Shown here piece by piece: positions 1-64,000 of a stretch of 64,000 bases of DNA (positions are counted from its first letter, which is position 1; each line of letters starts with the position of its first letter). The notes beneath the pieces are model-generated. The model did no database searches. It was not told the origin of the DNA and saw only the letters and a list, made by a program, of their open reading frames with translations. A program made the translations under genes and the position numbers. Location of the stretch: the IMG/VR virus record IMGVR_UViG_3300017731_000001; one strand, written 5' to 3'. The stretch comes from a virus.

Positions 1-7
1 TAATTTC

Positions 8-811
8 ATGGGTATTCCTCAGGAGTTTGCTCATACTCGTTTATATACTGATATTGACTTTACATTCTATGTTGATACGAATTATGTCAACCTAAAAATA
101 TTTGAATCATGGATGGACTACATTGCCGGGGGATCAGAAGCAGAAATATCGGAATTGAATGAGGACTATTATAGAAGGATGAGATATCCTGATACTTATA
201 AAGTTCAGACGATGTTCATCTCAAAGTTTGAAAGAGATTTCAACTCTCAAATAGATTATCAATTTATTAATGCGTTTCCAAAATTAGTCACCGCAATTCC
301 TGTATCGTATGGTGCGGCAGATTTACTAAAAGTTTCTGTTCAATTTACATATGACCGATACATTGTGAATCCCAGAGGATCTATTAGAAAATCAAACACA
401 AGTGGATTTAATGATATTGCTCGTGTGTCAAATGATACAACTGCTACTTCCACCACTCTTCCGTCAACTGGATCAGCAGCTGCCGATGAATACTTTAAGG
501 ATAATAGAAATAGTTTACTTAACGATCCACGCGGAATCCCCTTTGATTATGATCCAACCAGATTAGGATTTCAAAATATTGATATTCCATCAAAGAAAGT
601 ATTAGAAAGAAAACCTGAATCCGGCGCACAGGTGACATCATTACAAGTAACGCCACATCAAGCACCGGCAATAACACCAGAACAACAACGAGGACTAGAT
701 GCAGCATCAACAGAAAGCACTAGAACAGGATATGTTGATCCATATAAACAGATGCGAAAAAATCAGGCAGATAGAGAAAAATTTAAAAATCGCCCCGATT
801 TATTCTTTTAA
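8..811 (+). CDS. Tail-tube-fold baseplate/tail tube initiator (gp54-like); frame is open to the window edge, so probably 5'-truncated
   Basis: gp19/gp54-type motifs (FTFYVD...FESWMDYI; FINAFPK...LKVSVQFTY); lies directly upstream of gp26. Confidence 0.7.
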   Translation: MGIPQEFAHTRLYTDIDFTFYVDTNYVNLKIFESWMDYIAGGSEAEISELNEDYYRRMRYPDTYKVQTMFISKFERDFNSQIDYQFINAFPKLVTAIPVSYGAADLLKVSVQFTYDRYIVNPRGSIRKSNTSGFNDIARVSNDTTATSTTLPSTGSAAADEYFKDNRNSLLNDPRGIPFDYDPTRLGFQNIDIPSKKVLERKPESGAQVTSLQVTPHQAPAITPEQQRGLDAASTESTRTGYVDPYKQMRKNQADREKFKNRPDLFF

Positions 812-817
812 ATTGCC

Positions 818-825
818 TATAAATA
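818..825 (+). promoter_or_regulatory. T4-type late promoter TATAAATA
   Basis: Exact consensus shortly upstream of the gp26 ATG at 854. Confidence 0.8.
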
Positions 826-853
826 AAATTACTGAAGTGTTATTACAATTACC

Positions 854-1576
854 ATGCCTTTACCCAAGATTAATACACCGACCTATGAGTTGGTGTTGCC
901 TTCTACCGGAAAGAAGATTAAATATAGACCCTTCCTTGTAAGAGAAGAAAAAATTCTTATTATGGCAATGGAATCTGAGGACATGAATCAGATTACCAGT
1001 GCAATCATTCAAATTATTAGTGATTGTCTTCTTGCCAAAGATATCAAGGTAGAATCTTTGGCAACTTTTGATATGGAATATTTGTTTTTGAATATTCGTG
1101 CAAAGTCTGTTGGTGAGACTGTAGAAGTCAATGTGACTTGTCCTGATGATAATGAAACTCAGGTTGAGATGTCTATCAATATTGATGACATCAAAGTTAA
1201 AAAGACCAGAGGACATAAGAACATCGTTAAACTTGATGACGAACTTTCAATGAAACTTAAGTATCCATCACTGGATCAGTTTATTGAAAATAATTTTGAC
1301 ACCGGGCAGACAAATAATGATATCTCCCAATCCCTTTCAATGATTACTTCATGTATTGAAATGGTCTATAATCAAGAAGAAAGTTGGGAAGCAAAAGACT
1401 GCTCTCAGAAAGAACTCAGTGAGTTTGTAGAGCAAATGAATACAAAACAATTTAAGCAAATTGAAAAGTTCTTTACTACAATGCCTAAACTATCACATGA
1501 GATTGCAGTGAAAAATCCAAATACTGGTGTTGAATCTGAAGTAGTTCTTGAGGGATTAGCATCTTTTTTCAGTTAG
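854..1576 (+). CDS. gp26: Baseplate hub assembly protein gp26
   Basis: N-terminus MPLPKINTPTYEL...KIKYRPFLVREEKIL, IRAKSVGE..V.CP motif and C-terminal LEGLASFF, all typical of T4-like gp26. Confidence 0.9.
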   Translation: MPLPKINTPTYELVLPSTGKKIKYRPFLVREEKILIMAMESEDMNQITSAIIQIISDCLLAKDIKVESLATFDMEYLFLNIRAKSVGETVEVNVTCPDDNETQVEMSINIDDIKVKKTRGHKNIVKLDDELSMKLKYPSLDQFIENNFDTGQTNNDISQSLSMITSCIEMVYNQEESWEAKDCSQKELSEFVEQMNTKQFKQIEKFFTTMPKLSHEIAVKNPNTGVESEVVLEGLASFFS

Positions 1577-1607
1577 GTATGTCTCATACGAATCTTGAGT
1601 CATACTT
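1564..1607 (+). other. Putative -1 programmed frameshift signal (T TTT TTC plus downstream hairpin) linking gp26 to gp51
   Basis: Slippery heptamer 1564-1570 is correctly phased; the -1 frame reads TTT CAG TTA GGT ATG into gp51; hairpin arms 1577-1586/1596-1605. Confidence 0.5.
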
Positions 1608-1758
1608 TAAGATAAATTTTGCTTTGATTCAGCATCATAAATACTCTTTAACAGAGATTGAAAATATGATTCCTTGGGAGAAGGATATCTATCTAACACT
1701 ACTTCAGCAATATATTGAAGAAGAAAATCTAAAGGCACAACAAAATAGTGGAAACTAA
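1579..1758 (+). CDS. gp51: Baseplate hub assembly catalyst gp51 (59 aa, not in ORF track)
   Basis: Hand translation MSHTNLESYFKINFALIQHHKYSLTEIENMIPWEKDIYLTLLQQYIEEENLKAQQNSGN; YSLTEIENMIPWE is the gp51 signature. Confidence 0.9.
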   Translation: MSHTNLESYFKINFALIQHHKYSLTEIENMIPWEKDIYLTLLQQYIEEENLKAQQNSGN

Positions 1759-3388
1759 CTTAGGGCAACAAACACCAAAACTAAATGTCACGAATATCTC
1801 ATCGGCAGTGTTCGGAAAAGAAGAAGGTGCTGCTTTAGGTGGGGAAAGTAGTATTGGAAAACTTGCAAGAATTTTAAGAACCACTCGTCTTAAAGTAAAT
1901 GAAGTTGAAAAAAGTATTACTGGAATATCTGCAAAATTTCTTGAAATAGAAAAAAGAATTACATTAAACCCTGAGAATATAACAGGTAATATAAAAAAAA
2001 CCGAAACAAACGCTGAAAAAATTACAAGACTCAAAAATATAATTCAAAATCAAAAAAGTAATATAGGAGAAAAATTACCCGGAAGCACCGAAGAAAAAGA
2101 AAAGGCAAAGTTAAATACAACACTGACAGAAACCAATAGAATTCTTGTAGAGATTCAGAAGCAACTTGCTTATGACTTTGCCATGAGAGTGGCAGAGGAT
2201 AAACAAGAGGTAGCAGAGGATAAGGAAGCAACATCTAAGGAAAGATTTAAGAGAGAAGAAAGTGCTCTAGAAAAATCTGCAAAAGCCATGGTCTCCACAG
2301 TTAAAACCGCAACCAAGAAAGTTGTTTCTCCGATTGGAAATATCTTCCAAAAACTACTAGCATTCATAGGAATTCTTGGTAAAGGTATAGCACTTAATGC
2401 TGCTTTTGAGTGGTTCAAAGATCCAAAAAATCGGGAAAAAATAACTAAGTTCTTTAATATTTTAAAGCAAAACTGGAAGTTGCTGCGAAATATATTATTG
2501 ACCGTAGTTGCTGCCGGAATAATAGTAAAAGTAGTAAGTGCTCTTACAGCATTAGGAGGTGTTCTTGCATTTTTAGCTTCTCCTATTGTATTAAAAGTTT
2601 TGGCGGCAATTGCTGCTGGCGTAGTAGCTTATAAAGCTGGAAAATTCCTAGTAGATGGGATTAGAAATTTAGCAGATGGAGGCGAAAATTTTACTAAAGC
2701 ATACGATCAATTAAATCAGCAATTAGAAGATGCTGGTATGACTTCGGCAGGTGTGAGTAAAAACAGAAGTCGTCAAGGGAATCGTAGATCCAGTAGTATA
2801 GGTGGTAGAAATGAGGAACAAGAAAAAGTATTTAAAGAAGTTTCGGGAAAAAGAGATAAATTGAAAGAATTAAGAAAGACTATGGATTCCGAAGTAAAAA
2901 CAAAACAAGGAGAAATAGATTATACAAAGTTGGGAGATAAACCTGGAACCGTGGGAGCAATGGGAAGTGGAACTGGATCTAATAAAAGTGCCGCACAAGC
3001 AAAAGTTAAAGCAGAAGTTGAAGAATCATACATTCCAAAAATTCAATCTATAATCGCTCCCGGTGGGATAGAAGGAAGAGCAATGGGTGGTCCTGTAACA
3101 GCAAAATCTCCATATCTCGTGGGAGAAGCTGGACCAGAAATCTTTACTCCAAATGTTGATGGTTCTGTAATTAATAATATGAGAACAGAAAAAATATATC
3201 AAATGCTTGCATCTGGAAAAAAAGGTAGGACGAGAATTGTAGAGTTGCCACCACAAACAATTGAAGGACCAAAACCAGAGATTAAAATGCCAAGAGGTCC
3301 GGCAACCAAGGCACCCAAAATTTCCAGTTCTAATTCTTTAGATGGTTATAGAAGTGTGAGTTCTGGAATTTACGGTATAATGGTGTAG
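1748..3388 (+). CDS. Tape-measure-like / baseplate hub protein
   Basis: Long coiled coil, hydrophobic segments, and C-terminal GGPV...YLVGEAGPEIFTP motif as in phage tape-measure proteins; follows gp26/gp51. Confidence 0.6.
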   Translation: METNLGQQTPKLNVTNISSAVFGKEEGAALGGESSIGKLARILRTTRLKVNEVEKSITGISAKFLEIEKRITLNPENITGNIKKTETNAEKITRLKNIIQNQKSNIGEKLPGSTEEKEKAKLNTTLTETNRILVEIQKQLAYDFAMRVAEDKQEVAEDKEATSKERFKREESALEKSAKAMVSTVKTATKKVVSPIGNIFQKLLAFIGILGKGIALNAAFEWFKDPKNREKITKFFNILKQNWKLLRNILLTVVAAGIIVKVVSALTALGGVLAFLASPIVLKVLAAIAAGVVAYKAGKFLVDGIRNLADGGENFTKAYDQLNQQLEDAGMTSAGVSKNRSRQGNRRSSSIGGRNEEQEKVFKEVSGKRDKLKELRKTMDSEVKTKQGEIDYTKLGDKPGTVGAMGSGTGSNKSAAQAKVKAEVEESYIPKIQSIIAPGGIEGRAMGGPVTAKSPYLVGEAGPEIFTPNVDGSVINNMRTEKIYQMLASGKKGRTRIVELPPQTIEGPKPEIKMPRGPATKAPKISSSNSLDGYRSVSSGIYGIMV

Positions 3389-3392
3389 TATC

Positions 3393-5045
3393 ATGCCTTT
3401 ACCTTTATTAGGAGCAGGAATAGGAAAAGCACTAGTTGTGGGGACGGCAAAAGCAGCTGTCGTAGGAGCAAAAGTTGGTGCTAAGGCAGCAGTTTCTTCG
3501 GGTAAGTTTTTTGCAAAGGGTGGTGCCAGTCTTGCTCGCGGTAGTGCCAGTCTTGCTCGCGGTGGTGCTAGAGTCGCAAGACAAGGTGGTAGGCAAGTTG
3601 TAAAAGGAGCAAAATTTTTCAAAAAGAAAGTTGGCGGTGTAAAAAGAAAAGGTGGTGAGATTTCTAAAAAACTCAAAGAAAATGCAACCAATCTTAGAGA
3701 TTCTCTTAAAAAGGGAAACAAAAATCAAGAAAAGTTGAGAGTAAAAAGAGTAGAAAGAAAGAAAAAGAAAGCAAGTATTGAAAAGAAACGAGAAAAAGAA
3801 AAAGAGTTAGAGTCAAAAAAATCAACCTCTGGATCAAAAAATATTTTATCGGGTTTGGCAAAATCTCCGTTGAGTATTTTTAATAAATTATTTGCCTTTG
3901 GTGGATTATTACTTGGTGGTATTCTTATCAATGCCACAAAGGGTCTTATAGACAAAGGCAAAAAGTTCATGGAAGACAATAAAGAACTTTTTGACACCAT
4001 TGGAAACTTTCTCAGTGGTATAAAAGATGCTGCTGTTGGATTTTTTGATTCTATCACCGGTCCAGAATCAGAAAAGGGTGCCTTTGATGATTTTGCTAAA
4101 TTTGATGATTTGGGAAATTTGGAAAGTGGCAAACTTAAAGATGTAGAAAATATTTACAATGGTTTTGGTGAATTAATTAATAAAATTGATAAAGCAATGG
4201 GTGGAGAAGGAACTGCAGGAAATGCTCTTATAGCTGATAAAAAAGTTCTTGCAGAAAAAGGTGGTAAAGAAGGAGTTCTTAATCAGACTACTGACGAATT
4301 TCAGGAAATGAAATTTACTAAGGAGCAAAGACAAAGATATGAACAAACTAAATCTGGTGTTAAACCAGACACAGTTACTGAAGACAAACCAGATGTTCCC
4401 TTAGAAATGAAAAAAGGGCATTATTATTTTCCTTTACCTAATGGACAGTTCAGTGGAGAGTCTGGGCAATATTATGGTGCAGGGAGATCTTATGGTGGTC
4501 ATGCCGGAATTGATCTAACAGAATCTCCACCATTTGGATCTAAAGCAAATATAGATGTTGTTGCAATGGTAGGTGGAAAAGTTATAGGTGATAAGTATCT
4601 TGCCGGAAAAAAATATATGTCCGGAATGATGATAAAAGGAAACGATGGGTATGATCAGAGATATCTTCATATGACTCCCATGGTATCAATTGGAGATTCT
4701 GTAAAAGCAGGTCAAAAAATTGGTGAGTTAGTTGATATGACAAATGTGACTGGTAATATTGATGAAACACATTTACATTTTGAAGTATATAAAAGGGGTC
4801 AAGGTGGACACTTAAGTCCTCATAAAGCATATCCACAATTTTTTGGAGCACCAAGATCTGCTCCCAAATCTCTTGACACCAGAGAAAAGGCAAGTGGCGG
4901 AAGAGTTTTTAGATCTATTGAAAATTCTAAAAAAGATATGATGACGAGTTTAATTAATCAACCAATGGATGATGAAGGAGGAGAAACCATCTTCATTCAA
5001 CGTGTAAATAATATACAATATATTCCAATCCCAGTAACAGCATAA
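3393..5045 (+). CDS. Tape-measure-like virion protein with M23 peptidase (peptidoglycan hydrolase) domain
   Basis: HAGID (HxxxD), RYLH, VKAGQKIG and HLHFE (HxH) M23 motifs; basic coiled-coil N-terminus plus hydrophobic segment. Confidence 0.8.
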   Translation: MPLPLLGAGIGKALVVGTAKAAVVGAKVGAKAAVSSGKFFAKGGASLARGSASLARGGARVARQGGRQVVKGAKFFKKKVGGVKRKGGEISKKLKENATNLRDSLKKGNKNQEKLRVKRVERKKKKASIEKKREKEKELESKKSTSGSKNILSGLAKSPLSIFNKLFAFGGLLLGGILINATKGLIDKGKKFMEDNKELFDTIGNFLSGIKDAAVGFFDSITGPESEKGAFDDFAKFDDLGNLESGKLKDVENIYNGFGELINKIDKAMGGEGTAGNALIADKKVLAEKGGKEGVLNQTTDEFQEMKFTKEQRQRYEQTKSGVKPDTVTEDKPDVPLEMKKGHYYFPLPNGQFSGESGQYYGAGRSYGGHAGIDLTESPPFGSKANIDVVAMVGGKVIGDKYLAGKKYMSGMMIKGNDGYDQRYLHMTPMVSIGDSVKAGQKIGELVDMTNVTGNIDETHLHFEVYKRGQGGHLSPHKAYPQFFGAPRSAPKSLDTREKASGGRVFRSIENSKKDMMTSLINQPMDDEGGETIFIQRVNNIQYIPIPVTA

Positions 5046-5051
5046 TTTAAT

Positions 5052-6338
5052 ATGTCAAAGGCATCTGCAGCATCAAAATATGAAATCATGGTCATCTCCA
5101 AGAAAGGAACAGAAGTTCGTTTGGAGGGAAAAACAGTTGCCTTTGATTATTATGAAAGTATATTATCACCTAATGTAAGTGCAACAATGGCAGTTGTGGA
5201 TACTGGCGGTTCAGTAGCATATACAAAAGATTATGATAAGCAGGAAAGATTAGGTTCAATTTATAATGCACTTCCTATTACTGGGAGAGAAGAATTAAAA
5301 TTTAAAATTCGTTCTACATTAGGTCTACTAGATTTTTCTAGAAAACCATTATTTGTGAATGCTGCAGTAAATCCAGATCAAAATTCTCAGAGAGAATCAA
5401 TTATGCTGAGTCTTTTTTCTGAGGGAGCAAAACTCAATTCAGAATCCACTGTAATGAGAAAATACCAGGGTAATATTGGCGACTCTGTTAAAACCCTTAT
5501 TAATCAATTTTTAACAGGTAAAAGTGATAGAGTCAAAATTAATCATATCCAGAATACTGCAAATGCATATAGTTTTATCGGAAATAGTAAATCTGTTTTT
5601 GAAATATGTTGCAATCTCGGATCAAAATCTACTGCCGCAAAAGATAGTGCCGGGTTCCTTTTCTTTGAAACACAGGATGGATTTAATTTCAAATCAATTG
5701 ATAGTTTAGTTTCTAAATCAGTATCTGCGAGATATTATAGATCAGAAGTGTTGCGAGAAAATATGAATAGTCCTGAAAACGATTTTAAAATTTTATCATG
5801 CATTGTCAGAAAAAATCAAAATGTTCTGAATGCTTTAAATGCAGGAGTTTTCTTTTCTAGAAACATTTATTTTAATCCAAAAACTTTTGAAGAAACAGAG
5901 AATACATATCAATTTACTGATGGCAAATTAGTAAAATCATTAGGTAAATCCGCAGAAGCACCTGATGTGAATGCATATACTAAAACAAATTATAATATTT
6001 TAGATATCGGCACACTTGAACCAACTGTTAAAGGTGGTGATAATAATGATCCCAACGATTATCAGGCGCAGGCAGCAATGAGATATAATATATTATTCAG
6101 TCAATTAGTTGATATTCAAGTTCCCTGCAACCCGAATCTAAGGGCAGGAGATACAATTAGATGTGAATTTGAAATGATTACACAATCTAAAATAGAACAA
6201 GGATCTATGGACCCTGTTCAAAGTGGTAAATACTTAATAGTTGATTTATGCCATCATTATGAACCAACAAGGTCTATTACATCATTAACACTGGCTCGTG
6301 ATAGTTACGGTCTATATACGGAGAAAAATAAATCATGA
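5052..6338 (+). CDS. Baseplate hub protein (gp27/gp44-like)
   Basis: FDYYESILSP, FFETQDGFNFKSIDSL, and LRAGD...SGKYLIVDLCH motifs; sits just before gp5. Confidence 0.65.
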   Translation: MSKASAASKYEIMVISKKGTEVRLEGKTVAFDYYESILSPNVSATMAVVDTGGSVAYTKDYDKQERLGSIYNALPITGREELKFKIRSTLGLLDFSRKPLFVNAAVNPDQNSQRESIMLSLFSEGAKLNSESTVMRKYQGNIGDSVKTLINQFLTGKSDRVKINHIQNTANAYSFIGNSKSVFEICCNLGSKSTAAKDSAGFLFFETQDGFNFKSIDSLVSKSVSARYYRSEVLRENMNSPENDFKILSCIVRKNQNVLNALNAGVFFSRNIYFNPKTFEETENTYQFTDGKLVKSLGKSAEAPDVNAYTKTNYNILDIGTLEPTVKGGDNNDPNDYQAQAAMRYNILFSQLVDIQVPCNPNLRAGDTIRCEFEMITQSKIEQGSMDPVQSGKYLIVDLCHHYEPTRSITSLTLARDSYGLYTEKNKS

Positions 6339-6889
6339 AAAGCGCAACATTACCAGACGGTTTTTTCCTAGGACAAGTCCCACCTAATTGGACTGAATAT
6401 CTTCAAAATGGAACATGGAGTGATGCACATAACAATAGAGTAAAAGTTAGAATACCAGGAAAACATTCCAAAGGACCTGAAATTCTTGATAAGGATTTGC
6501 CATGGGCTATTGTATCTCAATCAACTTCTGCTGGAAATCGTAATGGAGCATCAACCGGACTATCAGGTGGTGAATGGGTTATAGGATTTTATCTTGATGA
6601 AGATGAGCAACTTCCAGTCATCATGCAGGTATTGGGAAAAAATGAAGTATCGGGGGCAAAGATAAAAGCATCAGAAAATGGCACGACACAATTCAGAGAT
6701 ACTTCTAGATTTTCTAGTTTCATTGCACCAGCAACAATGTTGAGTGGTGGACCAAAACCAAAAGCACCTGCTGTTCCATCCATAGAAGACATTAAGAAAG
6801 GAACACAGAGTCCACCACCACCTCCGGCACCAGAACCACCTATTGTGGCACCAGCATTTGCACCAGTTAATCCCAACGACGTAGCATGA
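6335..6889 (+). CDS. gp5-like baseplate spike N-terminal OB-fold protein with Pro-rich tail
   Basis: RVKVRIPGKH...LPWA...GEWVIGFYLD...P.IM is the gp5/VgrG OB-fold pattern. Confidence 0.75.
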   Translation: MKSATLPDGFFLGQVPPNWTEYLQNGTWSDAHNNRVKVRIPGKHSKGPEILDKDLPWAIVSQSTSAGNRNGASTGLSGGEWVIGFYLDEDEQLPVIMQVLGKNEVSGAKIKASENGTTQFRDTSRFSSFIAPATMLSGGPKPKAPAVPSIEDIKKGTQSPPPPPAPEPPIVAPAFAPVNPNDVA

Positions 6890-6908
6890 CTTTCATTACT
6901 ACATGGAC

Positions 6909-6916
6909 TATAAATA
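6909..6916 (+). promoter_or_regulatory. T4-type late promoter TATAAATA (followed by SD AAGGAGG)
   Basis: Exact consensus in the intergenic gap before 6942. Confidence 0.75.
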
Positions 6917-6941
6917 CGAGCATAAGGAGGTAAAATCATAG

Positions 6942-9410
6942 ATGTCAATACCAACAGCAGATCAACAGGCAGTTGCACGAAAAGAAAAAATAGAAATATC
7001 CAATCCCAAAGAGTTGAGTCAAGAAGCACTTAGGAGTGTAAATGCAATTAATGCTCAAGTAGATGTTGTTAATAAGTTAATAAAAGATAATGAAGGAACT
7101 GCCTATGCTCAGTGGAGTGATGAACTAAAAGCAGAATATAATAATGAACTCAACAAATTAGCAGAACTAGATGAAAAATTAAAAGAACTTGCATCCGATA
7201 ATGATTCTGCTAATTGTTTGGCAAGAGAAACTATAGGCAAATCATGGAGTCTTCCAGAAGCTCCTGACTGCACAACATTCAGAAAGACTGAGGCATATCA
7301 AAAAGCACTTAGTCTTTTAAACTCCCCAGTAGATTTACCAGATCCATGTGGGAAAAGTGATCTATCCAAAATTAATACTGCATTATTAAAATTTTTCAAT
7401 GATCTTAAAGCAATAAGAAAATTTGGAGACACCTATATTAATAGTTCATTTAATGAAATATACAGGGTTACAAATTTAGTTAGAAATACGGCATCAATAA
7501 TTGGTGCTGTTATGAAGGGATTGATGCAAAATCTTCGCAACTGGTTACTAGACAAAATTAGGACAGGAATTCAAGAACTGATTGATAATCTATTTCCGAC
7601 TCTTGCCAAACAATTTAAGAATACAATAATTGGACAAATTATTGACAACATTCTATGCATATTTAAAGATATAATAAAAAATCTTCGCAATCTCGTTGGA
7701 GATTTCTTATTTGAACTTATTGGTAAAGTTGTAAATGCTCCTCTTTGTGCGGTTCAACAATTTACAAATGGATTAATTAACAACGTTGTTGCCAAAGTAG
7801 ATGAAGCACTGGGACCAATACTGGATAGCATTAGTGATCTTCTAGGTGGTGTTGGCAAAATTGCAGGATCAGCATTTGAGGCACTTGATTTTATTCTTGG
7901 ATTTGAAGCATATCTTTGCCAAAAACCAAATTGCCCCGAAATTAAATCAACAGTATTAGGACCATGGGCAAACTCCCCCAACAAACCTTTTGGAGATGGG
8001 TTTGATAATTTTATTGACAATGCCGAAGAAGATTTCTCAGAGGAGGGAATACAAAAATATGTAAATGGTCTTTCTATTTTTGGTGGCACACTAGGAGACT
8101 TGGCAGATGCTCCTGCAACAGCATTCCCATGTGATACAAATCCATTCCAATGTGGTCCGCCTAGTGTTGAAATTTTTGGTGGCGGTGGTATTGGTGCCGT
8201 TGGAAAGGCAGTTATTAATGATCTCGGACAAATTTATGGTATCAACATGGAAAATGGAGGTTCTGGATATTCAAAACCTCCATTTGTAAGTATTATTGAC
8301 CCGTGTAATAATGGTAATTATGCTTCTGGATATGCAGTGATTGATTATGAAACTGGACAAGTTATTGATATTCCAATAATTAATCATGGAAATGGATATC
8401 CAAATGCACCAACTGGTCGTGATGAATTTGGCAATTCGGTAGATTCAACATCGCCTGGTGTTGGAACTCCTGGTGGTATAACTCCCGGAACTCCTGGTGG
8501 TATAACTCCCGGAACTCCTGGTGGTATAACTCCTGGAACTCCTGGTGGTATAACTCCTGAAACTCCTGGTGGTATAACTCCCGGTGATGGAACTCCCGGT
8601 GATGGAACTCCCGGTGATGGAACTCCCGGTGATGGAACTCCCGGAACTCCTGGTGGTATAACTCCTGGTGGTGGAGTTAATGATTATATTGTTTGTTTAG
8701 AAGGATTTGATATTATTTCAACAGGAATTGGATATTCTCAATTGGATAAAATGATAATTACACCAGATCTCCCCAATTTAGAGGCATCTGTGAGAATGAC
8801 AGAGGCAGGTCAAATTATAAGTATAACCCTGGCAGAAAGAGTTTGTGGTCTCACTGATATTCCAACTATCCTAATAGAGAGTTTAACAGGAGAGGGTGCT
8901 AAGATTAAACCAAAATTCTCCTTTATCAAAATTACTGATGATATTGAAGAAGAATTGCCACCACAAACAATTATTCCTATTGATAGAACAACTGCTAGCG
9001 ATGAAAGTATTGCCGTTCTTGCACAAAGAAATGTTGTTCGTGTAATTGATTGTGTTGGTAATACACCTCCTATCGTTGGATATGTTAATGGTAGACCATA
9101 TTCTGGTCCGTTCCATGTTCATCCATCTACTGGTGTGAAGATGGTTGGTGCCTTCCACATTTCGGGATATCATGATACAATTTATGATACTGCTCAAGAG
9201 AGCTTAAATAGAACGAAACCATCTGCTCAATATTCCAGCACATCTACGCCTACATCCACACCATCAACCCCCGCATCATCAACTCCTGCTCCGAGACCCA
9301 CTCCAAGTCCTTCTCCTGCACCATCTCCTGCTCCGAGACCCACCCCAAGTCCTTCTCCCTCTCCCTCTCCACCACCCTCCGGAGGAGGTGGATATGGTGG
9401 TGGATATTAA
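6942..9410 (+). CDS. Baseplate/virion structural protein (resembles the central/C-terminal part of cyanophage gp5-annotated proteins); Gly/Pro repeats and Pro/Ser tail
   Basis: Helical N-terminal half, GGSGY/GNGY Ig-like repeats, tandem GTPGGITP/GTPGD, C-terminal PSPSPPPSGGGGYGGGY. Confidence 0.6.
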   Translation: MSIPTADQQAVARKEKIEISNPKELSQEALRSVNAINAQVDVVNKLIKDNEGTAYAQWSDELKAEYNNELNKLAELDEKLKELASDNDSANCLARETIGKSWSLPEAPDCTTFRKTEAYQKALSLLNSPVDLPDPCGKSDLSKINTALLKFFNDLKAIRKFGDTYINSSFNEIYRVTNLVRNTASIIGAVMKGLMQNLRNWLLDKIRTGIQELIDNLFPTLAKQFKNTIIGQIIDNILCIFKDIIKNLRNLVGDFLFELIGKVVNAPLCAVQQFTNGLINNVVAKVDEALGPILDSISDLLGGVGKIAGSAFEALDFILGFEAYLCQKPNCPEIKSTVLGPWANSPNKPFGDGFDNFIDNAEEDFSEEGIQKYVNGLSIFGGTLGDLADAPATAFPCDTNPFQCGPPSVEIFGGGGIGAVGKAVINDLGQIYGINMENGGSGYSKPPFVSIIDPCNNGNYASGYAVIDYETGQVIDIPIINHGNGYPNAPTGRDEFGNSVDSTSPGVGTPGGITPGTPGGITPGTPGGITPGTPGGITPETPGGITPGDGTPGDGTPGDGTPGDGTPGTPGGITPGGGVNDYIVCLEGFDIISTGIGYSQLDKMIITPDLPNLEASVRMTEAGQIISITLAERVCGLTDIPTILIESLTGEGAKIKPKFSFIKITDDIEEELPPQTIIPIDRTTASDESIAVLAQRNVVRVIDCVGNTPPIVGYVNGRPYSGPFHVHPSTGVKMVGAFHISGYHDTIYDTAQESLNRTKPSAQYSSTSTPTSTPSTPASSTPAPRPTPSPSPAPSPAPRPTPSPSPSPSPPPSGGGGYGGGY
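8463..8672 (+). repeat. In-frame tandem repeats: 24-bp units (GTPGGITP) and 15-bp units (GTPGD)
   Basis: ggaactcctggtggtataactcc(c/t) five times in tandem, then ggaactcccggtgat units, then one more 24-bp unit. Confidence 0.95.
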
Positions 9411-9422
9411 ATATAAAACATT

Positions 9423-10013
9423 ATGACATTTATCCCAGAAACTTTAATTACAGATAATCCTCATGGAGTATTATGCTTCGGTCCCATAGCACCAGAGGAT
9501 AAGGATGATAATACTGCAATGCTTTTGTCCTTAGATGGGGGGCATACTATTTTATGTAACAAAAATGGAAATAAAGCAGAAATTAATCCAGGAAAATCTG
9601 AAGAACTTTGTGGAACTGAATTGGTAAAAGGTGATCAACAAGAGGCATCAGAAGAAGCAATTGCAAAAATTATTACTGCGAGAAATGGCGACATCTGCAT
9701 CATTGCCGAAAATGGAAACATCAAATTGAAGGCAAAAAACATATACGCAGAGTGTACGGGTGCTGATAATGATGGGTCATTTTTGTTAAAAGCAAATGAT
9801 CACATTAGCATGATTGCTGGTGAACAAATGACTATGGGAGGATCAAAAATATGCATGGTTTCATCTGATGCCATTACTTTGAATGCACAAGGAGTTATTA
9901 ATCAGATTTGTGCTGATGTGGTAAAATCATCTCCTGTTAATGTGGTTTCAAAAATATTAAAGGGAGATGTTCTTGGTGCGTTTATAGATACAGTTAGAAA
10001 AACTTGTGGATAA
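9423..10013 (+). CDS. Putative spike beta-helix protein (gp5 C-terminal-like)
   Basis: Periodic I.A.NG.I.I.A.N pattern typical of trimeric beta-helices; synteny. Confidence 0.5.
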   Translation: MTFIPETLITDNPHGVLCFGPIAPEDKDDNTAMLLSLDGGHTILCNKNGNKAEINPGKSEELCGTELVKGDQQEASEEAIAKIITARNGDICIIAENGNIKLKAKNIYAECTGADNDGSFLLKANDHISMIAGEQMTMGGSKICMVSSDAITLNAQGVINQICADVVKSSPVNVVSKILKGDVLGAFIDTVRKTCG

Positions 10014-10022
10014 GGAGTAGAA

Positions 10023-10832
10023 ATGGCATACGATTATCTAGAAGCAAATCTTATAGATGTTTTCAACTCTTTTGTGGGTGGAGGTCTTGTATTTCCAAAA
10101 GGACTTACAGAACCCGGTGGAGGTGTTCTATCGGCATATAAGGGACACTTTGGACAAGGATCTAGTACAATTCCTTATAGTGCATCATTAGTTTCTGGAC
10201 CTTCTGGTGGTCCTATTCCTACTCCATTATCATGGAACTTTTTGGGTCTTGGTGCTGAAATAGGGGTGAGAAATTTAGTTGGTGTAGATGTAAAGATTGG
10301 TTCTGATATATCACTAGGTGCAATCTCGGCAAGATATAGTGCAATCTTTAATAAAATAACCGGAAAAGAAGTAACTGTAGCTCCGGCAGATACTTCTGTG
10401 ACACCGAAAGAAACACATACATCTGCTCTTGGAAATTTATTTGGAAACTGGTTCGTTGATGGCGTTCCTTTTAAAAGTATAATAGGTCACATTGCCCATT
10501 CAGATGGAAGATTAAAAGATAATATTGAACCTATTTCTAGTTCCACATCTTTGACAAAGGTGCTACAATTAAATCCTGTATATTATAAATGGAGAAAAGA
10601 TATTGTCCCATCTTCTTTTTTGAAAGCTTATGGAGAGGGAAGACAAATTGGTTTAATTGCACAAGAAGTTGAAGACATCATTCCCGAAGTTATAAAAGAC
10701 GGAACACTTTATGATAAACAATGGAAGGGTATTAACTACTCTAAACTCACTGCTATGTTGATTGGAGCAGTCAAAGAACAACAAGAACAAATTGAAGAAC
10801 TAAAAACTAGAATTACTGAATTAGAATCATGA
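10023..10832 (+). CDS. Virion spike/fibre protein with C-terminal intramolecular chaperone (peptidase S74)
   Basis: SDGRLKDNIEPI...GLIAQEVE..IPEV...INYSKLTAMLIGAVKE plus terminal coiled coil. Confidence 0.85.
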   Translation: MAYDYLEANLIDVFNSFVGGGLVFPKGLTEPGGGVLSAYKGHFGQGSSTIPYSASLVSGPSGGPIPTPLSWNFLGLGAEIGVRNLVGVDVKIGSDISLGAISARYSAIFNKITGKEVTVAPADTSVTPKETHTSALGNLFGNWFVDGVPFKSIIGHIAHSDGRLKDNIEPISSSTSLTKVLQLNPVYYKWRKDIVPSSFLKAYGEGRQIGLIAQEVEDIIPEVIKDGTLYDKQWKGINYSKLTAMLIGAVKEQQEQIEELKTRITELES

Positions 10833-11752
10833 ATGAAAATTTAACAAATAGGGCTCTTGAAGTTTTAAATAGGGACCAGGATCAATTAAAAGGTGTATAT
10901 GAAAATCAATCGGAATATACTGCTCCCGAGAAAATAGAAAAAATAACTGTCACAGAAAACTCCGATGGAACTTGGAGTCAAAATAAAGAAATTGTTGATA
11001 GTGGATTAAAAGATGGTGGAGTGATTGGTGTAAGAGAGGCAGAAATTGAAGAGGAAGCAGAAGTATTGCAAGAATTTTGTGCCGATGTAGACAATAAAAT
11101 TATTGGCATTTTAACTCAAATTGATGATAAGAAAAGAGAAATTGTTACTCTATCACTCACAGCAGGAATTTCAACTGGAACAGTAGATAGTCCGCTTAAT
11201 TTTTGTAATTCATCGGCAGGTATTGGTCTTACATTATTTAATATAAGAGAAGAGACGGAGACCGTTCACATATACACCAAGATGGCAGGTCCTAATGTTG
11301 ATTATGGAACACAAAATCCATTTGAACCTGATACTACTATTTCATTAAGTGGAATAACAACACATTATGCAGGATTTGGATACGAAAATGATGCAGAACC
11401 ATTAATTTATAAAAATAGTGCCGGATCTGTGACCGGACTAAAAACAGATGGAAGTGGACCAGTTATTTCAACAAGTGGCAGACTTGATTTATCTGGAACC
11501 GGAACACCTATTAGTGGTTCTTTGACATGTTCTCAAATAAAAACTCAAATCGATTCCTTATATGATGATATTATTGTGCTCCGAAATGAAATAGGAACAC
11601 TTCGAGGTAATCTTAATACTATAAAGGATAAAAAATCCGAGAAAGAACTACAAAATTGGGGATGCAAAAATACTAAGTTTGAGGTTGATGCTAGAGCAAC
11701 TTCCGAATCAGCTACAATAGATGCAATAACTGGACTATCAACAGCTATATAA
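10829..11752 (+). CDS. Hypothetical virion structural protein
   Basis: 307-aa ORF overlapping the previous gene (ATGA) in the late module. Confidence 0.6.
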   Translation: MNENLTNRALEVLNRDQDQLKGVYENQSEYTAPEKIEKITVTENSDGTWSQNKEIVDSGLKDGGVIGVREAEIEEEAEVLQEFCADVDNKIIGILTQIDDKKREIVTLSLTAGISTGTVDSPLNFCNSSAGIGLTLFNIREETETVHIYTKMAGPNVDYGTQNPFEPDTTISLSGITTHYAGFGYENDAEPLIYKNSAGSVTGLKTDGSGPVISTSGRLDLSGTGTPISGSLTCSQIKTQIDSLYDDIIVLRNEIGTLRGNLNTIKDKKSEKELQNWGCKNTKFEVDARATSESATIDAITGLSTAI

Positions 11753-11774
11753 TGCCAGATATGGATGTATTCAT

Positions 11775-11993
11775 ATGGGGACTGAAAATGTCAGCAACAT
11801 TTTAATTGATGTTTGCAAAAGAACCGTCATTGTGCTCGGTAATGAAGGCGACACAAGATTAGTAGAATGTGAAACCGTAAATGAGTTTATGAACGTTCTA
11901 AAAATTATTGAAAAACATATTGATCCGGAAATGGTGTTGTATGCCAAACCTTTAGTACTTAAGAGAAAAAAATCAATTAATAAAGGTAACTAA
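11775..11993 (+). CDS. Hypothetical protein
   Basis: 72-aa ORF filling the gap between structural genes. Confidence 0.6.
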   Translation: MGTENVSNILIDVCKRTVIVLGNEGDTRLVECETVNEFMNVLKIIEKHIDPEMVLYAKPLVLKRKKSINKGN

Positions 11994-12030
11994 ATAGAAT
12001 ATAGAAATATTTCAGCAGTAAAATAATCCC

Positions 12031-15000
12031 ATGCCTCTGAATAAACTAGATAATTTCATCAAGAATACTGAAGGTCGAATCTTATATGTAAGTCCATCGG
12101 ATTTGGATGCAACTGATAGTATTAATAACCAGGGCAATTCCCTTGCTCAACCATTCAAAACTCTTCAGAGAGCACTCTTAGAGTCGGCAAGATTTTCTTA
12201 TGTGCAAGGAAATAGTAATGATTTGGTAGAGAAGACCACTATTCTTCTCATGCCCGGAATTCATGAAGTTGATAATAGACCTGGATTTGCAGTAAAAAAT
12301 GATGGCGGAGTTGCAAAAGTAATTTCTCCTGGTGGTGGAGAAACTGCGGCATCGGATACTTTAAATTTACAACTTGATTCTAATTTTGATATTAACCAAG
12401 AAGATAATATTCTTTATAAGTTCAATAGTGTCAATGGTGGTATTATTATCCCCAGAGGAACATCCGTTGTTGGTCTTGACTTAAGAAAGACCAAAGTTCG
12501 TCCAAAATATGTTCCCAATCCTACAGATTTAGCAGTTGCTGATTCGGCAATCTTTAGAATTACTGGCACATGTTATTTTTGGCAGTTCTCCTTCTTTGAT
12601 GGAGATGATGCAGGTGTAGTATATACCGACCCCGTTGATTTCTCAGTAGATAATAGGTCTAAACCAACATTCTCACACCACAAACTTACTTGTTTTGAGT
12701 ATGCCGATGGTGTTAATAATGTCAGTGGTTATGATCTCACTGACCTTGACATGTATTATGCAAAACTTGGTAATGCATATAATCAGGCATCGGGTAGAAT
12801 TATTGACCAAAAATATCCTGCCAACCCACAAGGATTTGAGAAGCAAAGACCGGAATGGGAAATTGTTGGTGCTTTTGCATCTGACCCACTAGAGGTTAGT
12901 GCCATTGTATCTGGTTCGGGTGGAACTCCTACGAGTGTGGTTACTGTAACCACGGCAACCGATCATAAATTGCAGGCAGGAACTCCAATAAAAATTAAAG
13001 GAGTTGTTCCTGACGACTACAATATTTCAACGAAAGTTCAGAGTGTTTCTACAAGTAATCCAAAAGTATTCACATATTTACTTCCAGATTTTAGAAAGAA
13101 TTTAGAGACACCTGGTAATACATCAAGTGCCACTGTAACGATTGAAACTGATACTGTAACTGGTGCATCACCATACATCTTTAATATCTCTCTGCGTTCT
13201 GTTTTTGGTATGAACGGAATGAAAGCTGATGGTGCTAAGGCATCCGGTTTCCGTTCGATGGTTGTGGCTCAATTTACTGGAGTCAGTCTCCAAAAAGATG
13301 ATCGTGCCTTTGTAAAGTATAGCAAGTCAAATAGAACATATGAAGGCATTGGTATTGGTAAAGTAACTGGATCTGCATTATCCACACAATCATCATCTAC
13401 CAACGCCAGCACTGTTTATCATTTAGATTCAGGTGCCGTCTACAGAAAAGACTGGGAGACCGCACACATTTCAATGATAAATGATGCAATCCTTCAGATT
13501 GTTTCTGTCTTTGCTATTGGATATAACCAACATTTCTTTGCCGATACTGGTGGTGATGCATCTATCACCAACTCAAACTCAAACTTTGGACAACTAGCTC
13601 TTATATCTGCAGGATTCAAGAAAGAGGCATTTGCAAAAGACAATAAAGGATTTATTACTAATATCATTGCTCCTAGAGCAATTACGAGTTCAGAGGAGAA
13701 TATTGACTGGCAAACAATTGATGTTGGTGTCACAACTTCTGTTGCAAATAACAAAAGACTATATCTCTTTGGTTTCACAGAAGCAGACATCAAACCATCA
13801 ATTCTCACTCAAGGTTTTAGAGTTGGTGCAAAAGTAGGAGATGTATTAAGTGTAGACTTCAGTGCCGTCACAGGTTATGGTATAAGTGAAGCAAACATTT
13901 TGATGAGTGATGAGGAAACAAGTAGTGTTAAAGAATATAGAGTAGTATCAGGTCCAACATCAAATCAGTTTGCGATTGGTGCTCATAATTTATCAACGGG
14001 CGAGAAAATTATCATCAAGAGTGATGATGCCGACTTACCAGAAAACCTTACTCCAGAAAGAACTTACTATGTAATTGATAGTGGAGATAATAATAATATT
14101 AAGTTAGCATCTTCCTATGCAGCATCTATTAATGGAACTCCAATTACTGTTTATGGCGGAACAAACCTTGTAATTTTGAGTAGAGTATCTGATAAAGATG
14201 CAGGAGACATTGGTCATCCGGTTCAGTATGACTCTACACAAGGTCAATGGTATATTAATACCAATGCAGGCAGTGACATTTATAATGCTCTAACTCAAGT
14301 TGGTGTTCAAACTAACAATGGTTTAGATACAAGAACCGAAGTTTCATTCTTAAAGAGAACATCAGATACTAGAAGTCTTGATGAAAAGATTTACAAACTT
14401 AGAGTTGTAATTCCAAAAGAAGTTTCTAATGGAAAGAATCCAGAAAGTGGATTCATTCTTCAAGAATCTAGCACAACTGGATTAAGAACTGATGCCGATG
14501 CATCTCTTTCATCCATTACAATAGATGATTATGACTTCAACAAAAATTCAAGATTCATTGGTAGTTGCACATTCTCTGGCGGAACAGTAACTGTTAGATC
14601 TGAATTGCCACACAATGTATCTGTTGGTGATGTAATCATTACCAAGAATATACAAGATACATCCAATACTGTTGGCACTGCTAATAGTGGATACAACGGA
14701 ACATTTACCGTTGTATCAATTCCTAATGATATGGAGTTCACCTATGAAACAGGTGCGTCTCTTGGACCTGCATTGACAAATGATTTAACCAATAGAACAA
14801 CATCTCTGCCGAGATATGAGGTAAATGATTTACAGAATAAACTTTTTGTTTATAGAAATGAAATTATTACTGACTATATTCAAGATGTTCAGGATGGAAT
14901 CTATCATCTGTATGCATTAAATGCAAACCTTAGTGTTCCGACTGAATTTACAAATTACGAATATAATCAAAATGTTGTTGATCTCTATCCTCAGTTAGAT

Positions 15001-17520
15001 AGAGATAATGTCAATGATAATCCACAATCTGCTAAATCATTTGCACTGAGAGAACCACTTGGGGAAGTTCAAACTAATGATCTTAAGAAGAGTATCACAA
15101 AAGAATCTACTGACTCGTTCAATAAGAAGTTCAGAAAGCACCTAGAAGTATCTGCCGAATCAGATTTGAGTGTTGTTGCAGGTATTGCCACACTAACATT
15201 CACTAGAAATCATGGTTTATCGGGAATTGTAACTCATGAAGGTGCAATTACTGGTGGTTCTGGTCATACAAATGGAACACACTATAACGTAAAACTCTTT
15301 AATGAGGTTGGATTATCCAGTTGGAATGGTGCCACTGCTATCGTCGGTGTATCTGGTGGTGCTGTTGTCAGCATGGATATTCAATCACCTGGTTCTGGTT
15401 ATCAATCTGGTGCCACATTATTCTTTGATACCGCAGTAATTGGTGGATCTGCTGATGCAACAATCACAGTTGCTCAAAGGGGATTATCTGCCAGTAGTCT
15501 TTCTGCAACTGATGGTGCCGTTGTTCAGGTTACTGGTATTGGAACAACTGCATTTGGTCTTTATAGAACTTCTAGTATTCCTGCCAAAGATAAAGTTGCT
15601 ATTGCAAAAACAGCAGGAGATCCTGAAAGTATTCTTGGGCAGTATGTTTATATTGTTGCTCCAACAGGAAAAGTTTCATCCAATTCATATAACTCTACCA
15701 CAGGAATTCAACAATTCAACTGCTCCACTCCTCACGGATTAGTTGCAGGAAGTAGATTCAGAGTTCTTGATAGTAGCAATAATAATCTTGGAGATTATCT
15801 GGTTAAGTCTAGAGTTGGTGTCAATACATTTACTGCCATCACCAATTCAAGTCTGTCGGCACAATATGTTCTCAAGCATGGTATGTCGTCAAATGAAGGT
15901 ATATCCGATCAAAGCGAAGAGAATATTGATGCTCGTGGTGTCTCTCTATTTGATACCGAATCTCTAACACTTGGTGGATTCAATGGCGATACTAAGTTAC
16001 AAGTAGCTTCGCCTTATTCTGGTATTGCAACAACCAAAAGATTTCCACTTGGTTCATATCTTCAGGTTGATGAAGAGATTATGAGAGTTGTAACTGATAC
16101 CATCACTGGTACTGGTAGCAATGAAATAACTGTAGTACGAGGAGCATTAGGCACAGGAATCTCTACTCATGATTCTGGTTCTTTACTGAATAAAGTAGAT
16201 CCAATCGCGATTGAATTCCGCAGACCATCTATCATTCGTGCATCCGGTCATACATTTGAGTATCTTGGATATGGTCCTGGCAACTACTCAACGGGTCTTC
16301 CACAAGTTCAGGACAGAACACTCACAGAGACCGAAGAATTCCTCTCTCAGGCGCAGGAAAGAAGGGGTGGTATTGTTGTTTATACGGGTATGAATAACAA
16401 GGGCGATTTTTATGTTGGAAATAGAAGAACATCATCTTCAACAGGCGAAGAAAAAACTTATGACATTCCAGTTTCAACAGTTACTGGTGAAGATCCATCT
16501 AGTCTCAGTGTAGTTTTTGATGAAGTTATCGTCAAAAATAATCTTGTAGTTGAGGGTGGAGATTCGGGACAGATTCTTTCACAATTTGATGGTCCAGTTA
16601 CACTTAATGGAGAAGTCACCTTTAAAGATAATTTAACGGCAAAAGGTCCAGTCAAGATTGCAAATACTACACAATCAACAACTAAAACTACCGGAGCACT
16701 TGTCATCGATGGTGGTGCTGGTATTGTTGGCGATTTAAATATCGGAGGAAACATTACCTTTGACAATAATGTAACTGGTGCTGGTGCTACTTTCGGTAAT
16801 ATTCAGATTGCAATCACTGAAGACAATACGATTGATACTACCACGGGCGATTTAATCCTCAATTCTGCTTCTGGTGAAGTTGAAATTAATGACAACCTAG
16901 ATTTAAACGGAACATTAAATGTTTCTTCAACATCAATATTTGCAGGACAGGCAGTATTTAATACTGGTATCGTCCCAGATGCTGATGAGGGTGCATATCT
17001 TGGCACTGCATCATTACCATTCTCCGAGGCACACATTGACGAGATTAGAATTGGTGTAAGTGGCAATGGAGAAATTGATACTGCATCTGGCAATTTAACA
17101 CTTGATTCTACTGGTGGAACAACAACAGTTGATGATAACTTGATTGTGAGTGGCACATCTACATTACAGAGCAACACTGCCATCACCGGAACATTAACAG
17201 TTACCGATGACATCACCGCATTCTTCTCATCTGATGAAAGATTAAAATTAGATATTACACCGATTAAAGAACCTCTTACCAAGATTCGTTCAATCAGTGG
17301 TAATACATTCACCTGGATTGAGGGTGGTGTTCATGAAGGTGAAGATACCGGTGTTATCGCACAAGAAATTGCTGCTCTTGGACTTCCCGGACTCACTACT
17401 ATCAGAGAGACTGGTTATATGGCAGTCAAATATGACAAACTCACTGCACTACTTATTGAAGCAGTTAAGGAATTATCAACTAAGGTTGAAATTCTAGAGC
17501 AAAAATTATCAGATAAATAA
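12031..17520 (+). CDS. Large tail-fibre/virion structural protein with C-terminal S74 chaperone
   Basis: Cyanophage-type N-terminus MPLNKLDNFIKNTEGRILYV; C-terminal SDERLK...GVIAQEI...VKYDKLTALLIEAVKEL; late-promoter-like CTAAATA at 11990. Confidence 0.8.
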   Translation: MPLNKLDNFIKNTEGRILYVSPSDLDATDSINNQGNSLAQPFKTLQRALLESARFSYVQGNSNDLVEKTTILLMPGIHEVDNRPGFAVKNDGGVAKVISPGGGETAASDTLNLQLDSNFDINQEDNILYKFNSVNGGIIIPRGTSVVGLDLRKTKVRPKYVPNPTDLAVADSAIFRITGTCYFWQFSFFDGDDAGVVYTDPVDFSVDNRSKPTFSHHKLTCFEYADGVNNVSGYDLTDLDMYYAKLGNAYNQASGRIIDQKYPANPQGFEKQRPEWEIVGAFASDPLEVSAIVSGSGGTPTSVVTVTTATDHKLQAGTPIKIKGVVPDDYNISTKVQSVSTSNPKVFTYLLPDFRKNLETPGNTSSATVTIETDTVTGASPYIFNISLRSVFGMNGMKADGAKASGFRSMVVAQFTGVSLQKDDRAFVKYSKSNRTYEGIGIGKVTGSALSTQSSSTNASTVYHLDSGAVYRKDWETAHISMINDAILQIVSVFAIGYNQHFFADTGGDASITNSNSNFGQLALISAGFKKEAFAKDNKGFITNIIAPRAITSSEENIDWQTIDVGVTTSVANNKRLYLFGFTEADIKPSILTQGFRVGAKVGDVLSVDFSAVTGYGISEANILMSDEETSSVKEYRVVSGPTSNQFAIGAHNLSTGEKIIIKSDDADLPENLTPERTYYVIDSGDNNNIKLASSYAASINGTPITVYGGTNLVILSRVSDKDAGDIGHPVQYDSTQGQWYINTNAGSDIYNALTQVGVQTNNGLDTRTEVSFLKRTSDTRSLDEKIYKLRVVIPKEVSNGKNPESGFILQESSTTGLRTDADASLSSITIDDYDFNKNSRFIGSCTFSGGTVTVRSELPHNVSVGDVIITKNIQDTSNTVGTANSGYNGTFTVVSIPNDMEFTYETGASLGPALTNDLTNRTTSLPRYEVNDLQNKLFVYRNEIITDYIQDVQDGIYHLYALNANLSVPTEFTNYEYNQNVVDLYPQLDRDNVNDNPQSAKSFALREPLGEVQTNDLKKSITKESTDSFNKKFRKHLEVSAESDLSVVAGIATLTFTRNHGLSGIVTHEGAITGGSGHTNGTHYNVKLFNEVGLSSWNGATAIVGVSGGAVVSMDIQSPGSGYQSGATLFFDTAVIGGSADATITVAQRGLSASSLSATDGAVVQVTGIGTTAFGLYRTSSIPAKDKVAIAKTAGDPESILGQYVYIVAPTGKVSSNSYNSTTGIQQFNCSTPHGLVAGSRFRVLDSSNNNLGDYLVKSRVGVNTFTAITNSSLSAQYVLKHGMSSNEGISDQSEENIDARGVSLFDTESLTLGGFNGDTKLQVASPYSGIATTKRFPLGSYLQVDEEIMRVVTDTITGTGSNEITVVRGALGTGISTHDSGSLLNKVDPIAIEFRRPSIIRASGHTFEYLGYGPGNYSTGLPQVQDRTLTETEEFLSQAQERRGGIVVYTGMNNKGDFYVGNRRTSSSTGEEKTYDIPVSTVTGEDPSSLSVVFDEVIVKNNLVVEGGDSGQILSQFDGPVTLNGEVTFKDNLTAKGPVKIANTTQSTTKTTGALVIDGGAGIVGDLNIGGNITFDNNVTGAGATFGNIQIAITEDNTIDTTTGDLILNSASGEVEINDNLDLNGTLNVSSTSIFAGQAVFNTGIVPDADEGAYLGTASLPFSEAHIDEIRIGVSGNGEIDTASGNLTLDSTGGTTTVDDNLIVSGTSTLQSNTAITGTLTVTDDITAFFSSDERLKLDITPIKEPLTKIRSISGNTFTWIEGGVHEGEDTGVIAQEIAALGLPGLTTIRETGYMAVKYDKLTALLIEAVKELSTKVEILEQKLSDK

Positions 17521-17542
17521 CTCCATGGAGATGCACAAGTAG

Positions 17543-19900
17543 ATGGCAAATTATAGAAAGTCTTTTAATTTTCGTAATGGTGTTCAGGTTGATAACGACA
17601 ACTTTATTGTAGATACAAATGGACTGGTTGGAATTGGCACCTCTATTCCTTCCGAGTTTCTTGATGTAAGAGGAACTGCAAAAATTAGTGGTATTGTATC
17701 AACTGCGGACTTATTTGTCACCGAGGACGTATTTGTATCAGGTGCCTCAACAGTAACAGTGTTAGATGCAACCAGTCTTAATGCAACTGGTATTGTAACA
17801 GCACAACAATTTTTTGGTGATGGTAGTCAATTATCTGGTGTTGTTGCCGTTGCAAGAACCGGATGGTCTATTACTGATGCAGGAATCTCCACAATAGCTA
17901 ATGTTGGGGTAGGCACCACTAATCCTGCAACTTTATTACAAGTTGGTGATGATCCAACATCGGCAACTTATGGTGTTGGTATTGATTCAACTGGACAAGG
18001 AAACTTTACAGGTATTTTAACAGCAGGTTCATTTCAATCTACCGGTATTATAACTGGTTCCAATTTGCTTGCATCGGGATTCTCTACATTCTTCTCCAGT
18101 GTTCAGATAACGAATGATGTAAATGTTGGTGGTGTTGTAACTGCAACCACCTTCATTGGAGATTTGACCGGAGAAGTTAATGCCGCAAAATTTGATACAA
18201 ATTCTACGGGTATCGTTGTATCTGGTATTGCAACTTTCACCGATGATGCACAAATCACTGCTGGTGGATTAGTCGTTACTGGTGTCACCACTTCAACGAG
18301 TTTTGTTGGTAATATCACTGGTAGTGTAACTGGAAATGTTACTGGTGATGTAACGGGTAATGTCACAGGATATTTGAGTGGTGTTGCACAGACAGCAGGT
18401 TTTGCATCAACTTCATTCGGACTTGATGGCACACCTGATATTACAGTAGGAAATATTGTTGGTTCATCTGCAACTGTAACCGCACTGGTAGTTGATAATA
18501 AACTCGGTATTGGTTCTGATACTCCTGCCTCTGATATTGAAATCAGAAAGATTACAAATACAGCAATAGATGTTATTACATCCAGCAACACTTCTAGAAT
18601 CAGTGTCGGACAATCTGTCGGAACAGGTAATAGCAGTGGTGTCTTAAGTTTCAACTCTGGAACACTGAGTCTCTCCAACTACGATCTTGGTGGAGTTAAT
18701 ATCAATCTCCATTCTGGATCTGGTGCCGGAACAACAGAAAGTTTCAAGGTTAGATACGACGATAATACTAAATTTGAGACCACATATGATGGTAAGGTAG
18801 GTGTTAATCGTCATGGTATTACATTAACACGAGAACTGGAAGTCGGTGGAAATACATTCATAAGTGGTTATGGACAGGTTGCAGGTATTCTTACCGTAGG
18901 ACAAGGTGCTAATCAACTCACTCTTGGTGATGGTAGTGCTCTACCAATTTCTAGTAGTGCTGTTATTAGCGTAACCAGTGGTATTTCAACATTCAATGAT
19001 CTTCTTGTTAGTCGCAATTTTCAAGTTGGAAGTGGCATCGGAACGTTCTTAGGAGATACTTTTGTTGGTGGAAAGTTGGGGATTGGTACAGCATCTGATA
19101 CTGGATTTCCTGATAGTTTTGACTCTACTATCTTTGGAGATTTTTACTCAGATGGAAGAATTATTTCTAAAACACAACTTGGAATGTCCACTAGTGCTGA
19201 TGGTTCATTCGTAACTGATCCAAGACCAAGTGTAGATGCATTGGGGCAAATTGTTCCCGGTTTTGCAAGTGGAAGTTTCCAAACACAAAATAGTTTCGTC
19301 ATGTTTGGCGGAAGTGGATTATTTGTTCCCACTGCTCCTATTATTGCGGCAGGATATGGACAAACTAATCAAGCATTAGTTACTACTGATGCAGGTACTT
19401 CAAAATATTTGACTAGAATCGGAATCAATACTTACTTTGCCAGATCTGTTCTTGATGTTGGTATGGCAAGCACCACGATGAACAGTTATGTCATTATGCC
19501 TTCAGTTAATACTGAAGAACTTGACATCATTGCAAATCTCTGGTCCGGCAATGCTGGTGGTAATCAGAATGTAAATCCGGTTCAATCTGGATTTGGAACG
19601 GAACAGTCCAAGAAACTTCTTGCACCTAATGGTGTTCCTGGTGGTTCAATCGTTTATAACAATGAATCCAGAAGACTTAATGTTAGCACAGGTGGCACAG
19701 TATTCTGTGGTGTTGCAACATTAACACAAAACCAATCTGGATATGATTCACTTGCAATTCCCACATTCAATACTACTAAGAGAAACTTAATGAGTGGTTA
19801 TGGCAACCTTCCTAAAGGTGCAATCATGTATAACACAACCACAAACAAACTTAACTTCTGGAATGGTTCTGCATGGGAGGCAGTAACAAGTTCAACGTAA
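17543..19900 (+). CDS. Tail-fibre-like virion protein
   Basis: VGIGT..P repeats, GNVTGDVTG repeats, C-terminal YNTTTNKLNFWNGSAW; ATAAATA at 17513. Confidence 0.75.
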   Translation: MANYRKSFNFRNGVQVDNDNFIVDTNGLVGIGTSIPSEFLDVRGTAKISGIVSTADLFVTEDVFVSGASTVTVLDATSLNATGIVTAQQFFGDGSQLSGVVAVARTGWSITDAGISTIANVGVGTTNPATLLQVGDDPTSATYGVGIDSTGQGNFTGILTAGSFQSTGIITGSNLLASGFSTFFSSVQITNDVNVGGVVTATTFIGDLTGEVNAAKFDTNSTGIVVSGIATFTDDAQITAGGLVVTGVTTSTSFVGNITGSVTGNVTGDVTGNVTGYLSGVAQTAGFASTSFGLDGTPDITVGNIVGSSATVTALVVDNKLGIGSDTPASDIEIRKITNTAIDVITSSNTSRISVGQSVGTGNSSGVLSFNSGTLSLSNYDLGGVNINLHSGSGAGTTESFKVRYDDNTKFETTYDGKVGVNRHGITLTRELEVGGNTFISGYGQVAGILTVGQGANQLTLGDGSALPISSSAVISVTSGISTFNDLLVSRNFQVGSGIGTFLGDTFVGGKLGIGTASDTGFPDSFDSTIFGDFYSDGRIISKTQLGMSTSADGSFVTDPRPSVDALGQIVPGFASGSFQTQNSFVMFGGSGLFVPTAPIIAAGYGQTNQALVTTDAGTSKYLTRIGINTYFARSVLDVGMASTTMNSYVIMPSVNTEELDIIANLWSGNAGGNQNVNPVQSGFGTEQSKKLLAPNGVPGGSIVYNNESRRLNVSTGGTVFCGVATLTQNQSGYDSLAIPTFNTTKRNLMSGYGNLPKGAIMYNTTTNKLNFWNGSAWEAVTSST

Positions 19901-19904
19901 TAGC

Positions 19905-19933
19905 TTGACAGAATCATGAAAACCCTATAGACT
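19905..19933 (+). promoter_or_regulatory. Sigma70-like promoter TTGACA-N17-TAGACT
   Basis: Perfect -35, 17-nt spacer, plausible -10 just after the late module. Confidence 0.55.
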
Positions 19934-19974
19934 ACCTTTGTCCGGGTTGAAGAGGAAACTTTAAGACACTATAG

Positions 19975-20031
19975 AAACCGGTTGTAAAACTGTCACACCA
20001 CCTCCTAATCGGGGTGGTTTTCTGCTATAAT
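19975..20031 (+). promoter_or_regulatory. Early-promoter element: palindrome AAACCGGT-N6-ACTGTCAC, hairpin ACCACCTC/GGGGTGGT, TGnTATAAT
   Basis: Member of the repeated motif family; 29 nt from palindrome end to -10. Confidence 0.75.
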
Positions 20032-20056
20032 ATATTCATACCAAACAGGAACGAAC

Positions 20057-21232
20057 TTGGTCACCCTTCGCCCACACCAGAAGAAAGCACTGAATGCAAT
20101 GCTGGCATATGACAAGGGTCAGGTCATCATCCCTACGGGTGGTGGCAAGACTATGTGTATGATACATGATATTATTGAGAATCAAAAGTATATTGATAAT
20201 GGTTCTACTATTGTTGTTGTAGCACCTCGCATTCTTCTGGCAGAGCAACTCTGCAAAGAGTTTCTTGAAGTGATTGATACTACTCATACTCATGTGATGC
20301 AGGTTCATAGTGGTGATGTTGAGTATTTCAGCACCACCAAAGCAGACACGATTCACTTGTTCAACAACACTGCAAGAACTGCTGGTGAGAATGTCATCAT
20401 CTTCACCACATATCACTCACTACATCGTCTTGTAGAGGCAGACATTGAAGTGAATACAATTTACTTTGATGAGGCACATAACTCCGTTCAACGTAATTTC
20501 TTTCCTGCAACTGAGTTCTTCAGTAATGATTCTGATCGTTGCTATTTCTTCACTGCGACTCCTAAGCACTCGTTGTCTGTATTCAAACCAGGAATGAATG
20601 ATCCTGAGGTTTATGGTCAGGTCATCTGCAATGTTCCTGCACCTCAACTTGTCAAAGAAGGTTATATCCTTCCTCCTAAGGTTGTGGTTCATCAACTACC
20701 TCAGGGTGATTTCAAACTATCTGACGATAAGAATCTGTTGAATACGATTGATGCAAACTCACTCAATAAGATTCTGATTGCAGCACGTTCTACCAAGCAG
20801 ATTTTGCGTATGGTAAGTCAGTCTGATTTTTGTCAGCAACTACATGAGCGTGGATACAACTGGATGTATATTACATCTAAAACCGGTGCAATCATCAATG
20901 GCAAGAAGGTTTCCCGTGAGGAATTCTTCAAGACTTTGAATGCCTGGGGTCAGGATGATACTCGTTTTGTTGTCATGCACCACTCTATTCTGTCTGAAGG
21001 CATCAATGTCAAGGGACTGGAAGCAGTCCTATTCATGCGTAATATGGATTATGTAGGATTGTCGCAAAGTATTGGACGGGTCATTAGGTTAGGTGGACCC
21101 CAGAAGACCTTTGGACTGGTTTGTGTGCCAGTCTTTGACAAGGTGGGCATCAGCACTGCCAGGAGTGTTCAGGCGGTCGTAGAGACGATTTTTGAGAGGG
21201 GTGAGGCAGCGATATCCGTAGTGAGGAAGTAG
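20057..21232 (+). CDS. SF2 DEAH-box helicase (type III restriction Res-subunit-like)
   Basis: Walker A PTGGGKT, DEAH, TAT, QSIGRVIR motif VI. Confidence 0.9.
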   Translation: MVTLRPHQKKALNAMLAYDKGQVIIPTGGGKTMCMIHDIIENQKYIDNGSTIVVVAPRILLAEQLCKEFLEVIDTTHTHVMQVHSGDVEYFSTTKADTIHLFNNTARTAGENVIIFTTYHSLHRLVEADIEVNTIYFDEAHNSVQRNFFPATEFFSNDSDRCYFFTATPKHSLSVFKPGMNDPEVYGQVICNVPAPQLVKEGYILPPKVVVHQLPQGDFKLSDDKNLLNTIDANSLNKILIAARSTKQILRMVSQSDFCQQLHERGYNWMYITSKTGAIINGKKVSREEFFKTLNAWGQDDTRFVVMHHSILSEGINVKGLEAVLFMRNMDYVGLSQSIGRVIRLGGPQKTFGLVCVPVFDKVGISTARSVQAVVETIFERGEAAISVVRK

Positions 21233-21233
21233 A

Positions 21234-21276
21234 ACTGTCACACCAGGAGTAGAACGCTGCTCCACTCTGCTATAAT
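21234..21276 (+). promoter_or_regulatory. Early-promoter element (right half-site ACTGTCAC, hairpin GGAGTAG/CTGCTCC, TGnTATAAT)
   Basis: Same 29-nt spacing to -10; left half-site is degenerate. Confidence 0.7.
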
Positions 21277-21301
21277 ACAAAAGTAATCAGGGGAACATCC
21301 C

Positions 21302-21442
21302 ATGAAGTGCAAAGTTCAACTCTACGTGTCTGGCACCGTCTTTGATGAGATTGTCATCGCACGGAACTATGAAGAAGCAAGAAAAACTGCACTTGCACGT
21401 AATCCTACGGCAACAGTTGTAAGTGTTACTGCCGTCTTCTAA
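21302..21442 (+). CDS. Small hypothetical early protein (46 aa)
   Basis: MKCKVQLYVSGTVFDEIVIARNYEEARKTALARNPTATVVSVTAVF, directly after the promoter. Confidence 0.75.
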   Translation: MKCKVQLYVSGTVFDEIVIARNYEEARKTALARNPTATVVSVTAVF

Positions 21443-21675
21443 TGAGTGAATCAAAAGATTACCGAAAGTTCTATACTTGTCCTAACAAAGACATTTTAGA
21501 AAACAAAGTTGGGTATCCGAGTGGTTATGTAACCAAGGATGGTATGTGGGCCGCTGTGCCACTTGCAAAATCAAAGAAGTTTGTGATTATCAACAACGGA
21601 TCAATCGTTCACACTTCAAAAAATTATCCATCTGCTGTCTCATACATAGAAAAAAATATGAAGAAAAAACGATGA
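21442..21675 (+). CDS. Hypothetical protein
   Basis: TAATG overlap with the previous gene. Confidence 0.7.
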   Translation: MSESKDYRKFYTCPNKDILENKVGYPSGYVTKDGMWAAVPLAKSKKFVIINNGSIVHTSKNYPSAVSYIEKNMKKKR

Positions 21676-21869
21676 AGGATCAAAACAGCATTGAAGATTG
21701 CGAAAGCAAACAAGAAAAGTGGAATCGCGGACTTGATATTTTTATTGAATCCGTGATTAAACCTGATGCATCTCTTCGTGATTGTGCTCGTAATCAAAAA
21801 TGTTATCATGAACTGATGGATGTTCGCAATGATGTTTTGGATTATCTCAAAACAAAAAGATGGCAATAA
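21672..21869 (+). CDS. Hypothetical protein
   Basis: ATGA overlap; start reassigned to MKDQNS. Confidence 0.7.
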   Translation: MKDQNSIEDCESKQEKWNRGLDIFIESVIKPDASLRDCARNQKCYHELMDVRNDVLDYLKTKRWQ

Positions 21870-21899
21870 TATAACTAATAAAGAACTATAGTTAAAGTT

Positions 21900-22061
21900 A
21901 TGGACCCCGAAGAAATTACTTTAAATACCACAAGCAGGCAATTTACCTATGAAAAGATGTCTCGCGATCTTGATGGTTTGACTCCTGATGAACTGAGAGA
22001 TATGTGCAAATGTTATATGAAACTTTACCTCAAACAACAAGAAGTTCTCAAGACTATATGA
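21900..22061 (+). CDS. Small helical protein, NblA-like (53 aa)
   Basis: MDPEEITLNTTSRQFTYEKMSRDLDGLTPDELRDMCKCYMKLYLKQQEVLKTI; size and L.....F helix-loop-helix pattern resemble NblA. Confidence 0.45.
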   Translation: MDPEEITLNTTSRQFTYEKMSRDLDGLTPDELRDMCKCYMKLYLKQQEVLKTI

Positions 22062-22212
22062 AGGTAAGCACATCATCCTAGGCATAAATTTTTATTTCAG
22101 AAACTTGCAAATGTCAGCAATTCGTGATAAATATTAGGGAGAACTTCGGAGGAACGATGACCTGAAAATCTTACATTATGTCTTTTGTTTATCTAATACA
22201 TGGAGGTTCATC

Positions 22213-22374
22213 ATGCACAATCTAATATCATTTAATCAATTAGCAGGTTTTAAACTGGACGAAAAAAAGTCTGAAATTTCTGATAATTTAATCAACGAGT
22301 ATTATGAATGTCTGGTAGAATGTGACAATAATCAGTCAGTCTGTAAAAGAATTTGTCGGGAGGTTCTAGTTTAA
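22213..22374 (+). CDS. Small Cys-containing protein (53 aa; Cx3C...Cx3C)
   Basis: MHNLISFNQLAG...INEYYECLVECDNNQSVCKRICREVLV; strong SD GGAGGT at 22202. Confidence 0.8.
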   Translation: MHNLISFNQLAGFKLDEKKSEISDNLINEYYECLVECDNNQSVCKRICREVLV

Positions 22375-22454
22375 GTTTGTATACATTCAGTTGGAGGTAA
22401 AAAATGTTAGTTTATCTGCATCCGCCTTGATTATTCAGAGAATTTAATAAGATT

Positions 22455-22476
22455 AACCCTCGCAAGAGGGTTTTTT
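22455..22476 (+). terminator. Rho-independent terminator
   Basis: AACCCTC-GCAA-GAGGGTT stem with GNRA loop followed by a T run. Confidence 0.85.
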
Positions 22477-22521
22477 AATGCAAAGTTGTTAAATACTTAA
22501 AACATCCAAATAAAACTTAAA

Positions 22522-22674
22522 GTGGATTTATCCGACAAAAAAGCATCAAAAAAAATTATCAAAAGATTTAAAAAACATCCTGACTGGTATACACCAGAGG
22601 AGGTTTTGTATGCTAAAATGATTAAAAAGCAACTCAAGAAAGATGGAAGACAGTCTGAAAGTAGAACAGAATGA
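22522..22674 (+). CDS. Small basic hypothetical protein
   Basis: GTG start; KKIIKRFKKHPDWYTPEEVLYAKM. Confidence 0.6.
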   Translation: MDLSDKKASKKIIKRFKKHPDWYTPEEVLYAKMIKKQLKKDGRQSESRTE

Positions 22675-22804
22675 AGATGGCACATTCACTATAGAATGGG
22701 ATAATGATGATCCTAGATGGAATTTTTTGAATAACTTGACAAGTAAAGAAATTAGTACTATGATAGAAACCCTAGTCAAAGATAATCTAGATGAAACCAT
22801 TTAA
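22643..22804 (+). CDS. Hypothetical protein
   Basis: MEDSLKVEQNEDGTFTIEWDNDDPRW...; contains an internal promoter TTGACA(22736)-N17-TATGAT. Confidence 0.65.
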   Translation: MEDSLKVEQNEDGTFTIEWDNDDPRWNFLNNLTSKEISTMIETLVKDNLDETI

Positions 22805-23198
22805 TGAGCACGAAGATTACTCACTGAATATGTTATCCGATTGGGTTAAGGAATCATTAGAGTCTTCACATACTCCACAACAAGTGTATGAAACAATTGT
22901 AAGAGCTGTCAGGGAGAAAAGAGACTATCATGAAACATGCTATAACCATAGCAAGAAACTTTTAGAACTTTTAAAAGGTGAATTGACACCTCTGCCAGAA
23001 CATTATGATGACTTTGAGTGTCCTGTTCCAAAGCAAGAAACTATTACTTTTTCGGGACAAGATGGATCTGCAGAATCTTTAAGAAATTGGGAAAATTTTT
23101 GGTATGATGAGAATCATTTAACATTCAATTCTTCTTTACAACAAGAGGTGGATAGAATTGGTAAGGAAGGTGGATATGAATGGACACCAGGAACCTAA
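22791..23198 (+). CDS. Hypothetical protein
   Basis: 135-aa ORF downstream of a sigma70-like promoter. Confidence 0.65.
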   Translation: MKPFNEHEDYSLNMLSDWVKESLESSHTPQQVYETIVRAVREKRDYHETCYNHSKKLLELLKGELTPLPEHYDDFECPVPKQETITFSGQDGSAESLRNWENFWYDENHLTFNSSLQQEVDRIGKEGGYEWTPGT

Positions 23199-23292
23199 CA
23201 TAATATTTGTAAAGCAATTACAAAGAAAATCTTAAATTACTAACTAATTTTGTGCGGAAACGCTAAAATATCTCAGTAAAAGCAAGACACCT

Positions 23293-23457
23293 ATGACTCT
23301 TCCCCAAAATGGCAAGAAATTGACAGAAATAGAGAAGAAAAGCATGAAAATTGCTTTAAAAGAGGCAGACATTCGTGCAATTCATCCCGAAAGGATGGAA
23401 GCACTCGCAGATTCTATGGTTCAAAGACTCAAAAATAGTGCAAATGTAGCACTTTGA
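23293..23457 (+). CDS. Hypothetical protein (54 aa)
   Basis: MTLPQNGKKL...IRAIHPERMEALAD. Confidence 0.6.
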   Translation: MTLPQNGKKLTEIEKKSMKIALKEADIRAIHPERMEALADSMVQRLKNSANVAL

Positions 23458-23502
23458 ACCATCAATCAAAATAAATAAGTAAAACAAATTACAAAACTTC
23501 GC

Positions 23503-23730
23503 ATGGACACAATCGAGCAGCATATTGAGGTGGATAAACAGATCCTTGACAATCCTCTAACTTCTCCTAATCAACGTCGTCACATTGAAGGTGAGCTACA
23601 TGAATTAGAAGATTATGTAGAGCATCATCAGAAAGAAATTGAAGCAGGTGATCATCATGACCCCACCGCACTTGAACTTTATTGTGATTCTAACCCATCA
23701 GAACCTGAATGTAAAGTTTATGAGGATTGA
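23503..23730 (+). CDS. cp12: CP12 Calvin-cycle inhibitor (auxiliary metabolic gene)
   Basis: C-terminal LELYCDSNPSEPECKVYED CP12 signature; late-type ATAAATA at 23471. Confidence 0.93.
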   Translation: MDTIEQHIEVDKQILDNPLTSPNQRRHIEGELHELEDYVEHHQKEIEAGDHHDPTALELYCDSNPSEPECKVYED

Positions 23731-23732
23731 TC

Positions 23733-23789
23733 GGGACAGTTAAAGAACTGGTTCAGCACTCTTGACTGGGTGCTTTTTTATGTCATACT
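23733..23789 (+). promoter_or_regulatory. Early-promoter element: GGGACAGT-N6-ACTGGTTC; hairpin AGCACTC/GGGTGCT with TTGACT in the loop plus T run; -10 CATACT
   Basis: Repeated motif family; the hairpin doubles as a likely terminator for cp12. Confidence 0.7.
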
Positions 23790-23817
23790 ATACGTATCAA
23801 AAGAACCCACCCCACTC

Positions 23818-24381
23818 ATGTTTGATTCTATCTTTGCTGATGGTTCTCTTCGTGAATACATCAACGACAATCTGAAAGATCCTTGGGAAGGTACAAATTT
23901 TGAGGGTTATGTATACATGTCTCCCAAACAAAAGGGTGAATTTGGTGAGCGTTTTGTTCACAAATATATGAATCTCCTTGAATATAAAGTAGAACGGGCA
24001 AAAACCTCCACTGCCGGTCATGATCGTGTGATTCTAGAGTATCTGGAGGAAGTTATGACTAGCAGGTATCTTACAGAAATCAAATTTTCTCTTGCCACTA
24101 GGAATAAAAAAGATGGTGTAGTTGATGATAAGTTCATCATCAATCATGTCTCTGTTGGTAAAGATTGGGAGCGTCTCATCTTCTGTGGTATCAATCCTGA
24201 CGAGCAAGATGTTCGCTTCGTGTTTATCACCAAAGCAGACTTTGAAGCACACTTGAAGAGTGATAAGTGTTATTTCAATGTGCAGCAAGGTGGTAAGAAA
24301 GTCGGTAATGATGATTACATTTGCACAAATGTTGCTGCTCTGCTAGAATGTGACTTCGTGAAGGATATTGCTGAATGGTGA
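23818..24381 (+). CDS. Putative PD-(D/E)XK restriction endonuclease
   Basis: KGEFGE helix, GHDRVI...TEIKFS catalytic pattern; overlaps the MTase start; start moved downstream of the promoter. Confidence 0.55.
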   Translation: MFDSIFADGSLREYINDNLKDPWEGTNFEGYVYMSPKQKGEFGERFVHKYMNLLEYKVERAKTSTAGHDRVILEYLEEVMTSRYLTEIKFSLATRNKKDGVVDDKFIINHVSVGKDWERLIFCGINPDEQDVRFVFITKADFEAHLKSDKCYFNVQQGGKKVGNDDYICTNVAALLECDFVKDIAEW

Positions 24382-25142
24382 ATTTACTACTGGGCGATTG
24401 TTTATACCTGCTGCCTACGATTGCAGATAACAGTGTTGATATGCTGCTGGTAGATTTGCCCTACGGTACAACTGCGTGTAAGTGGGATAGTATTATCCCT
24501 TTGGATAAGTTGTGGGATCAATATAACCGAATCTGTAAAGAAAACGCAGCAATGGTATTTACTGCCGCACAACCTTTCACAACTATATTGGCAGCATCTA
24601 ATATCAAAAATTTGAAGTATGAATGGATATGGGAGAAACCGCAGGGAACTAATCCCATGAACGCCAAAGTCATGCCTCTTAAGAGTCATGAAAACATCCT
24701 GGTATTTTATAGAAAGAAACCAACATATAATCCTCAAATGTGGTATTCAACTCCATATAGTGGGTTTAAGTCTGAGACAGCAAAGATAGGCGAAGTTTAT
24801 GGAGGAGCAAAATCTAAGCATCGGGACAATCCTGAGGGGTCTCGCTACCCCAAGACCATTTTAAAATGCAAGCAAGAGAAGGGTTTGCATCCAACGCAGA
24901 AACCTGTGGCACTGATGGAGTATTTGGTTAAAACATACACTCATAAAGGTGAGACAGTGCTGGATAATACCATGGGAAGTGGCACAACAGGCGTTGCATG
25001 TGTCAATACTGATAGAAATTTCATAGGAATTGAGAGTGATGAAAAGTATTATGCCATAGCAGAGAACCGCATGAACAGCACTGTGCCACTTGAAGAACTG
25101 GAGTCAACCCCTTGCAATCCACTCACTAATGCCTTATATTAA
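24375..25142 (+). CDS. DNA N4-C/N6-A methyltransferase, beta class
   Basis: Motif IV DLPY N-terminal, HPTQKP, motif I LDNTMGSGTT C-terminal. Confidence 0.92.
   Translation: MVNLLLGDCLYLLPTIADNSVDMLLVDLPYGTTACKWDSIIPLDKLWDQYNRICKENAAMVFTAAQPFTTILAASNIKNLKYEWIWEKPQGTNPMNAKVMPLKSHENILVFYRKKPTYNPQMWYSTPYSGFKSETAKIGEVYGGAKSKHRDNPEGSRYPKTILKCKQEKGLHPTQKPVALMEYLVKTYTHKGETVLDNTMGSGTTGVACVNTDRNFIGIESDEKYYAIAENRMNSTVPLEELESTPCNPLTNALY
25083..25140 (+). promoter_or_regulatory. Early-promoter element inside the MTase 3' end: GTGCCACT-TGAAGA-ACTGGAGT, TTGCAA, TATATT
   Basis: Repeated motif family; 30 nt to -10. Confidence 0.7.
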
Positions 25143-25240
25143 GGAAGTGGAGGGGAGACCCGACACGACACACCCAGAGGCAACACACATAAGAGCAGAG
25201 ACAAACCTCTGCCGCCTCTCATCCACATTCTCTTTCTAGC

Positions 25241-25681
25241 ATGGCAACCCGCGCCCGCATTGGTATTCAACTCTCAGATGACTCCATTCTTTCTGTTTAT
25301 CATCACTGGGATGGTTATCCTACTTGGTTGGGTCGGATTCTCAAGACGCACTACAATACAAAGGAGAAAGTAGCAGAACTGATTGATGGTGGTGATATGT
25401 CATCTTGCTGGACAAAAGATCGCTGGACTGGTAAGCAAGTTGCAAAATATGTGATTGAAAATGTTGAGGTTGAAGAATATGGTCCTCAATATTATTCTGC
25501 TCGTGGTGAGAATTGCCCTCCTCGTCTTGATGACCTGTTTGAGTATCTTGACAAGAAAAACAATGAAGAGTATGCTTACATTTGGACTGTAAATAACAAA
25601 TGGGTTTGCATGGATATGAACCAGTTCAATGACAATAACCCTGAAAAGGTTGAAATTCCAGAAGGAGCACTTGCAGTATGA
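25241..25681 (+). CDS. Conserved-type phage hypothetical protein (YHHWDGYP motif)
   Basis: MATRARIG...SVYHHWDGYP..LG..L pattern. Confidence 0.75.
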   Translation: MATRARIGIQLSDDSILSVYHHWDGYPTWLGRILKTHYNTKEKVAELIDGGDMSSCWTKDRWTGKQVAKYVIENVEVEEYGPQYYSARGENCPPRLDDLFEYLDKKNNEEYAYIWTVNNKWVCMDMNQFNDNNPEKVEIPEGALAV

Positions 25682-26013
25682 CATCAATGCTTTTCACTTC
25701 CGGACAATCATCACACTCACATCTTGCTCAAAGTGTATTTGAGTTCTTTACATCACTCTATGGTGTAAAGAGTGATGTTGAAGTATTTCATACAGATCTC
25801 ACTGATGACAATGCATTTGGTTTTACTGAAATCAATGGTGATGAGCAATTCATTCAGATTCACAATGATTTGAATGAGAATGATTACATTACCACACTAT
25901 TGCATGAACTTGTTCATGTTGTTCAGAATGAAAATGGTCAGTTTGATGACACTCAGAGAGAGAAGGAGGCATATGAGTTAGAGTCTATCCTGTTCAACCG
26001 GTTCGGCAAATGA
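25678..26013 (+). CDS. Small HExxH zinc-metallopeptidase-like protein
   Basis: TLLHELVHVVQ followed by EKEAY. Confidence 0.65.
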   Translation: MTSMLFTSGQSSHSHLAQSVFEFFTSLYGVKSDVEVFHTDLTDDNAFGFTEINGDEQFIQIHNDLNENDYITTLLHELVHVVQNENGQFDDTQREKEAYELESILFNRFGK

Positions 26014-26052
26014 CACAAGGGGGTTGACACAGACCTCCAACTCGTGTATATT
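25995..26052 (+). promoter_or_regulatory. Early-promoter element: CAACCGGT-N6-AATGACAC, TTGACA-N17-TATATT
   Basis: Repeated motif family; stop codon of the upstream gene lies in the right half-site. Confidence 0.75.
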
Positions 26053-26125
26053 AGGTTCATGGGAGAGGAAGTGCCCTAAAGACTCCACATTCTATAATCC
26101 CACCTACATGGGTGGCGTCATTCCA

Positions 26126-26827
26126 ATGACTGTAATGTTCAAATCCGATCTTTCAAAAATTCGTATCACACGCCAATTTGAGACAAATATTGCTCTTGCT
26201 GAGGGTATTTGTCATACAGAAAATATTAGTGATACCGATCTCAAGAAACTGATTAACTTCAAGTCTCTTGATCGTCTTGCTGAACTTCTTTGTACCAATC
26301 GTGAATACGTCTATGAGAAGTGTAAAGCAGACTATGAGTTTGCTTTAGCTGTTGCTCATGGCACTGCTATTCTTGCCTCACGTCAAGGTTCAAAGGATGA
26401 ATCTTACGTTCTTGATCAGATTAACCGCGTCTCTAGTGGTTATGGTATCTACGTACAATCTCTGAACAATCAGGATCTTCGTCCTACAAAGGATGGACGC
26501 CTGTTGAACAAAGCAGAGTTCCAAGAGTCTGGTCTTGATAAACTTGAGTGCCTCAAGTCTATCGATGGTGTGATCAACGGTAATGTAGAAGGATACATCT
26601 TTGCCAAGATTTGTTTTGGTGAAGGTGGACATCAGGATAATGTGTTCCACGAAGCAGCACACTTTGCTGACTGGGCAGAACAGTATGGTGAGGAAGGCAA
26701 AGTATATGTCATCCTCATCGATACTGACCTGACTAACAAGTTTGATCGTCTTAAGTTTAACTACGACTCTGACACAGTTTGGGTCGTTGATCATGTAGAA
26801 TTCCAGCAACGTCTTGGTATTGAATGA
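26126..26827 (+). CDS. Putative restriction endonuclease partner of the downstream MTase
   Basis: SRQG, KSIDG...IFAK, GGHQDN pattern; ATGA overlap with the MTase; start moved downstream of the promoter. Confidence 0.45.
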   Translation: MTVMFKSDLSKIRITRQFETNIALAEGICHTENISDTDLKKLINFKSLDRLAELLCTNREYVYEKCKADYEFALAVAHGTAILASRQGSKDESYVLDQINRVSSGYGIYVQSLNNQDLRPTKDGRLLNKAEFQESGLDKLECLKSIDGVINGNVEGYIFAKICFGEGGHQDNVFHEAAHFADWAEQYGEEGKVYVILIDTDLTNKFDRLKFNYDSDTVWVVDHVEFQQRLGIE

Positions 26828-27795
26828 GTAAGCAACTCCTGGGTCAGTATTATACAACGACTGACCCATTCAACAACTCCGGTGCATTCCGTTCCTGGTA
26901 TCAGATGGTGCCCAAGACTACAATCTTGGAACCATTTGCAGGTGCGGGGCACCTTTTTTCGTATGTAAATGCAGAGTGGCATGGATATGATATTGAGCCC
27001 AATCATCCTGATATAGAGTATAGAAATACATTTGAACAGTTTCCTACTGGGTACAGAGTGTGTATCACTAACCCACCATACCTTGCGAAGACAGTAGTAT
27101 CACGTAAGAAACTACCAGTGCAACTAATACATGAAGACATGTACCTTGATGCACTACAATTAATGCTGGATAACTGTGAGTACGTCGCTGCAATCATACC
27201 CAGTACATTCTGGAACCAAAGATTATTCAAGGATAGACTGTATGCATGGGATAAGTTTGATATGCAACTATTCACAGATACTGATGCACCCGCAGGTGTT
27301 GCATATTTTGTTCCGCATAGAGTAGAACACACACGAACATTTGTCAATGGTGAGGAGATTGTGCTCACATCTGACAACACACCAACAAAAACTGATTTTC
27401 ATGTGCGCTTCAACCCACGCGACCTAGCACCCATCCTCGTAAATGGAATTGATACAAATACACAGAATAACATTCATCTCCGTATGTTACAGGACAATGA
27501 CATACCATCACTAGTGAATAGTACTGGTGAGTGTAAGAATACTAACAGAAATCACTTCCCAATTGAGTCAACAATGGTAAAAGAGGCAGATCTACCCGCA
27601 ATCAATGCAATGATAGACCAATGGAGAGATGAGACTATGGATTTTTTCCTTACTAGTTTCAAGTCTCCCATGGCATCAGGCAAGTACAGAAAACGGATCA
27701 GTTTCATGGAAGTCAGGTGGTTGCTTTGGAAATTCTATATGCCAGTTGAAGAAGTGTCACAGAACCCATTGGAAAGTGCTCTGTATACCCTATAA
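26824..27795 (+). CDS. DNA N6-adenine methyltransferase, gamma class
   Basis: GQYYT, motif I LEPFAGAG, motif IV TNPPY. Confidence 0.88.
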   Translation: MSKQLLGQYYTTTDPFNNSGAFRSWYQMVPKTTILEPFAGAGHLFSYVNAEWHGYDIEPNHPDIEYRNTFEQFPTGYRVCITNPPYLAKTVVSRKKLPVQLIHEDMYLDALQLMLDNCEYVAAIIPSTFWNQRLFKDRLYAWDKFDMQLFTDTDAPAGVAYFVPHRVEHTRTFVNGEEIVLTSDNTPTKTDFHVRFNPRDLAPILVNGIDTNTQNNIHLRMLQDNDIPSLVNSTGECKNTNRNHFPIESTMVKEADLPAINAMIDQWRDETMDFFLTSFKSPMASGKYRKRISFMEVRWLLWKFYMPVEEVSQNPLESALYTL

Positions 27796-27796
27796 T
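27739..27796 (+). promoter_or_regulatory. Early-promoter element inside the MTase 3' end: ATGCCAGT-TGAAGA-AGTGTCAC ... TATAAT
   Basis: Repeated motif family; the MTase stop codon falls in the -10 box. Confidence 0.75.
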
Positions 27797-27822
27797 AACT
27801 ACATAAGCAACCAACCCCACCC

Positions 27823-28089
27823 ATGCAACTTACAAACTCCGTCTGTGTCGTTGATTTCTTCCCTGAGGCATTCATTGCCGAGGCAGATCCTATCACAGGA
27901 ATGAAGGTTGTTGTTAAGCGTTTCCAGAAGCGTGTCACTTTCCGTGCCAATGGTCAAAAATCTTATAGCACTGTGACCATGCTCACTGCCAAGAATGAGT
28001 GGGCAGAGCGTATTGCCAATGGTGCAACAGTTACTAACTACAACACCGACAAAATGGATCGTTCCGAGTACACTCCAATGGGTTGCTGA
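27823..28089 (+). CDS. Hypothetical early protein
   Basis: 88-aa ORF right after the promoter. Confidence 0.75.
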   Translation: MQLTNSVCVVDFFPEAFIAEADPITGMKVVVKRFQKRVTFRANGQKSYSTVTMLTAKNEWAERIANGATVTNYNTDKMDRSEYTPMGC

Positions 28090-28091
28090 TT

Positions 28092-28238
28092 ATGTTTACC
28101 ACAGAAGACCATGAGTTTATCGATTTTCTCTTCGGTAAACTCACTTCTCTTACTGACACTGAGATGATTGATTTGCAGGATGATGATTCATGCTGCGATC
28201 ACCTTGAATTTGAACAACTAACTCTCCCCGAATCATGA
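28092..28238 (+). CDS. Small acidic hypothetical protein
   Basis: MFTTEDHEFIDFLFGKL...; tight packing with neighbours. Confidence 0.6.
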   Translation: MFTTEDHEFIDFLFGKLTSLTDTEMIDLQDDDSCCDHLEFEQLTLPES

Positions 28239-28483
28239 ACCCACAATTTTCTGGTGTATTTACAACGGTCAAAGATCATGGTGGAGTCTATGCAGTTTGT
28301 ACTGAAGGTGAATTATTTTACTCTCCAATGTATGAAGATGGTAGTGTAAATTTTGAGGAGTTTGAAATTGTAGATTTTTGGGATTCTAAAATTGATCCAG
28401 AGGAACTTGAAAAAATTCAATCGGTATTGATTGATATGATGCAGATTGCTGGTCTGTATTTTAAGTCCATGGTGCCAGTTTAA
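28235..28483 (+). CDS. Hypothetical protein
   Basis: 82-aa ORF; last codons (VPV*) are encoded by the palindrome motif. Confidence 0.7.
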   Translation: MNPQFSGVFTTVKDHGGVYAVCTEGELFYSPMYEDGSVNFEEFEIVDFWDSKIDPEELEKIQSVLIDMMQIAGLYFKSMVPV

Positions 28484-28529
28484 CCGGTGTCACACGGCAT
28501 CTTGAAACCCTCTCAGGATGCCCTATAAT
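28472..28529 (+). promoter_or_regulatory. Early-promoter element: GTGCCAGT-TTAACC-GGTGTCAC, hairpin GGCATC/GATGCC around TTGAAA, TATAAT
   Basis: Repeated motif family; 30 nt to -10. Confidence 0.8.
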
Positions 28530-28553
28530 ACATTCATACAAGGGAAACCACCC

Positions 28554-28940
28554 ATGACTGCCACCTTCACAGATTACGTTGCTCAACAGGATGCACGTAA
28601 CACCATTCAGTTGAATGTCACTAAGTATGCTCTCATGCTTTGTGATGCACTGCAACAGTCTCATCAACGTTCACATCCAAATGGTCGCAACTATTCTTAT
28701 GCACTGATTTCTGGTCGTAAGTATCACAAAGTCATGCAGTGTGTAGATGGTCAGACTGAATCAGTTCATGCCTTCATTGATAAGAAGACCGGTGAAGTTT
28801 ACAAGGCAGCATCATACAAAGCACCAGCAAAAGGTGTACGTTTCAATCTGCTAATCATCGAAGAACGTGAGTTTGTGTTGGAAAATTGTGATTGGGCAGG
28901 TGGATATCTCTATCGTAATGCATACTATCAAGGTGCATGA
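28554..28940 (+). CDS. Conserved-type phage hypothetical protein
   Basis: GRKYHKV...SVHAFIDKKTGEVYKAASYKAPAKGVRFNL; start moved downstream of the promoter. Confidence 0.75.
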   Translation: MTATFTDYVAQQDARNTIQLNVTKYALMLCDALQQSHQRSHPNGRNYSYALISGRKYHKVMQCVDGQTESVHAFIDKKTGEVYKAASYKAPAKGVRFNLLIIEEREFVLENCDWAGGYLYRNAYYQGA

Positions 28941-29077
28941 TAGAATTTAATGAAGAACAATACTGTCTTATTATGGAGGCAGTAGAGGATTATGCTATGC
29001 TAGTTGATGAAGAAACCTCCTTCAAATGTGAGGAGATTAACTCTATTATTCAGGCACATCTTGATGAATTACACTAA
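28937..29077 (+). CDS. Small acidic hypothetical protein
   Basis: ATGA overlap; 46 aa by hand translation. Confidence 0.55.
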   Translation: MIEFNEEQYCLIMEAVEDYAMLVDEETSFKCEEINSIIQAHLDELH

Positions 29078-29264
29078 AGGACAACTGATTGATGCACTTG
29101 TGGCAGAGTGGGACTATCTTTGCCATGATGATTATGACCCAGAAGATCCAACACCAGAAGAATATCGTAAAGAGATGGAAGAACTTACAATCGAACAATT
29201 GATTGAAGAAACATCAACTGGTGAAGGTTACACTCTTGATGAATTTATGGAGAACCATTCATGA
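29064..29264 (+). CDS. Small acidic hypothetical protein
   Basis: MNYTKGQLIDALVAEWDYLCHDD... Confidence 0.7.
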   Translation: MNYTKGQLIDALVAEWDYLCHDDYDPEDPTPEEYRKEMEELTIEQLIEETSTGEGYTLDEFMENHS

Positions 29265-29644
29265 CACACGAATACGATCTCACGGACCAATCTGACCTTG
29301 ATATGTTGGATGAGGTTGATGGTGAGTATTACAATTGGGACCAGAATCACTCTGGTTATTTGTGGTTGACTGATGCATGTGTGGAGAAGTATGGATTAGA
29401 GAAGGGTATGGATGTAGAACCCATTGACTGGGATATTTGGGATGATGAGTATTATGCTGAATACAAAGAGAGAGGATTAAAGTGGGATTTTTATATTCAA
29501 CAATATGCCTCAGTGCATGATAAGGATGGAAAGTATCTCCGTGATTGCACTTATGAAGACTGGGAGGTATGTAAGGCAAATGGTATTAAGGAAGAAATGT
29601 TAAGTGATGAAGGTTGCGAAGTTATGGGATGGTGCGACGGATGA
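29261..29644 (+). CDS. Acidic hypothetical protein
   Basis: 127-aa ORF with ATGA overlaps on both sides. Confidence 0.7.
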   Translation: MTHEYDLTDQSDLDMLDEVDGEYYNWDQNHSGYLWLTDACVEKYGLEKGMDVEPIDWDIWDDEYYAEYKERGLKWDFYIQQYASVHDKDGKYLRDCTYEDWEVCKANGIKEEMLSDEGCEVMGWCDG

Positions 29645-29799
29645 AAGTATCATGTGATCGATGGGTTGTCTCATGGAAACGTGAGAAGAAAAATGGTTAT
29701 ACTTCAACCCAGCAGGTTGTGGTCTATGGAATCGAAAATGTTGAGCACGTCATCAACACAATGGTTCCGACAGATGAATGGAGTGTAACACCGGCATGA
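29641..29799 (+). CDS. Hypothetical protein
   Basis: MKVSCDRWVVSW...; ATGA overlap. Confidence 0.6.
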   Translation: MKVSCDRWVVSWKREKKNGYTSTQQVVVYGIENVEHVINTMVPTDEWSVTPA

Positions 29800-29891
29800 C
29801 TTCCACACACAAACTAATCTTTATAGCATCCTTTATGTGGTTTATGAATTGGGGAACACGATTAACCTATTCTCTTCTGAGTGGATTATGA
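29796..29891 (+). CDS. Small hydrophobic peptide (31 aa)
   Basis: MTSTHKLIFIASFMWFMNWGTRLTYSLLSGL; ATGA overlap. Confidence 0.5.
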   Translation: MTSTHKLIFIASFMWFMNWGTRLTYSLLSGL

Positions 29892-29905
29892 TTGAAGTTC
29901 CTCCA

Positions 29906-29934
29906 TTGACATGTGGTATAAATTAAAGTAAAAT
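29906..29934 (+). promoter_or_regulatory. Sigma70-like promoter TTGACA-N17-TAAAAT
   Basis: Near-consensus, intergenic. Confidence 0.7.
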
Positions 29935-29949
29935 AGTAACACACTTGAG

Positions 29950-30135
29950 GTGAACCCCATGGAAGAAAGACTTTTCAAAATTCAAGAGTTGAGTACAGTC
30001 GGGTGGGAGGATGTTGTTGAGGACGACAATTCTAATCGTAAATTGACTAAGGAACAATGTAATGCCAAACTGCAAGGTTATCTCGGAATTGGAATCGCAC
30101 CAGACAGACTCAGAGCAGTTATTGACAACGATTGA
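29950..30135 (+). CDS. Hypothetical protein
   Basis: 61-aa ORF after the promoter. Confidence 0.7.
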   Translation: MNPMEERLFKIQELSTVGWEDVVEDDNSNRKLTKEQCNAKLQGYLGIGIAPDRLRAVIDND

Positions 30136-30424
30136 ACTTCCGCGTGATTTCACACATCAATCTCCAAAAGGTTTCTCATATGAAGTTACAGAGCATAGAA
30201 AAAATATGCTTGCTATTTGGATTCTCAACCATGGTATGTTCTCTTATACTGATACACCTCCCCGATCAATCTGGGGATTCTATAGTACAAAGAAGAGATG
30301 CTATCATGCGCCTATTAACTCCACCAAGCACGGAGATAAGGTAGATATTAGTTCTACGACTCCATATACCGCAATGCAACTCAACCTCAACCCTCTTGAA
30401 TATGCACTATACTCCAAAAGTTGA
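30122..30424 (+). CDS. Hypothetical protein
   Basis: Likely TTG start (MTTIELPRDF); SIWGFY...YHAPINS...TPYTAM. Confidence 0.7.
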   Translation: MTTIELPRDFTHQSPKGFSYEVTEHRKNMLAIWILNHGMFSYTDTPPRSIWGFYSTKKRCYHAPINSTKHGDKVDISSTTPYTAMQLNLNPLEYALYSKS

Positions 30425-30698
30425 TGACTATGTTATTTGGAATCATAATGGTTTAGTTCATAAGGGTTGGGTATATTTTGTGGATGAACTGTATATTACG
30501 ATTGAGACTGGTATCAAACCAAAACCTAATTGTCAATATACAAAGAATGAGAAACACAAATACATTCATACACTCTTACTATGTCATCCATACTATTGGA
30601 AAGAGTTAGAGTATGTTCATACAAGGAAGAATAAGTACGGCAAAACCTTAGATGAGATGGATATATACGATCGGTTTGATAATGTTGAGGTAGATTAA
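30402..30698 (+). CDS. Hypothetical protein
   Basis: YTPKVDDYVIW...GWVYF...YITIE. Confidence 0.7.
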   Translation: MHYTPKVDDYVIWNHNGLVHKGWVYFVDELYITIETGIKPKPNCQYTKNEKHKYIHTLLLCHPYYWKELEYVHTRKNKYGKTLDEMDIYDRFDNVEVD

Positions 30699-30702
30699 AT
30701 TT

Positions 30703-31353
30703 GTGAATCCATATAAAAAGGTATTATTCCCAATACACATCTTCCAGGCTCATATCAAGGAGAATGAGTTAATTAAGGAGGAATTGTCTCATGCGATTGA
30801 GAACTATCGTGATAAGGGAGATTCAAAAGTACCCGAAGGATGGTTGACTGATAATCTACTGACATCATTTGATGCAACTAATTTTAACTTCAAACTCTTT
30901 TCTGAGAGTCATGTGACACAGAGATTGTATGAAAAATATATTCTTAAGTTCTTTGATAGACCGACAAAGGTCAATGTACTCGAAATGTGGTTTAATTATT
31001 ATAGCAATGGTGAGTATCAAGAAGTGCATACACATGTGCAACCAGATATATTTGGTATTCGACCACATTTCTCATGTATTCATTATTTAAAGTTTGATCC
31101 TGAGGTACATCAACCAGTGGTATTCAATGACCCAATCGGAATACTAAGGCAAACCAATTCAATTGAACTTGACTCTAATAACTATAATGATGAGTATGAA
31201 CCACAATTAAGAGAGGGTAGCATACTCATGTTCCCTCCATACTTGGAGCACTATGTACCAAAATCAGAACCAACACCCGACAATCCAAGAATCAGTGTGG
31301 CATTTAATATTATCCTGACAGAATACGGAGAGGACAAATTGTATGGACCTTAA
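30703..31353 (+). CDS. 2OG-Fe(II) oxygenase-like protein
   Basis: WFNYY...QEVHTH...FSCIHY...EG.ILMFPPYLEHYV...RISVAFN. Confidence 0.85.
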   Translation: MNPYKKVLFPIHIFQAHIKENELIKEELSHAIENYRDKGDSKVPEGWLTDNLLTSFDATNFNFKLFSESHVTQRLYEKYILKFFDRPTKVNVLEMWFNYYSNGEYQEVHTHVQPDIFGIRPHFSCIHYLKFDPEVHQPVVFNDPIGILRQTNSIELDSNNYNDEYEPQLREGSILMFPPYLEHYVPKSEPTPDNPRISVAFNIILTEYGEDKLYGP

Positions 31354-31822
31354 TTATATCGATCAGTTTTTTTCTGAGGAGGAGCATCAGGTTATTCATG
31401 AGTATTGTATGAGTGCAGAGTATTCATATGGTGAGAGAGATGATATGAATTTACCTGTGACGGGTATGATTCATAATATACCAGAGACAGAGTTTGTTTA
31501 TAAATTAATCAAAAAGAGGTTAAAAGATTCATCAGAGCAAGTGCAGGGTAAGAAACTCTACCGAATGTATGTGAATTGTTTTGTACCATGTGAGCGTCCA
31601 TATTTTCATACCGATGGAGAGGAAGGAATTACATTCATCTATTATCCAAATATGGGATGGGACAAAGATGATGGAGGAGAGACACAATTTCTAATGAATG
31701 ATGAACTGTATGGTATATTACCAATACCGAATCGTATGGTCGTGTTTAGTGCGAATCTATTGCATCGTGCCACAACATTCAGAAATGACCACCGATTTAC
31801 CGTCGCAATTAAATATATGTGA
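31343..31822 (+). CDS. 2OG-Fe(II) oxygenase (prolyl-hydroxylase-like)
   Basis: HTD...GGET...PNRMVVF...LHRA...R. Confidence 0.88.
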   Translation: MDLNYIDQFFSEEEHQVIHEYCMSAEYSYGERDDMNLPVTGMIHNIPETEFVYKLIKKRLKDSSEQVQGKKLYRMYVNCFVPCERPYFHTDGEEGITFIYYPNMGWDKDDGGETQFLMNDELYGILPIPNRMVVFSANLLHRATTFRNDHRFTVAIKYM

Positions 31823-31854
31823 ATAAATAAATATGGGTAAAAACTGTTTCTGTA

Positions 31855-33045
31855 ATGGCAATTAATAAAACACAAACCAAATACTTTAGTTCCGGAGAGA
31901 TTAAATTCAGTGCCATTCGGGATACTTTCGGTGATTTAGCAGGAACGAATGTAAGTGCATCTGATTATCTAAGAAATGCCGGTGATGATGTAGATTGGTC
32001 TGATGATTCTAATATCACTCCCAGAGTACCAAATGCGACAGAGAATGAGAATGTCGCGACATCATCTAATTGGAGTACATCACAATTAAGAGATTCGATT
32101 GTAGAATATAATATCACACAAAGTGGAAATGATGAAGAATTAGAATTTGCGGATACGAATGCATCACAATGGAATTCTAATTTATCAAAGAATGTTCCAA
32201 AGAGAATGGATGTGGAGGGTGTTGTTTATGCGAATGAGACCAGTAAGTATGCACTGAAGTTTAGTCAGGGAGAATATAATAATCTAACGATTAATGTACC
32301 GGACGGTGGTGCAATCTATGGTGAGGGTGGTGCTGCCGGAGGAGGAAATGGTGGTGGTGCCCTGTATATTGAGAATACTGCCAGTTATGATAATGTATCG
32401 ATCACATTAGGAAGTAATGGTCGAATATGGGCCGGAGGTGGCGGTGGAAATAGTGGGAATCCTGGAAATAGTGGTTCATCTATTAGTTGCAGTAGTACAA
32501 GTAGTGCCGGTACGCAGGTCAATAGTGGAATGAATGCCGAGCGATATTGGAATTATAGTGTAGCAGCTGCTGCATGTAGAAGTGCATATGGAAATAATGC
32601 AAAGTTAGTAAATGCTGCTCCGGTTGCCGGAACTGTAAGAAATCGTTGTCGTGGTTCAGGTGGAATAGGATTTCGTAGAGGACAAGGATGGAATGGTTTG
32701 AGTGGATATAGTTGTAATCCGTCTTGGAATTTAGATTGTAGTTTTACTAACTATAATAATATTGGTGGTGGTAGTGGAGGTTCTGGAGGTAGTGGAGGAG
32801 TCGGACAAGGATTTAGTAATCAAGGTGGACCTGGTGCCGGTAATCCTGGTAATAGTGGTAATACTAACTCATGTGCGAACTCAGGTGCAAGTAGCAGTGG
32901 AAATCCTGGAAATAGTGGTGGCACAGGAGGAACATGGGGAGTTTCGGCAGGAGGTAGTGCCGGATTTGCGATTAAGAAAAAGAGTACAAGTGTCAATCAA
33001 GGATTATCGGTTAATACTGTCAAGGGCAGTATCAGTAATATATAA
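31855..33045 (+). CDS. Glycine-rich adhesin-like virion protein (gp38-like glycine-rich motifs)
   Basis: IYGEGG..GG.GGGAL, IWAGGGGG, GNPG/GNSG repeats; late-type ATAAATA at 31823/31827. Confidence 0.65.
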   Translation: MAINKTQTKYFSSGEIKFSAIRDTFGDLAGTNVSASDYLRNAGDDVDWSDDSNITPRVPNATENENVATSSNWSTSQLRDSIVEYNITQSGNDEELEFADTNASQWNSNLSKNVPKRMDVEGVVYANETSKYALKFSQGEYNNLTINVPDGGAIYGEGGAAGGGNGGGALYIENTASYDNVSITLGSNGRIWAGGGGGNSGNPGNSGSSISCSSTSSAGTQVNSGMNAERYWNYSVAAAACRSAYGNNAKLVNAAPVAGTVRNRCRGSGGIGFRRGQGWNGLSGYSCNPSWNLDCSFTNYNNIGGGSGGSGGSGGVGQGFSNQGGPGAGNPGNSGNTNSCANSGASSSGNPGNSGGTGGTWGVSAGGSAGFAIKKKSTSVNQGLSVNTVKGSISNI

Positions 33046-33066
33046 TTGAAAGTATGATATAATAGT

Positions 33067-33405
33067 ATGATGAATGATGTGAAACTTGCGACAATTGTAT
33101 TTCATTTTCTGGATGAATTCTTTTTGCAGGAAGCATCCGGAAAGGAATGGAGTGCATCAAAGAACTGTCAAAAGGAAAGGTGGTCAATTTGTGATGAATG
33201 TGAGTATTTTGATGAACCCGAGGAGGGATGTAAGTATTGTGGATGTTATCTACCACATAAGATAAAGGATCCATTTGGTGATTGTCCATTAGATAAGTGG
33301 ATATCAAATAGTGAGCAGTGGTATGATGAGGACTATGATTATCTCAAACAATTAATTATTGAAAAGAACCCAGAACTGAAGGAGTATTTGAATGGAAACA
33401 ATTGA
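33067..33405 (+). CDS. Small Cys-rich protein (R..IC..C...C..CGC....K.....CP..KW)
   Basis: ERWSICDECEYF...GCKYCGCYLPHK...DCPLDKW. Confidence 0.75.
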   Translation: MMNDVKLATIVFHFLDEFFLQEASGKEWSASKNCQKERWSICDECEYFDEPEEGCKYCGCYLPHKIKDPFGDCPLDKWISNSEQWYDEDYDYLKQLIIEKNPELKEYLNGNN

Positions 33406-33994
33406 ACTCAAAGGTGAATATAGTGATTTTATAGGAACGTATTCTAATGTATATGATTCTAAGTTCTGTGATGGTATTATAAAGTCTTTTGATTATTATC
33501 AGGATATTGATGCAGTGTTCTGTGAAGACAATCAATTTGAGAACAGTAATGCCGGACGATTTGATTGGGCATTAGATTTGGCAGAGATGAATCCTGCAAT
33601 GAAAGATAATCAATCACAGTTATTAAATGAAACATTACAACCATGTTTTAATGAATATGTAAATGTCTTTGGTCATCTAAAGACTGTACCAATGTATTCA
33701 CTCTCACAGAAGATACAGAAGACTCCTGCCGGTGGTGGTTATCATGTCTGGCACGATGAGAACTCAAACTTAGAACAATCCAATCGATGTCTTGTATGGA
33801 TGATCTATTTGAATGATGATTATCAAGGTGGAGAAACAGAGTTTTTATATTATAAGAAAAGAATACAACCTGAGAAGGGAAAGTTACTAATATGGCCCGC
33901 AGGTATGACACATTGCCATAGAGGAGGGTTAGTCTTAGAAGGAACAAAGTATATTGCAACAGGTTGGTTCTATTTGGCAAATTACAATGGATGA
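33392..33994 (+). CDS. 2OG-Fe(II) oxygenase (prolyl 4-hydroxylase-like)
   Basis: YHVWHDE...IYLND..GGETEF...LLIWPA..TH.HRG...KYIATGW. Confidence 0.9.
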   Translation: METIELKGEYSDFIGTYSNVYDSKFCDGIIKSFDYYQDIDAVFCEDNQFENSNAGRFDWALDLAEMNPAMKDNQSQLLNETLQPCFNEYVNVFGHLKTVPMYSLSQKIQKTPAGGGYHVWHDENSNLEQSNRCLVWMIYLNDDYQGGETEFLYYKKRIQPEKGKLLIWPAGMTHCHRGGLVLEGTKYIATGWFYLANYNG

Positions 33995-34283
33995 TAATAA
34001 CAAGGACGCACAGAGTGCTCATCCCCAGGGGGAAGAGTTTCCTACAATTAAGGAACAAGGAAAGAGTCTTGCAAAGTTTACATTTGAAGTGGTCAAGGAT
34101 GGTGTATTAAATCTATCACCAGGAGAAGTATTCGCAAGTGATGAATTAAAAAAAGAACGATTGGATATATGTAAGAAGTGTGAGTATTATAGTATGAGAC
34201 AGAATAGATGTAAACACTGTGGTTGTTGGTTAGAACATAAGGTTAAGTTCAAGGTAAGTGAGTGTCCTATCTACAAATGGTGA
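33987..34283 (+). CDS. Small Cys-rich protein, paralogue of 33067-33405
   Basis: ERLDICKKCEYY...RCKHCGCWLEHK...ECPIYKW; start set to MDDNNK. Confidence 0.75.
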   Translation: MDDNNKDAQSAHPQGEEFPTIKEQGKSLAKFTFEVVKDGVLNLSPGEVFASDELKKERLDICKKCEYYSMRQNRCKHCGCWLEHKVKFKVSECPIYKW

Positions 34284-34496
34284 ATGATAATGAATGAGAT
34301 AGTTAAGGTATGGAAGTATACTCTGGGTAGTTTTAATGATGAAAAGACTGAGAGATATGATAATATTATTTGTATTCTAAGAACGGGTATATTACTGACT
34401 TATCTGTTGACGAATGTCTTTATTGTGGCAGGAGTGGTGAGACACTGGAATTCAGTTAAAAGTGTATCCATTGATACAGAATACATTAAAAAATAG
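34284..34496 (+). CDS. Small membrane protein
   Basis: WKYTLGSF...single hydrophobic helix...VRHW. Confidence 0.7.
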   Translation: MIMNEIVKVWKYTLGSFNDEKTERYDNIICILRTGILLTYLLTNVFIVAGVVRHWNSVKSVSIDTEYIKK

Positions 34497-34540
34497 GTTT
34501 TAAATATGATTATAAATATAAAACTCTTTTTTAACAAGGT

Positions 34541-34601
34541 TGTGGAAAAGTGTATTATTTGTGTGGATAAACCCTTATATTAGTTGTTTATCTGTGGAAA
34601 A
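34541..34601 (-). promoter_or_regulatory. Three co-oriented DnaA boxes
   Basis: TGTGGAAAA 34541-49, TGTGGATAA 34562-70, TGTGGAAAA 34593-601 (TTTTCCACA/TTATCCACA on the minus strand) in an AT-rich intergenic region. Confidence 0.65.
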
Positions 34602-34611
34602 CTATGAGTAT

Positions 34612-34700
34612 AGTATCTTCCAAGTATCTTCCAAGTATCTTCTAAGTATCTCTTAAACCTTAGATCTAATATCTTTAAGTATCTCATAAACCTCACATCT
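34612..34700. repeat. 11-bp tandem repeat AGTATCTTC(C/T)A (three copies plus degenerate ones) and a ~25-bp imperfect duplication
   Basis: agtatcttcca agtatcttcca agtatcttcta agtatctctta; taagtatctcttaaaccttagatct vs taagtatctcataaacctcacatct. Confidence 0.9.
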
Positions 34701-34715
34701 TATGCAAGTTTAGCG

Positions 34716-34744
34716 AGCGTATCATGGAGAGCGCGGTTTGTCAA
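34716..34744 (-). promoter_or_regulatory. Minus-strand sigma70-like promoter TTGACA-N17-TACGCT (extended -10)
   Basis: Reverse complement of 34716-34744; points into the repeat/DnaA-box region. Confidence 0.55.
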
Positions 34745-34845
34745 CCCACGGGACGCGAAATTTTTCTCGACGAGACATAAATTGTAACATAAAGACATCT
34801 TATAGTATAAATATATTGATTATAAATCTCGTCTAGATCTTACAT

Positions 34846-34875
34846 TTGACATAGAACGAGATTACATGATATAAT
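34846..34875 (+). promoter_or_regulatory. Sigma70-like promoter TTGACA-N18-TATAAT (extended -10)
   Basis: Consensus boxes; divergent from the 34716-34744 promoter. Confidence 0.7.
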
Positions 34876-34902
34876 CATACAATAGATATCTCGACGAGAA
34901 CC

Positions 34903-35082
34903 ATGAACGACTACGAGACATTCTACATATGGGACTACGAGACATCATGTCATGATACTCGCGACGAGATGTATATGCTCGACGAGATGCATCATGATAC
35001 ACAATACACATATGATCTAGATGATGAATATGCACGAGATAGCACAGACTATCAGGCACTTGCATATAGACATTACGCATGA
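34903..35082 (+). CDS. Small acidic Tyr/Asp-rich ORF (59 aa) overlapping the ACGAGA array
   Basis: MNDYETFYIWDYETSCHDTRDEMYMLDEM...DYQALAYRHYA. Confidence 0.5.
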   Translation: MNDYETFYIWDYETSCHDTRDEMYMLDEMHHDTQYTYDLDDEYARDSTDYQALAYRHYA

Positions 35083-35112
35083 TATAATACGTAAACATCA
35101 CACGAGATACAC

Positions 35113-35265
35113 ATGTACGCACAGAAACGAATTGTGAGTGTTACATTAGACATTGAGTGTTATGAAGATCTAGATGTAGAGAATATCGATTGGACTGATA
35201 TTCTAGGTCTAGAAGGTGATGAACATATTGACATTAGTATAAAAGAAACAGTTAACAACTACTAG
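35113..35265 (+). CDS. Small acidic hypothetical protein (50 aa)
   Basis: MYAQKRIVSVTLDIECYEDLD...; preceded by TTGCAT(35060)-N17-TATAAT. Confidence 0.65.
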   Translation: MYAQKRIVSVTLDIECYEDLDVENIDWTDILGLEGDEHIDISIKETVNNY

Positions 35266-35266
35266 T

Positions 35267-35363
35267 GTGTCAGTTTGTAGATTGGCACACTTAAAACTAG
35301 TGTCTTGTGCCAATCGAACTAGTGTCACACGAGGCGGCCACAGACCTGAAAATCGTGTATTGT
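35267..35363 (+). promoter_or_regulatory. Tandem pair of palindrome motifs (35267-88, 35307-28) plus -10-like TATTGT
   Basis: GTGTCAGT-TTGTAG-ATTGGCAC and GTGCCAAT-CGAACT-AGTGTCAC; 29 nt from the second to TATTGT. Confidence 0.75.
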
Positions 35364-35388
35364 AGTTAAGTCATCAGAAATTCACCAA

Positions 35389-35628
35389 ATGCAAGGTTAC
35401 AACGGTTGGGCAAATTGGGAGACCTGGAATGTTGCTCTCTGGATCGGAAATGATCCTGGTTTGTATGAACTGGCATGTGAAACTGCAAGGGATGGTGGAA
35501 CTTATGGTCACCTGGTAAGTATGATTCTCGATTGTGGAAGTAAAGAAACACCAGACGGATGTAAGTGGGACGATGTAAAGATAGACGGAATCGAGGTTAA
35601 TAACATGATGAAAGAACTTATAGACTAA
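35389..35628 (+). CDS. Conserved-type phage hypothetical protein (YNGW.NWETWNVALW)
   Basis: 79-aa ORF; stop codon supplied by the TAAGTAACAC repeat. Confidence 0.75.
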   Translation: MQGYNGWANWETWNVALWIGNDPGLYELACETARDGGTYGHLVSMILDCGSKETPDGCKWDDVKIDGIEVNNMMKELID

Positions 35629-35710
35629 GTAACACTCAGGTCAGCTGACCGTGGACAGTCGGACTAGTGTCACAAGGTTTCGGCACAGACCTCAAAACCG
35701 TGTATTGTAG
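35623..35710 (+). repeat. 88-bp direct repeat copy 1 (gene-end motif + palindrome + promoter)
   Basis: 78/88 identical to 36395-36482 by manual alignment. Confidence 0.9.
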
Positions 35711-35736
35711 TTTCAAGTCAAACAATTTTCATCAAA

Positions 35737-35886
35737 ATGGATTACGACACTTTCGACACTGACATTTTCTCTGAGATTAATGACATGCCAGGAGAGATTT
35801 ATGATGTGATTGAATACAAGGAAGAAGGAGAAGATGATAAGAAGTTTGATGTGGAAGAATATATTGAAGGAAATACAGACTACTAA
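35737..35886 (+). CDS. Very acidic mini-protein (49 aa)
   Basis: MDYDTFDTDIFSEINDMPGEIYDV...GNTDY; stop supplied by the TAAGTAACAC repeat. Confidence 0.7.
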   Translation: MDYDTFDTDIFSEINDMPGEIYDVIEYKEEGEDDKKFDVEEYIEGNTDY

Positions 35887-35921
35887 GTAACACTCACTCA
35901 TTCACCCTATCTAACACTACC

Positions 35922-36077
35922 ATGACCGAACTTGAAATGCAAGCAATTGAAGTCCTTGAAATCGTTGAGGATTCAGTAGAATACATTTGTGCCGAAAATG
36001 TTATCAGTGGAGAAAAGGTCTGGACTATGATAGCAGCACTTGCAGATGCCAAACTTGCACAATTCCCTGATAATTGA
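35922..36077 (+). CDS. Small hypothetical protein (51 aa)
   Basis: MTELEMQAIEVLEIVEDSVEYIC...SGEKVW; followed by GACTAAGTAACACTCA. Confidence 0.7.
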   Translation: MTELEMQAIEVLEIVEDSVEYICAENVISGEKVWTMIAALADAKLAQFPDN

Positions 36078-36113
36078 GAGACTAAGTAACACTCACCTCA
36101 CTTCATTCAAATC

Positions 36114-36404
36114 ATGAACTACACTCTCAAGCAACTTCAAGACCGTGTTAATAGTATGATCAAAGAACAGGGAGAAGATGCAGAATGTGCCGCATGGATT
36201 TATACCAAGGAAGATATTCATATGAAGGATGAAAATGGTGAGGTTGATTATGATATTGAGGTAAATGATCCTACACTTGTTGCACGTATCTTTGATGATG
36301 TTGGGCAGATAGATTACATCTACACCATGATTCAAGACTGTGTGGATGAGGTTACAGAGGAGCAACTAATGTTACAACAGCAGGAATTAGTGGAGACTAA
36401 GTAA
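36114..36404 (+). CDS. Hypothetical protein
   Basis: 96-aa ORF ending inside the repeat (ACT AAG TAA). Confidence 0.75.
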   Translation: MNYTLKQLQDRVNSMIKEQGEDAECAAWIYTKEDIHMKDENGEVDYDIEVNDPTLVARIFDDVGQIDYIYTMIQDCVDEVTEEQLMLQQQELVETK

Positions 36405-36482
36405 CACTCAGGTCCGCTGCCCGTGGACGGTTGAGTTAGTGTCACACGATTTTGGCACAGACCTCAAAACCGTGTATTGTAG
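36395..36482 (+). repeat. 88-bp direct repeat copy 2
   Basis: See copy 1; contains TGGACGGT-TGAGTT-AGTGTCAC and TATTGT. Confidence 0.9.
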
Positions 36483-36504
36483 AAGGGTGAAAAAAATCAA
36501 CCAA

Positions 36505-36720
36505 ATGCAAACCTACACCGACCCTTGCACCTATGCCATGCAAAGTGACATGCGCCAACTGAAAGAGATGATCGCATCAGACCTTGCAAACTACATGTTG
36601 GAGATGATGCCTCCCCTTGATATGTGTGTCGATTGGGTATGTGATCGTTTTGCATTGGATGCAACCGACGAACTGATAGATTTCGTTGCTGATTGTCATG
36701 ATGAGTTCTTCGGTAACTGA
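36505..36720 (+). CDS. Hypothetical protein
   Basis: MQTYTDPCTY...; start moved downstream of the promoter. Confidence 0.7.
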   Translation: MQTYTDPCTYAMQSDMRQLKEMIASDLANYMLEMMPPLDMCVDWVCDRFALDATDELIDFVADCHDEFFGN

Positions 36721-36729
36721 TTCAAACCT

Positions 36730-36837
36730 ATGAAATTCACCATCGTTAAGTTCAAAGGTCGTTGGGTCAAAGTATCCAACAAACTATCACCTCCGACTGA
36801 ATGGGTTACAGTCATCAACAAAGCAAACCTTAAGTAA
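36730..36837 (+). CDS. Small basic peptide (35 aa)
   Basis: MKFTIVKFKGRWVKVSNKLSPPTEWVTVINKANLK; ends in TAAGTAACAC. Confidence 0.55.
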   Translation: MKFTIVKFKGRWVKVSNKLSPPTEWVTVINKANLK

Positions 36838-36846
36838 CACAAACTC

Positions 36847-36978
36847 ATGCGTATCTGTCTTTCTGCCATTGTTATTTTGTTGGGTGCTAATCTTCTCATC
36901 GATCTGCTGGATTCTGATATGGTACAAATTATGCAAGAACGTAACGAAACAATCCAGCGCAGCATAGACCGCATGTGA
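36847..36978 (+). CDS. Small membrane/signal-anchored peptide (43 aa)
   Basis: MRICLSAIVILLGANLLIDLL...; stop lies inside the next palindrome. Confidence 0.6.
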   Translation: MRICLSAIVILLGANLLIDLLDSDMVQIMQERNETIQRSIDRM

Positions 36979-37031
36979 CAGTCGGACTAGTGCCACACGA
37001 TTTTGGCACGACCCTCAAAACCGTGTATTGT
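36975..37031 (+). promoter_or_regulatory. Early-promoter element GTGACAGT-CGGACT-AGTGCCAC ... TATTGT
   Basis: Repeated motif family; shares GGCAC...CCTCAAAACCGTGTATTGT with the two 88-bp repeat copies. Confidence 0.8.
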
Positions 37032-37084
37032 ATAGAAGTGGAGGGGACAACGCCCGCCACACGCTCTAAACCTCTTCTCTTCTC

Positions 37085-37411
37085 ATGCGTAAAATCGAAA
37101 CCCAGATGAACGTCGCAGTCCAGGCGAACCAGAACTGGACCTCCGGCAACACCAGCGTTTTGACAGAGGACGGCATCTCCAAAGTCTATCTCCATGGCAA
37201 CCTGATCGCTGAGGTTGATGAAGATTCAATGAAACTCTACGACGGCGGTTTCCAGTCCAATACCACCAAATCTCGTCTCAACGCTCTCTGTGATGCGTTC
37301 GGTTATTCTGGCGAAGGCGTATTCCAGAAGAACTGGACCTGGTTCGTCCGTCTCTGGACTGGCACCGAATTCCATACCACTGAGTTCCGGAACGGTATGC
37401 GCCTCGCCTGA
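37085..37411 (+). CDS. Conserved-type cyanophage early protein
   Basis: MRKIETQM...VYLHGNLIA...TTKSRLNAL...VFQK.W.W; strongly C-ending codons. Confidence 0.8.
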   Translation: MRKIETQMNVAVQANQNWTSGNTSVLTEDGISKVYLHGNLIAEVDEDSMKLYDGGFQSNTTKSRLNALCDAFGYSGEGVFQKNWTWFVRLWTGTEFHTTEFRNGMRLA

Positions 37412-37452
37412 TACAAATCTCCCTCTAATCCTTCAAAATCCTAATTCACAAC

Positions 37453-38364
37453 ATGACAAAAAACCTTCACATCGAACATCCCGAAGACACAATCCTTACC
37501 GGAGATACTTCGTTTTTGGTATCTCTCAAACTGAAGGGTGATTTATCAGTGAAGATTGATGGTGCTCCGGCAATCGTTTGGGGGACCAATCCTGCATCGG
37601 GTGAGTTCTTCGTTGGGACCAAATCCGTATTCAACAAAGTAAAGATCAAAATCAACGAATCGCATCAGGACATCGATGCAAACCACACGGGAGAGGTTGC
37701 AACAATTCTGCATAAGTGCTTCGACTATCTACCACGGGTCGGGGGTATTATTCAGGGGGACTTCATCGGATTCGGTGGGTCTGATGAATACACACCGAAC
37801 ACAATCACGTATCAATTCGATGATACCGTAGAAGAGGAAATCATCGTGGCACCTCATACGCTCTACACGGCAGAATCCGACCTACGTGATGCCGTGGCAG
37901 AACCGCTAAGGTTTATGATTACCGATACAGTTTATTGTAAGTTCGTGTTCCCTAAGGCATATATCTGGAGCGGGTATTATGATGACGGATTGGATCAGTT
38001 TGAGATGCCTCCCGTCATAGACTTGATTCGTCAGGTGTATGATAAGACAACATTCGTAAGTGATAGAGACGCCGCACAGATTAAGCAAAATGTGAATAAG
38101 TCAATTCGCGAAGGTTATCCTATGACGAATGAGGACTTCATGGGCAATGAGTCACTTATGCACCTCTACGGGTTGATGATAGTTTTGAAAGAAGAGTTGA
38201 TGAATCAGTGCCGCAATGTAGGTCCTGAGGCATACCTAGGTCAGGATAGAATCGATGGTGAGGGTTATGTTTATTCCACTGAGTTAGGTACATATAAGTT
38301 GGTTAATCGTCAGCAGTTTTCTGTTGCTAACTTCAACAACACTAAGTTCACAACAGTCTCATAA
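37453..38364 (+). CDS. Ligase-like nucleotidyltransferase-fold protein
   Basis: KIDG (motif I KxDG), QGDF (III-like), EGYV (IV), YKLV (V). Confidence 0.55.
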   Translation: MTKNLHIEHPEDTILTGDTSFLVSLKLKGDLSVKIDGAPAIVWGTNPASGEFFVGTKSVFNKVKIKINESHQDIDANHTGEVATILHKCFDYLPRVGGIIQGDFIGFGGSDEYTPNTITYQFDDTVEEEIIVAPHTLYTAESDLRDAVAEPLRFMITDTVYCKFVFPKAYIWSGYYDDGLDQFEMPPVIDLIRQVYDKTTFVSDRDAAQIKQNVNKSIREGYPMTNEDFMGNESLMHLYGLMIVLKEELMNQCRNVGPEAYLGQDRIDGEGYVYSTELGTYKLVNRQQFSVANFNNTKFTTVS

Positions 38365-38386
38365 TCAGTCGTTCGTGAATACAGCA

Positions 38387-38413
38387 GTCCCCCCGTTTAA
38401 GGGGGGGCGTTTA
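38387..38413 (+). terminator. GC-rich hairpin, probable terminator closing the early region
   Basis: GTCCCCCC-GTTTAA-GGGGGGGC followed by a weak T tract. Confidence 0.5.
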
Positions 38414-38523
38414 TAAAAACCCATGACTCCCCTAACCTACAAAGGTTTCCAAGAGCGCGATAAAATTCCAAGGCACATAAAATTTTTTTTCGCTATATAA
38501 AATCAAGTGTAAGGTTCGCGTAT

Positions 38524-38700
38524 ATGCAAAAAAATTCCGAGAAAATTTTTAGTGAAGTAGAGGTCGATCCTGTGACTGGGGATTATTATGTAACGGTGCC
38601 CGAAGTAATTTTGAATGAGATGCAATGGTATGAGGGCACTACTTTAAGGTGGTTAGTGGATGGAGATGAGATTGTTTTAGCAGAAGAAAAGAGTCCTTGA
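38524..38700 (+). CDS. AbrB/MazE-like small DNA-binding protein (58 aa)
   Basis: GDYYVTVPEVILNEMQWYEGTTLRW.VDGDEIVL, a swapped-hairpin pattern. Confidence 0.7.
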   Translation: MQKNSEKIFSEVEVDPVTGDYYVTVPEVILNEMQWYEGTTLRWLVDGDEIVLAEEKSP

Positions 38701-38725
38701 CAATCGCTATATAATGTTGTATGAT
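38697..38725 (+). promoter_or_regulatory. Sigma70-like promoter TTGACA-N17-TATGAT
   Basis: Near-consensus upstream of the glycosyltransferase. Confidence 0.7.
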
Positions 38726-38747
38726 TCGAAAGTAAATTGTTATTCTT

Positions 38748-39500
38748 ATGGCAAAGGGATTCACAGTAAAGGCAAAAACGCCGGTCAAAAAAACTGCAGA
38801 GTGGGATTATGATAAAGCAAAAGAGATGGTAAGAGGAAAGGCAATTGTCTTTTGTCTTCCAGGGAGAGGATGTTCTTATGCTTATCTAAAGAATTTCGTA
38901 CAACTTTGTTTTGACTTAGTACAATCGGGAGCAAGCATCCAGATTTCGCAGGACTATTCGTCCATGGTTAACTTTGCAAGGTGCAAGTGTCTTGGAGCAA
39001 ATGTATTGCGTGGTCCGGACCAATTGCCCTGGGACGGAAAATTAAAGTATGATTATCAGTTATGGATTGATAGTGATATTATTTTTAATACTGAGAAGTT
39101 TTGGCAATTGGTTCTAATGGATCAAGACATTGCATCCGGATGGTATGCCACAGAAGATGGTAGAACGACCTCAGTAGCACACTGGATGGAAGAGGATGAT
39201 TTCCGTAATAATGGCGGTGTGATGAATCATGAAACGGTTGAGAGTATTTCAAAGCGCAGATCTCCATTCACCGTAGATTATGCCGGATTTGGATGGTTAC
39301 TCATCAAGCACGGAGTCTGGGAGAATAGTGAGATGAAGTATCCATGGTTTGCTCCGAAGATGCAAGTCTTCGAGAGTGGCGAAGTACAGGATATGTGTGG
39401 AGAGGATGTCTCATTCTGCCTTGATGCAAAGGAGGCAGGTTTCGAGATTTGGTGTGATCCTCGTGTTCGCGTTGGGCACGAAAAGATGCGAGTAATCTAA
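38748..39500 (+). CDS. GT-A fold glycosyltransferase-like protein
   Basis: LWIDSD (DxD), GFGWLLIK, GEDVSFC...GFEIWCDP...VGHEK. Confidence 0.8.
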   Translation: MAKGFTVKAKTPVKKTAEWDYDKAKEMVRGKAIVFCLPGRGCSYAYLKNFVQLCFDLVQSGASIQISQDYSSMVNFARCKCLGANVLRGPDQLPWDGKLKYDYQLWIDSDIIFNTEKFWQLVLMDQDIASGWYATEDGRTTSVAHWMEEDDFRNNGGVMNHETVESISKRRSPFTVDYAGFGWLLIKHGVWENSEMKYPWFAPKMQVFESGEVQDMCGEDVSFCLDAKEAGFEIWCDPRVRVGHEKMRVI

Positions 39501-39501
39501 G

Positions 39502-39663
39502 ATGGCACGTCAGGAATTTTATAGAATTCTTGTAGATGATAAAATTCTTTATGATCAATTGAGCACTGAAGAATTTTTTGATAAGATAGAGGACCTGTCC
39601 ATAGAATTTTATGAGACAGGTCAATCAGGTAACATTAGAACTGAAATTATTATTGAGGAATAA
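39502..39663 (+). CDS. Small hypothetical protein (53 aa)
   Basis: MARQEFYRIL...LSTEEFFDKIEDLSIEFYETG. Confidence 0.65.
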   Translation: MARQEFYRILVDDKILYDQLSTEEFFDKIEDLSIEFYETGQSGNIRTEIIIEE

Positions 39664-39671
39664 GGAGTCTT

Positions 39672-39821
39672 ATGGCAGTACGATCAAAGGTTGGTTTAAA
39701 TGGTGAAAGAAACATTGAATCAAAACCGAAAAAAACTCGTCAAGGTAGTGGTAAGAACACGACGTATTCTGCAACATCCAGAAACGCGGCTCGTAAAAAG
39801 TATAGAGGTCAGGGAAGATAA
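39672..39821 (+). CDS. Small basic protein (49 aa)
   Basis: PKKTRQGSGK...SRN...KKYRGQGR; SD AAGGAG. Confidence 0.75.
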   Translation: MAVRSKVGLNGERNIESKPKKTRQGSGKNTTYSATSRNAARKKYRGQGR

Positions 39822-39850
39822 TAGATAGTATTAACTATTAAACTTTCTTC

Positions 39851-40525
39851 ATGTCTTGTTTGATCTCAAATTTACCTGCCTATGAAGTATGGGTAAGAAA
39901 AGAATATCTCACCGATCATCAAAGTGGTCATGGTGAATTTGTAAAGGGCGTCTGGGTATCGGTTAAATCGATGCCTGGGCGTGCTTTTTATTTTGAAACG
40001 TACTTACCAGAGTATGCCGCAATGTATGATAAGTTACCTATAAGCGCGTTTGTCTCGTCTCCGGAAAAACCAACTCCTGATATGACACTTCATAATCTAC
40101 AATTTTGGAACTGTATGGATTATGGTGTTACAACAATTCAAAAGCAATTCATTGGTTCAATGCATTTTGAAGTTTATACTCGTGATTATGGAACTCAAAC
40201 GGGCACTTATGTTTGCACGATCGATAATTATCATCAAGATGCTGATGCAATTGATTATTCGACCAGTGAAAATCCATCAGAACACAAGTCTCATAACCTA
40301 ATTGAACTTGATAATGGGCAGTTCTGTCTCTATCCAAATAATAGAACTCGTATTTTTGATAATAGTCTGACACCAGAGACGCCAAAGATTCCAGATTTTA
40401 AAGTTTCGACTGTTTATTACCAGGTAGAAAATGGTCATGATCGTGATGGACTTGGTAATGATGACAATTATTTTTGGAAAACTGCCAAAGAACATAAAAC
40501 CGAGGATCAAATTCCTAATTATTAA
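39851..40525 (+). CDS. Conserved-type cyanophage hypothetical protein
   Basis: 224-aa ORF upstream of gp25. Confidence 0.75.
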   Translation: MSCLISNLPAYEVWVRKEYLTDHQSGHGEFVKGVWVSVKSMPGRAFYFETYLPEYAAMYDKLPISAFVSSPEKPTPDMTLHNLQFWNCMDYGVTTIQKQFIGSMHFEVYTRDYGTQTGTYVCTIDNYHQDADAIDYSTSENPSEHKSHNLIELDNGQFCLYPNNRTRIFDNSLTPETPKIPDFKVSTVYYQVENGHDRDGLGNDDNYFWKTAKEHKTEDQIPNY

Positions 40526-40527
40526 GT

Positions 40528-40535
40528 TATAAATA
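40528..40535 (+). promoter_or_regulatory. T4-type late promoter TATAAATA
   Basis: Exact consensus before gp25. Confidence 0.85.
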
Positions 40536-40553
40536 AAGAAAAACTCCTTGTCA

Positions 40554-40955
40554 ATGGCCATTCAAAGGATATCAAGAGCATTTAAAGATATTAGTTTGTC
40601 TTTTGACGCACATCCTATCACCAAAGATCTACAAATATTAAAAAATGAGAACGCGATTCGTAGATCCGTAAGAAATATAGTAGAAACTATCCCCACTGAA
40701 AGATTTTTTAATTCCTTATTAGGATCTGAAGTGAGAAGTAGTCTCTTCGAATTTGTTGATTTTGGTACTGCATCAGTAATTCAAAATCAAATAGAGATTG
40801 CACTTGAAAACTTTGAACCAAGAATTGATAACGTACAGGTCCAGGTTGATCCTTTTCCGGATAGGAATACCTTTAATGCTACAATCATCTTTGATATCAT
40901 CGGACAAGAGTTTCCAACTCAAGAATTTTCTTTCCTATTAGAGGCAACGAGATAA
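40554..40955 (+). CDS. gp25: Baseplate wedge subunit gp25
   Basis: FKDISLSF..HP...AIRRSVRNIV.T...ERFF...FEPRI. Confidence 0.92.
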   Translation: MAIQRISRAFKDISLSFDAHPITKDLQILKNENAIRRSVRNIVETIPTERFFNSLLGSEVRSSLFEFVDFGTASVIQNQIEIALENFEPRIDNVQVQVDPFPDRNTFNATIIFDIIGQEFPTQEFSFLLEATR

Positions 40956-40956
40956 T

Positions 40957-42867
40957 ATGCCTTTTACTAAGTATACAAATCTAGATTTTGATCAAATAAA
41001 AACATCCATCAAGGATTATCTTCGTGCAAATTCAACTTTCACCGATTTTGATTTTGAGGGATCTAACTTTTCTGTCTTAATAGACACTCTAGCATATAAC
41101 ACATATATCACAGCATTCAACTCAAATATGATTGTGAATGAATCCTTTTTGGATTCTGCCACTCTCAGAGAGAATGTTGTTTCATTAGCAAGAAATATTG
41201 GTTATGTACCCCGCTCTAGAACCTCTGCAAGGGCACAAATATCATTTTCAATACAAAGACCCGATGGAGATTCATCTGCTCAGGTGACGCTTCAGAGAGG
41301 TCTTGTATGCACAGGCACTTCTGCTAATACTTCATACGTATTTTCAATACCCGAGGACCTTACTAGAGGTTTTGTTAATGGAGTTGCAACTTTTGATAAT
41401 ATTGAAATTTATGAAGGCACATATTTAACCAAACAATTCTTATATGATGGTTCTCTCGATCAAAAATTTATCATTGATAATTCATTTGTCGATACCTCTA
41501 CCTTAAAAGTTTATATCAAAAAAGAAAATGATATAGGAATTGGGATCGAATACTCTTTAGTTGATAATATTGTTAATGTAACTCCAAGTTCTCAGATTTA
41601 TCTTCTTCAAGAGATACAAGATGAAAAATATCAATTGCTTTTTGGTGATGGATTAATAGGAAAAAAACTTGGAACCGATCAAAATTCCGATGGTAATATA
41701 ATTGTTGCCAATTATATTATATCAAATGGGATTGAAGGCAATGGAGTATCTAATTTCTCCATGGCTGGAAGTTTTTTGACATCAGAAAACAACAATATCA
41801 ATCCATCTAATATAACAATCACGTTAAATCGTGCATCTCAGAATGGATCTGAAATTGAATCTATTGATTCAGTTAGATATTACGCTCCAAAGATATATTC
41901 TGCACAATCTAGAGCAGTAACGGGTCGTGATTATGAGGCAATTATTAAGAGCATTTATCCAGATACAGAATCTGTTGCCGTGGTTGGTGGAGAAGAGATG
42001 GTTCCTCCACAATTTGGTACTGTAAATATCAGCATTAAACCAAAAAATGGAACTTTTGTCTCTGATTTTAATAAATCTAGAATTTTATCACAATTAAAAC
42101 AATATACTGTCTCTGGAATAAACCAAAAAATAACAGATCTCAAAATTTTATATGTTGAAATTGATTCTTCAGTTTATTATGACTATTCAAGAATATCAAC
42201 TGCCGAAACTTTGAAAACAAGAGTGTTGGATACCCTTAAAACGTACTCAAATTCTTTAGAAATTAACAAATTTGGAGGAAGATTTAGATATAGTAAAATT
42301 CAACAAATTATTGACAATACTAATACTTCTATAACTTCTAATATTACTAAGGTTAGGATTAGAAGAGATTTAAAAGCAATTATAAATCAATTTGCACAGT
42401 ATGAATTGTGTTATGGAAATAGATTTCATATAAATTCAACTGGATATAACATTAAATCGACAGGATTTAGAATTGCATCTGATCCTGATGTTGTTTATTT
42501 GACAGATATTCCCAATTCTGATGGAATGACAGGAATTTTGTCAATTGTAAAACCAGTTAGTAATGAATCGACAAGAGTTGTTGTAAAATCAGCAGGAACT
42601 GTTGATTATATTAAAGGTGAACTTAATATTAACACTATAAAAATTACTTCAACAGAAAAACAAAACAATATTATTGAAATTCAGGCATTCCCAGAGTCAA
42701 ATGATGTGGTTGGATTGAAAGATTTATATCTTAATTTTAACATCTCAGCAAGTTCAATAAATATGGTGAAGGATGTTATTTCATCAGGAGACGAAATATC
42801 GGGAACGGTATTTAATAGAGACTATTACACATCAAGTTACTTAAACGGGAATTTAATAAGAGAGTAG
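40957..42867 (+). CDS. gp6: Baseplate wedge subunit gp6
   Basis: LDFDQIK...FTDFDFEGS...LAYNTY...NESFLDSATLRENVVSLA; RAVT..DYE. Confidence 0.93.
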   Translation: MPFTKYTNLDFDQIKTSIKDYLRANSTFTDFDFEGSNFSVLIDTLAYNTYITAFNSNMIVNESFLDSATLRENVVSLARNIGYVPRSRTSARAQISFSIQRPDGDSSAQVTLQRGLVCTGTSANTSYVFSIPEDLTRGFVNGVATFDNIEIYEGTYLTKQFLYDGSLDQKFIIDNSFVDTSTLKVYIKKENDIGIGIEYSLVDNIVNVTPSSQIYLLQEIQDEKYQLLFGDGLIGKKLGTDQNSDGNIIVANYIISNGIEGNGVSNFSMAGSFLTSENNNINPSNITITLNRASQNGSEIESIDSVRYYAPKIYSAQSRAVTGRDYEAIIKSIYPDTESVAVVGGEEMVPPQFGTVNISIKPKNGTFVSDFNKSRILSQLKQYTVSGINQKITDLKILYVEIDSSVYYDYSRISTAETLKTRVLDTLKTYSNSLEINKFGGRFRYSKIQQIIDNTNTSITSNITKVRIRRDLKAIINQFAQYELCYGNRFHINSTGYNIKSTGFRIASDPDVVYLTDIPNSDGMTGILSIVKPVSNESTRVVVKSAGTVDYIKGELNINTIKITSTEKQNNIIEIQAFPESNDVVGLKDLYLNFNISASSINMVKDVISSGDEISGTVFNRDYYTSSYLNGNLIRE

Positions 42868-42868
42868 T

Positions 42869-45800
42869 ATGATACAGACTGGATTTGAATCTAAAGTCAA
42901 GATTCAACAAATTATTGACAATCAACTTCCTGAGTTCATTTTGGATGAAAATCCAAAAACAGTAGAATTTTTAAAGCAATATTATATTTCTCAGGAATAT
43001 CAAGGCGGACCAGTTGATATTGTTGATAATTTGGATCAATATCTAAAATTAGATAATCTGACTCCAGAAGTTATAGTTGATAGCACCTATGCCACTTCAG
43101 GAATCTCTTCTACGGATACTACAATCGCCGTAAATAGCACTAAAGGATTCCCAAGTCAATATGGTCTATTTAAGATTAATAATGAGGTTATAACCTATAC
43201 TGGAATCACTACAAATTCATTCACTGGATGTCAACGTGGATTTAGTGGGATTACTTCATACCATAGTGAATTAAATCAAGAGGAACTTGTATTTTCTGAT
43301 ACCTCAAAAGAAAACCATAATGAAGATGCAACAGTATATAATTTAAGTTCTTTATTTTTAAGAGATTTTTATAAAAAATTAAAATATACTTTTGCTCCTG
43401 GATTAGAAGATGTTGATTTTGCAAAAGAATTAAATGCTGGAAATTTTATAAAAGAAGCAAAATCTTTTTATCAATCGAAAGGAACTGACGAATCATTTAG
43501 AATTTTATTTAATGTTTTATATGGAGCAACACCAAGAGTAGTAAATTTAGAAGATTATTTAATTAAACCATCTTCTGCAGAGTATCTCAGAAGAGAAATC
43601 GCAATTGCCGAAGTAATTAGTGGAGATCCTTCAAAATTAGTAGGACAAACAATAACCAAATCTACAGATTCTGGAACTACAGCAGCAATATCTGAACTAG
43701 AACCTTTCACTAGAAATAATAAGCAATATTTTAAATTATCTCTCTTTATTGGATATGACGAATCCTCGACAATTCAGGGCAATTTTGCTATTACCCCTAG
43801 CACAAAAAATATTGAAACTGTTGCCATAGGTGCTTCTGTAATTAGTGTAGACTCTACGATTGGTTTTGCACAGACTGGAATGGTTATTTCTGGTATCAAT
43901 AGCATAACTTATTCTGATAAAACTGTTAATCAATTTATTGGATGTACTGGAGTTGCATCGACAATCTCTTCTGCAAGTAATATTAGATCCGATGAGATTT
44001 ATTTTGGTTATGAAGATGGGGATTCGGATAAAAGAGTAGAAATAAGATTAACTGGAGTATTATCTAATTTTATTCAGGTGTCCGATGATTTAAATATTTC
44101 TGAAGGTGATACAATTTCTGTCAATAATGTTGGTGATTTAATTTTAAACCCAAGTATTGGCAACAGAACATACAAAGAAATTTTTGCAAATTCATGGATA
44201 TACAATACTAGTTCATCTTATGAAATAAAAGATTTTGGTGTTAATTTATCATTAACATTAAAAAGTGAAATCGACAAATCCAGTTTAAAAGAAGGAGATA
44301 GTGTCGAAATTATAGAAAGTAGTGGTAATAATCCAGGAAAAGTAGTATTTCCTACATCATCTTCAAGTATTACTCATGTAGTTGATATTTCTCCCGATAA
44401 AAAATCAATTAGTTTAGATAATTTTACTTTTAATCCAAGTCCCAATGTAGAGTATAGTTTAAGAAGAAAAATTAATAAAGCAAGAAGTACAGGTGCTCCC
44501 ATAGAATATGGAAATTCTGCCATCTTAGGAGATGTTCAAAACGTATATACTGATAGCACAGAAAATTTTGGATATGTTGCATCTAATTCTCTACCATCTT
44601 CAACAACAGGACTTACTACATTCTTTACATATGAAATAACTAAAGAAATTAATTCTGCGTTTATAGATTCTGAAGTAAGTTTAGGAAATATTAATGAACT
44701 TAACAATTATACGACTATTACTTTTTCGGAAAATGCACCATTTCTTACTGGAGATAAAATATTATATAAACCAGATGTCGATCCTCTTGAAGGACTAGTT
44801 GAAGGATCATATTTTGTTGAAGTTCTAGCATCTAATAAAAAAACCATTAAATTATACAATTCTTCATCTTTTATAGGATCGACGGATTTTGCAACTTTTT
44901 CAGTTCCAAGTTCTGGAATGAATAAGCATACTTTTACTTTATTTGAGCAGAGAATTGGAGAAATAGGGGCACAAAAACTTCTTAAAAAATTCTCTATTCC
45001 TCCAAATAATAAAAATGGAAAAGGAGAATTGACCATACCAGGAACTACTGGTATGTTGATTAATGGTGTTGAAGTTGTAAATTATAAATCAGAAGATAAA
45101 ATTTATTATGGACCTTTAAATTCTATAAAGGTATTAAATGGTGGTAGCAATTATGATGTGATTAATTTGCCACAATTATCAGTTTCTGCTGGTTTGGGGA
45201 CAACTGCATTATGTCGTCCGGTAATTCAGGGGTCTATTGAAAGAGTTGACATCGATACTCAGGATTTTGATATTGACAATGTTACTTCAATTAAAGTAAT
45301 TGGTGGAAATGGTACTGGAGCCGATATTAGGGCAGTAGTTGGTAAAAGAGTTAGAGAAGTAAATTTTGATGGACAGTTAATATCGTCAAATGGTGGAGTA
45401 GATAACAATACAAATCAAATAACTTTCTTAACGGATCATAATTTTTCAGATGGTCAAGAAGTAATTTACGATTCTAACAGAAATACAGGAATTGGAGTTG
45501 GAATAGGAACTTCATCTCTAGTTGATGAAGGTTCTTATTTTGTAAAAATTGATAATAATACGACAGTTCAATTATTTGAATCATATGATGATTATTCTTC
45601 AAATAGTAATGTTGTAGGTCTTAGTACTCTTTATACTACGGGTATTCATAAATTTAAAACAAAGGAAAAGACTAAAACAATTTCTTCTGTTGATGTAATT
45701 AATGGTGGAAGTGGATACACTAATAGAAAATTAATTGTTTCTCCAACGGGAATAACCACATCAAATGGTTTGATTAGTTTTAAAAATCATGGATTTGCTG

Positions 45801-48800
45801 ATGGTGATTTAATTCTTTATTCCACTGATGGAACATCAATTACTGGATTAACAACATCAACAGGAATAACAACAACATCAGTTCAGTACCAAATAATAAA
45901 AGTTGATAATAATTCATTTAAACTTGCTAATGCTGGAGTTGGTGGAACATCCCCCCTAAATTATCAAAATAACAATTTTGTTAAATTATCTTCAACGGGA
46001 GTTGGATATCAGAATTTCGCTTATCCTGATATTTCTGTTTCTATTGAATTTACATCTGTAGGCGTTGGAACAACTGTATCCACCAGAACATTATCAGCAA
46101 CTCCTTTAGTAAAAGGTAGTATTATTGATGCATACATTTATGATGCAGGAACTGGATATGGATCCAGTGCTATTAATTTTGAAAAGAAACCTTTAATTAC
46201 TCTAAAAAGTGGAAAGAAAGCACAATTAAAACCCATCATAGTTGGTGGAATGGTTGATGTAGTAAATGTTCAGTTTGGAGGAGTGGAATATTTTTCTGTT
46301 CCTGACTTAGAAGTTATAGATTCCAGTGGATCTGGATCTGGTGCTTTATTGAGACCGGTCATATCAACATCCGGAAAAATAACAGATGTTAAAATTATTA
46401 ACGCTGGTATAGGATACTCTAGTACTTCCACTTCCATTAAAGTTGTCCCTAGTGGGTCTGGTGCTATTTTTGACACTGAAGTTAGATCGTTGAGTGTTAA
46501 TAATATTCATAAGTACGGAAATGAAATATTAAGAGAGACTAAAAACAAATTGCAATATACTATTTCTGGATATTATACTGAGTTAAGATCTACATTTAAA
46601 GATGTTCAGAGTAAAGTTTCTGGAATAATTGGTTGGGCATACGATGGAAATCCGATATACGGACCATATGCAAACTCTGATGTGTTGGATACAAGTTCTG
46701 GTCCAATACGTTTAGAATCTGGATACACCAGTAATTCTTCTAGAATTATTGATAGACCCATGGGATTTGATGATGGATTTTTTATTGAGGATTACGAATA
46801 TACAAATTCTGGAGATTTGGATAGACACAATGGTAGATTTACAAAAACAGTAGATTTTCCTAACGGTGTTTATGCGTATTTTGCCACCATTGACAGCAAT
46901 GGAAACCCACAATTCCCATATTTTATCGGAGACAAATATAGGACAAATACTTTAGAAGAAAATAAACTTTTAAATCAAGAATTTAATTTTACAAATTCTA
47001 ATTTACTTAGAAATACTTTCCCATATAAAGTATCCGACCCTTTTGCAAATAATGACTTTTTAATTGAAACCAATGAAATTTCAAGACAAAAATCAGTTAT
47101 TGAATCTGTCACAGAAGGACCAATAGAAAAAATTGATATTCTCAATTCGGGCACAGGTTATAAAGTAAATGATTCTTTAAATTTTGATAATAATGAAACT
47201 AATGGTGATGGGGTTATTGCAAAAATAACTTCAATTTTAGGAAAAAATGTATATAATATACAAACTTCGATAGAAACTTATGATGATGCCATTTTTACTT
47301 GGAATGGAGAAAATGAGATAAAAGTTTCAATTTTACCTCAACATAATCTCAGAGATAAAGAGTATGTAACTATTTCCGGATTTAGTAGTGATTTATCTCA
47401 ATTAAATAATAATTTTCAGATTGGAATCAGTTCTTTTTACTCCAATCTTTCCTCACCAATAGTTGGGTCCGATGCATCTCCTGGAGCAGCAACTACGGAG
47501 ATATACGTATCTCAAATTCCAAGTTCCGTTTCTGCCGGAAGTAGTGTTGGAATTGGATCCGAAACTTTACAAATATTAAATATATTTCCCAATCTGAATA
47601 TTCTCAGAGTTAAGAGAGGTTTAGTCGGAACTTCTCATACTACCACCACAAAAATTGAATATATTCCAGATTCTTTTACAATATCAAAGAATGCGAGTTA
47701 TTTTGAGTCTTCAGTAAATGATAAAGCATACTTCAACCCTAAAGAATCAGTAGGTGTTGGCACGATTGTTGGAATATCAAGTTCAATGACTTTTGAATTT
47801 GGTGATTCTTCTGTGACAAGAGATATTCTAACACAAAGAATTTATATTGAAAATCATCCATTTATAACCAATCAACCTGTCAATTTGATTGTTCCGGCTG
47901 GTGGCGCAATTTCAATTTCCAACACATCTTTAAGCACTCCATATAACTTACCAATATCAGGAGTTACTACCACAGTATATGTTGTAAAAAAGACAATAAA
48001 TTCTATTGGTATTAAAACAGGAATTGGAAATGAATTTAAGGAAGTATTTTTCCGCAATAACGGAACTGATAGTGATGAATATTTATTTGAAAGTATTAGT
48101 CCACAAAAAAAATCAAAAGTTCAAAGAATTAATTCAGTTGTTTCAATTTCAACTGTTGGTCTGAATACGGTAGATCCCGGACAAACTTATCATAAATTGT
48201 CCTCTGGAGATAAAATTACTTTAAATGTTCAACCTAAAATTTTTGGAGGAATAGGAACGGATACATCAGTAATTGTAAAGAGAGACACTCTTACTGATAG
48301 TCTCATTGTAAATCCAATTACCATTGATCCTTCTAATATTGATTCTGTAACTAATCAGATTACAATCAATTCTCATAAATTAGAAACAGGTCAAAAAGTA
48401 AGTTATGCTGCATCTTTACCTGCTTCCGGACTATCTACCGGGTCTTACTATGTCTATAGAATAAATGAAAATATTATTCAACTTTCCGAGACATACATTA
48501 ACTCTACATCAAATCCACCCAATGTAGTGAGTATTGCAAACACTGGTGGCGGAACACAAACAATTTCTCCAATAAATCCAAAAATTAAGATAGTCAAAAA
48601 TAATAGTTTAGTTTTTGATCTGTCAGATTCCTCTTTAGATGGATATCTATTAAAAATTTATTATGATAATCAATTTAATAATGAATTTGTCTCTACTGGT
48701 TCAACTAGTGGAATAACTATTGCGGGTGTAGGAACTGTCGGTGTTAGTGCTAATGCCAAGTTGACTCTCAATTATAACACTGACAATTCTACCAATATTT

Positions 48801-51800
48801 TACCAGAAAAATTATATTATAACTTAGAAAAATCTGGATATATTAGCACTGCAGATGCCGAGGTTAATAATTATTCGGAAATAGAATATATTAAAAGTTC
48901 TTACAATTCTACATATCCTATTTCAGGAATTGGAGAAACGACATTTAATGTTGCACTTAATGAAATTCCAGAAAAACTATCTTATGAATCATCCGAATGT
49001 TCTACTTTGGAATATTCTACAACTTCATTAAATGCAGATGGACCAATTGAAAAAATTAATATTGTTTCTGGAGGGGCTGGATATAAAAAATTACCAAATT
49101 ATGTTGGTTCTTCAAATACCACAGCAAAAGATGCTAATTTGATTGCATCTTCCAAATCTGTTGGTAATACAAAAAATGTGAGAATAATTAATGAAGGATT
49201 TGAATATTCTTCTGATAGAACTTTACAACCAAAAGCAAATATACCAGCAATAGTTACAATTAAAAATTCAAATACTATTGGAATAGTTACAGTTATTAAT
49301 GGAGGAAAAAATTACACAGAATCTCCAAGAGTAGTGATAGTAGACACTGGTACTGGACAATCAATTGATAGAGGAATTTTATCAGCAAGTATTGTTGGAA
49401 ACTCTATTAGTTCAGTAGATGTTCTTCAGTCACCTAAAGGTCTTCCTGATAAATCAACAGAATTATTTACTGTAGAGAATACAAATGGAATTAGCATCCA
49501 AAGAGTCATCCAAGAAACAGACACTAGGTTTGTTTGTAGAATAACAACACCGGCTCTCGGATTTAGTACTAGTTCATTTAGTGTTGGAGAAAAAGTTTTT
49601 ATTGAGGGAATTCAAAAAGTTGGTGCTGCAGGTTCTGGATTTAACTCTGAAGATTATGGATATAAATTCTTCACTGTCAGTGAATATAAAAACTCTAAAT
49701 TTGTTGGAGGTATAACTCAAGATGAGGTTACAATTGATCTGAGTGAATTTACAACTAACATAGGAACTGCCAAGACAATTCAAGATTCTCTTGGAAATAT
49801 AATTAAAAAATCTGATTATCCAACTTTTGACATTGTTCAAGAAATATCTGAATTTACTTTAGGAGAAAAATTATCTATCAATGGACAAAATTCTAACTTA
49901 ATAGTTTCTGGACTTAATCCAGGATCTATAAAAATTTCCGGAGATGATAATGAAGATATAGTTGTTGGTGATATTCTTACAGGACAAGTAAGTTCAAATA
50001 TTGCTACTATAGATCACATTGTTAGAAATAATGGTAGATTTGAAGTTAGTTTCTCTAATAAAAAAAGAATAGGATGGGATAATAACATTGGTAAACTAAG
50101 TTCGGACGATCAAGTAATTCCTGATAACGATTATTATCAAAATCTTTCATATACAGTTAAGAGTCCTATTGAGTGGAGAGAATTTAGAACTCCTGTTAAT
50201 AGTCTTGTTCATACTAGTGGTCTTAAGAATTTTGGTGATCTTGGAATATCTTCAACAGCAAATGCTGGTATTGGTAGCACAACTGCATTTACTATAGTAC
50301 GTGATCTTTTAGAAGAACTTAGAGTAGATACCATTTATAATTTTGACAATGTTCTTGATATTGATGTTGTTGGATCTCAATCCAAATTCTTAAAATTACA
50401 AAATAGAAAATTAACTGATTTTACTTTATCAAAAAGTAATGTAGTTTTAAAAATTGATGATATCAGTGACACATTTTCTAATTCAAACAATATTGAAGAT
50501 ACTGATGTTAAAGATCTTTTCACATTTGCTAGTTCAGATTCCTTTGATGATGTTTTGGTTAGAGTAACTAATTCTAATAATAGCCAAATTCAATTAGCAG
50601 ATTTTACTATTATTAGTGATAATAGCGGAGGCAATTTCTTATTAGAAAAAGGAAATATTGCTAATATTGGGTCAGCTTTAACTTCTGTAGTGGGTGAGGA
50701 TTATGGAAGTTTTTCTGTGACGGATACAAATACATTAAGGTTTGCACCCAAAGATCCGGATAATATTGATTATAATTTTAAATTTATTAAAAACACTTTT
50801 GGATCTGCAACTTCTGGTGTTGGAACCACATCCATCGGATTTATAAATCTAACTGGTTTTAGTGGTGTTGTAACTTCTGGTGGTTCTGGAATAACCAGTT
50901 CTATTATCGGAGTTGCTACTGATAAATTTACTTCATTACATGTTAATACTCAAATTATTCAGTCTAATACAAATGAACTGAATTTTGTAGAATTGTATAT
51001 TACCCATAATGGTACAGATACTTTCTTATCAGAGTATTATTTTGATACTAATGAAAATGCTTCATCTTTCAATTTTATCGGTTCTTTTGGTGCTGATATT
51101 AGTTCTGGAGTTTTAAATCTAAGTTATACTAATGATACTGCAAATGATGTTCAACTGAGATCTAAGATTGTTGGATTTGGAACCACCTCAGTGGGAGTTG
51201 GAACACATAGATTTATCTTACCATCTCAACCAGAAGGATCTGAAAGAAGTGCAATAATCAAATCTGCATATGAAACTACAGTTTCAGCGGCCGCGACAAC
51301 AGTCATAAGTTTTGATAGAAATCTATTCAACTCAGTTAAATCTTTAGTTGAAGTAAGTATGGGGTCTACAAAAGCAGTTCATAATGTATTGGCTTTACAA
51401 GACAATACTTTTGATAATTATGTTCAACAATCATCTTTCCTTTCTGCTGGGGGAATAGGAGTAACTGATGCACAGAGTGGAATGGGAACATTTGGTGTGG
51501 AATATTCTGGAGAAAACTTTATACTTAAATTCTATCCAGATGCTGCAATGACATCATCTTTACAAGTTTCGTCTCTCAACGAAATGTTGTATACAGAATT
51601 AGATTTAAATAATACTGCACCCATTCATCAATATGGCGACATAACACAATCTTTAAATGCTGAATTCTATAATGCGGTAAATGGAAGTAGAATTGATAAA
51701 ACTGATTTTATAGCACAATCTAATGGAATTCCAATTTTTGGAAAAACTTTTAACCCAACTAACCCTTTACAATTAAATCTCAGTACTGGCGTATTTACAA

Positions 51801-54800
51801 TTGACAATCACTTCTTCAGAACTGGCGAAGCTCTTTCATATACTCCCCAATCAACTTTTGTTGGAGTTGGGTCAACTGCAATGACGTATGGTACTGGAAC
51901 GCCTTTACCATCAGTTGTATATGCAATTAGAGAAAATGATGATGAATTTAAACTTGCCACAACTAGAGCAAATGCGGAAGCAGGTGTAAATGTATCTTTC
52001 GGATCATCTGGTGAAGGAAATGCTCATGAATTGTCAATGTTATTAGGTAATGAAAAAACATTAATAACCATAGACAGTATAGCACAATACCCACTGAAGT
52101 TTACTCCAATTGCACATACACTATCAGGAAACCCTGGGGGTCAGATTGGAACCACATCCACATTTTTGAGTTTAAGTGGAATTTCTTCAATAACCCCGAC
52201 AGATTTAATAAAAATTAATGATGAATATATGAAGATTATAAGTGTTGGTATTGGAACTACAGCAGTTGGACCAATAACTGGAATAGGTCAGTCATCTTTG
52301 GTTGAAGTCAAGAGAGGAGTAGTTGGTTCCACAGCAACATCTCATTCTGCTGGGAATGAAGTTAGAGTATATAAAGGTTCGTATAATATTTCCGGTAGAA
52401 ATATTCACTTTGTTGATCCTCCAAAAGGAAACACTTCAGTTAAAAAAGATGTAAGTAATCTCGAACCAGCAAAATCAGATTTTACTGGCAGAGTTTATCT
52501 TAGAAATAATTATGATACAAATCAAATATATGACGATATTTCTAATCAATTTACTGGAATAGGGGCAACATTTACATTGACTGTTGGTGGAGCAAACACT
52601 ACTGGAATTGGAAGTACTGGTGGTAATGGCATTCTGTTTATAAATGGCATTTTCCAGACTCCTTCAACAGCCAATAATCCGGATAATAATTTTTCGTTAA
52701 ATGATGAAAGTACTGTGGGTGTAACAAGTGTTACCTTCAGTGGAATAACTTCTACGGATGGAACTAAGTATTTGTCAAATACTGATTATAATGCAAATCA
52801 ATTGCCGAGAGGAGGAGTAATTGTTTCCCTAGGATCCTCTGGTGGACTTGGATATGCACCCCTAGTTGGTGCTGCTGTGAGTGCCGTAGTTGGTGCCGGT
52901 GGTTCTATAGCAGGATTTACCACAGCATTAACTGGTGGTTCTTTTGGGTCTGGATATAATGGAATAGTATCAATAGGTGTGAGTGTTCATGAGAGTGGGC
53001 ATACTGGTGCTGCTGCAGTAGTATCAGCAACTGCTCTAGTTGGAGCCGGTGGAAGTTTATCTCTTATCGTAGTTGGAAATGGAGGATCGGGATATTCAAA
53101 TCCAGAAGTAATTGTTTCAGAACCAACTTATGAAGGTCTTGAGATAGAAGGAATTTCTAGATTAGGATTTGGTAATACTACACTAACTGGTGTTAATTTA
53201 TTGGTTGATATTGAGGTAGGTGCTGCAACAACAAGTGGAATAGGTTCTGATACATTTGAAGTTTCAAACTTTAAAATTGCAAGAAATGGATATGGATTCA
53301 GAAAAGGAGATATTATTAGACCAGTTGGTTTAGTCACACATAGTACTCTTTCATCAGCAACTTCCGAATTTTTATTGACAGTTGATGATGTATACAACGA
53401 TTCAATTGGAGCATGGCAATTTGGTGAATTTGATTACATAGATTCAATTAAAAATTTCCAAGATTCTAGTAGAACTAGATTCCCACTTTTCTATAATGAC
53501 GAACTTATAAGTTTTGAAGCACAGGAAGGAACACAAGTAAATCTTGCTAATGCATTATTAATTGTAATTAACGGCATTATTCAAGATCCTGGAGTTGCAT
53601 ATTTCTTTGAAGGTGGAACTTCATTCAGTTTTATTGAAGCACCTAAACCAGAAGATAATATTGATATTTTCTTCTATAGAGGAACCAGGAATGGTGATGA
53701 TCAATTGGTCACAAGTATCAATCAAACCATCAAACGGGGCGATTTGGTACAGGTTTATAAAAATAATGCAATTAATGGAACAATATCACAAAATAAAAGA
53801 ACTGTATTTGACTTATCATTCTCGGATAAATTCGAAACAAACTTATATTCTGGCAACGGAATTGATGAGACAAATTACAAACCACTTGCATGGACAAAAC
53901 AAAAAATAGATAAAATTATTAATGGTGAAATTGTTTATAAGTCCAGAGATTCTATAGAGACACAAGTATTCCCGACTGCTAAAATTATCAATACGGTAGA
54001 AAGCAGCGATACTGAAGTATTTGTAGAAAATTTGAAGTTGTTTGATTATGATTCTGCCAGTGATTTTAGTGGTTTGATTGTTAGTGGTTCTACAGATCCA
54101 GTAGCAGCTGCTATAACGGCCACTGTTTCGACTGCAGGAACTATCACTGGATATACAATTTCATCTGGTGGTAGTGGATATACCTCAATTCCGACTATTT
54201 CAGTTGTTGCTCCGCCAGAAGTTGGAGTTGGAGTAGGAACAACTGCGACTGCGACTGCCACTATTTCTGCCGGTGCAGTTTCATCAATTTTAGTTAATAA
54301 TCCAGGACTTGGATATACGATTGCTCCACAGGTTATCGTATCTCTTCCAAATCCAACTTATGAGAATATATCTAGCATTGACGTAATTCAAGGTTTTAGT
54401 GGTATTGTTACTGGAATTACTACCGTAAATGCTCAGGGAATAGGAACATTAGCAATTCAATTTAACTTACATAGATTAGATAGCATATCAAATTACAATA
54501 ATCTTGTTGTTGGATATCCAATTTACATCTATGATACTTCAGTCGGAAATGGCGTAACTTCAATTGCTAATAATGATTTATCTGTTGTTGGTGTTGGTAC
54601 AACTTTCGTAGATAATGTATACTTCATTCAGGAAATATCTAACGTTGGTCTTGCGGGTTCTATTGTTTGTTATGTAAATTCAGGAACTTCAGTTGTTGGT
54701 ATTGCAACAACATCAAATTCGAGCAATCCTGTTGGAAGATTCTCATGGGGAAGATTTGCTGGAATAAGTAGATCTAGTTCCCCAGTTTCTATAGCAGTAA

Positions 54801-54898
54801 CTGGAAATACTGTTGATGTTGGATTGACAACTTTCCCAACAATTCAGAGAAGAGGTACTGGATTAAGGGATGGAGGAGCACTTCCAAAAAATATATAA
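42869..54898 (+). CDS. gp7: Baseplate wedge initiator gp7-like giant protein (4009 aa)
   Basis: QLPEFI...FLKQYY, FYQSKGT..SFRILF, DNDYYQNLSY...VHTSG; lies between gp6 and gp8. Confidence 0.8.
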   Translation: MIQTGFESKVKIQQIIDNQLPEFILDENPKTVEFLKQYYISQEYQGGPVDIVDNLDQYLKLDNLTPEVIVDSTYATSGISSTDTTIAVNSTKGFPSQYGLFKINNEVITYTGITTNSFTGCQRGFSGITSYHSELNQEELVFSDTSKENHNEDATVYNLSSLFLRDFYKKLKYTFAPGLEDVDFAKELNAGNFIKEAKSFYQSKGTDESFRILFNVLYGATPRVVNLEDYLIKPSSAEYLRREIAIAEVISGDPSKLVGQTITKSTDSGTTAAISELEPFTRNNKQYFKLSLFIGYDESSTIQGNFAITPSTKNIETVAIGASVISVDSTIGFAQTGMVISGINSITYSDKTVNQFIGCTGVASTISSASNIRSDEIYFGYEDGDSDKRVEIRLTGVLSNFIQVSDDLNISEGDTISVNNVGDLILNPSIGNRTYKEIFANSWIYNTSSSYEIKDFGVNLSLTLKSEIDKSSLKEGDSVEIIESSGNNPGKVVFPTSSSSITHVVDISPDKKSISLDNFTFNPSPNVEYSLRRKINKARSTGAPIEYGNSAILGDVQNVYTDSTENFGYVASNSLPSSTTGLTTFFTYEITKEINSAFIDSEVSLGNINELNNYTTITFSENAPFLTGDKILYKPDVDPLEGLVEGSYFVEVLASNKKTIKLYNSSSFIGSTDFATFSVPSSGMNKHTFTLFEQRIGEIGAQKLLKKFSIPPNNKNGKGELTIPGTTGMLINGVEVVNYKSEDKIYYGPLNSIKVLNGGSNYDVINLPQLSVSAGLGTTALCRPVIQGSIERVDIDTQDFDIDNVTSIKVIGGNGTGADIRAVVGKRVREVNFDGQLISSNGGVDNNTNQITFLTDHNFSDGQEVIYDSNRNTGIGVGIGTSSLVDEGSYFVKIDNNTTVQLFESYDDYSSNSNVVGLSTLYTTGIHKFKTKEKTKTISSVDVINGGSGYTNRKLIVSPTGITTSNGLISFKNHGFADGDLILYSTDGTSITGLTTSTGITTTSVQYQIIKVDNNSFKLANAGVGGTSPLNYQNNNFVKLSSTGVGYQNFAYPDISVSIEFTSVGVGTTVSTRTLSATPLVKGSIIDAYIYDAGTGYGSSAINFEKKPLITLKSGKKAQLKPIIVGGMVDVVNVQFGGVEYFSVPDLEVIDSSGSGSGALLRPVISTSGKITDVKIINAGIGYSSTSTSIKVVPSGSGAIFDTEVRSLSVNNIHKYGNEILRETKNKLQYTISGYYTELRSTFKDVQSKVSGIIGWAYDGNPIYGPYANSDVLDTSSGPIRLESGYTSNSSRIIDRPMGFDDGFFIEDYEYTNSGDLDRHNGRFTKTVDFPNGVYAYFATIDSNGNPQFPYFIGDKYRTNTLEENKLLNQEFNFTNSNLLRNTFPYKVSDPFANNDFLIETNEISRQKSVIESVTEGPIEKIDILNSGTGYKVNDSLNFDNNETNGDGVIAKITSILGKNVYNIQTSIETYDDAIFTWNGENEIKVSILPQHNLRDKEYVTISGFSSDLSQLNNNFQIGISSFYSNLSSPIVGSDASPGAATTEIYVSQIPSSVSAGSSVGIGSETLQILNIFPNLNILRVKRGLVGTSHTTTTKIEYIPDSFTISKNASYFESSVNDKAYFNPKESVGVGTIVGISSSMTFEFGDSSVTRDILTQRIYIENHPFITNQPVNLIVPAGGAISISNTSLSTPYNLPISGVTTTVYVVKKTINSIGIKTGIGNEFKEVFFRNNGTDSDEYLFESISPQKKSKVQRINSVVSISTVGLNTVDPGQTYHKLSSGDKITLNVQPKIFGGIGTDTSVIVKRDTLTDSLIVNPITIDPSNIDSVTNQITINSHKLETGQKVSYAASLPASGLSTGSYYVYRINENIIQLSETYINSTSNPPNVVSIANTGGGTQTISPINPKIKIVKNNSLVFDLSDSSLDGYLLKIYYDNQFNNEFVSTGSTSGITIAGVGTVGVSANAKLTLNYNTDNSTNILPEKLYYNLEKSGYISTADAEVNNYSEIEYIKSSYNSTYPISGIGETTFNVALNEIPEKLSYESSECSTLEYSTTSLNADGPIEKINIVSGGAGYKKLPNYVGSSNTTAKDANLIASSKSVGNTKNVRIINEGFEYSSDRTLQPKANIPAIVTIKNSNTIGIVTVINGGKNYTESPRVVIVDTGTGQSIDRGILSASIVGNSISSVDVLQSPKGLPDKSTELFTVENTNGISIQRVIQETDTRFVCRITTPALGFSTSSFSVGEKVFIEGIQKVGAAGSGFNSEDYGYKFFTVSEYKNSKFVGGITQDEVTIDLSEFTTNIGTAKTIQDSLGNIIKKSDYPTFDIVQEISEFTLGEKLSINGQNSNLIVSGLNPGSIKISGDDNEDIVVGDILTGQVSSNIATIDHIVRNNGRFEVSFSNKKRIGWDNNIGKLSSDDQVIPDNDYYQNLSYTVKSPIEWREFRTPVNSLVHTSGLKNFGDLGISSTANAGIGSTTAFTIVRDLLEELRVDTIYNFDNVLDIDVVGSQSKFLKLQNRKLTDFTLSKSNVVLKIDDISDTFSNSNNIEDTDVKDLFTFASSDSFDDVLVRVTNSNNSQIQLADFTIISDNSGGNFLLEKGNIANIGSALTSVVGEDYGSFSVTDTNTLRFAPKDPDNIDYNFKFIKNTFGSATSGVGTTSIGFINLTGFSGVVTSGGSGITSSIIGVATDKFTSLHVNTQIIQSNTNELNFVELYITHNGTDTFLSEYYFDTNENASSFNFIGSFGADISSGVLNLSYTNDTANDVQLRSKIVGFGTTSVGVGTHRFILPSQPEGSERSAIIKSAYETTVSAAATTVISFDRNLFNSVKSLVEVSMGSTKAVHNVLALQDNTFDNYVQQSSFLSAGGIGVTDAQSGMGTFGVEYSGENFILKFYPDAAMTSSLQVSSLNEMLYTELDLNNTAPIHQYGDITQSLNAEFYNAVNGSRIDKTDFIAQSNGIPIFGKTFNPTNPLQLNLSTGVFTIDNHFFRTGEALSYTPQSTFVGVGSTAMTYGTGTPLPSVVYAIRENDDEFKLATTRANAEAGVNVSFGSSGEGNAHELSMLLGNEKTLITIDSIAQYPLKFTPIAHTLSGNPGGQIGTTSTFLSLSGISSITPTDLIKINDEYMKIISVGIGTTAVGPITGIGQSSLVEVKRGVVGSTATSHSAGNEVRVYKGSYNISGRNIHFVDPPKGNTSVKKDVSNLEPAKSDFTGRVYLRNNYDTNQIYDDISNQFTGIGATFTLTVGGANTTGIGSTGGNGILFINGIFQTPSTANNPDNNFSLNDESTVGVTSVTFSGITSTDGTKYLSNTDYNANQLPRGGVIVSLGSSGGLGYAPLVGAAVSAVVGAGGSIAGFTTALTGGSFGSGYNGIVSIGVSVHESGHTGAAAVVSATALVGAGGSLSLIVVGNGGSGYSNPEVIVSEPTYEGLEIEGISRLGFGNTTLTGVNLLVDIEVGAATTSGIGSDTFEVSNFKIARNGYGFRKGDIIRPVGLVTHSTLSSATSEFLLTVDDVYNDSIGAWQFGEFDYIDSIKNFQDSSRTRFPLFYNDELISFEAQEGTQVNLANALLIVINGIIQDPGVAYFFEGGTSFSFIEAPKPEDNIDIFFYRGTRNGDDQLVTSINQTIKRGDLVQVYKNNAINGTISQNKRTVFDLSFSDKFETNLYSGNGIDETNYKPLAWTKQKIDKIINGEIVYKSRDSIETQVFPTAKIINTVESSDTEVFVENLKLFDYDSASDFSGLIVSGSTDPVAAAITATVSTAGTITGYTISSGGSGYTSIPTISVVAPPEVGVGVGTTATATATISAGAVSSILVNNPGLGYTIAPQVIVSLPNPTYENISSIDVIQGFSGIVTGITTVNAQGIGTLAIQFNLHRLDSISNYNNLVVGYPIYIYDTSVGNGVTSIANNDLSVVGVGTTFVDNVYFIQEISNVGLAGSIVCYVNSGTSVVGIATTSNSSNPVGRFSWGRFAGISRSSSPVSIAVTGNTVDVGLTTFPTIQRRGTGLRDGGALPKNI

Positions 54899-54921
54899 TG
54901 AATATATAATGACAATTCTCT

Positions 54922-54929
54922 TATAAATA
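54922..54929 (+). promoter_or_regulatory. T4-type late promoter TATAAATA
   Basis: Exact consensus before gp8. Confidence 0.85.
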
Positions 54930-54946
54930 TCTAAAAAACTATTAAT

Positions 54947-56494
54947 ATGGCTGCGGTAGTAACAGATCAATTTAGAATATCAAATGCAAATAATTTTGTA
55001 GACTCTGTAGCAAATACGAGCAATTCTTATTATGTATTTTTAGGATTACCAAATCCAGCTAATCCAGTATCTGGTTTTGGTAGAACTACTTCAGATACTG
55101 AATGGAATAGTAATACTCCAACTCCAACAGATAATTTGCAGTTTACTTCACAATATAGAGATACTGCTTTATTTGGAAAAAAAGTGACAACATCTAATGT
55201 TAGAAGACTTATACGAAAAGTTAATTGGGCTTCTAATACTAGATATGACATGTACAGGCATGATTATAGTATTTCAAATCCTGCCCCCAATTCCAATCTA
55301 AGTAGATTATATGATACGAATTATTATGTGATTAATAGTGACTTTAGAGTTTATATTTGTATCGATAATGGTTCTTCAGGTTCTAATTTGAAAGGAAATG
55401 TATCAAAGGATGAACCAACATTTACTGACTTAGAACCATCAGCAGCTGGAACTAGTGGTGATGGATATATTTGGAAATATCTTTTTTCAGTAGCTCCTAG
55501 CGATATTATAAAATTTGATTCTACCGAGTATGTTGTAGTCCCTAATGACTGGGCAACAACAACAGATACCCAAATTCAAAGTATTAGAGAAGCAGGTGAT
55601 TCTGATATAAATTTGAATCAGATTAAGAAAATATACATTGCTAATGGTGGATCTAATTACACCTCCGGAATTGTGGCAATTAACGGTGATGGAAGTGGTG
55701 CCAAAGCATTAATTGATGTAAATTCTTCCGGAACAATAACTTCTGCCACTGTAACTGCTGGTGGTAGTGGATATACTTATGGAATAGTCGATTTAGGATC
55801 TCTTCAACCTTCCGGAACATTGGCAGATCCTGCAAATTTAATACCAATTATTCCACCATCAAGAGGTCATGGTTATGATATCTATACTGAATTAGGTACA
55901 GATAAAATATTAATCTATGCCAGATTTGATGATTCGAATAGGGATTTTCCAATTGACACCAAATTTACTCAAATTGGAGTATTAAAAAATCCGCAACAAT
56001 ATTCATCTGCTACAATATATACTGCCAATCAATATTCATCTTTATTTTCAGTAAGATTGAATTCAGTTACATCAACTCCAGTTGTAGGTGCAGCAATGTC
56101 ACAATCGGTAAGTGGAGGTGCTGCTAAAGGATATGTTGCATCATATGACGATGAAACTAAAGTATTAAAATATTTTCAAGATAGATCATTATACTTTGGA
56201 AATACAAAAGATCATACTGACATTGATAATGTTAGTAGTAATAGTAAATTATTATCTTTTGAATCTTCAGGTAATAATATTTCCCCATTTACAGGATCAA
56301 TTGATACTGGATTTTCTGGAATTAAAACAACCATAAATTCTAAGGAAATTGATTTGGGAGTCAATTTTACAAATGGACTTGCAAATCCCGAGATAAATAA
56401 GAAGACAGGGGAAATCATTTACATTGATAATAGACCTCTAATTCAAAGAGATTCTCGCCAAAAAGAAGACGTTAAAATTATTCTGGAATTCTAA
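54947..56494 (+). CDS. gp8: Baseplate wedge subunit gp8
   Basis: YDMYRHDY, FRVYICIDN, DGYIWKYLF, C-terminal GEIIYIDNR...QKEDVKIILEF. Confidence 0.9.
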   Translation: MAAVVTDQFRISNANNFVDSVANTSNSYYVFLGLPNPANPVSGFGRTTSDTEWNSNTPTPTDNLQFTSQYRDTALFGKKVTTSNVRRLIRKVNWASNTRYDMYRHDYSISNPAPNSNLSRLYDTNYYVINSDFRVYICIDNGSSGSNLKGNVSKDEPTFTDLEPSAAGTSGDGYIWKYLFSVAPSDIIKFDSTEYVVVPNDWATTTDTQIQSIREAGDSDINLNQIKKIYIANGGSNYTSGIVAINGDGSGAKALIDVNSSGTITSATVTAGGSGYTYGIVDLGSLQPSGTLADPANLIPIIPPSRGHGYDIYTELGTDKILIYARFDDSNRDFPIDTKFTQIGVLKNPQQYSSATIYTANQYSSLFSVRLNSVTSTPVVGAAMSQSVSGGAAKGYVASYDDETKVLKYFQDRSLYFGNTKDHTDIDNVSSNSKLLSFESSGNNISPFTGSIDTGFSGIKTTINSKEIDLGVNFTNGLANPEINKKTGEIIYIDNRPLIQRDSRQKEDVKIILEF

Positions 56495-56500
56495 AGAAAA

Positions 56501-59500
56501 ATGTCACAAAAAACAAACTTAAATATCAATCCATATTATGATGACTATGATTCTGAAAAGAATTTTTATAAGGTCTTATTTAAACCAGGATTTCCAGTTC
56601 AAGCAAGAGAATTAACAACGTTACAATCTGTTCTGCAGGGACAGGTAGAATCTTTTGGTAGTCATATATTTAAAGAAGGTTCAGTTGTTATACCGGGAAA
56701 TATTTCTTATGATGGCCAGTTTTATGCTGTAAAACTTAATGCTACTAGTGCTGGAATTGATGTCGCACTGTATATTGAAAATTTTATAGGTAAAAAAATA
56801 ATTGGTCAAGAATCAGGCACTACTGCCAAAATTCAACAAATTGAATTTGCTGATAATAATAATTTTGAATTTTTGACAATTTACGTAAAATATCTAGACT
56901 CTGATAACGATTTTGAATTTACTCCGTTTCAAGATGGAGAATCCTTATCTTGTGTGGATAATGTAACTTATGGAAACACTACTATTCCTGCAGAAACAGA
57001 ATTTGCATCTTTAATCGCATCAGATGCAACTGCTATTGGTTCTGCAGCTTCCATTGGTAAGGGGGTTTATTTTATTAGAGGATATTTTGTAAATGTTTCG
57101 CAGCAAACTTTACTTTTAGATAATTATACGAATACACCATCATATAGAGTTGGTTTAAAAATTGATGAGTTAATTTTAGGGTCTAAAGATGATGAGTCTT
57201 TATTTGATAATGCAAAAGGATTTACAAATTTTGCCGCGCCAGGTGCAGATAGATTTAAAATAAATTTAACTCTTACCAAAAAATTAATATCAGACGTTAA
57301 TGATACAGATTTTGTTGAACTTTTAAGATTAAAAGATGGTAAGATTCAAAAAATTACCACAAAAACACAATATAATCAAATTCGTGATTATATGGCTGAA
57401 AGAACATATGATGAATCTGGTGATTATGCAGTAATACCATTTGATCCGTCAGTTCATAATTCATTGAATAATAGACTAGGGAATAACGGTCTTTTCTTCT
57501 CCAATGAATTAACAGAACAAAGAAATACACCATCCGAAGATTTGATGTGTTTCAAAATATCTCCAGGAAAAGCATATGGGAGGGGATATGATGTAGAAAA
57601 AGTTGGAACTACAATAATTGATGTAGACAAACCTAGAGATACACAAAAAGAATCTAACGTAACTGTCCCATTTGAGATGGGAAATTTACTTAGAGTTAAT
57701 AACGTTACTGGTGTTCCTCAAAACAAAGCAACAATTCAATTATTAAATAGAAAAACAGGTGATACAGAATCAGTAATAGGTGACGCTAGAGTATATACCT
57801 TTAATCTTACAGATGCTGCATATTCTGGAGTAGAAACAAAGTATGATTTGAGATTATATGATATTCAAACATATACAAAATTATCCCTCAATCAGAGCGT
57901 AGATGCCACTGATATGCCAGAGGGATCTTTTATTAAAGGTAAGAGTAGTGGTGCAAGTGGATTTCTTGTTGGTGCTGGTGGAGGAGCGTCTGTAGGTATT
58001 TTATTGAGACAAACTTCTGGTTCTTTTGCTAAAGGAGAGCAAATAACTATTAATGGAGTTGATTTCTCAAGAACAATTTCAGATTTTATTGAATATGGAA
58101 CTCAAAATATTAAATCAGTAAAACAGGCAGCGGGTAGTGGTTTTCCTGCATTTACGGCAGATTCAGTTCTTGAAAAATTTGATATGCCCAATGGAATATC
58201 ACAAATATCAATTCCATTAGTTGGTAATTTAGGAAATACTGGTGTTTCAACAGTAACAGTAACAGGAAACGTATTCAGTGGAATAAAAACTGATACTCTT
58301 ATTTCATATCAAAGACCAGGATTTAGTACCGAAACTGTTAATAGAGTTTCTTCTATCTCTGCGGATAAACTTTCTATAGAACTTAGTCCAGTCAGTGCTG
58401 GTGCCGGAATCACTGGTGTTTATGATGGCAAGTTACCTTCTGGAAGTGGAAATCTTTTAGTTACACCACTTGCTCGTGGACCAATTATTGATAGTGAAAA
58501 TGCACAGTTATTTTCACGATTGCCAGATATTAATATTTCTTCAGTAGATTTACTTAATTCAACATTTACAGTTGTCGATCAAATAACTGGAGAATCTACC
58601 GATTCTTCTGGCACATTGACATTTGATCTTTCAAGTATTTCTGGAATAACCAGTGCTTCTTTTGCAACTTTTGATCAGGAGAGATATGGCGTTCATTATT
58701 CTACCGGAATAGCAGGAACAATTACAAGTGATACTTTTGATTTAACAAATAATGTCGTAACAATTAAAGGATTGAGAGCAAGTCAATCAAATATTATTGT
58801 AAATACAACTCTTACTAAATTTGGAGTTCAAAGTAAGATTAAGCAATATAATAGAAGTCAGACATTAAATATAACAAGATCAAAATATTCCGATTCTGGA
58901 GTTGGTATTAATACTTCCAACAATGATGGACTCAATTTTAATACTCAATATGGATTAAGAGTTCAGGATGAAGAAATTTCTTTAAACTATCCAGATGTTG
59001 CAAAAGTTATAGTAATTTATGAATCTTTGGGAACAGGAAATCCCACTTTAGATAAATTTCAGTTTACTTCAACCGCTAATGTTCAAACGAATGCAATAAT
59101 TGGGGAAAATATAGTAGGAAATTCTAGTAATGCGATTGCTAGAGTTGTTTCATCTCCATCTGCAAATAATTTAGAGTTAGTATATTTGTCCGACGATGTA
59201 TTTAATGTTGGCGAAACAGTAACTTTCCAAGAATCAAATATAATTACAGAAATAGAAACTATTACATTGGGAAGTTATAAAGATGTAACTCAATTATTTA
59301 AATTGAATAAGGGACAGAAGGATGAATATTATGATTATTCCAGAATTGTTAGAAATAAAAATGTTCCAGAACCAACTCGTAGATTATTAGTCATCTTCGA
59401 TTATTATTCTGTGCCATCTGATGATAATGGAGATGCATTTACTGTATTGAGTTATGATGAAGAAAGATTTGCACAAGATATACCAACCATAGGTCGTTAT

Positions 59501-62500
59501 AGAATAAGAGCAACGGACACTTTAGATTTCCGTCCAAGAGTATCCGTATTTGATCCAACTACTGCAACAATTTCTCCGTTTGATTTTAGTTCTAGAAGTT
59601 TTGATTCGGTTCCAAAACTTTTAATGGCACCTGGAGAAGGGTCCATTGTAGGGTATGAGTATTATCTTCCTAGAATTGATAAATTATATATTGATAAATA
59701 TGGAACTTTTATTGTTGAAAAAGGAATATCATCAAAGTATCCCAAAGCACCCACTAAAAATGATGCATTGTTAGAAATTGCTAGCATCAATCTTCCACCT
59801 TACTTATATGTTCCACAAAATGCTTCTATAACTCTGATTGATAATAGAAGATTTACCATGAGAGACATTGGTGATATTGAAGATCGGGTTGAAAATTTGG
59901 AAAGAATAACTTCATTATCGTTATTAGAGTTAAATACACAGACGTTACAAATTAGAGATGCTGACGGAAAAAATAGATTTAAAAGTGGATTCTTTGTTGA
60001 CGATTTTAAAAATTATTCTTTAATTGACAGACCATTATCTTCTATACAAATTAATCCAACAGCAGAAGAATTAATACCAATTATTAGTAGAAATTCTCTT
60101 AAATCACAAATTGCACAAATTGATGATATTATCCCTCAAAGTTTAGATTTTATTAGTAATTTTGATTTATTAGATCCAAATGTTCAGAAGACTGGAGATT
60201 CGGTAACTTTAAAGTATGACGAGATAGATTGGATTGAACAACCAATAGCAACTACAGTAGAAAATGTTAATCCATTTCATGTTGTTGTATATACTGGAGA
60301 TATTGAATTGAATCCAGCAGTTGATACTTGGGTTAGAACTATTCAACTTCCAGATAGAAGTATTAGAACTTCCACCAGTAGATCTAGAACTCTTACACAA
60401 AATCTTACCAGCAGGATAAATTTAAATCTAGGCACAGCATCGATTGATGGTCAAACCACTACTAACACTAATCTGGACCGTATAGGAACAAGAGATCTTA
60501 GATTAGTTCACAGAACTGGAGTAAGAACTAATGTAAGAAACCAAAATCTCAGTGCCAGTAGTTCAAGTTTTGATTCTAGCACAACTGTTGATACTATTAG
60601 TTTTGATGATATTAGTATTAGGAATGAACATATTTCATCTTCGGATGAAGTATTCATGAGATCTAGAAATACTGAATTTTTAGTATCTAATCTCAAACCA
60701 TCCACAAGATTCTATCAATTTCTTGATGGAAACAGTGGCGTTGATTTTATTCCAAAATTAATTGAAATTGCAAATAGTGAATCTTTGGCAACTTACGGAA
60801 CTTCCAATGGTTCTTTCGTAATTGGAGAGACGGTAGTTGGATCTGCCGCAGGTGCAGGTGGAATTGGTCCATCTATTTCATTCAGAGTTGCTACACCAAA
60901 TCATAAATATGGAGGATTTAATAATCCGTCATCAGTATTTAATGTAAATCCATATGTAACCTCAGAGTCTATACCCTCAACATATAGTCAATCCTCCAAA
61001 ATTCTCAATGTTGATACTTCTTCTTTATCTGAAGAAGCACAGGGATTATATTCTGGTTATATTATACAAGGAATGAAATTAGTTGGTCAAACTAGCGGCG
61101 CAATTGCATATGTAAAAGATATTAGATTAATTTCAGATAACTATGGAGATTTAATAGGATCCTTCTTTATAAGAGATCCAAATGCAATACCAGTCCCTTC
61201 AGTTAGACTCCAGACTGGAACAAAGACATTTAAAGTTACTTCTAGTGCTTCAAATGATTTGGGTCTTCCAGGAAGCAATTCAGTTTCTTTTGCAGAAGCA
61301 AATTATAGTTCTACAGGTTCTTTAGAGCAGTGGCAAAATGAAGTTACTACTCGCACTGATAACCTTACAACTACATCCGTAATAAATCTTAGAACTCAAG
61401 CATCCGCATCTCTAGCAATTTCACAATCAGACACTGTAATTACTGAAACATATTCTGATCCATTAGCTCAAACATTTATTGTTGGAGGAAATGTAGAGGC
61501 ACCATCAGATATTGATACTAGTGAAGATATAAATGGAGCATTCTTAACTGCTGTTGATATTTTCTTTGCCAGAATAGACGAAGGAAACTCTCCAGTTAAA
61601 ATTCAAATCAGAACTACAGAATTAGGATTCCCAACTAGAACTGTTTTGGGAAAAACAGTCACTTTAAGACCTACAACTGTCGATGCTAATGGCAATATTG
61701 TAAAAAATATTCAAACATCAGATACTGGAGATATTGCTACAAAAGTAATATTCCCAGAACCTATTTTTCTACCACCCGGAAGAGAATATGCTGTTGTTCT
61801 CTTGGCACCAACTAGTGATGAATATGAAGTGTGGACGGCCACCATGGGCGAAACTTCTGTAGCATCTGTCAATCTTCCACCAAATTCAAATGCACAAAGT
61901 GCTGTTTATTCAAGACAATTTGCGCTTGGAAGTTTATTCAAATCTCAAAATGGATCTATTTGGACTCCTAATCAGTATCAAGATCTTAAATTTAAACTTT
62001 ATAAAGCACAATTTACTTCTCAAACAGGAACAGCATTCTTCTACAATCCAGTATTGGATAAGAGTAATGATTATGTTTCTAAATTATCTATCGATCCGGT
62101 AAGAACTTTACCAAAAACTGGAACAATTGGTATTACCACCATCAGCGGATCTTCTGCTAATATTGGAATACTGACCACAGGAAGAAAACTTGCAGGTGCC
62201 AATAATACTAATGGATCTGCAATTGTTGTCGGTAGAGGAAGTTCTATAACAACATTAGGTGTGACTGAAGGTGGTTCTGGTTATGTGGTAGATTCTAGTG
62301 TAAATACTTTTAATGTAGTCGGTGGTGGTTCTGGATTAAAATTAAATATTAGTGGTATTAATGCTGATACCGGTGCAATTACTGGTATTGCTGCAGCATC
62401 CGCAAAAGAAGATCGTGGTAATGGATATAAAATAGGTGATGTTGTTGGTATTGTTACCTCAACTGTTTCTAGTTCAACTGGAAAAGATGCGAGAATTACA

Positions 62501-64000
62501 ATTACCGGAATTTCAACAGATGTTGATACACTTTATGTTTCGAATGTTCAAGGAGAATTTGGTTCTAGTGGTACTGGAAAAGCATTTACAGTAGGCGCTG
62601 GAATAAGTTACTTTGCTAATGATGGAACATTAACTTCTATAGGAACTAATGATATATTAACTGTTACTGGAACAGGTGGTGTATATTCTGGAAACTATAT
62701 GAGGGTAAATCATTTCAATCATGGAATGTACTCCAATACAAATAAGGTGATATTGAGTGATGTTCAGTCTAATATTGAACCGACAACTTTATCTGCAACA
62801 TTATCAGTTAGCGATATTACTAGTGTCAGCGTAGCAAACACTAGCAACTTTACCACGTTTGAAGGTGTGGATGTAAGTGCATCAAATCCGGGATACATTA
62901 AAATAAATAATGAAATTATTACTTATGATGGTGTAGGTTCTGGATCACTTTCAATTGCTAGTGATGGAAGAGCAACGGATTCTACTATTGCAGAATTGCA
63001 TGATATTAATAACATCGTTTATAAGTATGAACTTAATGGAATCTCTTTGAGAAGAATAAATAAAACTCACACTATTGCGGAACCAATTGAAATTGACAAT
63101 TATAGTATTGTTGTTGATGTATCCGCAAATGGGGTTGATAGAAGTGTTGATGGAACTCCTGAAGGAATGCCGCAACTTAATTTCTCTAATGAAGCATCTA
63201 CTGGCGGAAATGCTATTAGAGCAACAGAAAATATTCTGTATGATTCTATAGTTCCAACTTATGACATAATTACTCCAGGTTCTTCTACTTCCATAAATGG
63301 GACAATAAGAACTATTAGTGGAACTAGTGTTGATGGAAATGAATCTTCATTCAATGATAATGGATTTGAACCAATTGGGATAAATGTGTTAAATACTTTG
63401 AATTCTCCGAGAATTGTTTGTTCTGAAGTAAATGAAAAACAATTCTTACCAAATCTCCCCAAAAACAAATCTTTTACAACAGGAATAACTTTAAATTCTA
63501 ATGATTCTAATTTATCTCCACAAATAAATTTAGATACTGCATTTACAGAGTTTAGATTTAGTCGTTTTAATAAACCAGTTATCGATTATGCGTCTGATGG
63601 TAGAGTCAAATCAATTTTCAATGATCCACACTCTGCAATATATGTTTCTAACACTGTATTTTTGTCAAATCCTGCTACATCACTCAAAGTAATTTTAAAT
63701 GCATATAGACATCAATCTGCAGACTTTAGAGTTCTTTATAATTTAATAAGATCAGATTCTGGGGAAGTTGATCAAACATTTGAATTATTCCCTGGATATG
63801 ATAATTTAACTTTTACTGATGATCTTGGATATACTATCATAGATTCATCTAAGAATAGTGGACTACCGGATAAGTTTGTTCCAGCAAGTTTGTCTAATCA
63901 ATTTTTAGAATATGATTTTACTGCAAATGAATTGCCATTGTTCATTGGATACACAATTAAAATTGTAATGTCTGGTACTAATCAGGCATATCCCCCAAGA
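56501..64000 (+). CDS. Very large virion structural protein (VrlC-like); runs off the window end, so absent from the ORF track
   Basis: Starts MSQKTNLNINPYYDDY...VLFKPGFPVQARELTTLQS; the same frame at the window end reads KIVMSGTNQAYPPR; intervening frame not checked codon by codon. Confidence 0.8.
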   Translation, partial: MSQKTNLNINPYYDDYDSEKNFYKVLFKPGFPVQARELTTLQSVLQGQVESFGSHIFKEGSVVIPGNISYDGQFYAVKLNATSAGIDVALYIENFIGKKIIGQESGTTAKIQQIEFADNNNFEFLTIYVKYLDSDNDFEFTPFQDGESLSCVDNVTYGNTTIPAETEFASLIASDATAIGSAASIGKGVYFIRGYFVNVSQQTLLLDNYTNTPSYRVGLKIDELILGSKDDESLFDNAKGFTNFAAPGADRFKINLTLTKKLISDVNDTDFVELLRLKDGKIQKITTKTQYNQIRDYMAERTYDESGDYAVIPFDPSVHNSLNNRLGNNGLFFSNELTEQRNTPSEDLMCFKISPGKAYGRGYDVEKVGTTIIDVDKPRDTQKESNVTVPFEMGNLLRVNNVTGVPQNKATIQLLNRKTGDTESVIGDARVYTFNLTDAAYSGVETKYDLRLYDIQTYTKLSLNQSVDATDMPEGSFIKGKSSGASGFLVGAGGGASVGILLRQTSGSFAKGEQITINGVDFSRTISDFIEYGTQNIKSVKQAAGSGFPAFTADSVLEKFDMPNGISQISIPLVGNLGNTGVSTVTVTGNVFSGIKTDTLISYQRPGFSTETVNRVSSISADKLSIELSPVSAGAGITGVYDGKLPSGSGNLLVTPLARGPIIDSENAQLFSRLPDINISSVDLLNSTFTVVDQITGESTDSSGTLTFDLSSISGITSASFATFDQERYGVHYSTGIAGTITSDTFDLTNNVVTIKGLRASQSNIIVNTTLTKFGVQSKIKQYNRSQTLNITRSKYSDSGVGINTSNNDGLNFNTQYGLRVQDEEISLNYPDVAKVIVIYESLGTGNPTLDKFQFTSTANVQTNAIIGENIVGNSSNAIARVVSSPSANNLELVYLSDDVFNVGETVTFQESNIITEIETITLGSYKDVTQLFKLNKGQKDEYYDYSRIVRNKNVPEPTRRLLVIFDYYSVPSDDNGDAFTVLSYDEERFAQDIPTIGRYRIRATDTLDFRPRVSVFDPTTATISPFDFSSRSFDSVPKLLMAPGEGSIVGYEYYLPRIDKLYIDKYGTFIVEKGISSKYPKAPTKNDALLEIASINLPPYLYVPQNASITLIDNRRFTMRDIGDIEDRVENLERITSLSLLELNTQTLQIRDADGKNRFKSGFFVDDFKNYSLIDRPLSSIQINPTAEELIPIISRNSLKSQIAQIDDIIPQSLDFISNFDLLDPNVQKTGDSVTLKYDEIDWIEQPIATTVENVNPFHVVVYTGDIELNPAVDTWVRTIQLPDRSIRTSTSRSRTLTQNLTSRINLNLGTASIDGQTTTNTNLDRIGTRDLRLVHRTGVRTNVRNQNLSASSSSFDSSTTVDTISFDDISIRNEHISSSDEVFMRSRNTEFLVSNLKPSTRFYQFLDGNSGVDFIPKLIEIANSESLATYGTSNGSFVIGETVVGSAAGAGGIGPSISFRVATPNHKYGGFNNPSSVFNVNPYVTSESIPSTYSQSSKILNVDTSSLSEEAQGLYSGYIIQGMKLVGQTSGAIAYVKDIRLISDNYGDLIGSFFIRDPNAIPVPSVRLQTGTKTFKVTSSASNDLGLPGSNSVSFAEANYSSTGSLEQWQNEVTTRTDNLTTTSVINLRTQASASLAISQSDTVITETYSDPLAQTFIVGGNVEAPSDIDTSEDINGAFLTAVDIFFARIDEGNSPVKIQIRTTELGFPTRTVLGKTVTLRPTTVDANGNIVKNIQTSDTGDIATKVIFPEPIFLPPGREYAVVLLAPTSDEYEVWTATMGETSVASVNLPPNSNAQSAVYSRQFALGSLFKSQNGSIWTPNQYQDLKFKLYKAQFTSQTGTAFFYNPVLDKSNDYVSKLSIDPVRTLPKTGTIGITTISGSSANIGILTTGRKLAGANNTNGSAIVVGRGSSITTLGVTEGGSGYVVDSSVNTFNVVGGGSGLKLNISGINADTGAITGIAAASAKEDRGNGYKIGDVVGIVTSTVSSSTGKDARITITGISTDVDTLYVSNVQGEFGSSGTGKAFTVGAGISYFANDGTLTSIGTNDILTVTGTGGVYSGNYMRVNHFNHGMYSNTNKVILSDVQSNIEPTTLSATLSVSDITSVSVANTSNFTTFEGVDVSASNPGYIKINNEIITYDGVGSGSLSIASDGRATDSTIAELHDINNIVYKYELNGISLRRINKTHTIAEPIEIDNYSIVVDVSANGVDRSVDGTPEGMPQLNFSNEASTGGNAIRATENILYDSIVPTYDIITPGSSTSINGTIRTISGTSVDGNESSFNDNGFEPIGINVLNTLNSPRIVCSEVNEKQFLPNLPKNKSFTTGITLNSNDSNLSPQINLDTAFTEFRFSRFNKPVIDYASDGRVKSIFNDPHSAIYVSNTVFLSNPATSLKVILNAYRHQSADFRVLYNLIRSDSGEVDQTFELFPGYDNLTFTDDLGYTIIDSSKNSGLPDKFVPASLSNQFLEYDFTANELPLFIGYTIKIVMSGTNQAYPPR

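Follow-up and report, generated by a model that had tools for sequence, protein, structure and literature searches.

Small genes between repeated expression joints in an S-SKS1-like cyanophage: probable shuffling by homologous recombination

Most of the unknown, rapidly changing genes of T4-like and related phages lie in hyperplastic regions; they are candidates for roles in host takeover and anti-defence. To our knowledge, their turnover in marine cyanophages, a very abundant group, has received little documentation. A precedent is provided by the promoter-early stem-loops (PeSLs) of the T4-type phages RB49/phi1, T4/PST, and KVP40/nt-1 (Arbiol et al. 2010, PMC2839356; Comeau et al. 2014, PMC4122927). 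PeSLs are repeated intergenic regulatory modules crowded in a hyperplastic region whose small ORFs have no known function. They bound indels, replacements, and displacements between related phages, and shuffling was proposed to occur via recombination between neighbouring copies of these regulatory joints, with mini-circles (PMC2839356, PMC4122927). No dense PeSLs were reported in the cyanophage S-PM2 (PMC4503421). Integron cassettes and the RegA operators of T4 and RB69 (Uzan and Miller 2010, PMC3014915) also share properties with the locus described here.

In this study, we analysed a window of viral DNA (the whole stretch, 64,000 nt) from a relative of Synechococcus phage S-SKS1, its closest complete genome. 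Between two anchor genes lie seven ORFs of 35–96 aa, six of them without a Pfam family, and the GC content of this array region (0.45) is the maximum of the window. A shared motif, here called the box (consensus TAA[G/C]TAACAC), recurs at the ends of these cassette genes. The features of the region are as follows.

35113–35265, + strand: left anchor gene, 50 aa, conserved in 20 loci; contains both inverted 9-mers
35262–35333, + strand: inverted repeat with 28-nt arms, first part of the joint opening the variable region
Within 35262–35365, + strand: promoter-like module 1, after the inverted repeat; terminates in TATTGTAG at 35365
35389–35628, + strand: cassette gene, 79 aa, DUF7249; stop is the first TAA of box 1
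35622–35710, + strand: long joint 1, with box GACTAAGTAACACTCA (35623–35638), weak stem, palindrome half-sites, and sigma70-like promoter
35737–35886, + strand: cassette gene, 49 aa, without Pfam family; stop is the first TAA of box 2
35881–35921, + strand: short joint with box 2 (TACTAAGTAACACTCA), G-free unstructured linker, and second degenerate box TCTAACAC, to the ATG at 35922
35922–36077, + strand: cassette gene, 51 aa; TGA 2 nt before a GAGACTAAGTAACAC block that is also at the end of the next gene
36080–36113, + strand: short joint with box 3 and G-free linker, to the ATG at 36114
36114–36404, + strand: cassette gene, 96 aa; stop is the second TAA of box 4
36394–36482, + strand: long joint 2, with box 4 (36395–36410), stem, and promoter TTGGCA-17-TATTGT
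36505–36720, + strand: cassette gene, 71 aa, without terminal box
36730–36840, + strand: cassette gene, 35 aa, including box 5 (36831–36840), whose second TAA is the stop; then AAACTC and the next ATG
36847–36978, + strand: cassette gene, 43 aa, without box; TGA within the left half-site of promoter module 4
36945–37033, + strand: joint with promoter-like module 4 (TTGGCA-17-TATTGT), closing the variable region
37085–37411, + strand: right anchor gene, 108 aa, Pfam Kyano_Gp96, found in 22 loci

The box TAAGTAACAC was found in five exact copies, all on the + strand inside 1.2 kb, and nowhere else in the window (mean chance level 0.21 copies; none of 100 dinucleotide-preserving shuffles reached five). 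It takes the GACTAAGTAACACTCA form at 35623, 36080, and 36395, the TACTAAGTAACACTCA form at 35881, and the TAAGTAACAC form at 36831. The first-pass annotation of this DNA had placed all five copies correctly, and its observation of a shared gene-end box was confirmed. When one mismatch was allowed, the count was 7 versus 5.2 expected in the window, which is not above chance; the exact box alone is informative. TAAGTAACAC supplies a TAA stop in two of three reading frames. Its first TAA is the stop of 35389–35628 and 35737–35886, and its second is that of 36114–36404 and 36730–36837, so that these two unrelated proteins end in ...K. The gene at 35922–36077 stops at its own TGA, 2 nt upstream of GACTAAG, and no box is present at the ends of 36505–36720 and 36847–36978. 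These gene ends bear out the earlier description of the box as the stop of four unrelated small genes via either TAA, lying after the stop in a fifth. In the literature searched, on the box sequence and on intergenic motifs of cyanophages, the box is not described.

Two standard joint types share the box as their constant left edge, to the right of which six different contexts occur. In type (a), a short, unstructured, G-free linker of 20–50 nt leads from the box to the next ATG. This linker often contains a second box, TAACTAACAC, which closes the remaining frame and is followed by a T-rich run and the ATG; a second box lies 3–13 nt upstream of many ATGs. G-free runs of at least 22 nt are common across the AT-rich window, and thus G-depletion alone is not distinctive. 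Short joints folded at minimum free energies between 0 and −2 kcal/mol, and the box is not flanked by an inverted repeat, in agreement with the earlier remark that an attC structure is missing. Type (b) joints continue from the box into a weak stem, then a palindromic box, a putative sigma70-like early promoter of host type, and a leader, an arrangement that appears PeSL-like. This long-joint module of about 89 nt is present in four copies, and 35622–35710 and 36394–36482 are 89-nt repeats of each other. Two of the four modules passed a sigma70 promoter scan (TTGGCA-17-TATTGT), and the promoter-like modules presumably fire early. The stems of the long joints were no stabler than shuffled sequence on folding (z −0.1 to −1.7). 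Neither a promoter nor a stem is present in the five-copy box or in the short linkers.

The matching region of S-SKS1 also has boxes at gene ends, with 14 matches (at most one mismatch) in 7 kb versus 0.6 expected. Box-terminated genes are likewise present in T4-like cyanomyoviruses (Kyanoviridae) and in viral metagenome contigs from IMG/VR, of which more than 20 carry the box. A 14-mer scan of viral contigs gave many single matches, consistent with chance, and metagenome contigs were kept only if several box copies or the promoter module were present. S-SKS1, the metagenome contigs, and the Kyanoviridae together rule out that the motif is confined to this genome, a possibility that the first-pass annotation had raised. 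The type (a) linker was also found in the Kyanoviridae phages S-CAM8, S-MbCM6, and S-RIM12. The linker before 36114 is about 88% identical to the Kyanoviridae linker before the homologous gene, and is more conserved than the third codon positions of that adjacent gene (64–69%). Genome-wide statements are based on S-SKS1 and three Kyanoviridae records. Boxes were limited to one region of 1.5–3.3 kb per genome, and two other S-SKS1 copies were antisense within large genes. These results indicate that the box is not a general expression signal. Two loci (L036 and L076) have two box copies 25 nt apart, and a third (L059) has seven boxes at a 24-nt period without ORFs, which looks more like a binding-site array or an amplification product.

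Comparison of the window with 24 loci by blastn, together with the arrangements of gene families, showed changes in the content and order of genes at the motif. We found 10 distinct complete gene arrangements between the two conserved anchors, with up to 5–6 different neighbours for single families, and blastn segments terminated at boxes and at promoter copies. The 96-aa gene (36114) is absent between boxes 3 and 4 in L045, L048, L068, L091, and L107; in other loci, five different genes are found directly upstream of it. Of the 23 comparison loci with the adjacent 49-aa gene (35737–35886), 11 lack the 79-aa gene (35389); in L025 and L048, it is missing between promoter copies. Six different downstream neighbours follow the 49-aa gene among the loci, and the order of the 71-aa gene (36505) and the 96-aa gene is inverted in S-SKS1, L076, and L082. 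Among assembled contigs of public runs, in which RNA-library contigs also cover the region, alternative joins were present within single metagenomes; several have short sides or less than 95% likeness and possibly stem from related phages instead of variants of one population.

Where the same upstream gene is followed by different downstream genes, 160 of 194 pairs (82%) diverge 10–18 nt past the start of the box, and gene-specific homology starts just ~1–16 nt upstream of the ATG in most families. Some coincidence of breaks with the limit of shared homology follows from the method itself: genes that are unrelated do not align, so the break position alone is no proof that the box causes recombination. 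The linkers 3' of the 79-aa gene show all four combinations of two variable sites, which points to crossovers within the linker.

As in PeSL regions, repeated intergenic modules are clustered here among small ORFs without known function in a hyperplastic region, and they bound indels, replacements, and rearrangements between related phages. The long joints appear to follow the PeSL layout of stem, putative sigma70-like promoter, and leader, and recombination between neighbouring copies is proposed for both. The present locus differs in that the shared element is a box of 10–13 nt providing the stop of the upstream gene, and in that half of the joints lack promoter and stem and consist of G-free, unstructured linkers without a Shine-Dalgarno sequence. 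In addition, its stems are weak, its host is a marine cyanobacterium, and its joint family is common to Llyrvirus-like phages and Kyanoviridae. The promoter-less joint type is new and extends the known PeSL shuffling of T4-like phages, widening the concept beyond promoter-terminator units to standardised joints of any kind.

The first-pass annotation had proposed cassette capture with integron-like logic. Its cassette reading holds, as content and order change at the motif; the integron-like mechanism is not supported, given the missing attC, the recombinase searches without a match in S-SKS1 and the scanned window ORFs, and the dispersed crossovers. The array resembles integron cassettes in its single promoter-less ORFs with a conserved 3'-boundary element, variable in number and order at one conserved locus. 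However, it has no integrase, attC inverted-repeat hairpin, or attI site, it contains internal promoters, and crossovers are not limited to one site but also fall in promoter copies and linkers. PF00589 and PF00239 were absent from the entire S-SKS1 genome (positive controls worked), so that no IntI-type recombinase is encoded there, and the 30 scanned ORFs of the window contained no domain of a tyrosine or serine recombinase; the recombinase that the earlier reading called for was thus not detected in either. S-SKS1 has one RecA/UvsX-like gene. Since S-SKS1 lacks an integrase or resolvase and carries a UvsX/RecA-like gene, and crossovers occur in linkers and promoter copies, we read the changes as shuffling by homologous recombination, and exchange would be homologous instead of site-specific. 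The array is probably the early-gene region of an S-SKS1-like phage, in which ORFs are shuffled by homologous recombination at repeated expression joints.

In this hyperplastic early-gene region of a marine Synechococcus phage, every small ORF would lie between standardised joints that recur every few hundred bases and are common to co-infecting cyanophages. Because they are repeated and common to these phages, the joints could act as homology patches, at which a general recombination system of the UvsX/RecA type may delete, insert, and reorder single ORFs. Retention of the joints may be due mainly to their role as expression signals and to easier recombination between joints that match. A box of 10–13 nt is short for efficient homologous exchange, and its position before at least six unrelated right-hand contexts means that passive homology alone does not explain its placement. 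On the proposed homologous shuffling, TAA[G/C]TAACAC and the two standard joints mark exchange seams common to two phage groups infecting the same host. The box can be used for locating cassette boundaries in viromes and for planning inverse-PCR or long-read tests of excised circles. The promoter-less linkers are possible portable expression adapters in a host with few Shine-Dalgarno sites.

It is unlikely that the box is mainly a regulator binding site, either a RegA-type RNA operator or a DNA half-site of a palindrome factor, with shuffling as an incidental outcome; a protein-binding site was among the alternatives listed in the first-pass annotation. RegA (PF01818) is encoded by S-SKS1, S-CAM8, and S-MbCM6 (E 1e-45 to 1e-47). 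Known RegA sites are unstructured, A+U-rich, and adjoin the AUG, and RB69 RegA selects UAA repeats, upstream stop codons having been proposed as part of the operator (PMC3014915). The array shares with these operators an unstructured, UAA-containing sequence directly 5' of early-gene starts. The second boxes ahead of many ATGs, the conservation of the linker beyond synonymous sites, and the likeness of the L059 array to iterated binding sites are consistent with such a role, as is a possible similarity of ACTAAGTAACAC to the palindrome half-site ACTAGTGTCAC, which amounts to 9/11 with one gap. However, the putative sites occupy one short region per genome instead of early genes generally, and AUG-proximal sites at many early and middle genes genome-wide, as for RegA operators, were not found. 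At long joints, what comes after the box is a promoter instead of an AUG.

A dedicated factor (a nuclease, a mediator of recombination, or a regulator binding RNA or DNA) that recognises TAA[G/C]TAACAC and actively drives or licenses single-ORF cassette exchange across families of co-infecting marine cyanophages appears quite improbable. If it existed, lytic phages would have integron-like gene exchange without an integrase. Site-specific cassette capture, in which the box is both recognition and crossover site of a dedicated phage recombinase or nuclease acting without attC or IntI, is very doubtful. The switch of context directly after one 10-nt box, its retention across two phage groups, and the tandem 'empty' boxes in L036, L076, and L059 would suit such a site, and the PeSL authors allowed 'homologous or site-specific' exchange. 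Against it stand the negative recombinase searches of S-SKS1 and of the 30 scanned window ORFs, a box without inverted repeat or hairpin, the crossovers within linkers and promoter copies, and the cassettes at 36505–36720 and 36847–36978 that have no box.

Tandem duplication and divergence, by which the repeated gene ends would be remnants of one ancestral gene copied with its joint, is highly improbable. Some relatedness was found: the 89-nt long joints are repeats, relatives contain a distant paralogous trio (c44, c20, and the 36505 family; hmmsearch E 1e-4 to 1e-7), and the c55 and c22 families are related by profile search. However, profile searches found no significant similarity among about a dozen other families, nor among the seven cassette genes of the window (best E 0.03). 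One cassette is DUF7249 and an anchor is Kyano_Gp96, and the neighbours of a given gene differ between phages. The array genes are therefore mostly unrelated, and the simple local duplication that the first-pass annotation had considered does not describe them.

The same annotation had reported two inverted 9-mers in the first gene, and these are real: TGAGTGTTA is at 35135–35143 and 35154–35162, inside 35113–35265. Its suggestion that they pair over a long range with the boxes, and so control processing or translation, is extremely improbable despite their spacing of less than 20 nt. They are coding sequence of a conserved gene, each read in a different frame, and the array is separated from them by a strong inverted repeat plus a promoter module. 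A 9-nt duplex is weak across more than 500 nt, and the base flanking the inverted copies showed no co-variation with the TCA/TTA box variants in 20 loci. The AGTGTTA core, a point in favour of pairing, is invariant in 12 distinct homologs of the 35113 gene, in which nearby third codon positions vary. The inverted 9-mer TGAGTGTTA occurs in 7 copies on both strands versus 0.89 expected, four of these being the motif itself.

The window is from a phage related to Synechococcus phage S-SKS1 (genus Llyrvirus), with ~78% nucleotide identity in the alignable parts. Region reading and pattern searches identified exactly five copies of the gene-end box, TAAGTAACAC, at 35626, 35884, 36083, 36398 and 36831 (boxes 1-5), all on the + strand in a span of 1.2 kb; pattern searches found none in the remainder of the 64-kb window. 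Dinucleotide-preserving shuffles averaged 0.21 copies, with five copies reached in 0 of 100. The first-pass annotation was correct in every coordinate and in its claim that the box supplies stop codons through either TAA, as shown by the ORF table and gene-end listing.

Array genes ending at a box, and genes at the right end
35389-35628, + strand, array gene (DUF7249); stop is the first TAA of the box
35737-35886, + strand, array gene; stop is the first TAA of the box
35922-36077, + strand, array gene; own TGA, 2 bases 5' of GACTAAG
36114-36404, + strand, array gene; stop is the second TAA of the box
36730-36837, + strand, array gene; stop is the second TAA of the box
37085-37411, + strand, right anchor (Pfam Kyano_Gp96)
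37453-38364, + strand, gene next 3' of the right anchor (DUF6267)

Since two genes stop at the second TAA, two unrelated proteins both end in Lys. DUF7249 was the only Pfam family found among the seven array genes, and the array stretch has the highest GC in the window.

Gene content and order in related phages changed at the box, as the annotation had suggested checking. In a blastn comparison of 34600-37500 against 24 loci, segments ended at 35624/35636, 35896-35916, 36081-36095 and 36393-36410, and at promoter copies. Boxes 3 and 4 have 18 identical bases in common, and the 96-aa gene that they enclose was missing in loci L045, L048, L068, L091 and L107, and the 79-aa gene between promoter copies was missing in L025, L048, L080 and others. 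S-SKS1, L076 and L082 carry the 96-aa and 71-aa genes in the opposite order. The gene-family map showed that the anchors at 35113 and 37085 enclose 10 different complete arrangements, with ~20 gene families in total and up to six different neighbours per family. One or two cassette differences were already present at loci 90-97% identical to the window. Alternative joins (e.g. 35246>35693, 35710>37084 and 35884>36730) were found in contigs of single seawater metagenomes, some with short flanks and possibly from related phages. We also examined 194 pairs in which the upstream family matched and the downstream family differed; 160 diverged 10-18 nt past the box start, and in most families homology specific to the downstream gene started only ~1-16 nt 5' of the ATG. 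Therefore, a cassette consists of a very short leader, an ORF and a box. Successive cassettes are separated by filler that comes from a small set of standard modules.

Every box-started junction was collected from the window, S-SKS1 and 22 IMG/VR contigs, giving 68 distinct junctions of two kinds. Short joints open with TAAGTAACAC and T(C/T)ACTCA, followed by a spacer of C, A and T only; a second box TAACTAACAC is often present before the T-run that leads to the next ATG. These joints are nearly G-free and unfolded (minimum free energy 0 in the window copy, -2.1 kcal/mol in one S-SKS1 copy), and direct reading showed that the two boxes combined place TAA in all three frames. Long joints consist of the box, TCA, a weak stem, palindromic half-sites (GTGGACAGTCGG / ACTAGTGTCAC), TT(C/T)GGCA, 17 nt, TATTGT and a conserved leader; on folding, their stems showed no significant gain in stability over shuffled sequence. 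Four modules of the long-joint type are present in the window, two of which passed a sigma70 consensus scan, and the palindrome-plus-promoter layout was seen by eye without the box at seven further upstream sites.

Palindrome/promoter modules, window 19975-37031: 19975, 21234, 23733, 25083, 25995, 27739, 28472, 35307, 35652, 36424, 36975

In most early-type promoters of this interval, the imperfect palindrome GTG(C/A)CAGT..ACT(A)GTGTCAC lies immediately 5' of the -35. The right half-site of this palindrome is similar to the gene-end box ACTAAGTAACAC (9/11 with one gap), and the box, being like ACTAGTGTCAC, would be a candidate DNA half-site. Some long joints have a second box 25 nt past the first (S-SKS1 locus L001, 2148-2200 and 3833-3885; L036, 1788-1825; L076, 4447-4485). 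It is canonical (CTAAGTAACACTCA) or diverged (CTAAATGATACTCA), the latter forming a GTATCA/TGATAC hairpin, and such joints resemble what an emptied cassette would leave behind.

We propose that cassettes would be exchanged by general homologous recombination, with the UvsX/RecA-like gene that S-SKS1 encodes, using promoter copies, boxes and linker interiors. In the blastn comparison, deletions lay both between boxes and between promoter copies. At two variable sites in the linkers that follow the 79-aa gene, each of the four possible combinations was present, and therefore exchange occurred inside the linker. The annotation had favoured cassette capture with integron-like logic. The cassette reading held, as arrangements change at the box; site-specific exchange at the box was not supported. 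No tyrosine or serine recombinase was found in the S-SKS1 genome, where positive controls worked, or among 30 window ORFs; folding gave no attC-like structure at the box, as the annotation had itself noted; and some array cassettes carry no box. Simple local duplication of homologous genes was rejected, because the seven cassette genes of the window are mutually unrelated. Family profiles connected only cassette families c44, c20 and that of 36505 (E 1e-4 to 1e-7), and c55 with c22. A trio of distant paralogs at L001 1186-1335 and 2489-2767 and window 36505-36720, with a common motif like LYDFVxEMxPDLxMCxDW, is the sole sign of duplication and divergence in the array. Long-range pairing with the inverted 9-mers, which are present as reported at 35135 and 35154 within a conserved 50-aa gene and have an AGTGTTA core invariant across 12 homologs, is disfavoured because they did not co-vary with box variants.

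The box is not unique to one genome with a fixed gene order. The syntenic 7 kb of S-SKS1 has 14 box matches at <=1 mismatch versus 0.6 expected, and 10 of the 12 exact TAA(G/C)TAACAC copies in its 208-kb genome lie inside 3.3 kb; the other two are antisense within large genes and probably due to chance. A 53-nt S-SKS1 linker query matched 66 of 50,697 records, Synechococcus phages only. This linker type also occurs in the homologous small-gene region of the Kyanoviridae S-CAM8 (...TAAGTAACACAAACTCAACTCACACTAACTAACAC...ATG), S-MbCM6 and S-RIM12, and the boxes of these phages are likewise clustered, within 1-1.5 kb. Compared with two Kyanoviridae phages, the window has ~88% identity in the linker 5' of the 96-aa gene and 64-69% identity at the third codon positions of that gene. 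The Kyanoviridae-like locus L059 (IMGVR_UViG_3300009079_000037) has seven tandem CACTAAGTAACAC copies with a 24-nt period (reverse-complement ~2105-2265), with no ORFs between them, directly 3' of the last small gene of the homologous region. This suggests amplification or iterated binding sites, and the array could represent stacked empty joints or a binding-site array.

Homology alone does not explain a near-invariant 10-nt box before six unrelated right-hand contexts, or its persistence across two phage groups. The box may be selected as an expression signal, acting as a stop in two frames, as an unstructured region for initiation in a host that makes little use of Shine-Dalgarno sites, or as a candidate RegA operator. 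RegA homologs (PF01818, E ~1e-46) are encoded in S-SKS1 (82672-83034), S-CAM8 (127594-127956) and S-MbCM6 (129649-130011), and RegA is a candidate binder of the UAA-rich unstructured linkers. RB69 RegA selects UAA repeats (PMC3014915). A general expression signal is disfavoured because the boxes are confined to one short region per genome. A transmission advantage may also act, in that recombination would be more frequent at joints matching those of a co-infecting phage.

The hyperplastic regions of RB49/phi1, T4/PST and KVP40/nt-1 contain promoter-early stem-loops (PeSLs), repeated modules that combine a stem-loop with an early promoter; recombination takes place between flanking copies, and inverse PCR demonstrated excised mini-circles (PMC2839356, PMC4122927). 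No dense PeSLs were found in cyanophage S-PM2 (PMC4503421). The joints described here share the shuffling logic of recombining repeated joints. However, they have a stop-codon-supplying box and promoter-less linkers, and they belong to marine cyanophages, being common to Llyrvirus-like phages and Kyanoviridae. The box element fits best among the PeSL-type shuffling joints, as a variant whose new parts are the box and the promoter-less joint.

On its + strand the window also encodes T4-like tail-tube and baseplate proteins, 2OG-Fe(II) oxygenases, a methylase and a helicase. The non-coding stretch 34600-35110 contains three phased AGTATCTTCCA 11-mers (34612-34651), numerous copies of ACGAGA and, at 34846-34875, a perfect TTGACA-18-TATAAT promoter that includes a TG. 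It may be an origin or control region. A block at 26016-27727, annotated as DNA methyltransferase and restriction endonuclease in relatives, shares 95% identity with the Kyanoviridae ACG-2014i and ACG-2014e; the remaining window sequence is far more distant. The block looks like a recent transfer between phage families. Two very large ORFs, of 4009 aa (42869-54898) and at least 2500 aa (56501-64000, extending past the window end), lie 3' of a baseplate gp6-like gene, with a gp8-like gene between them.
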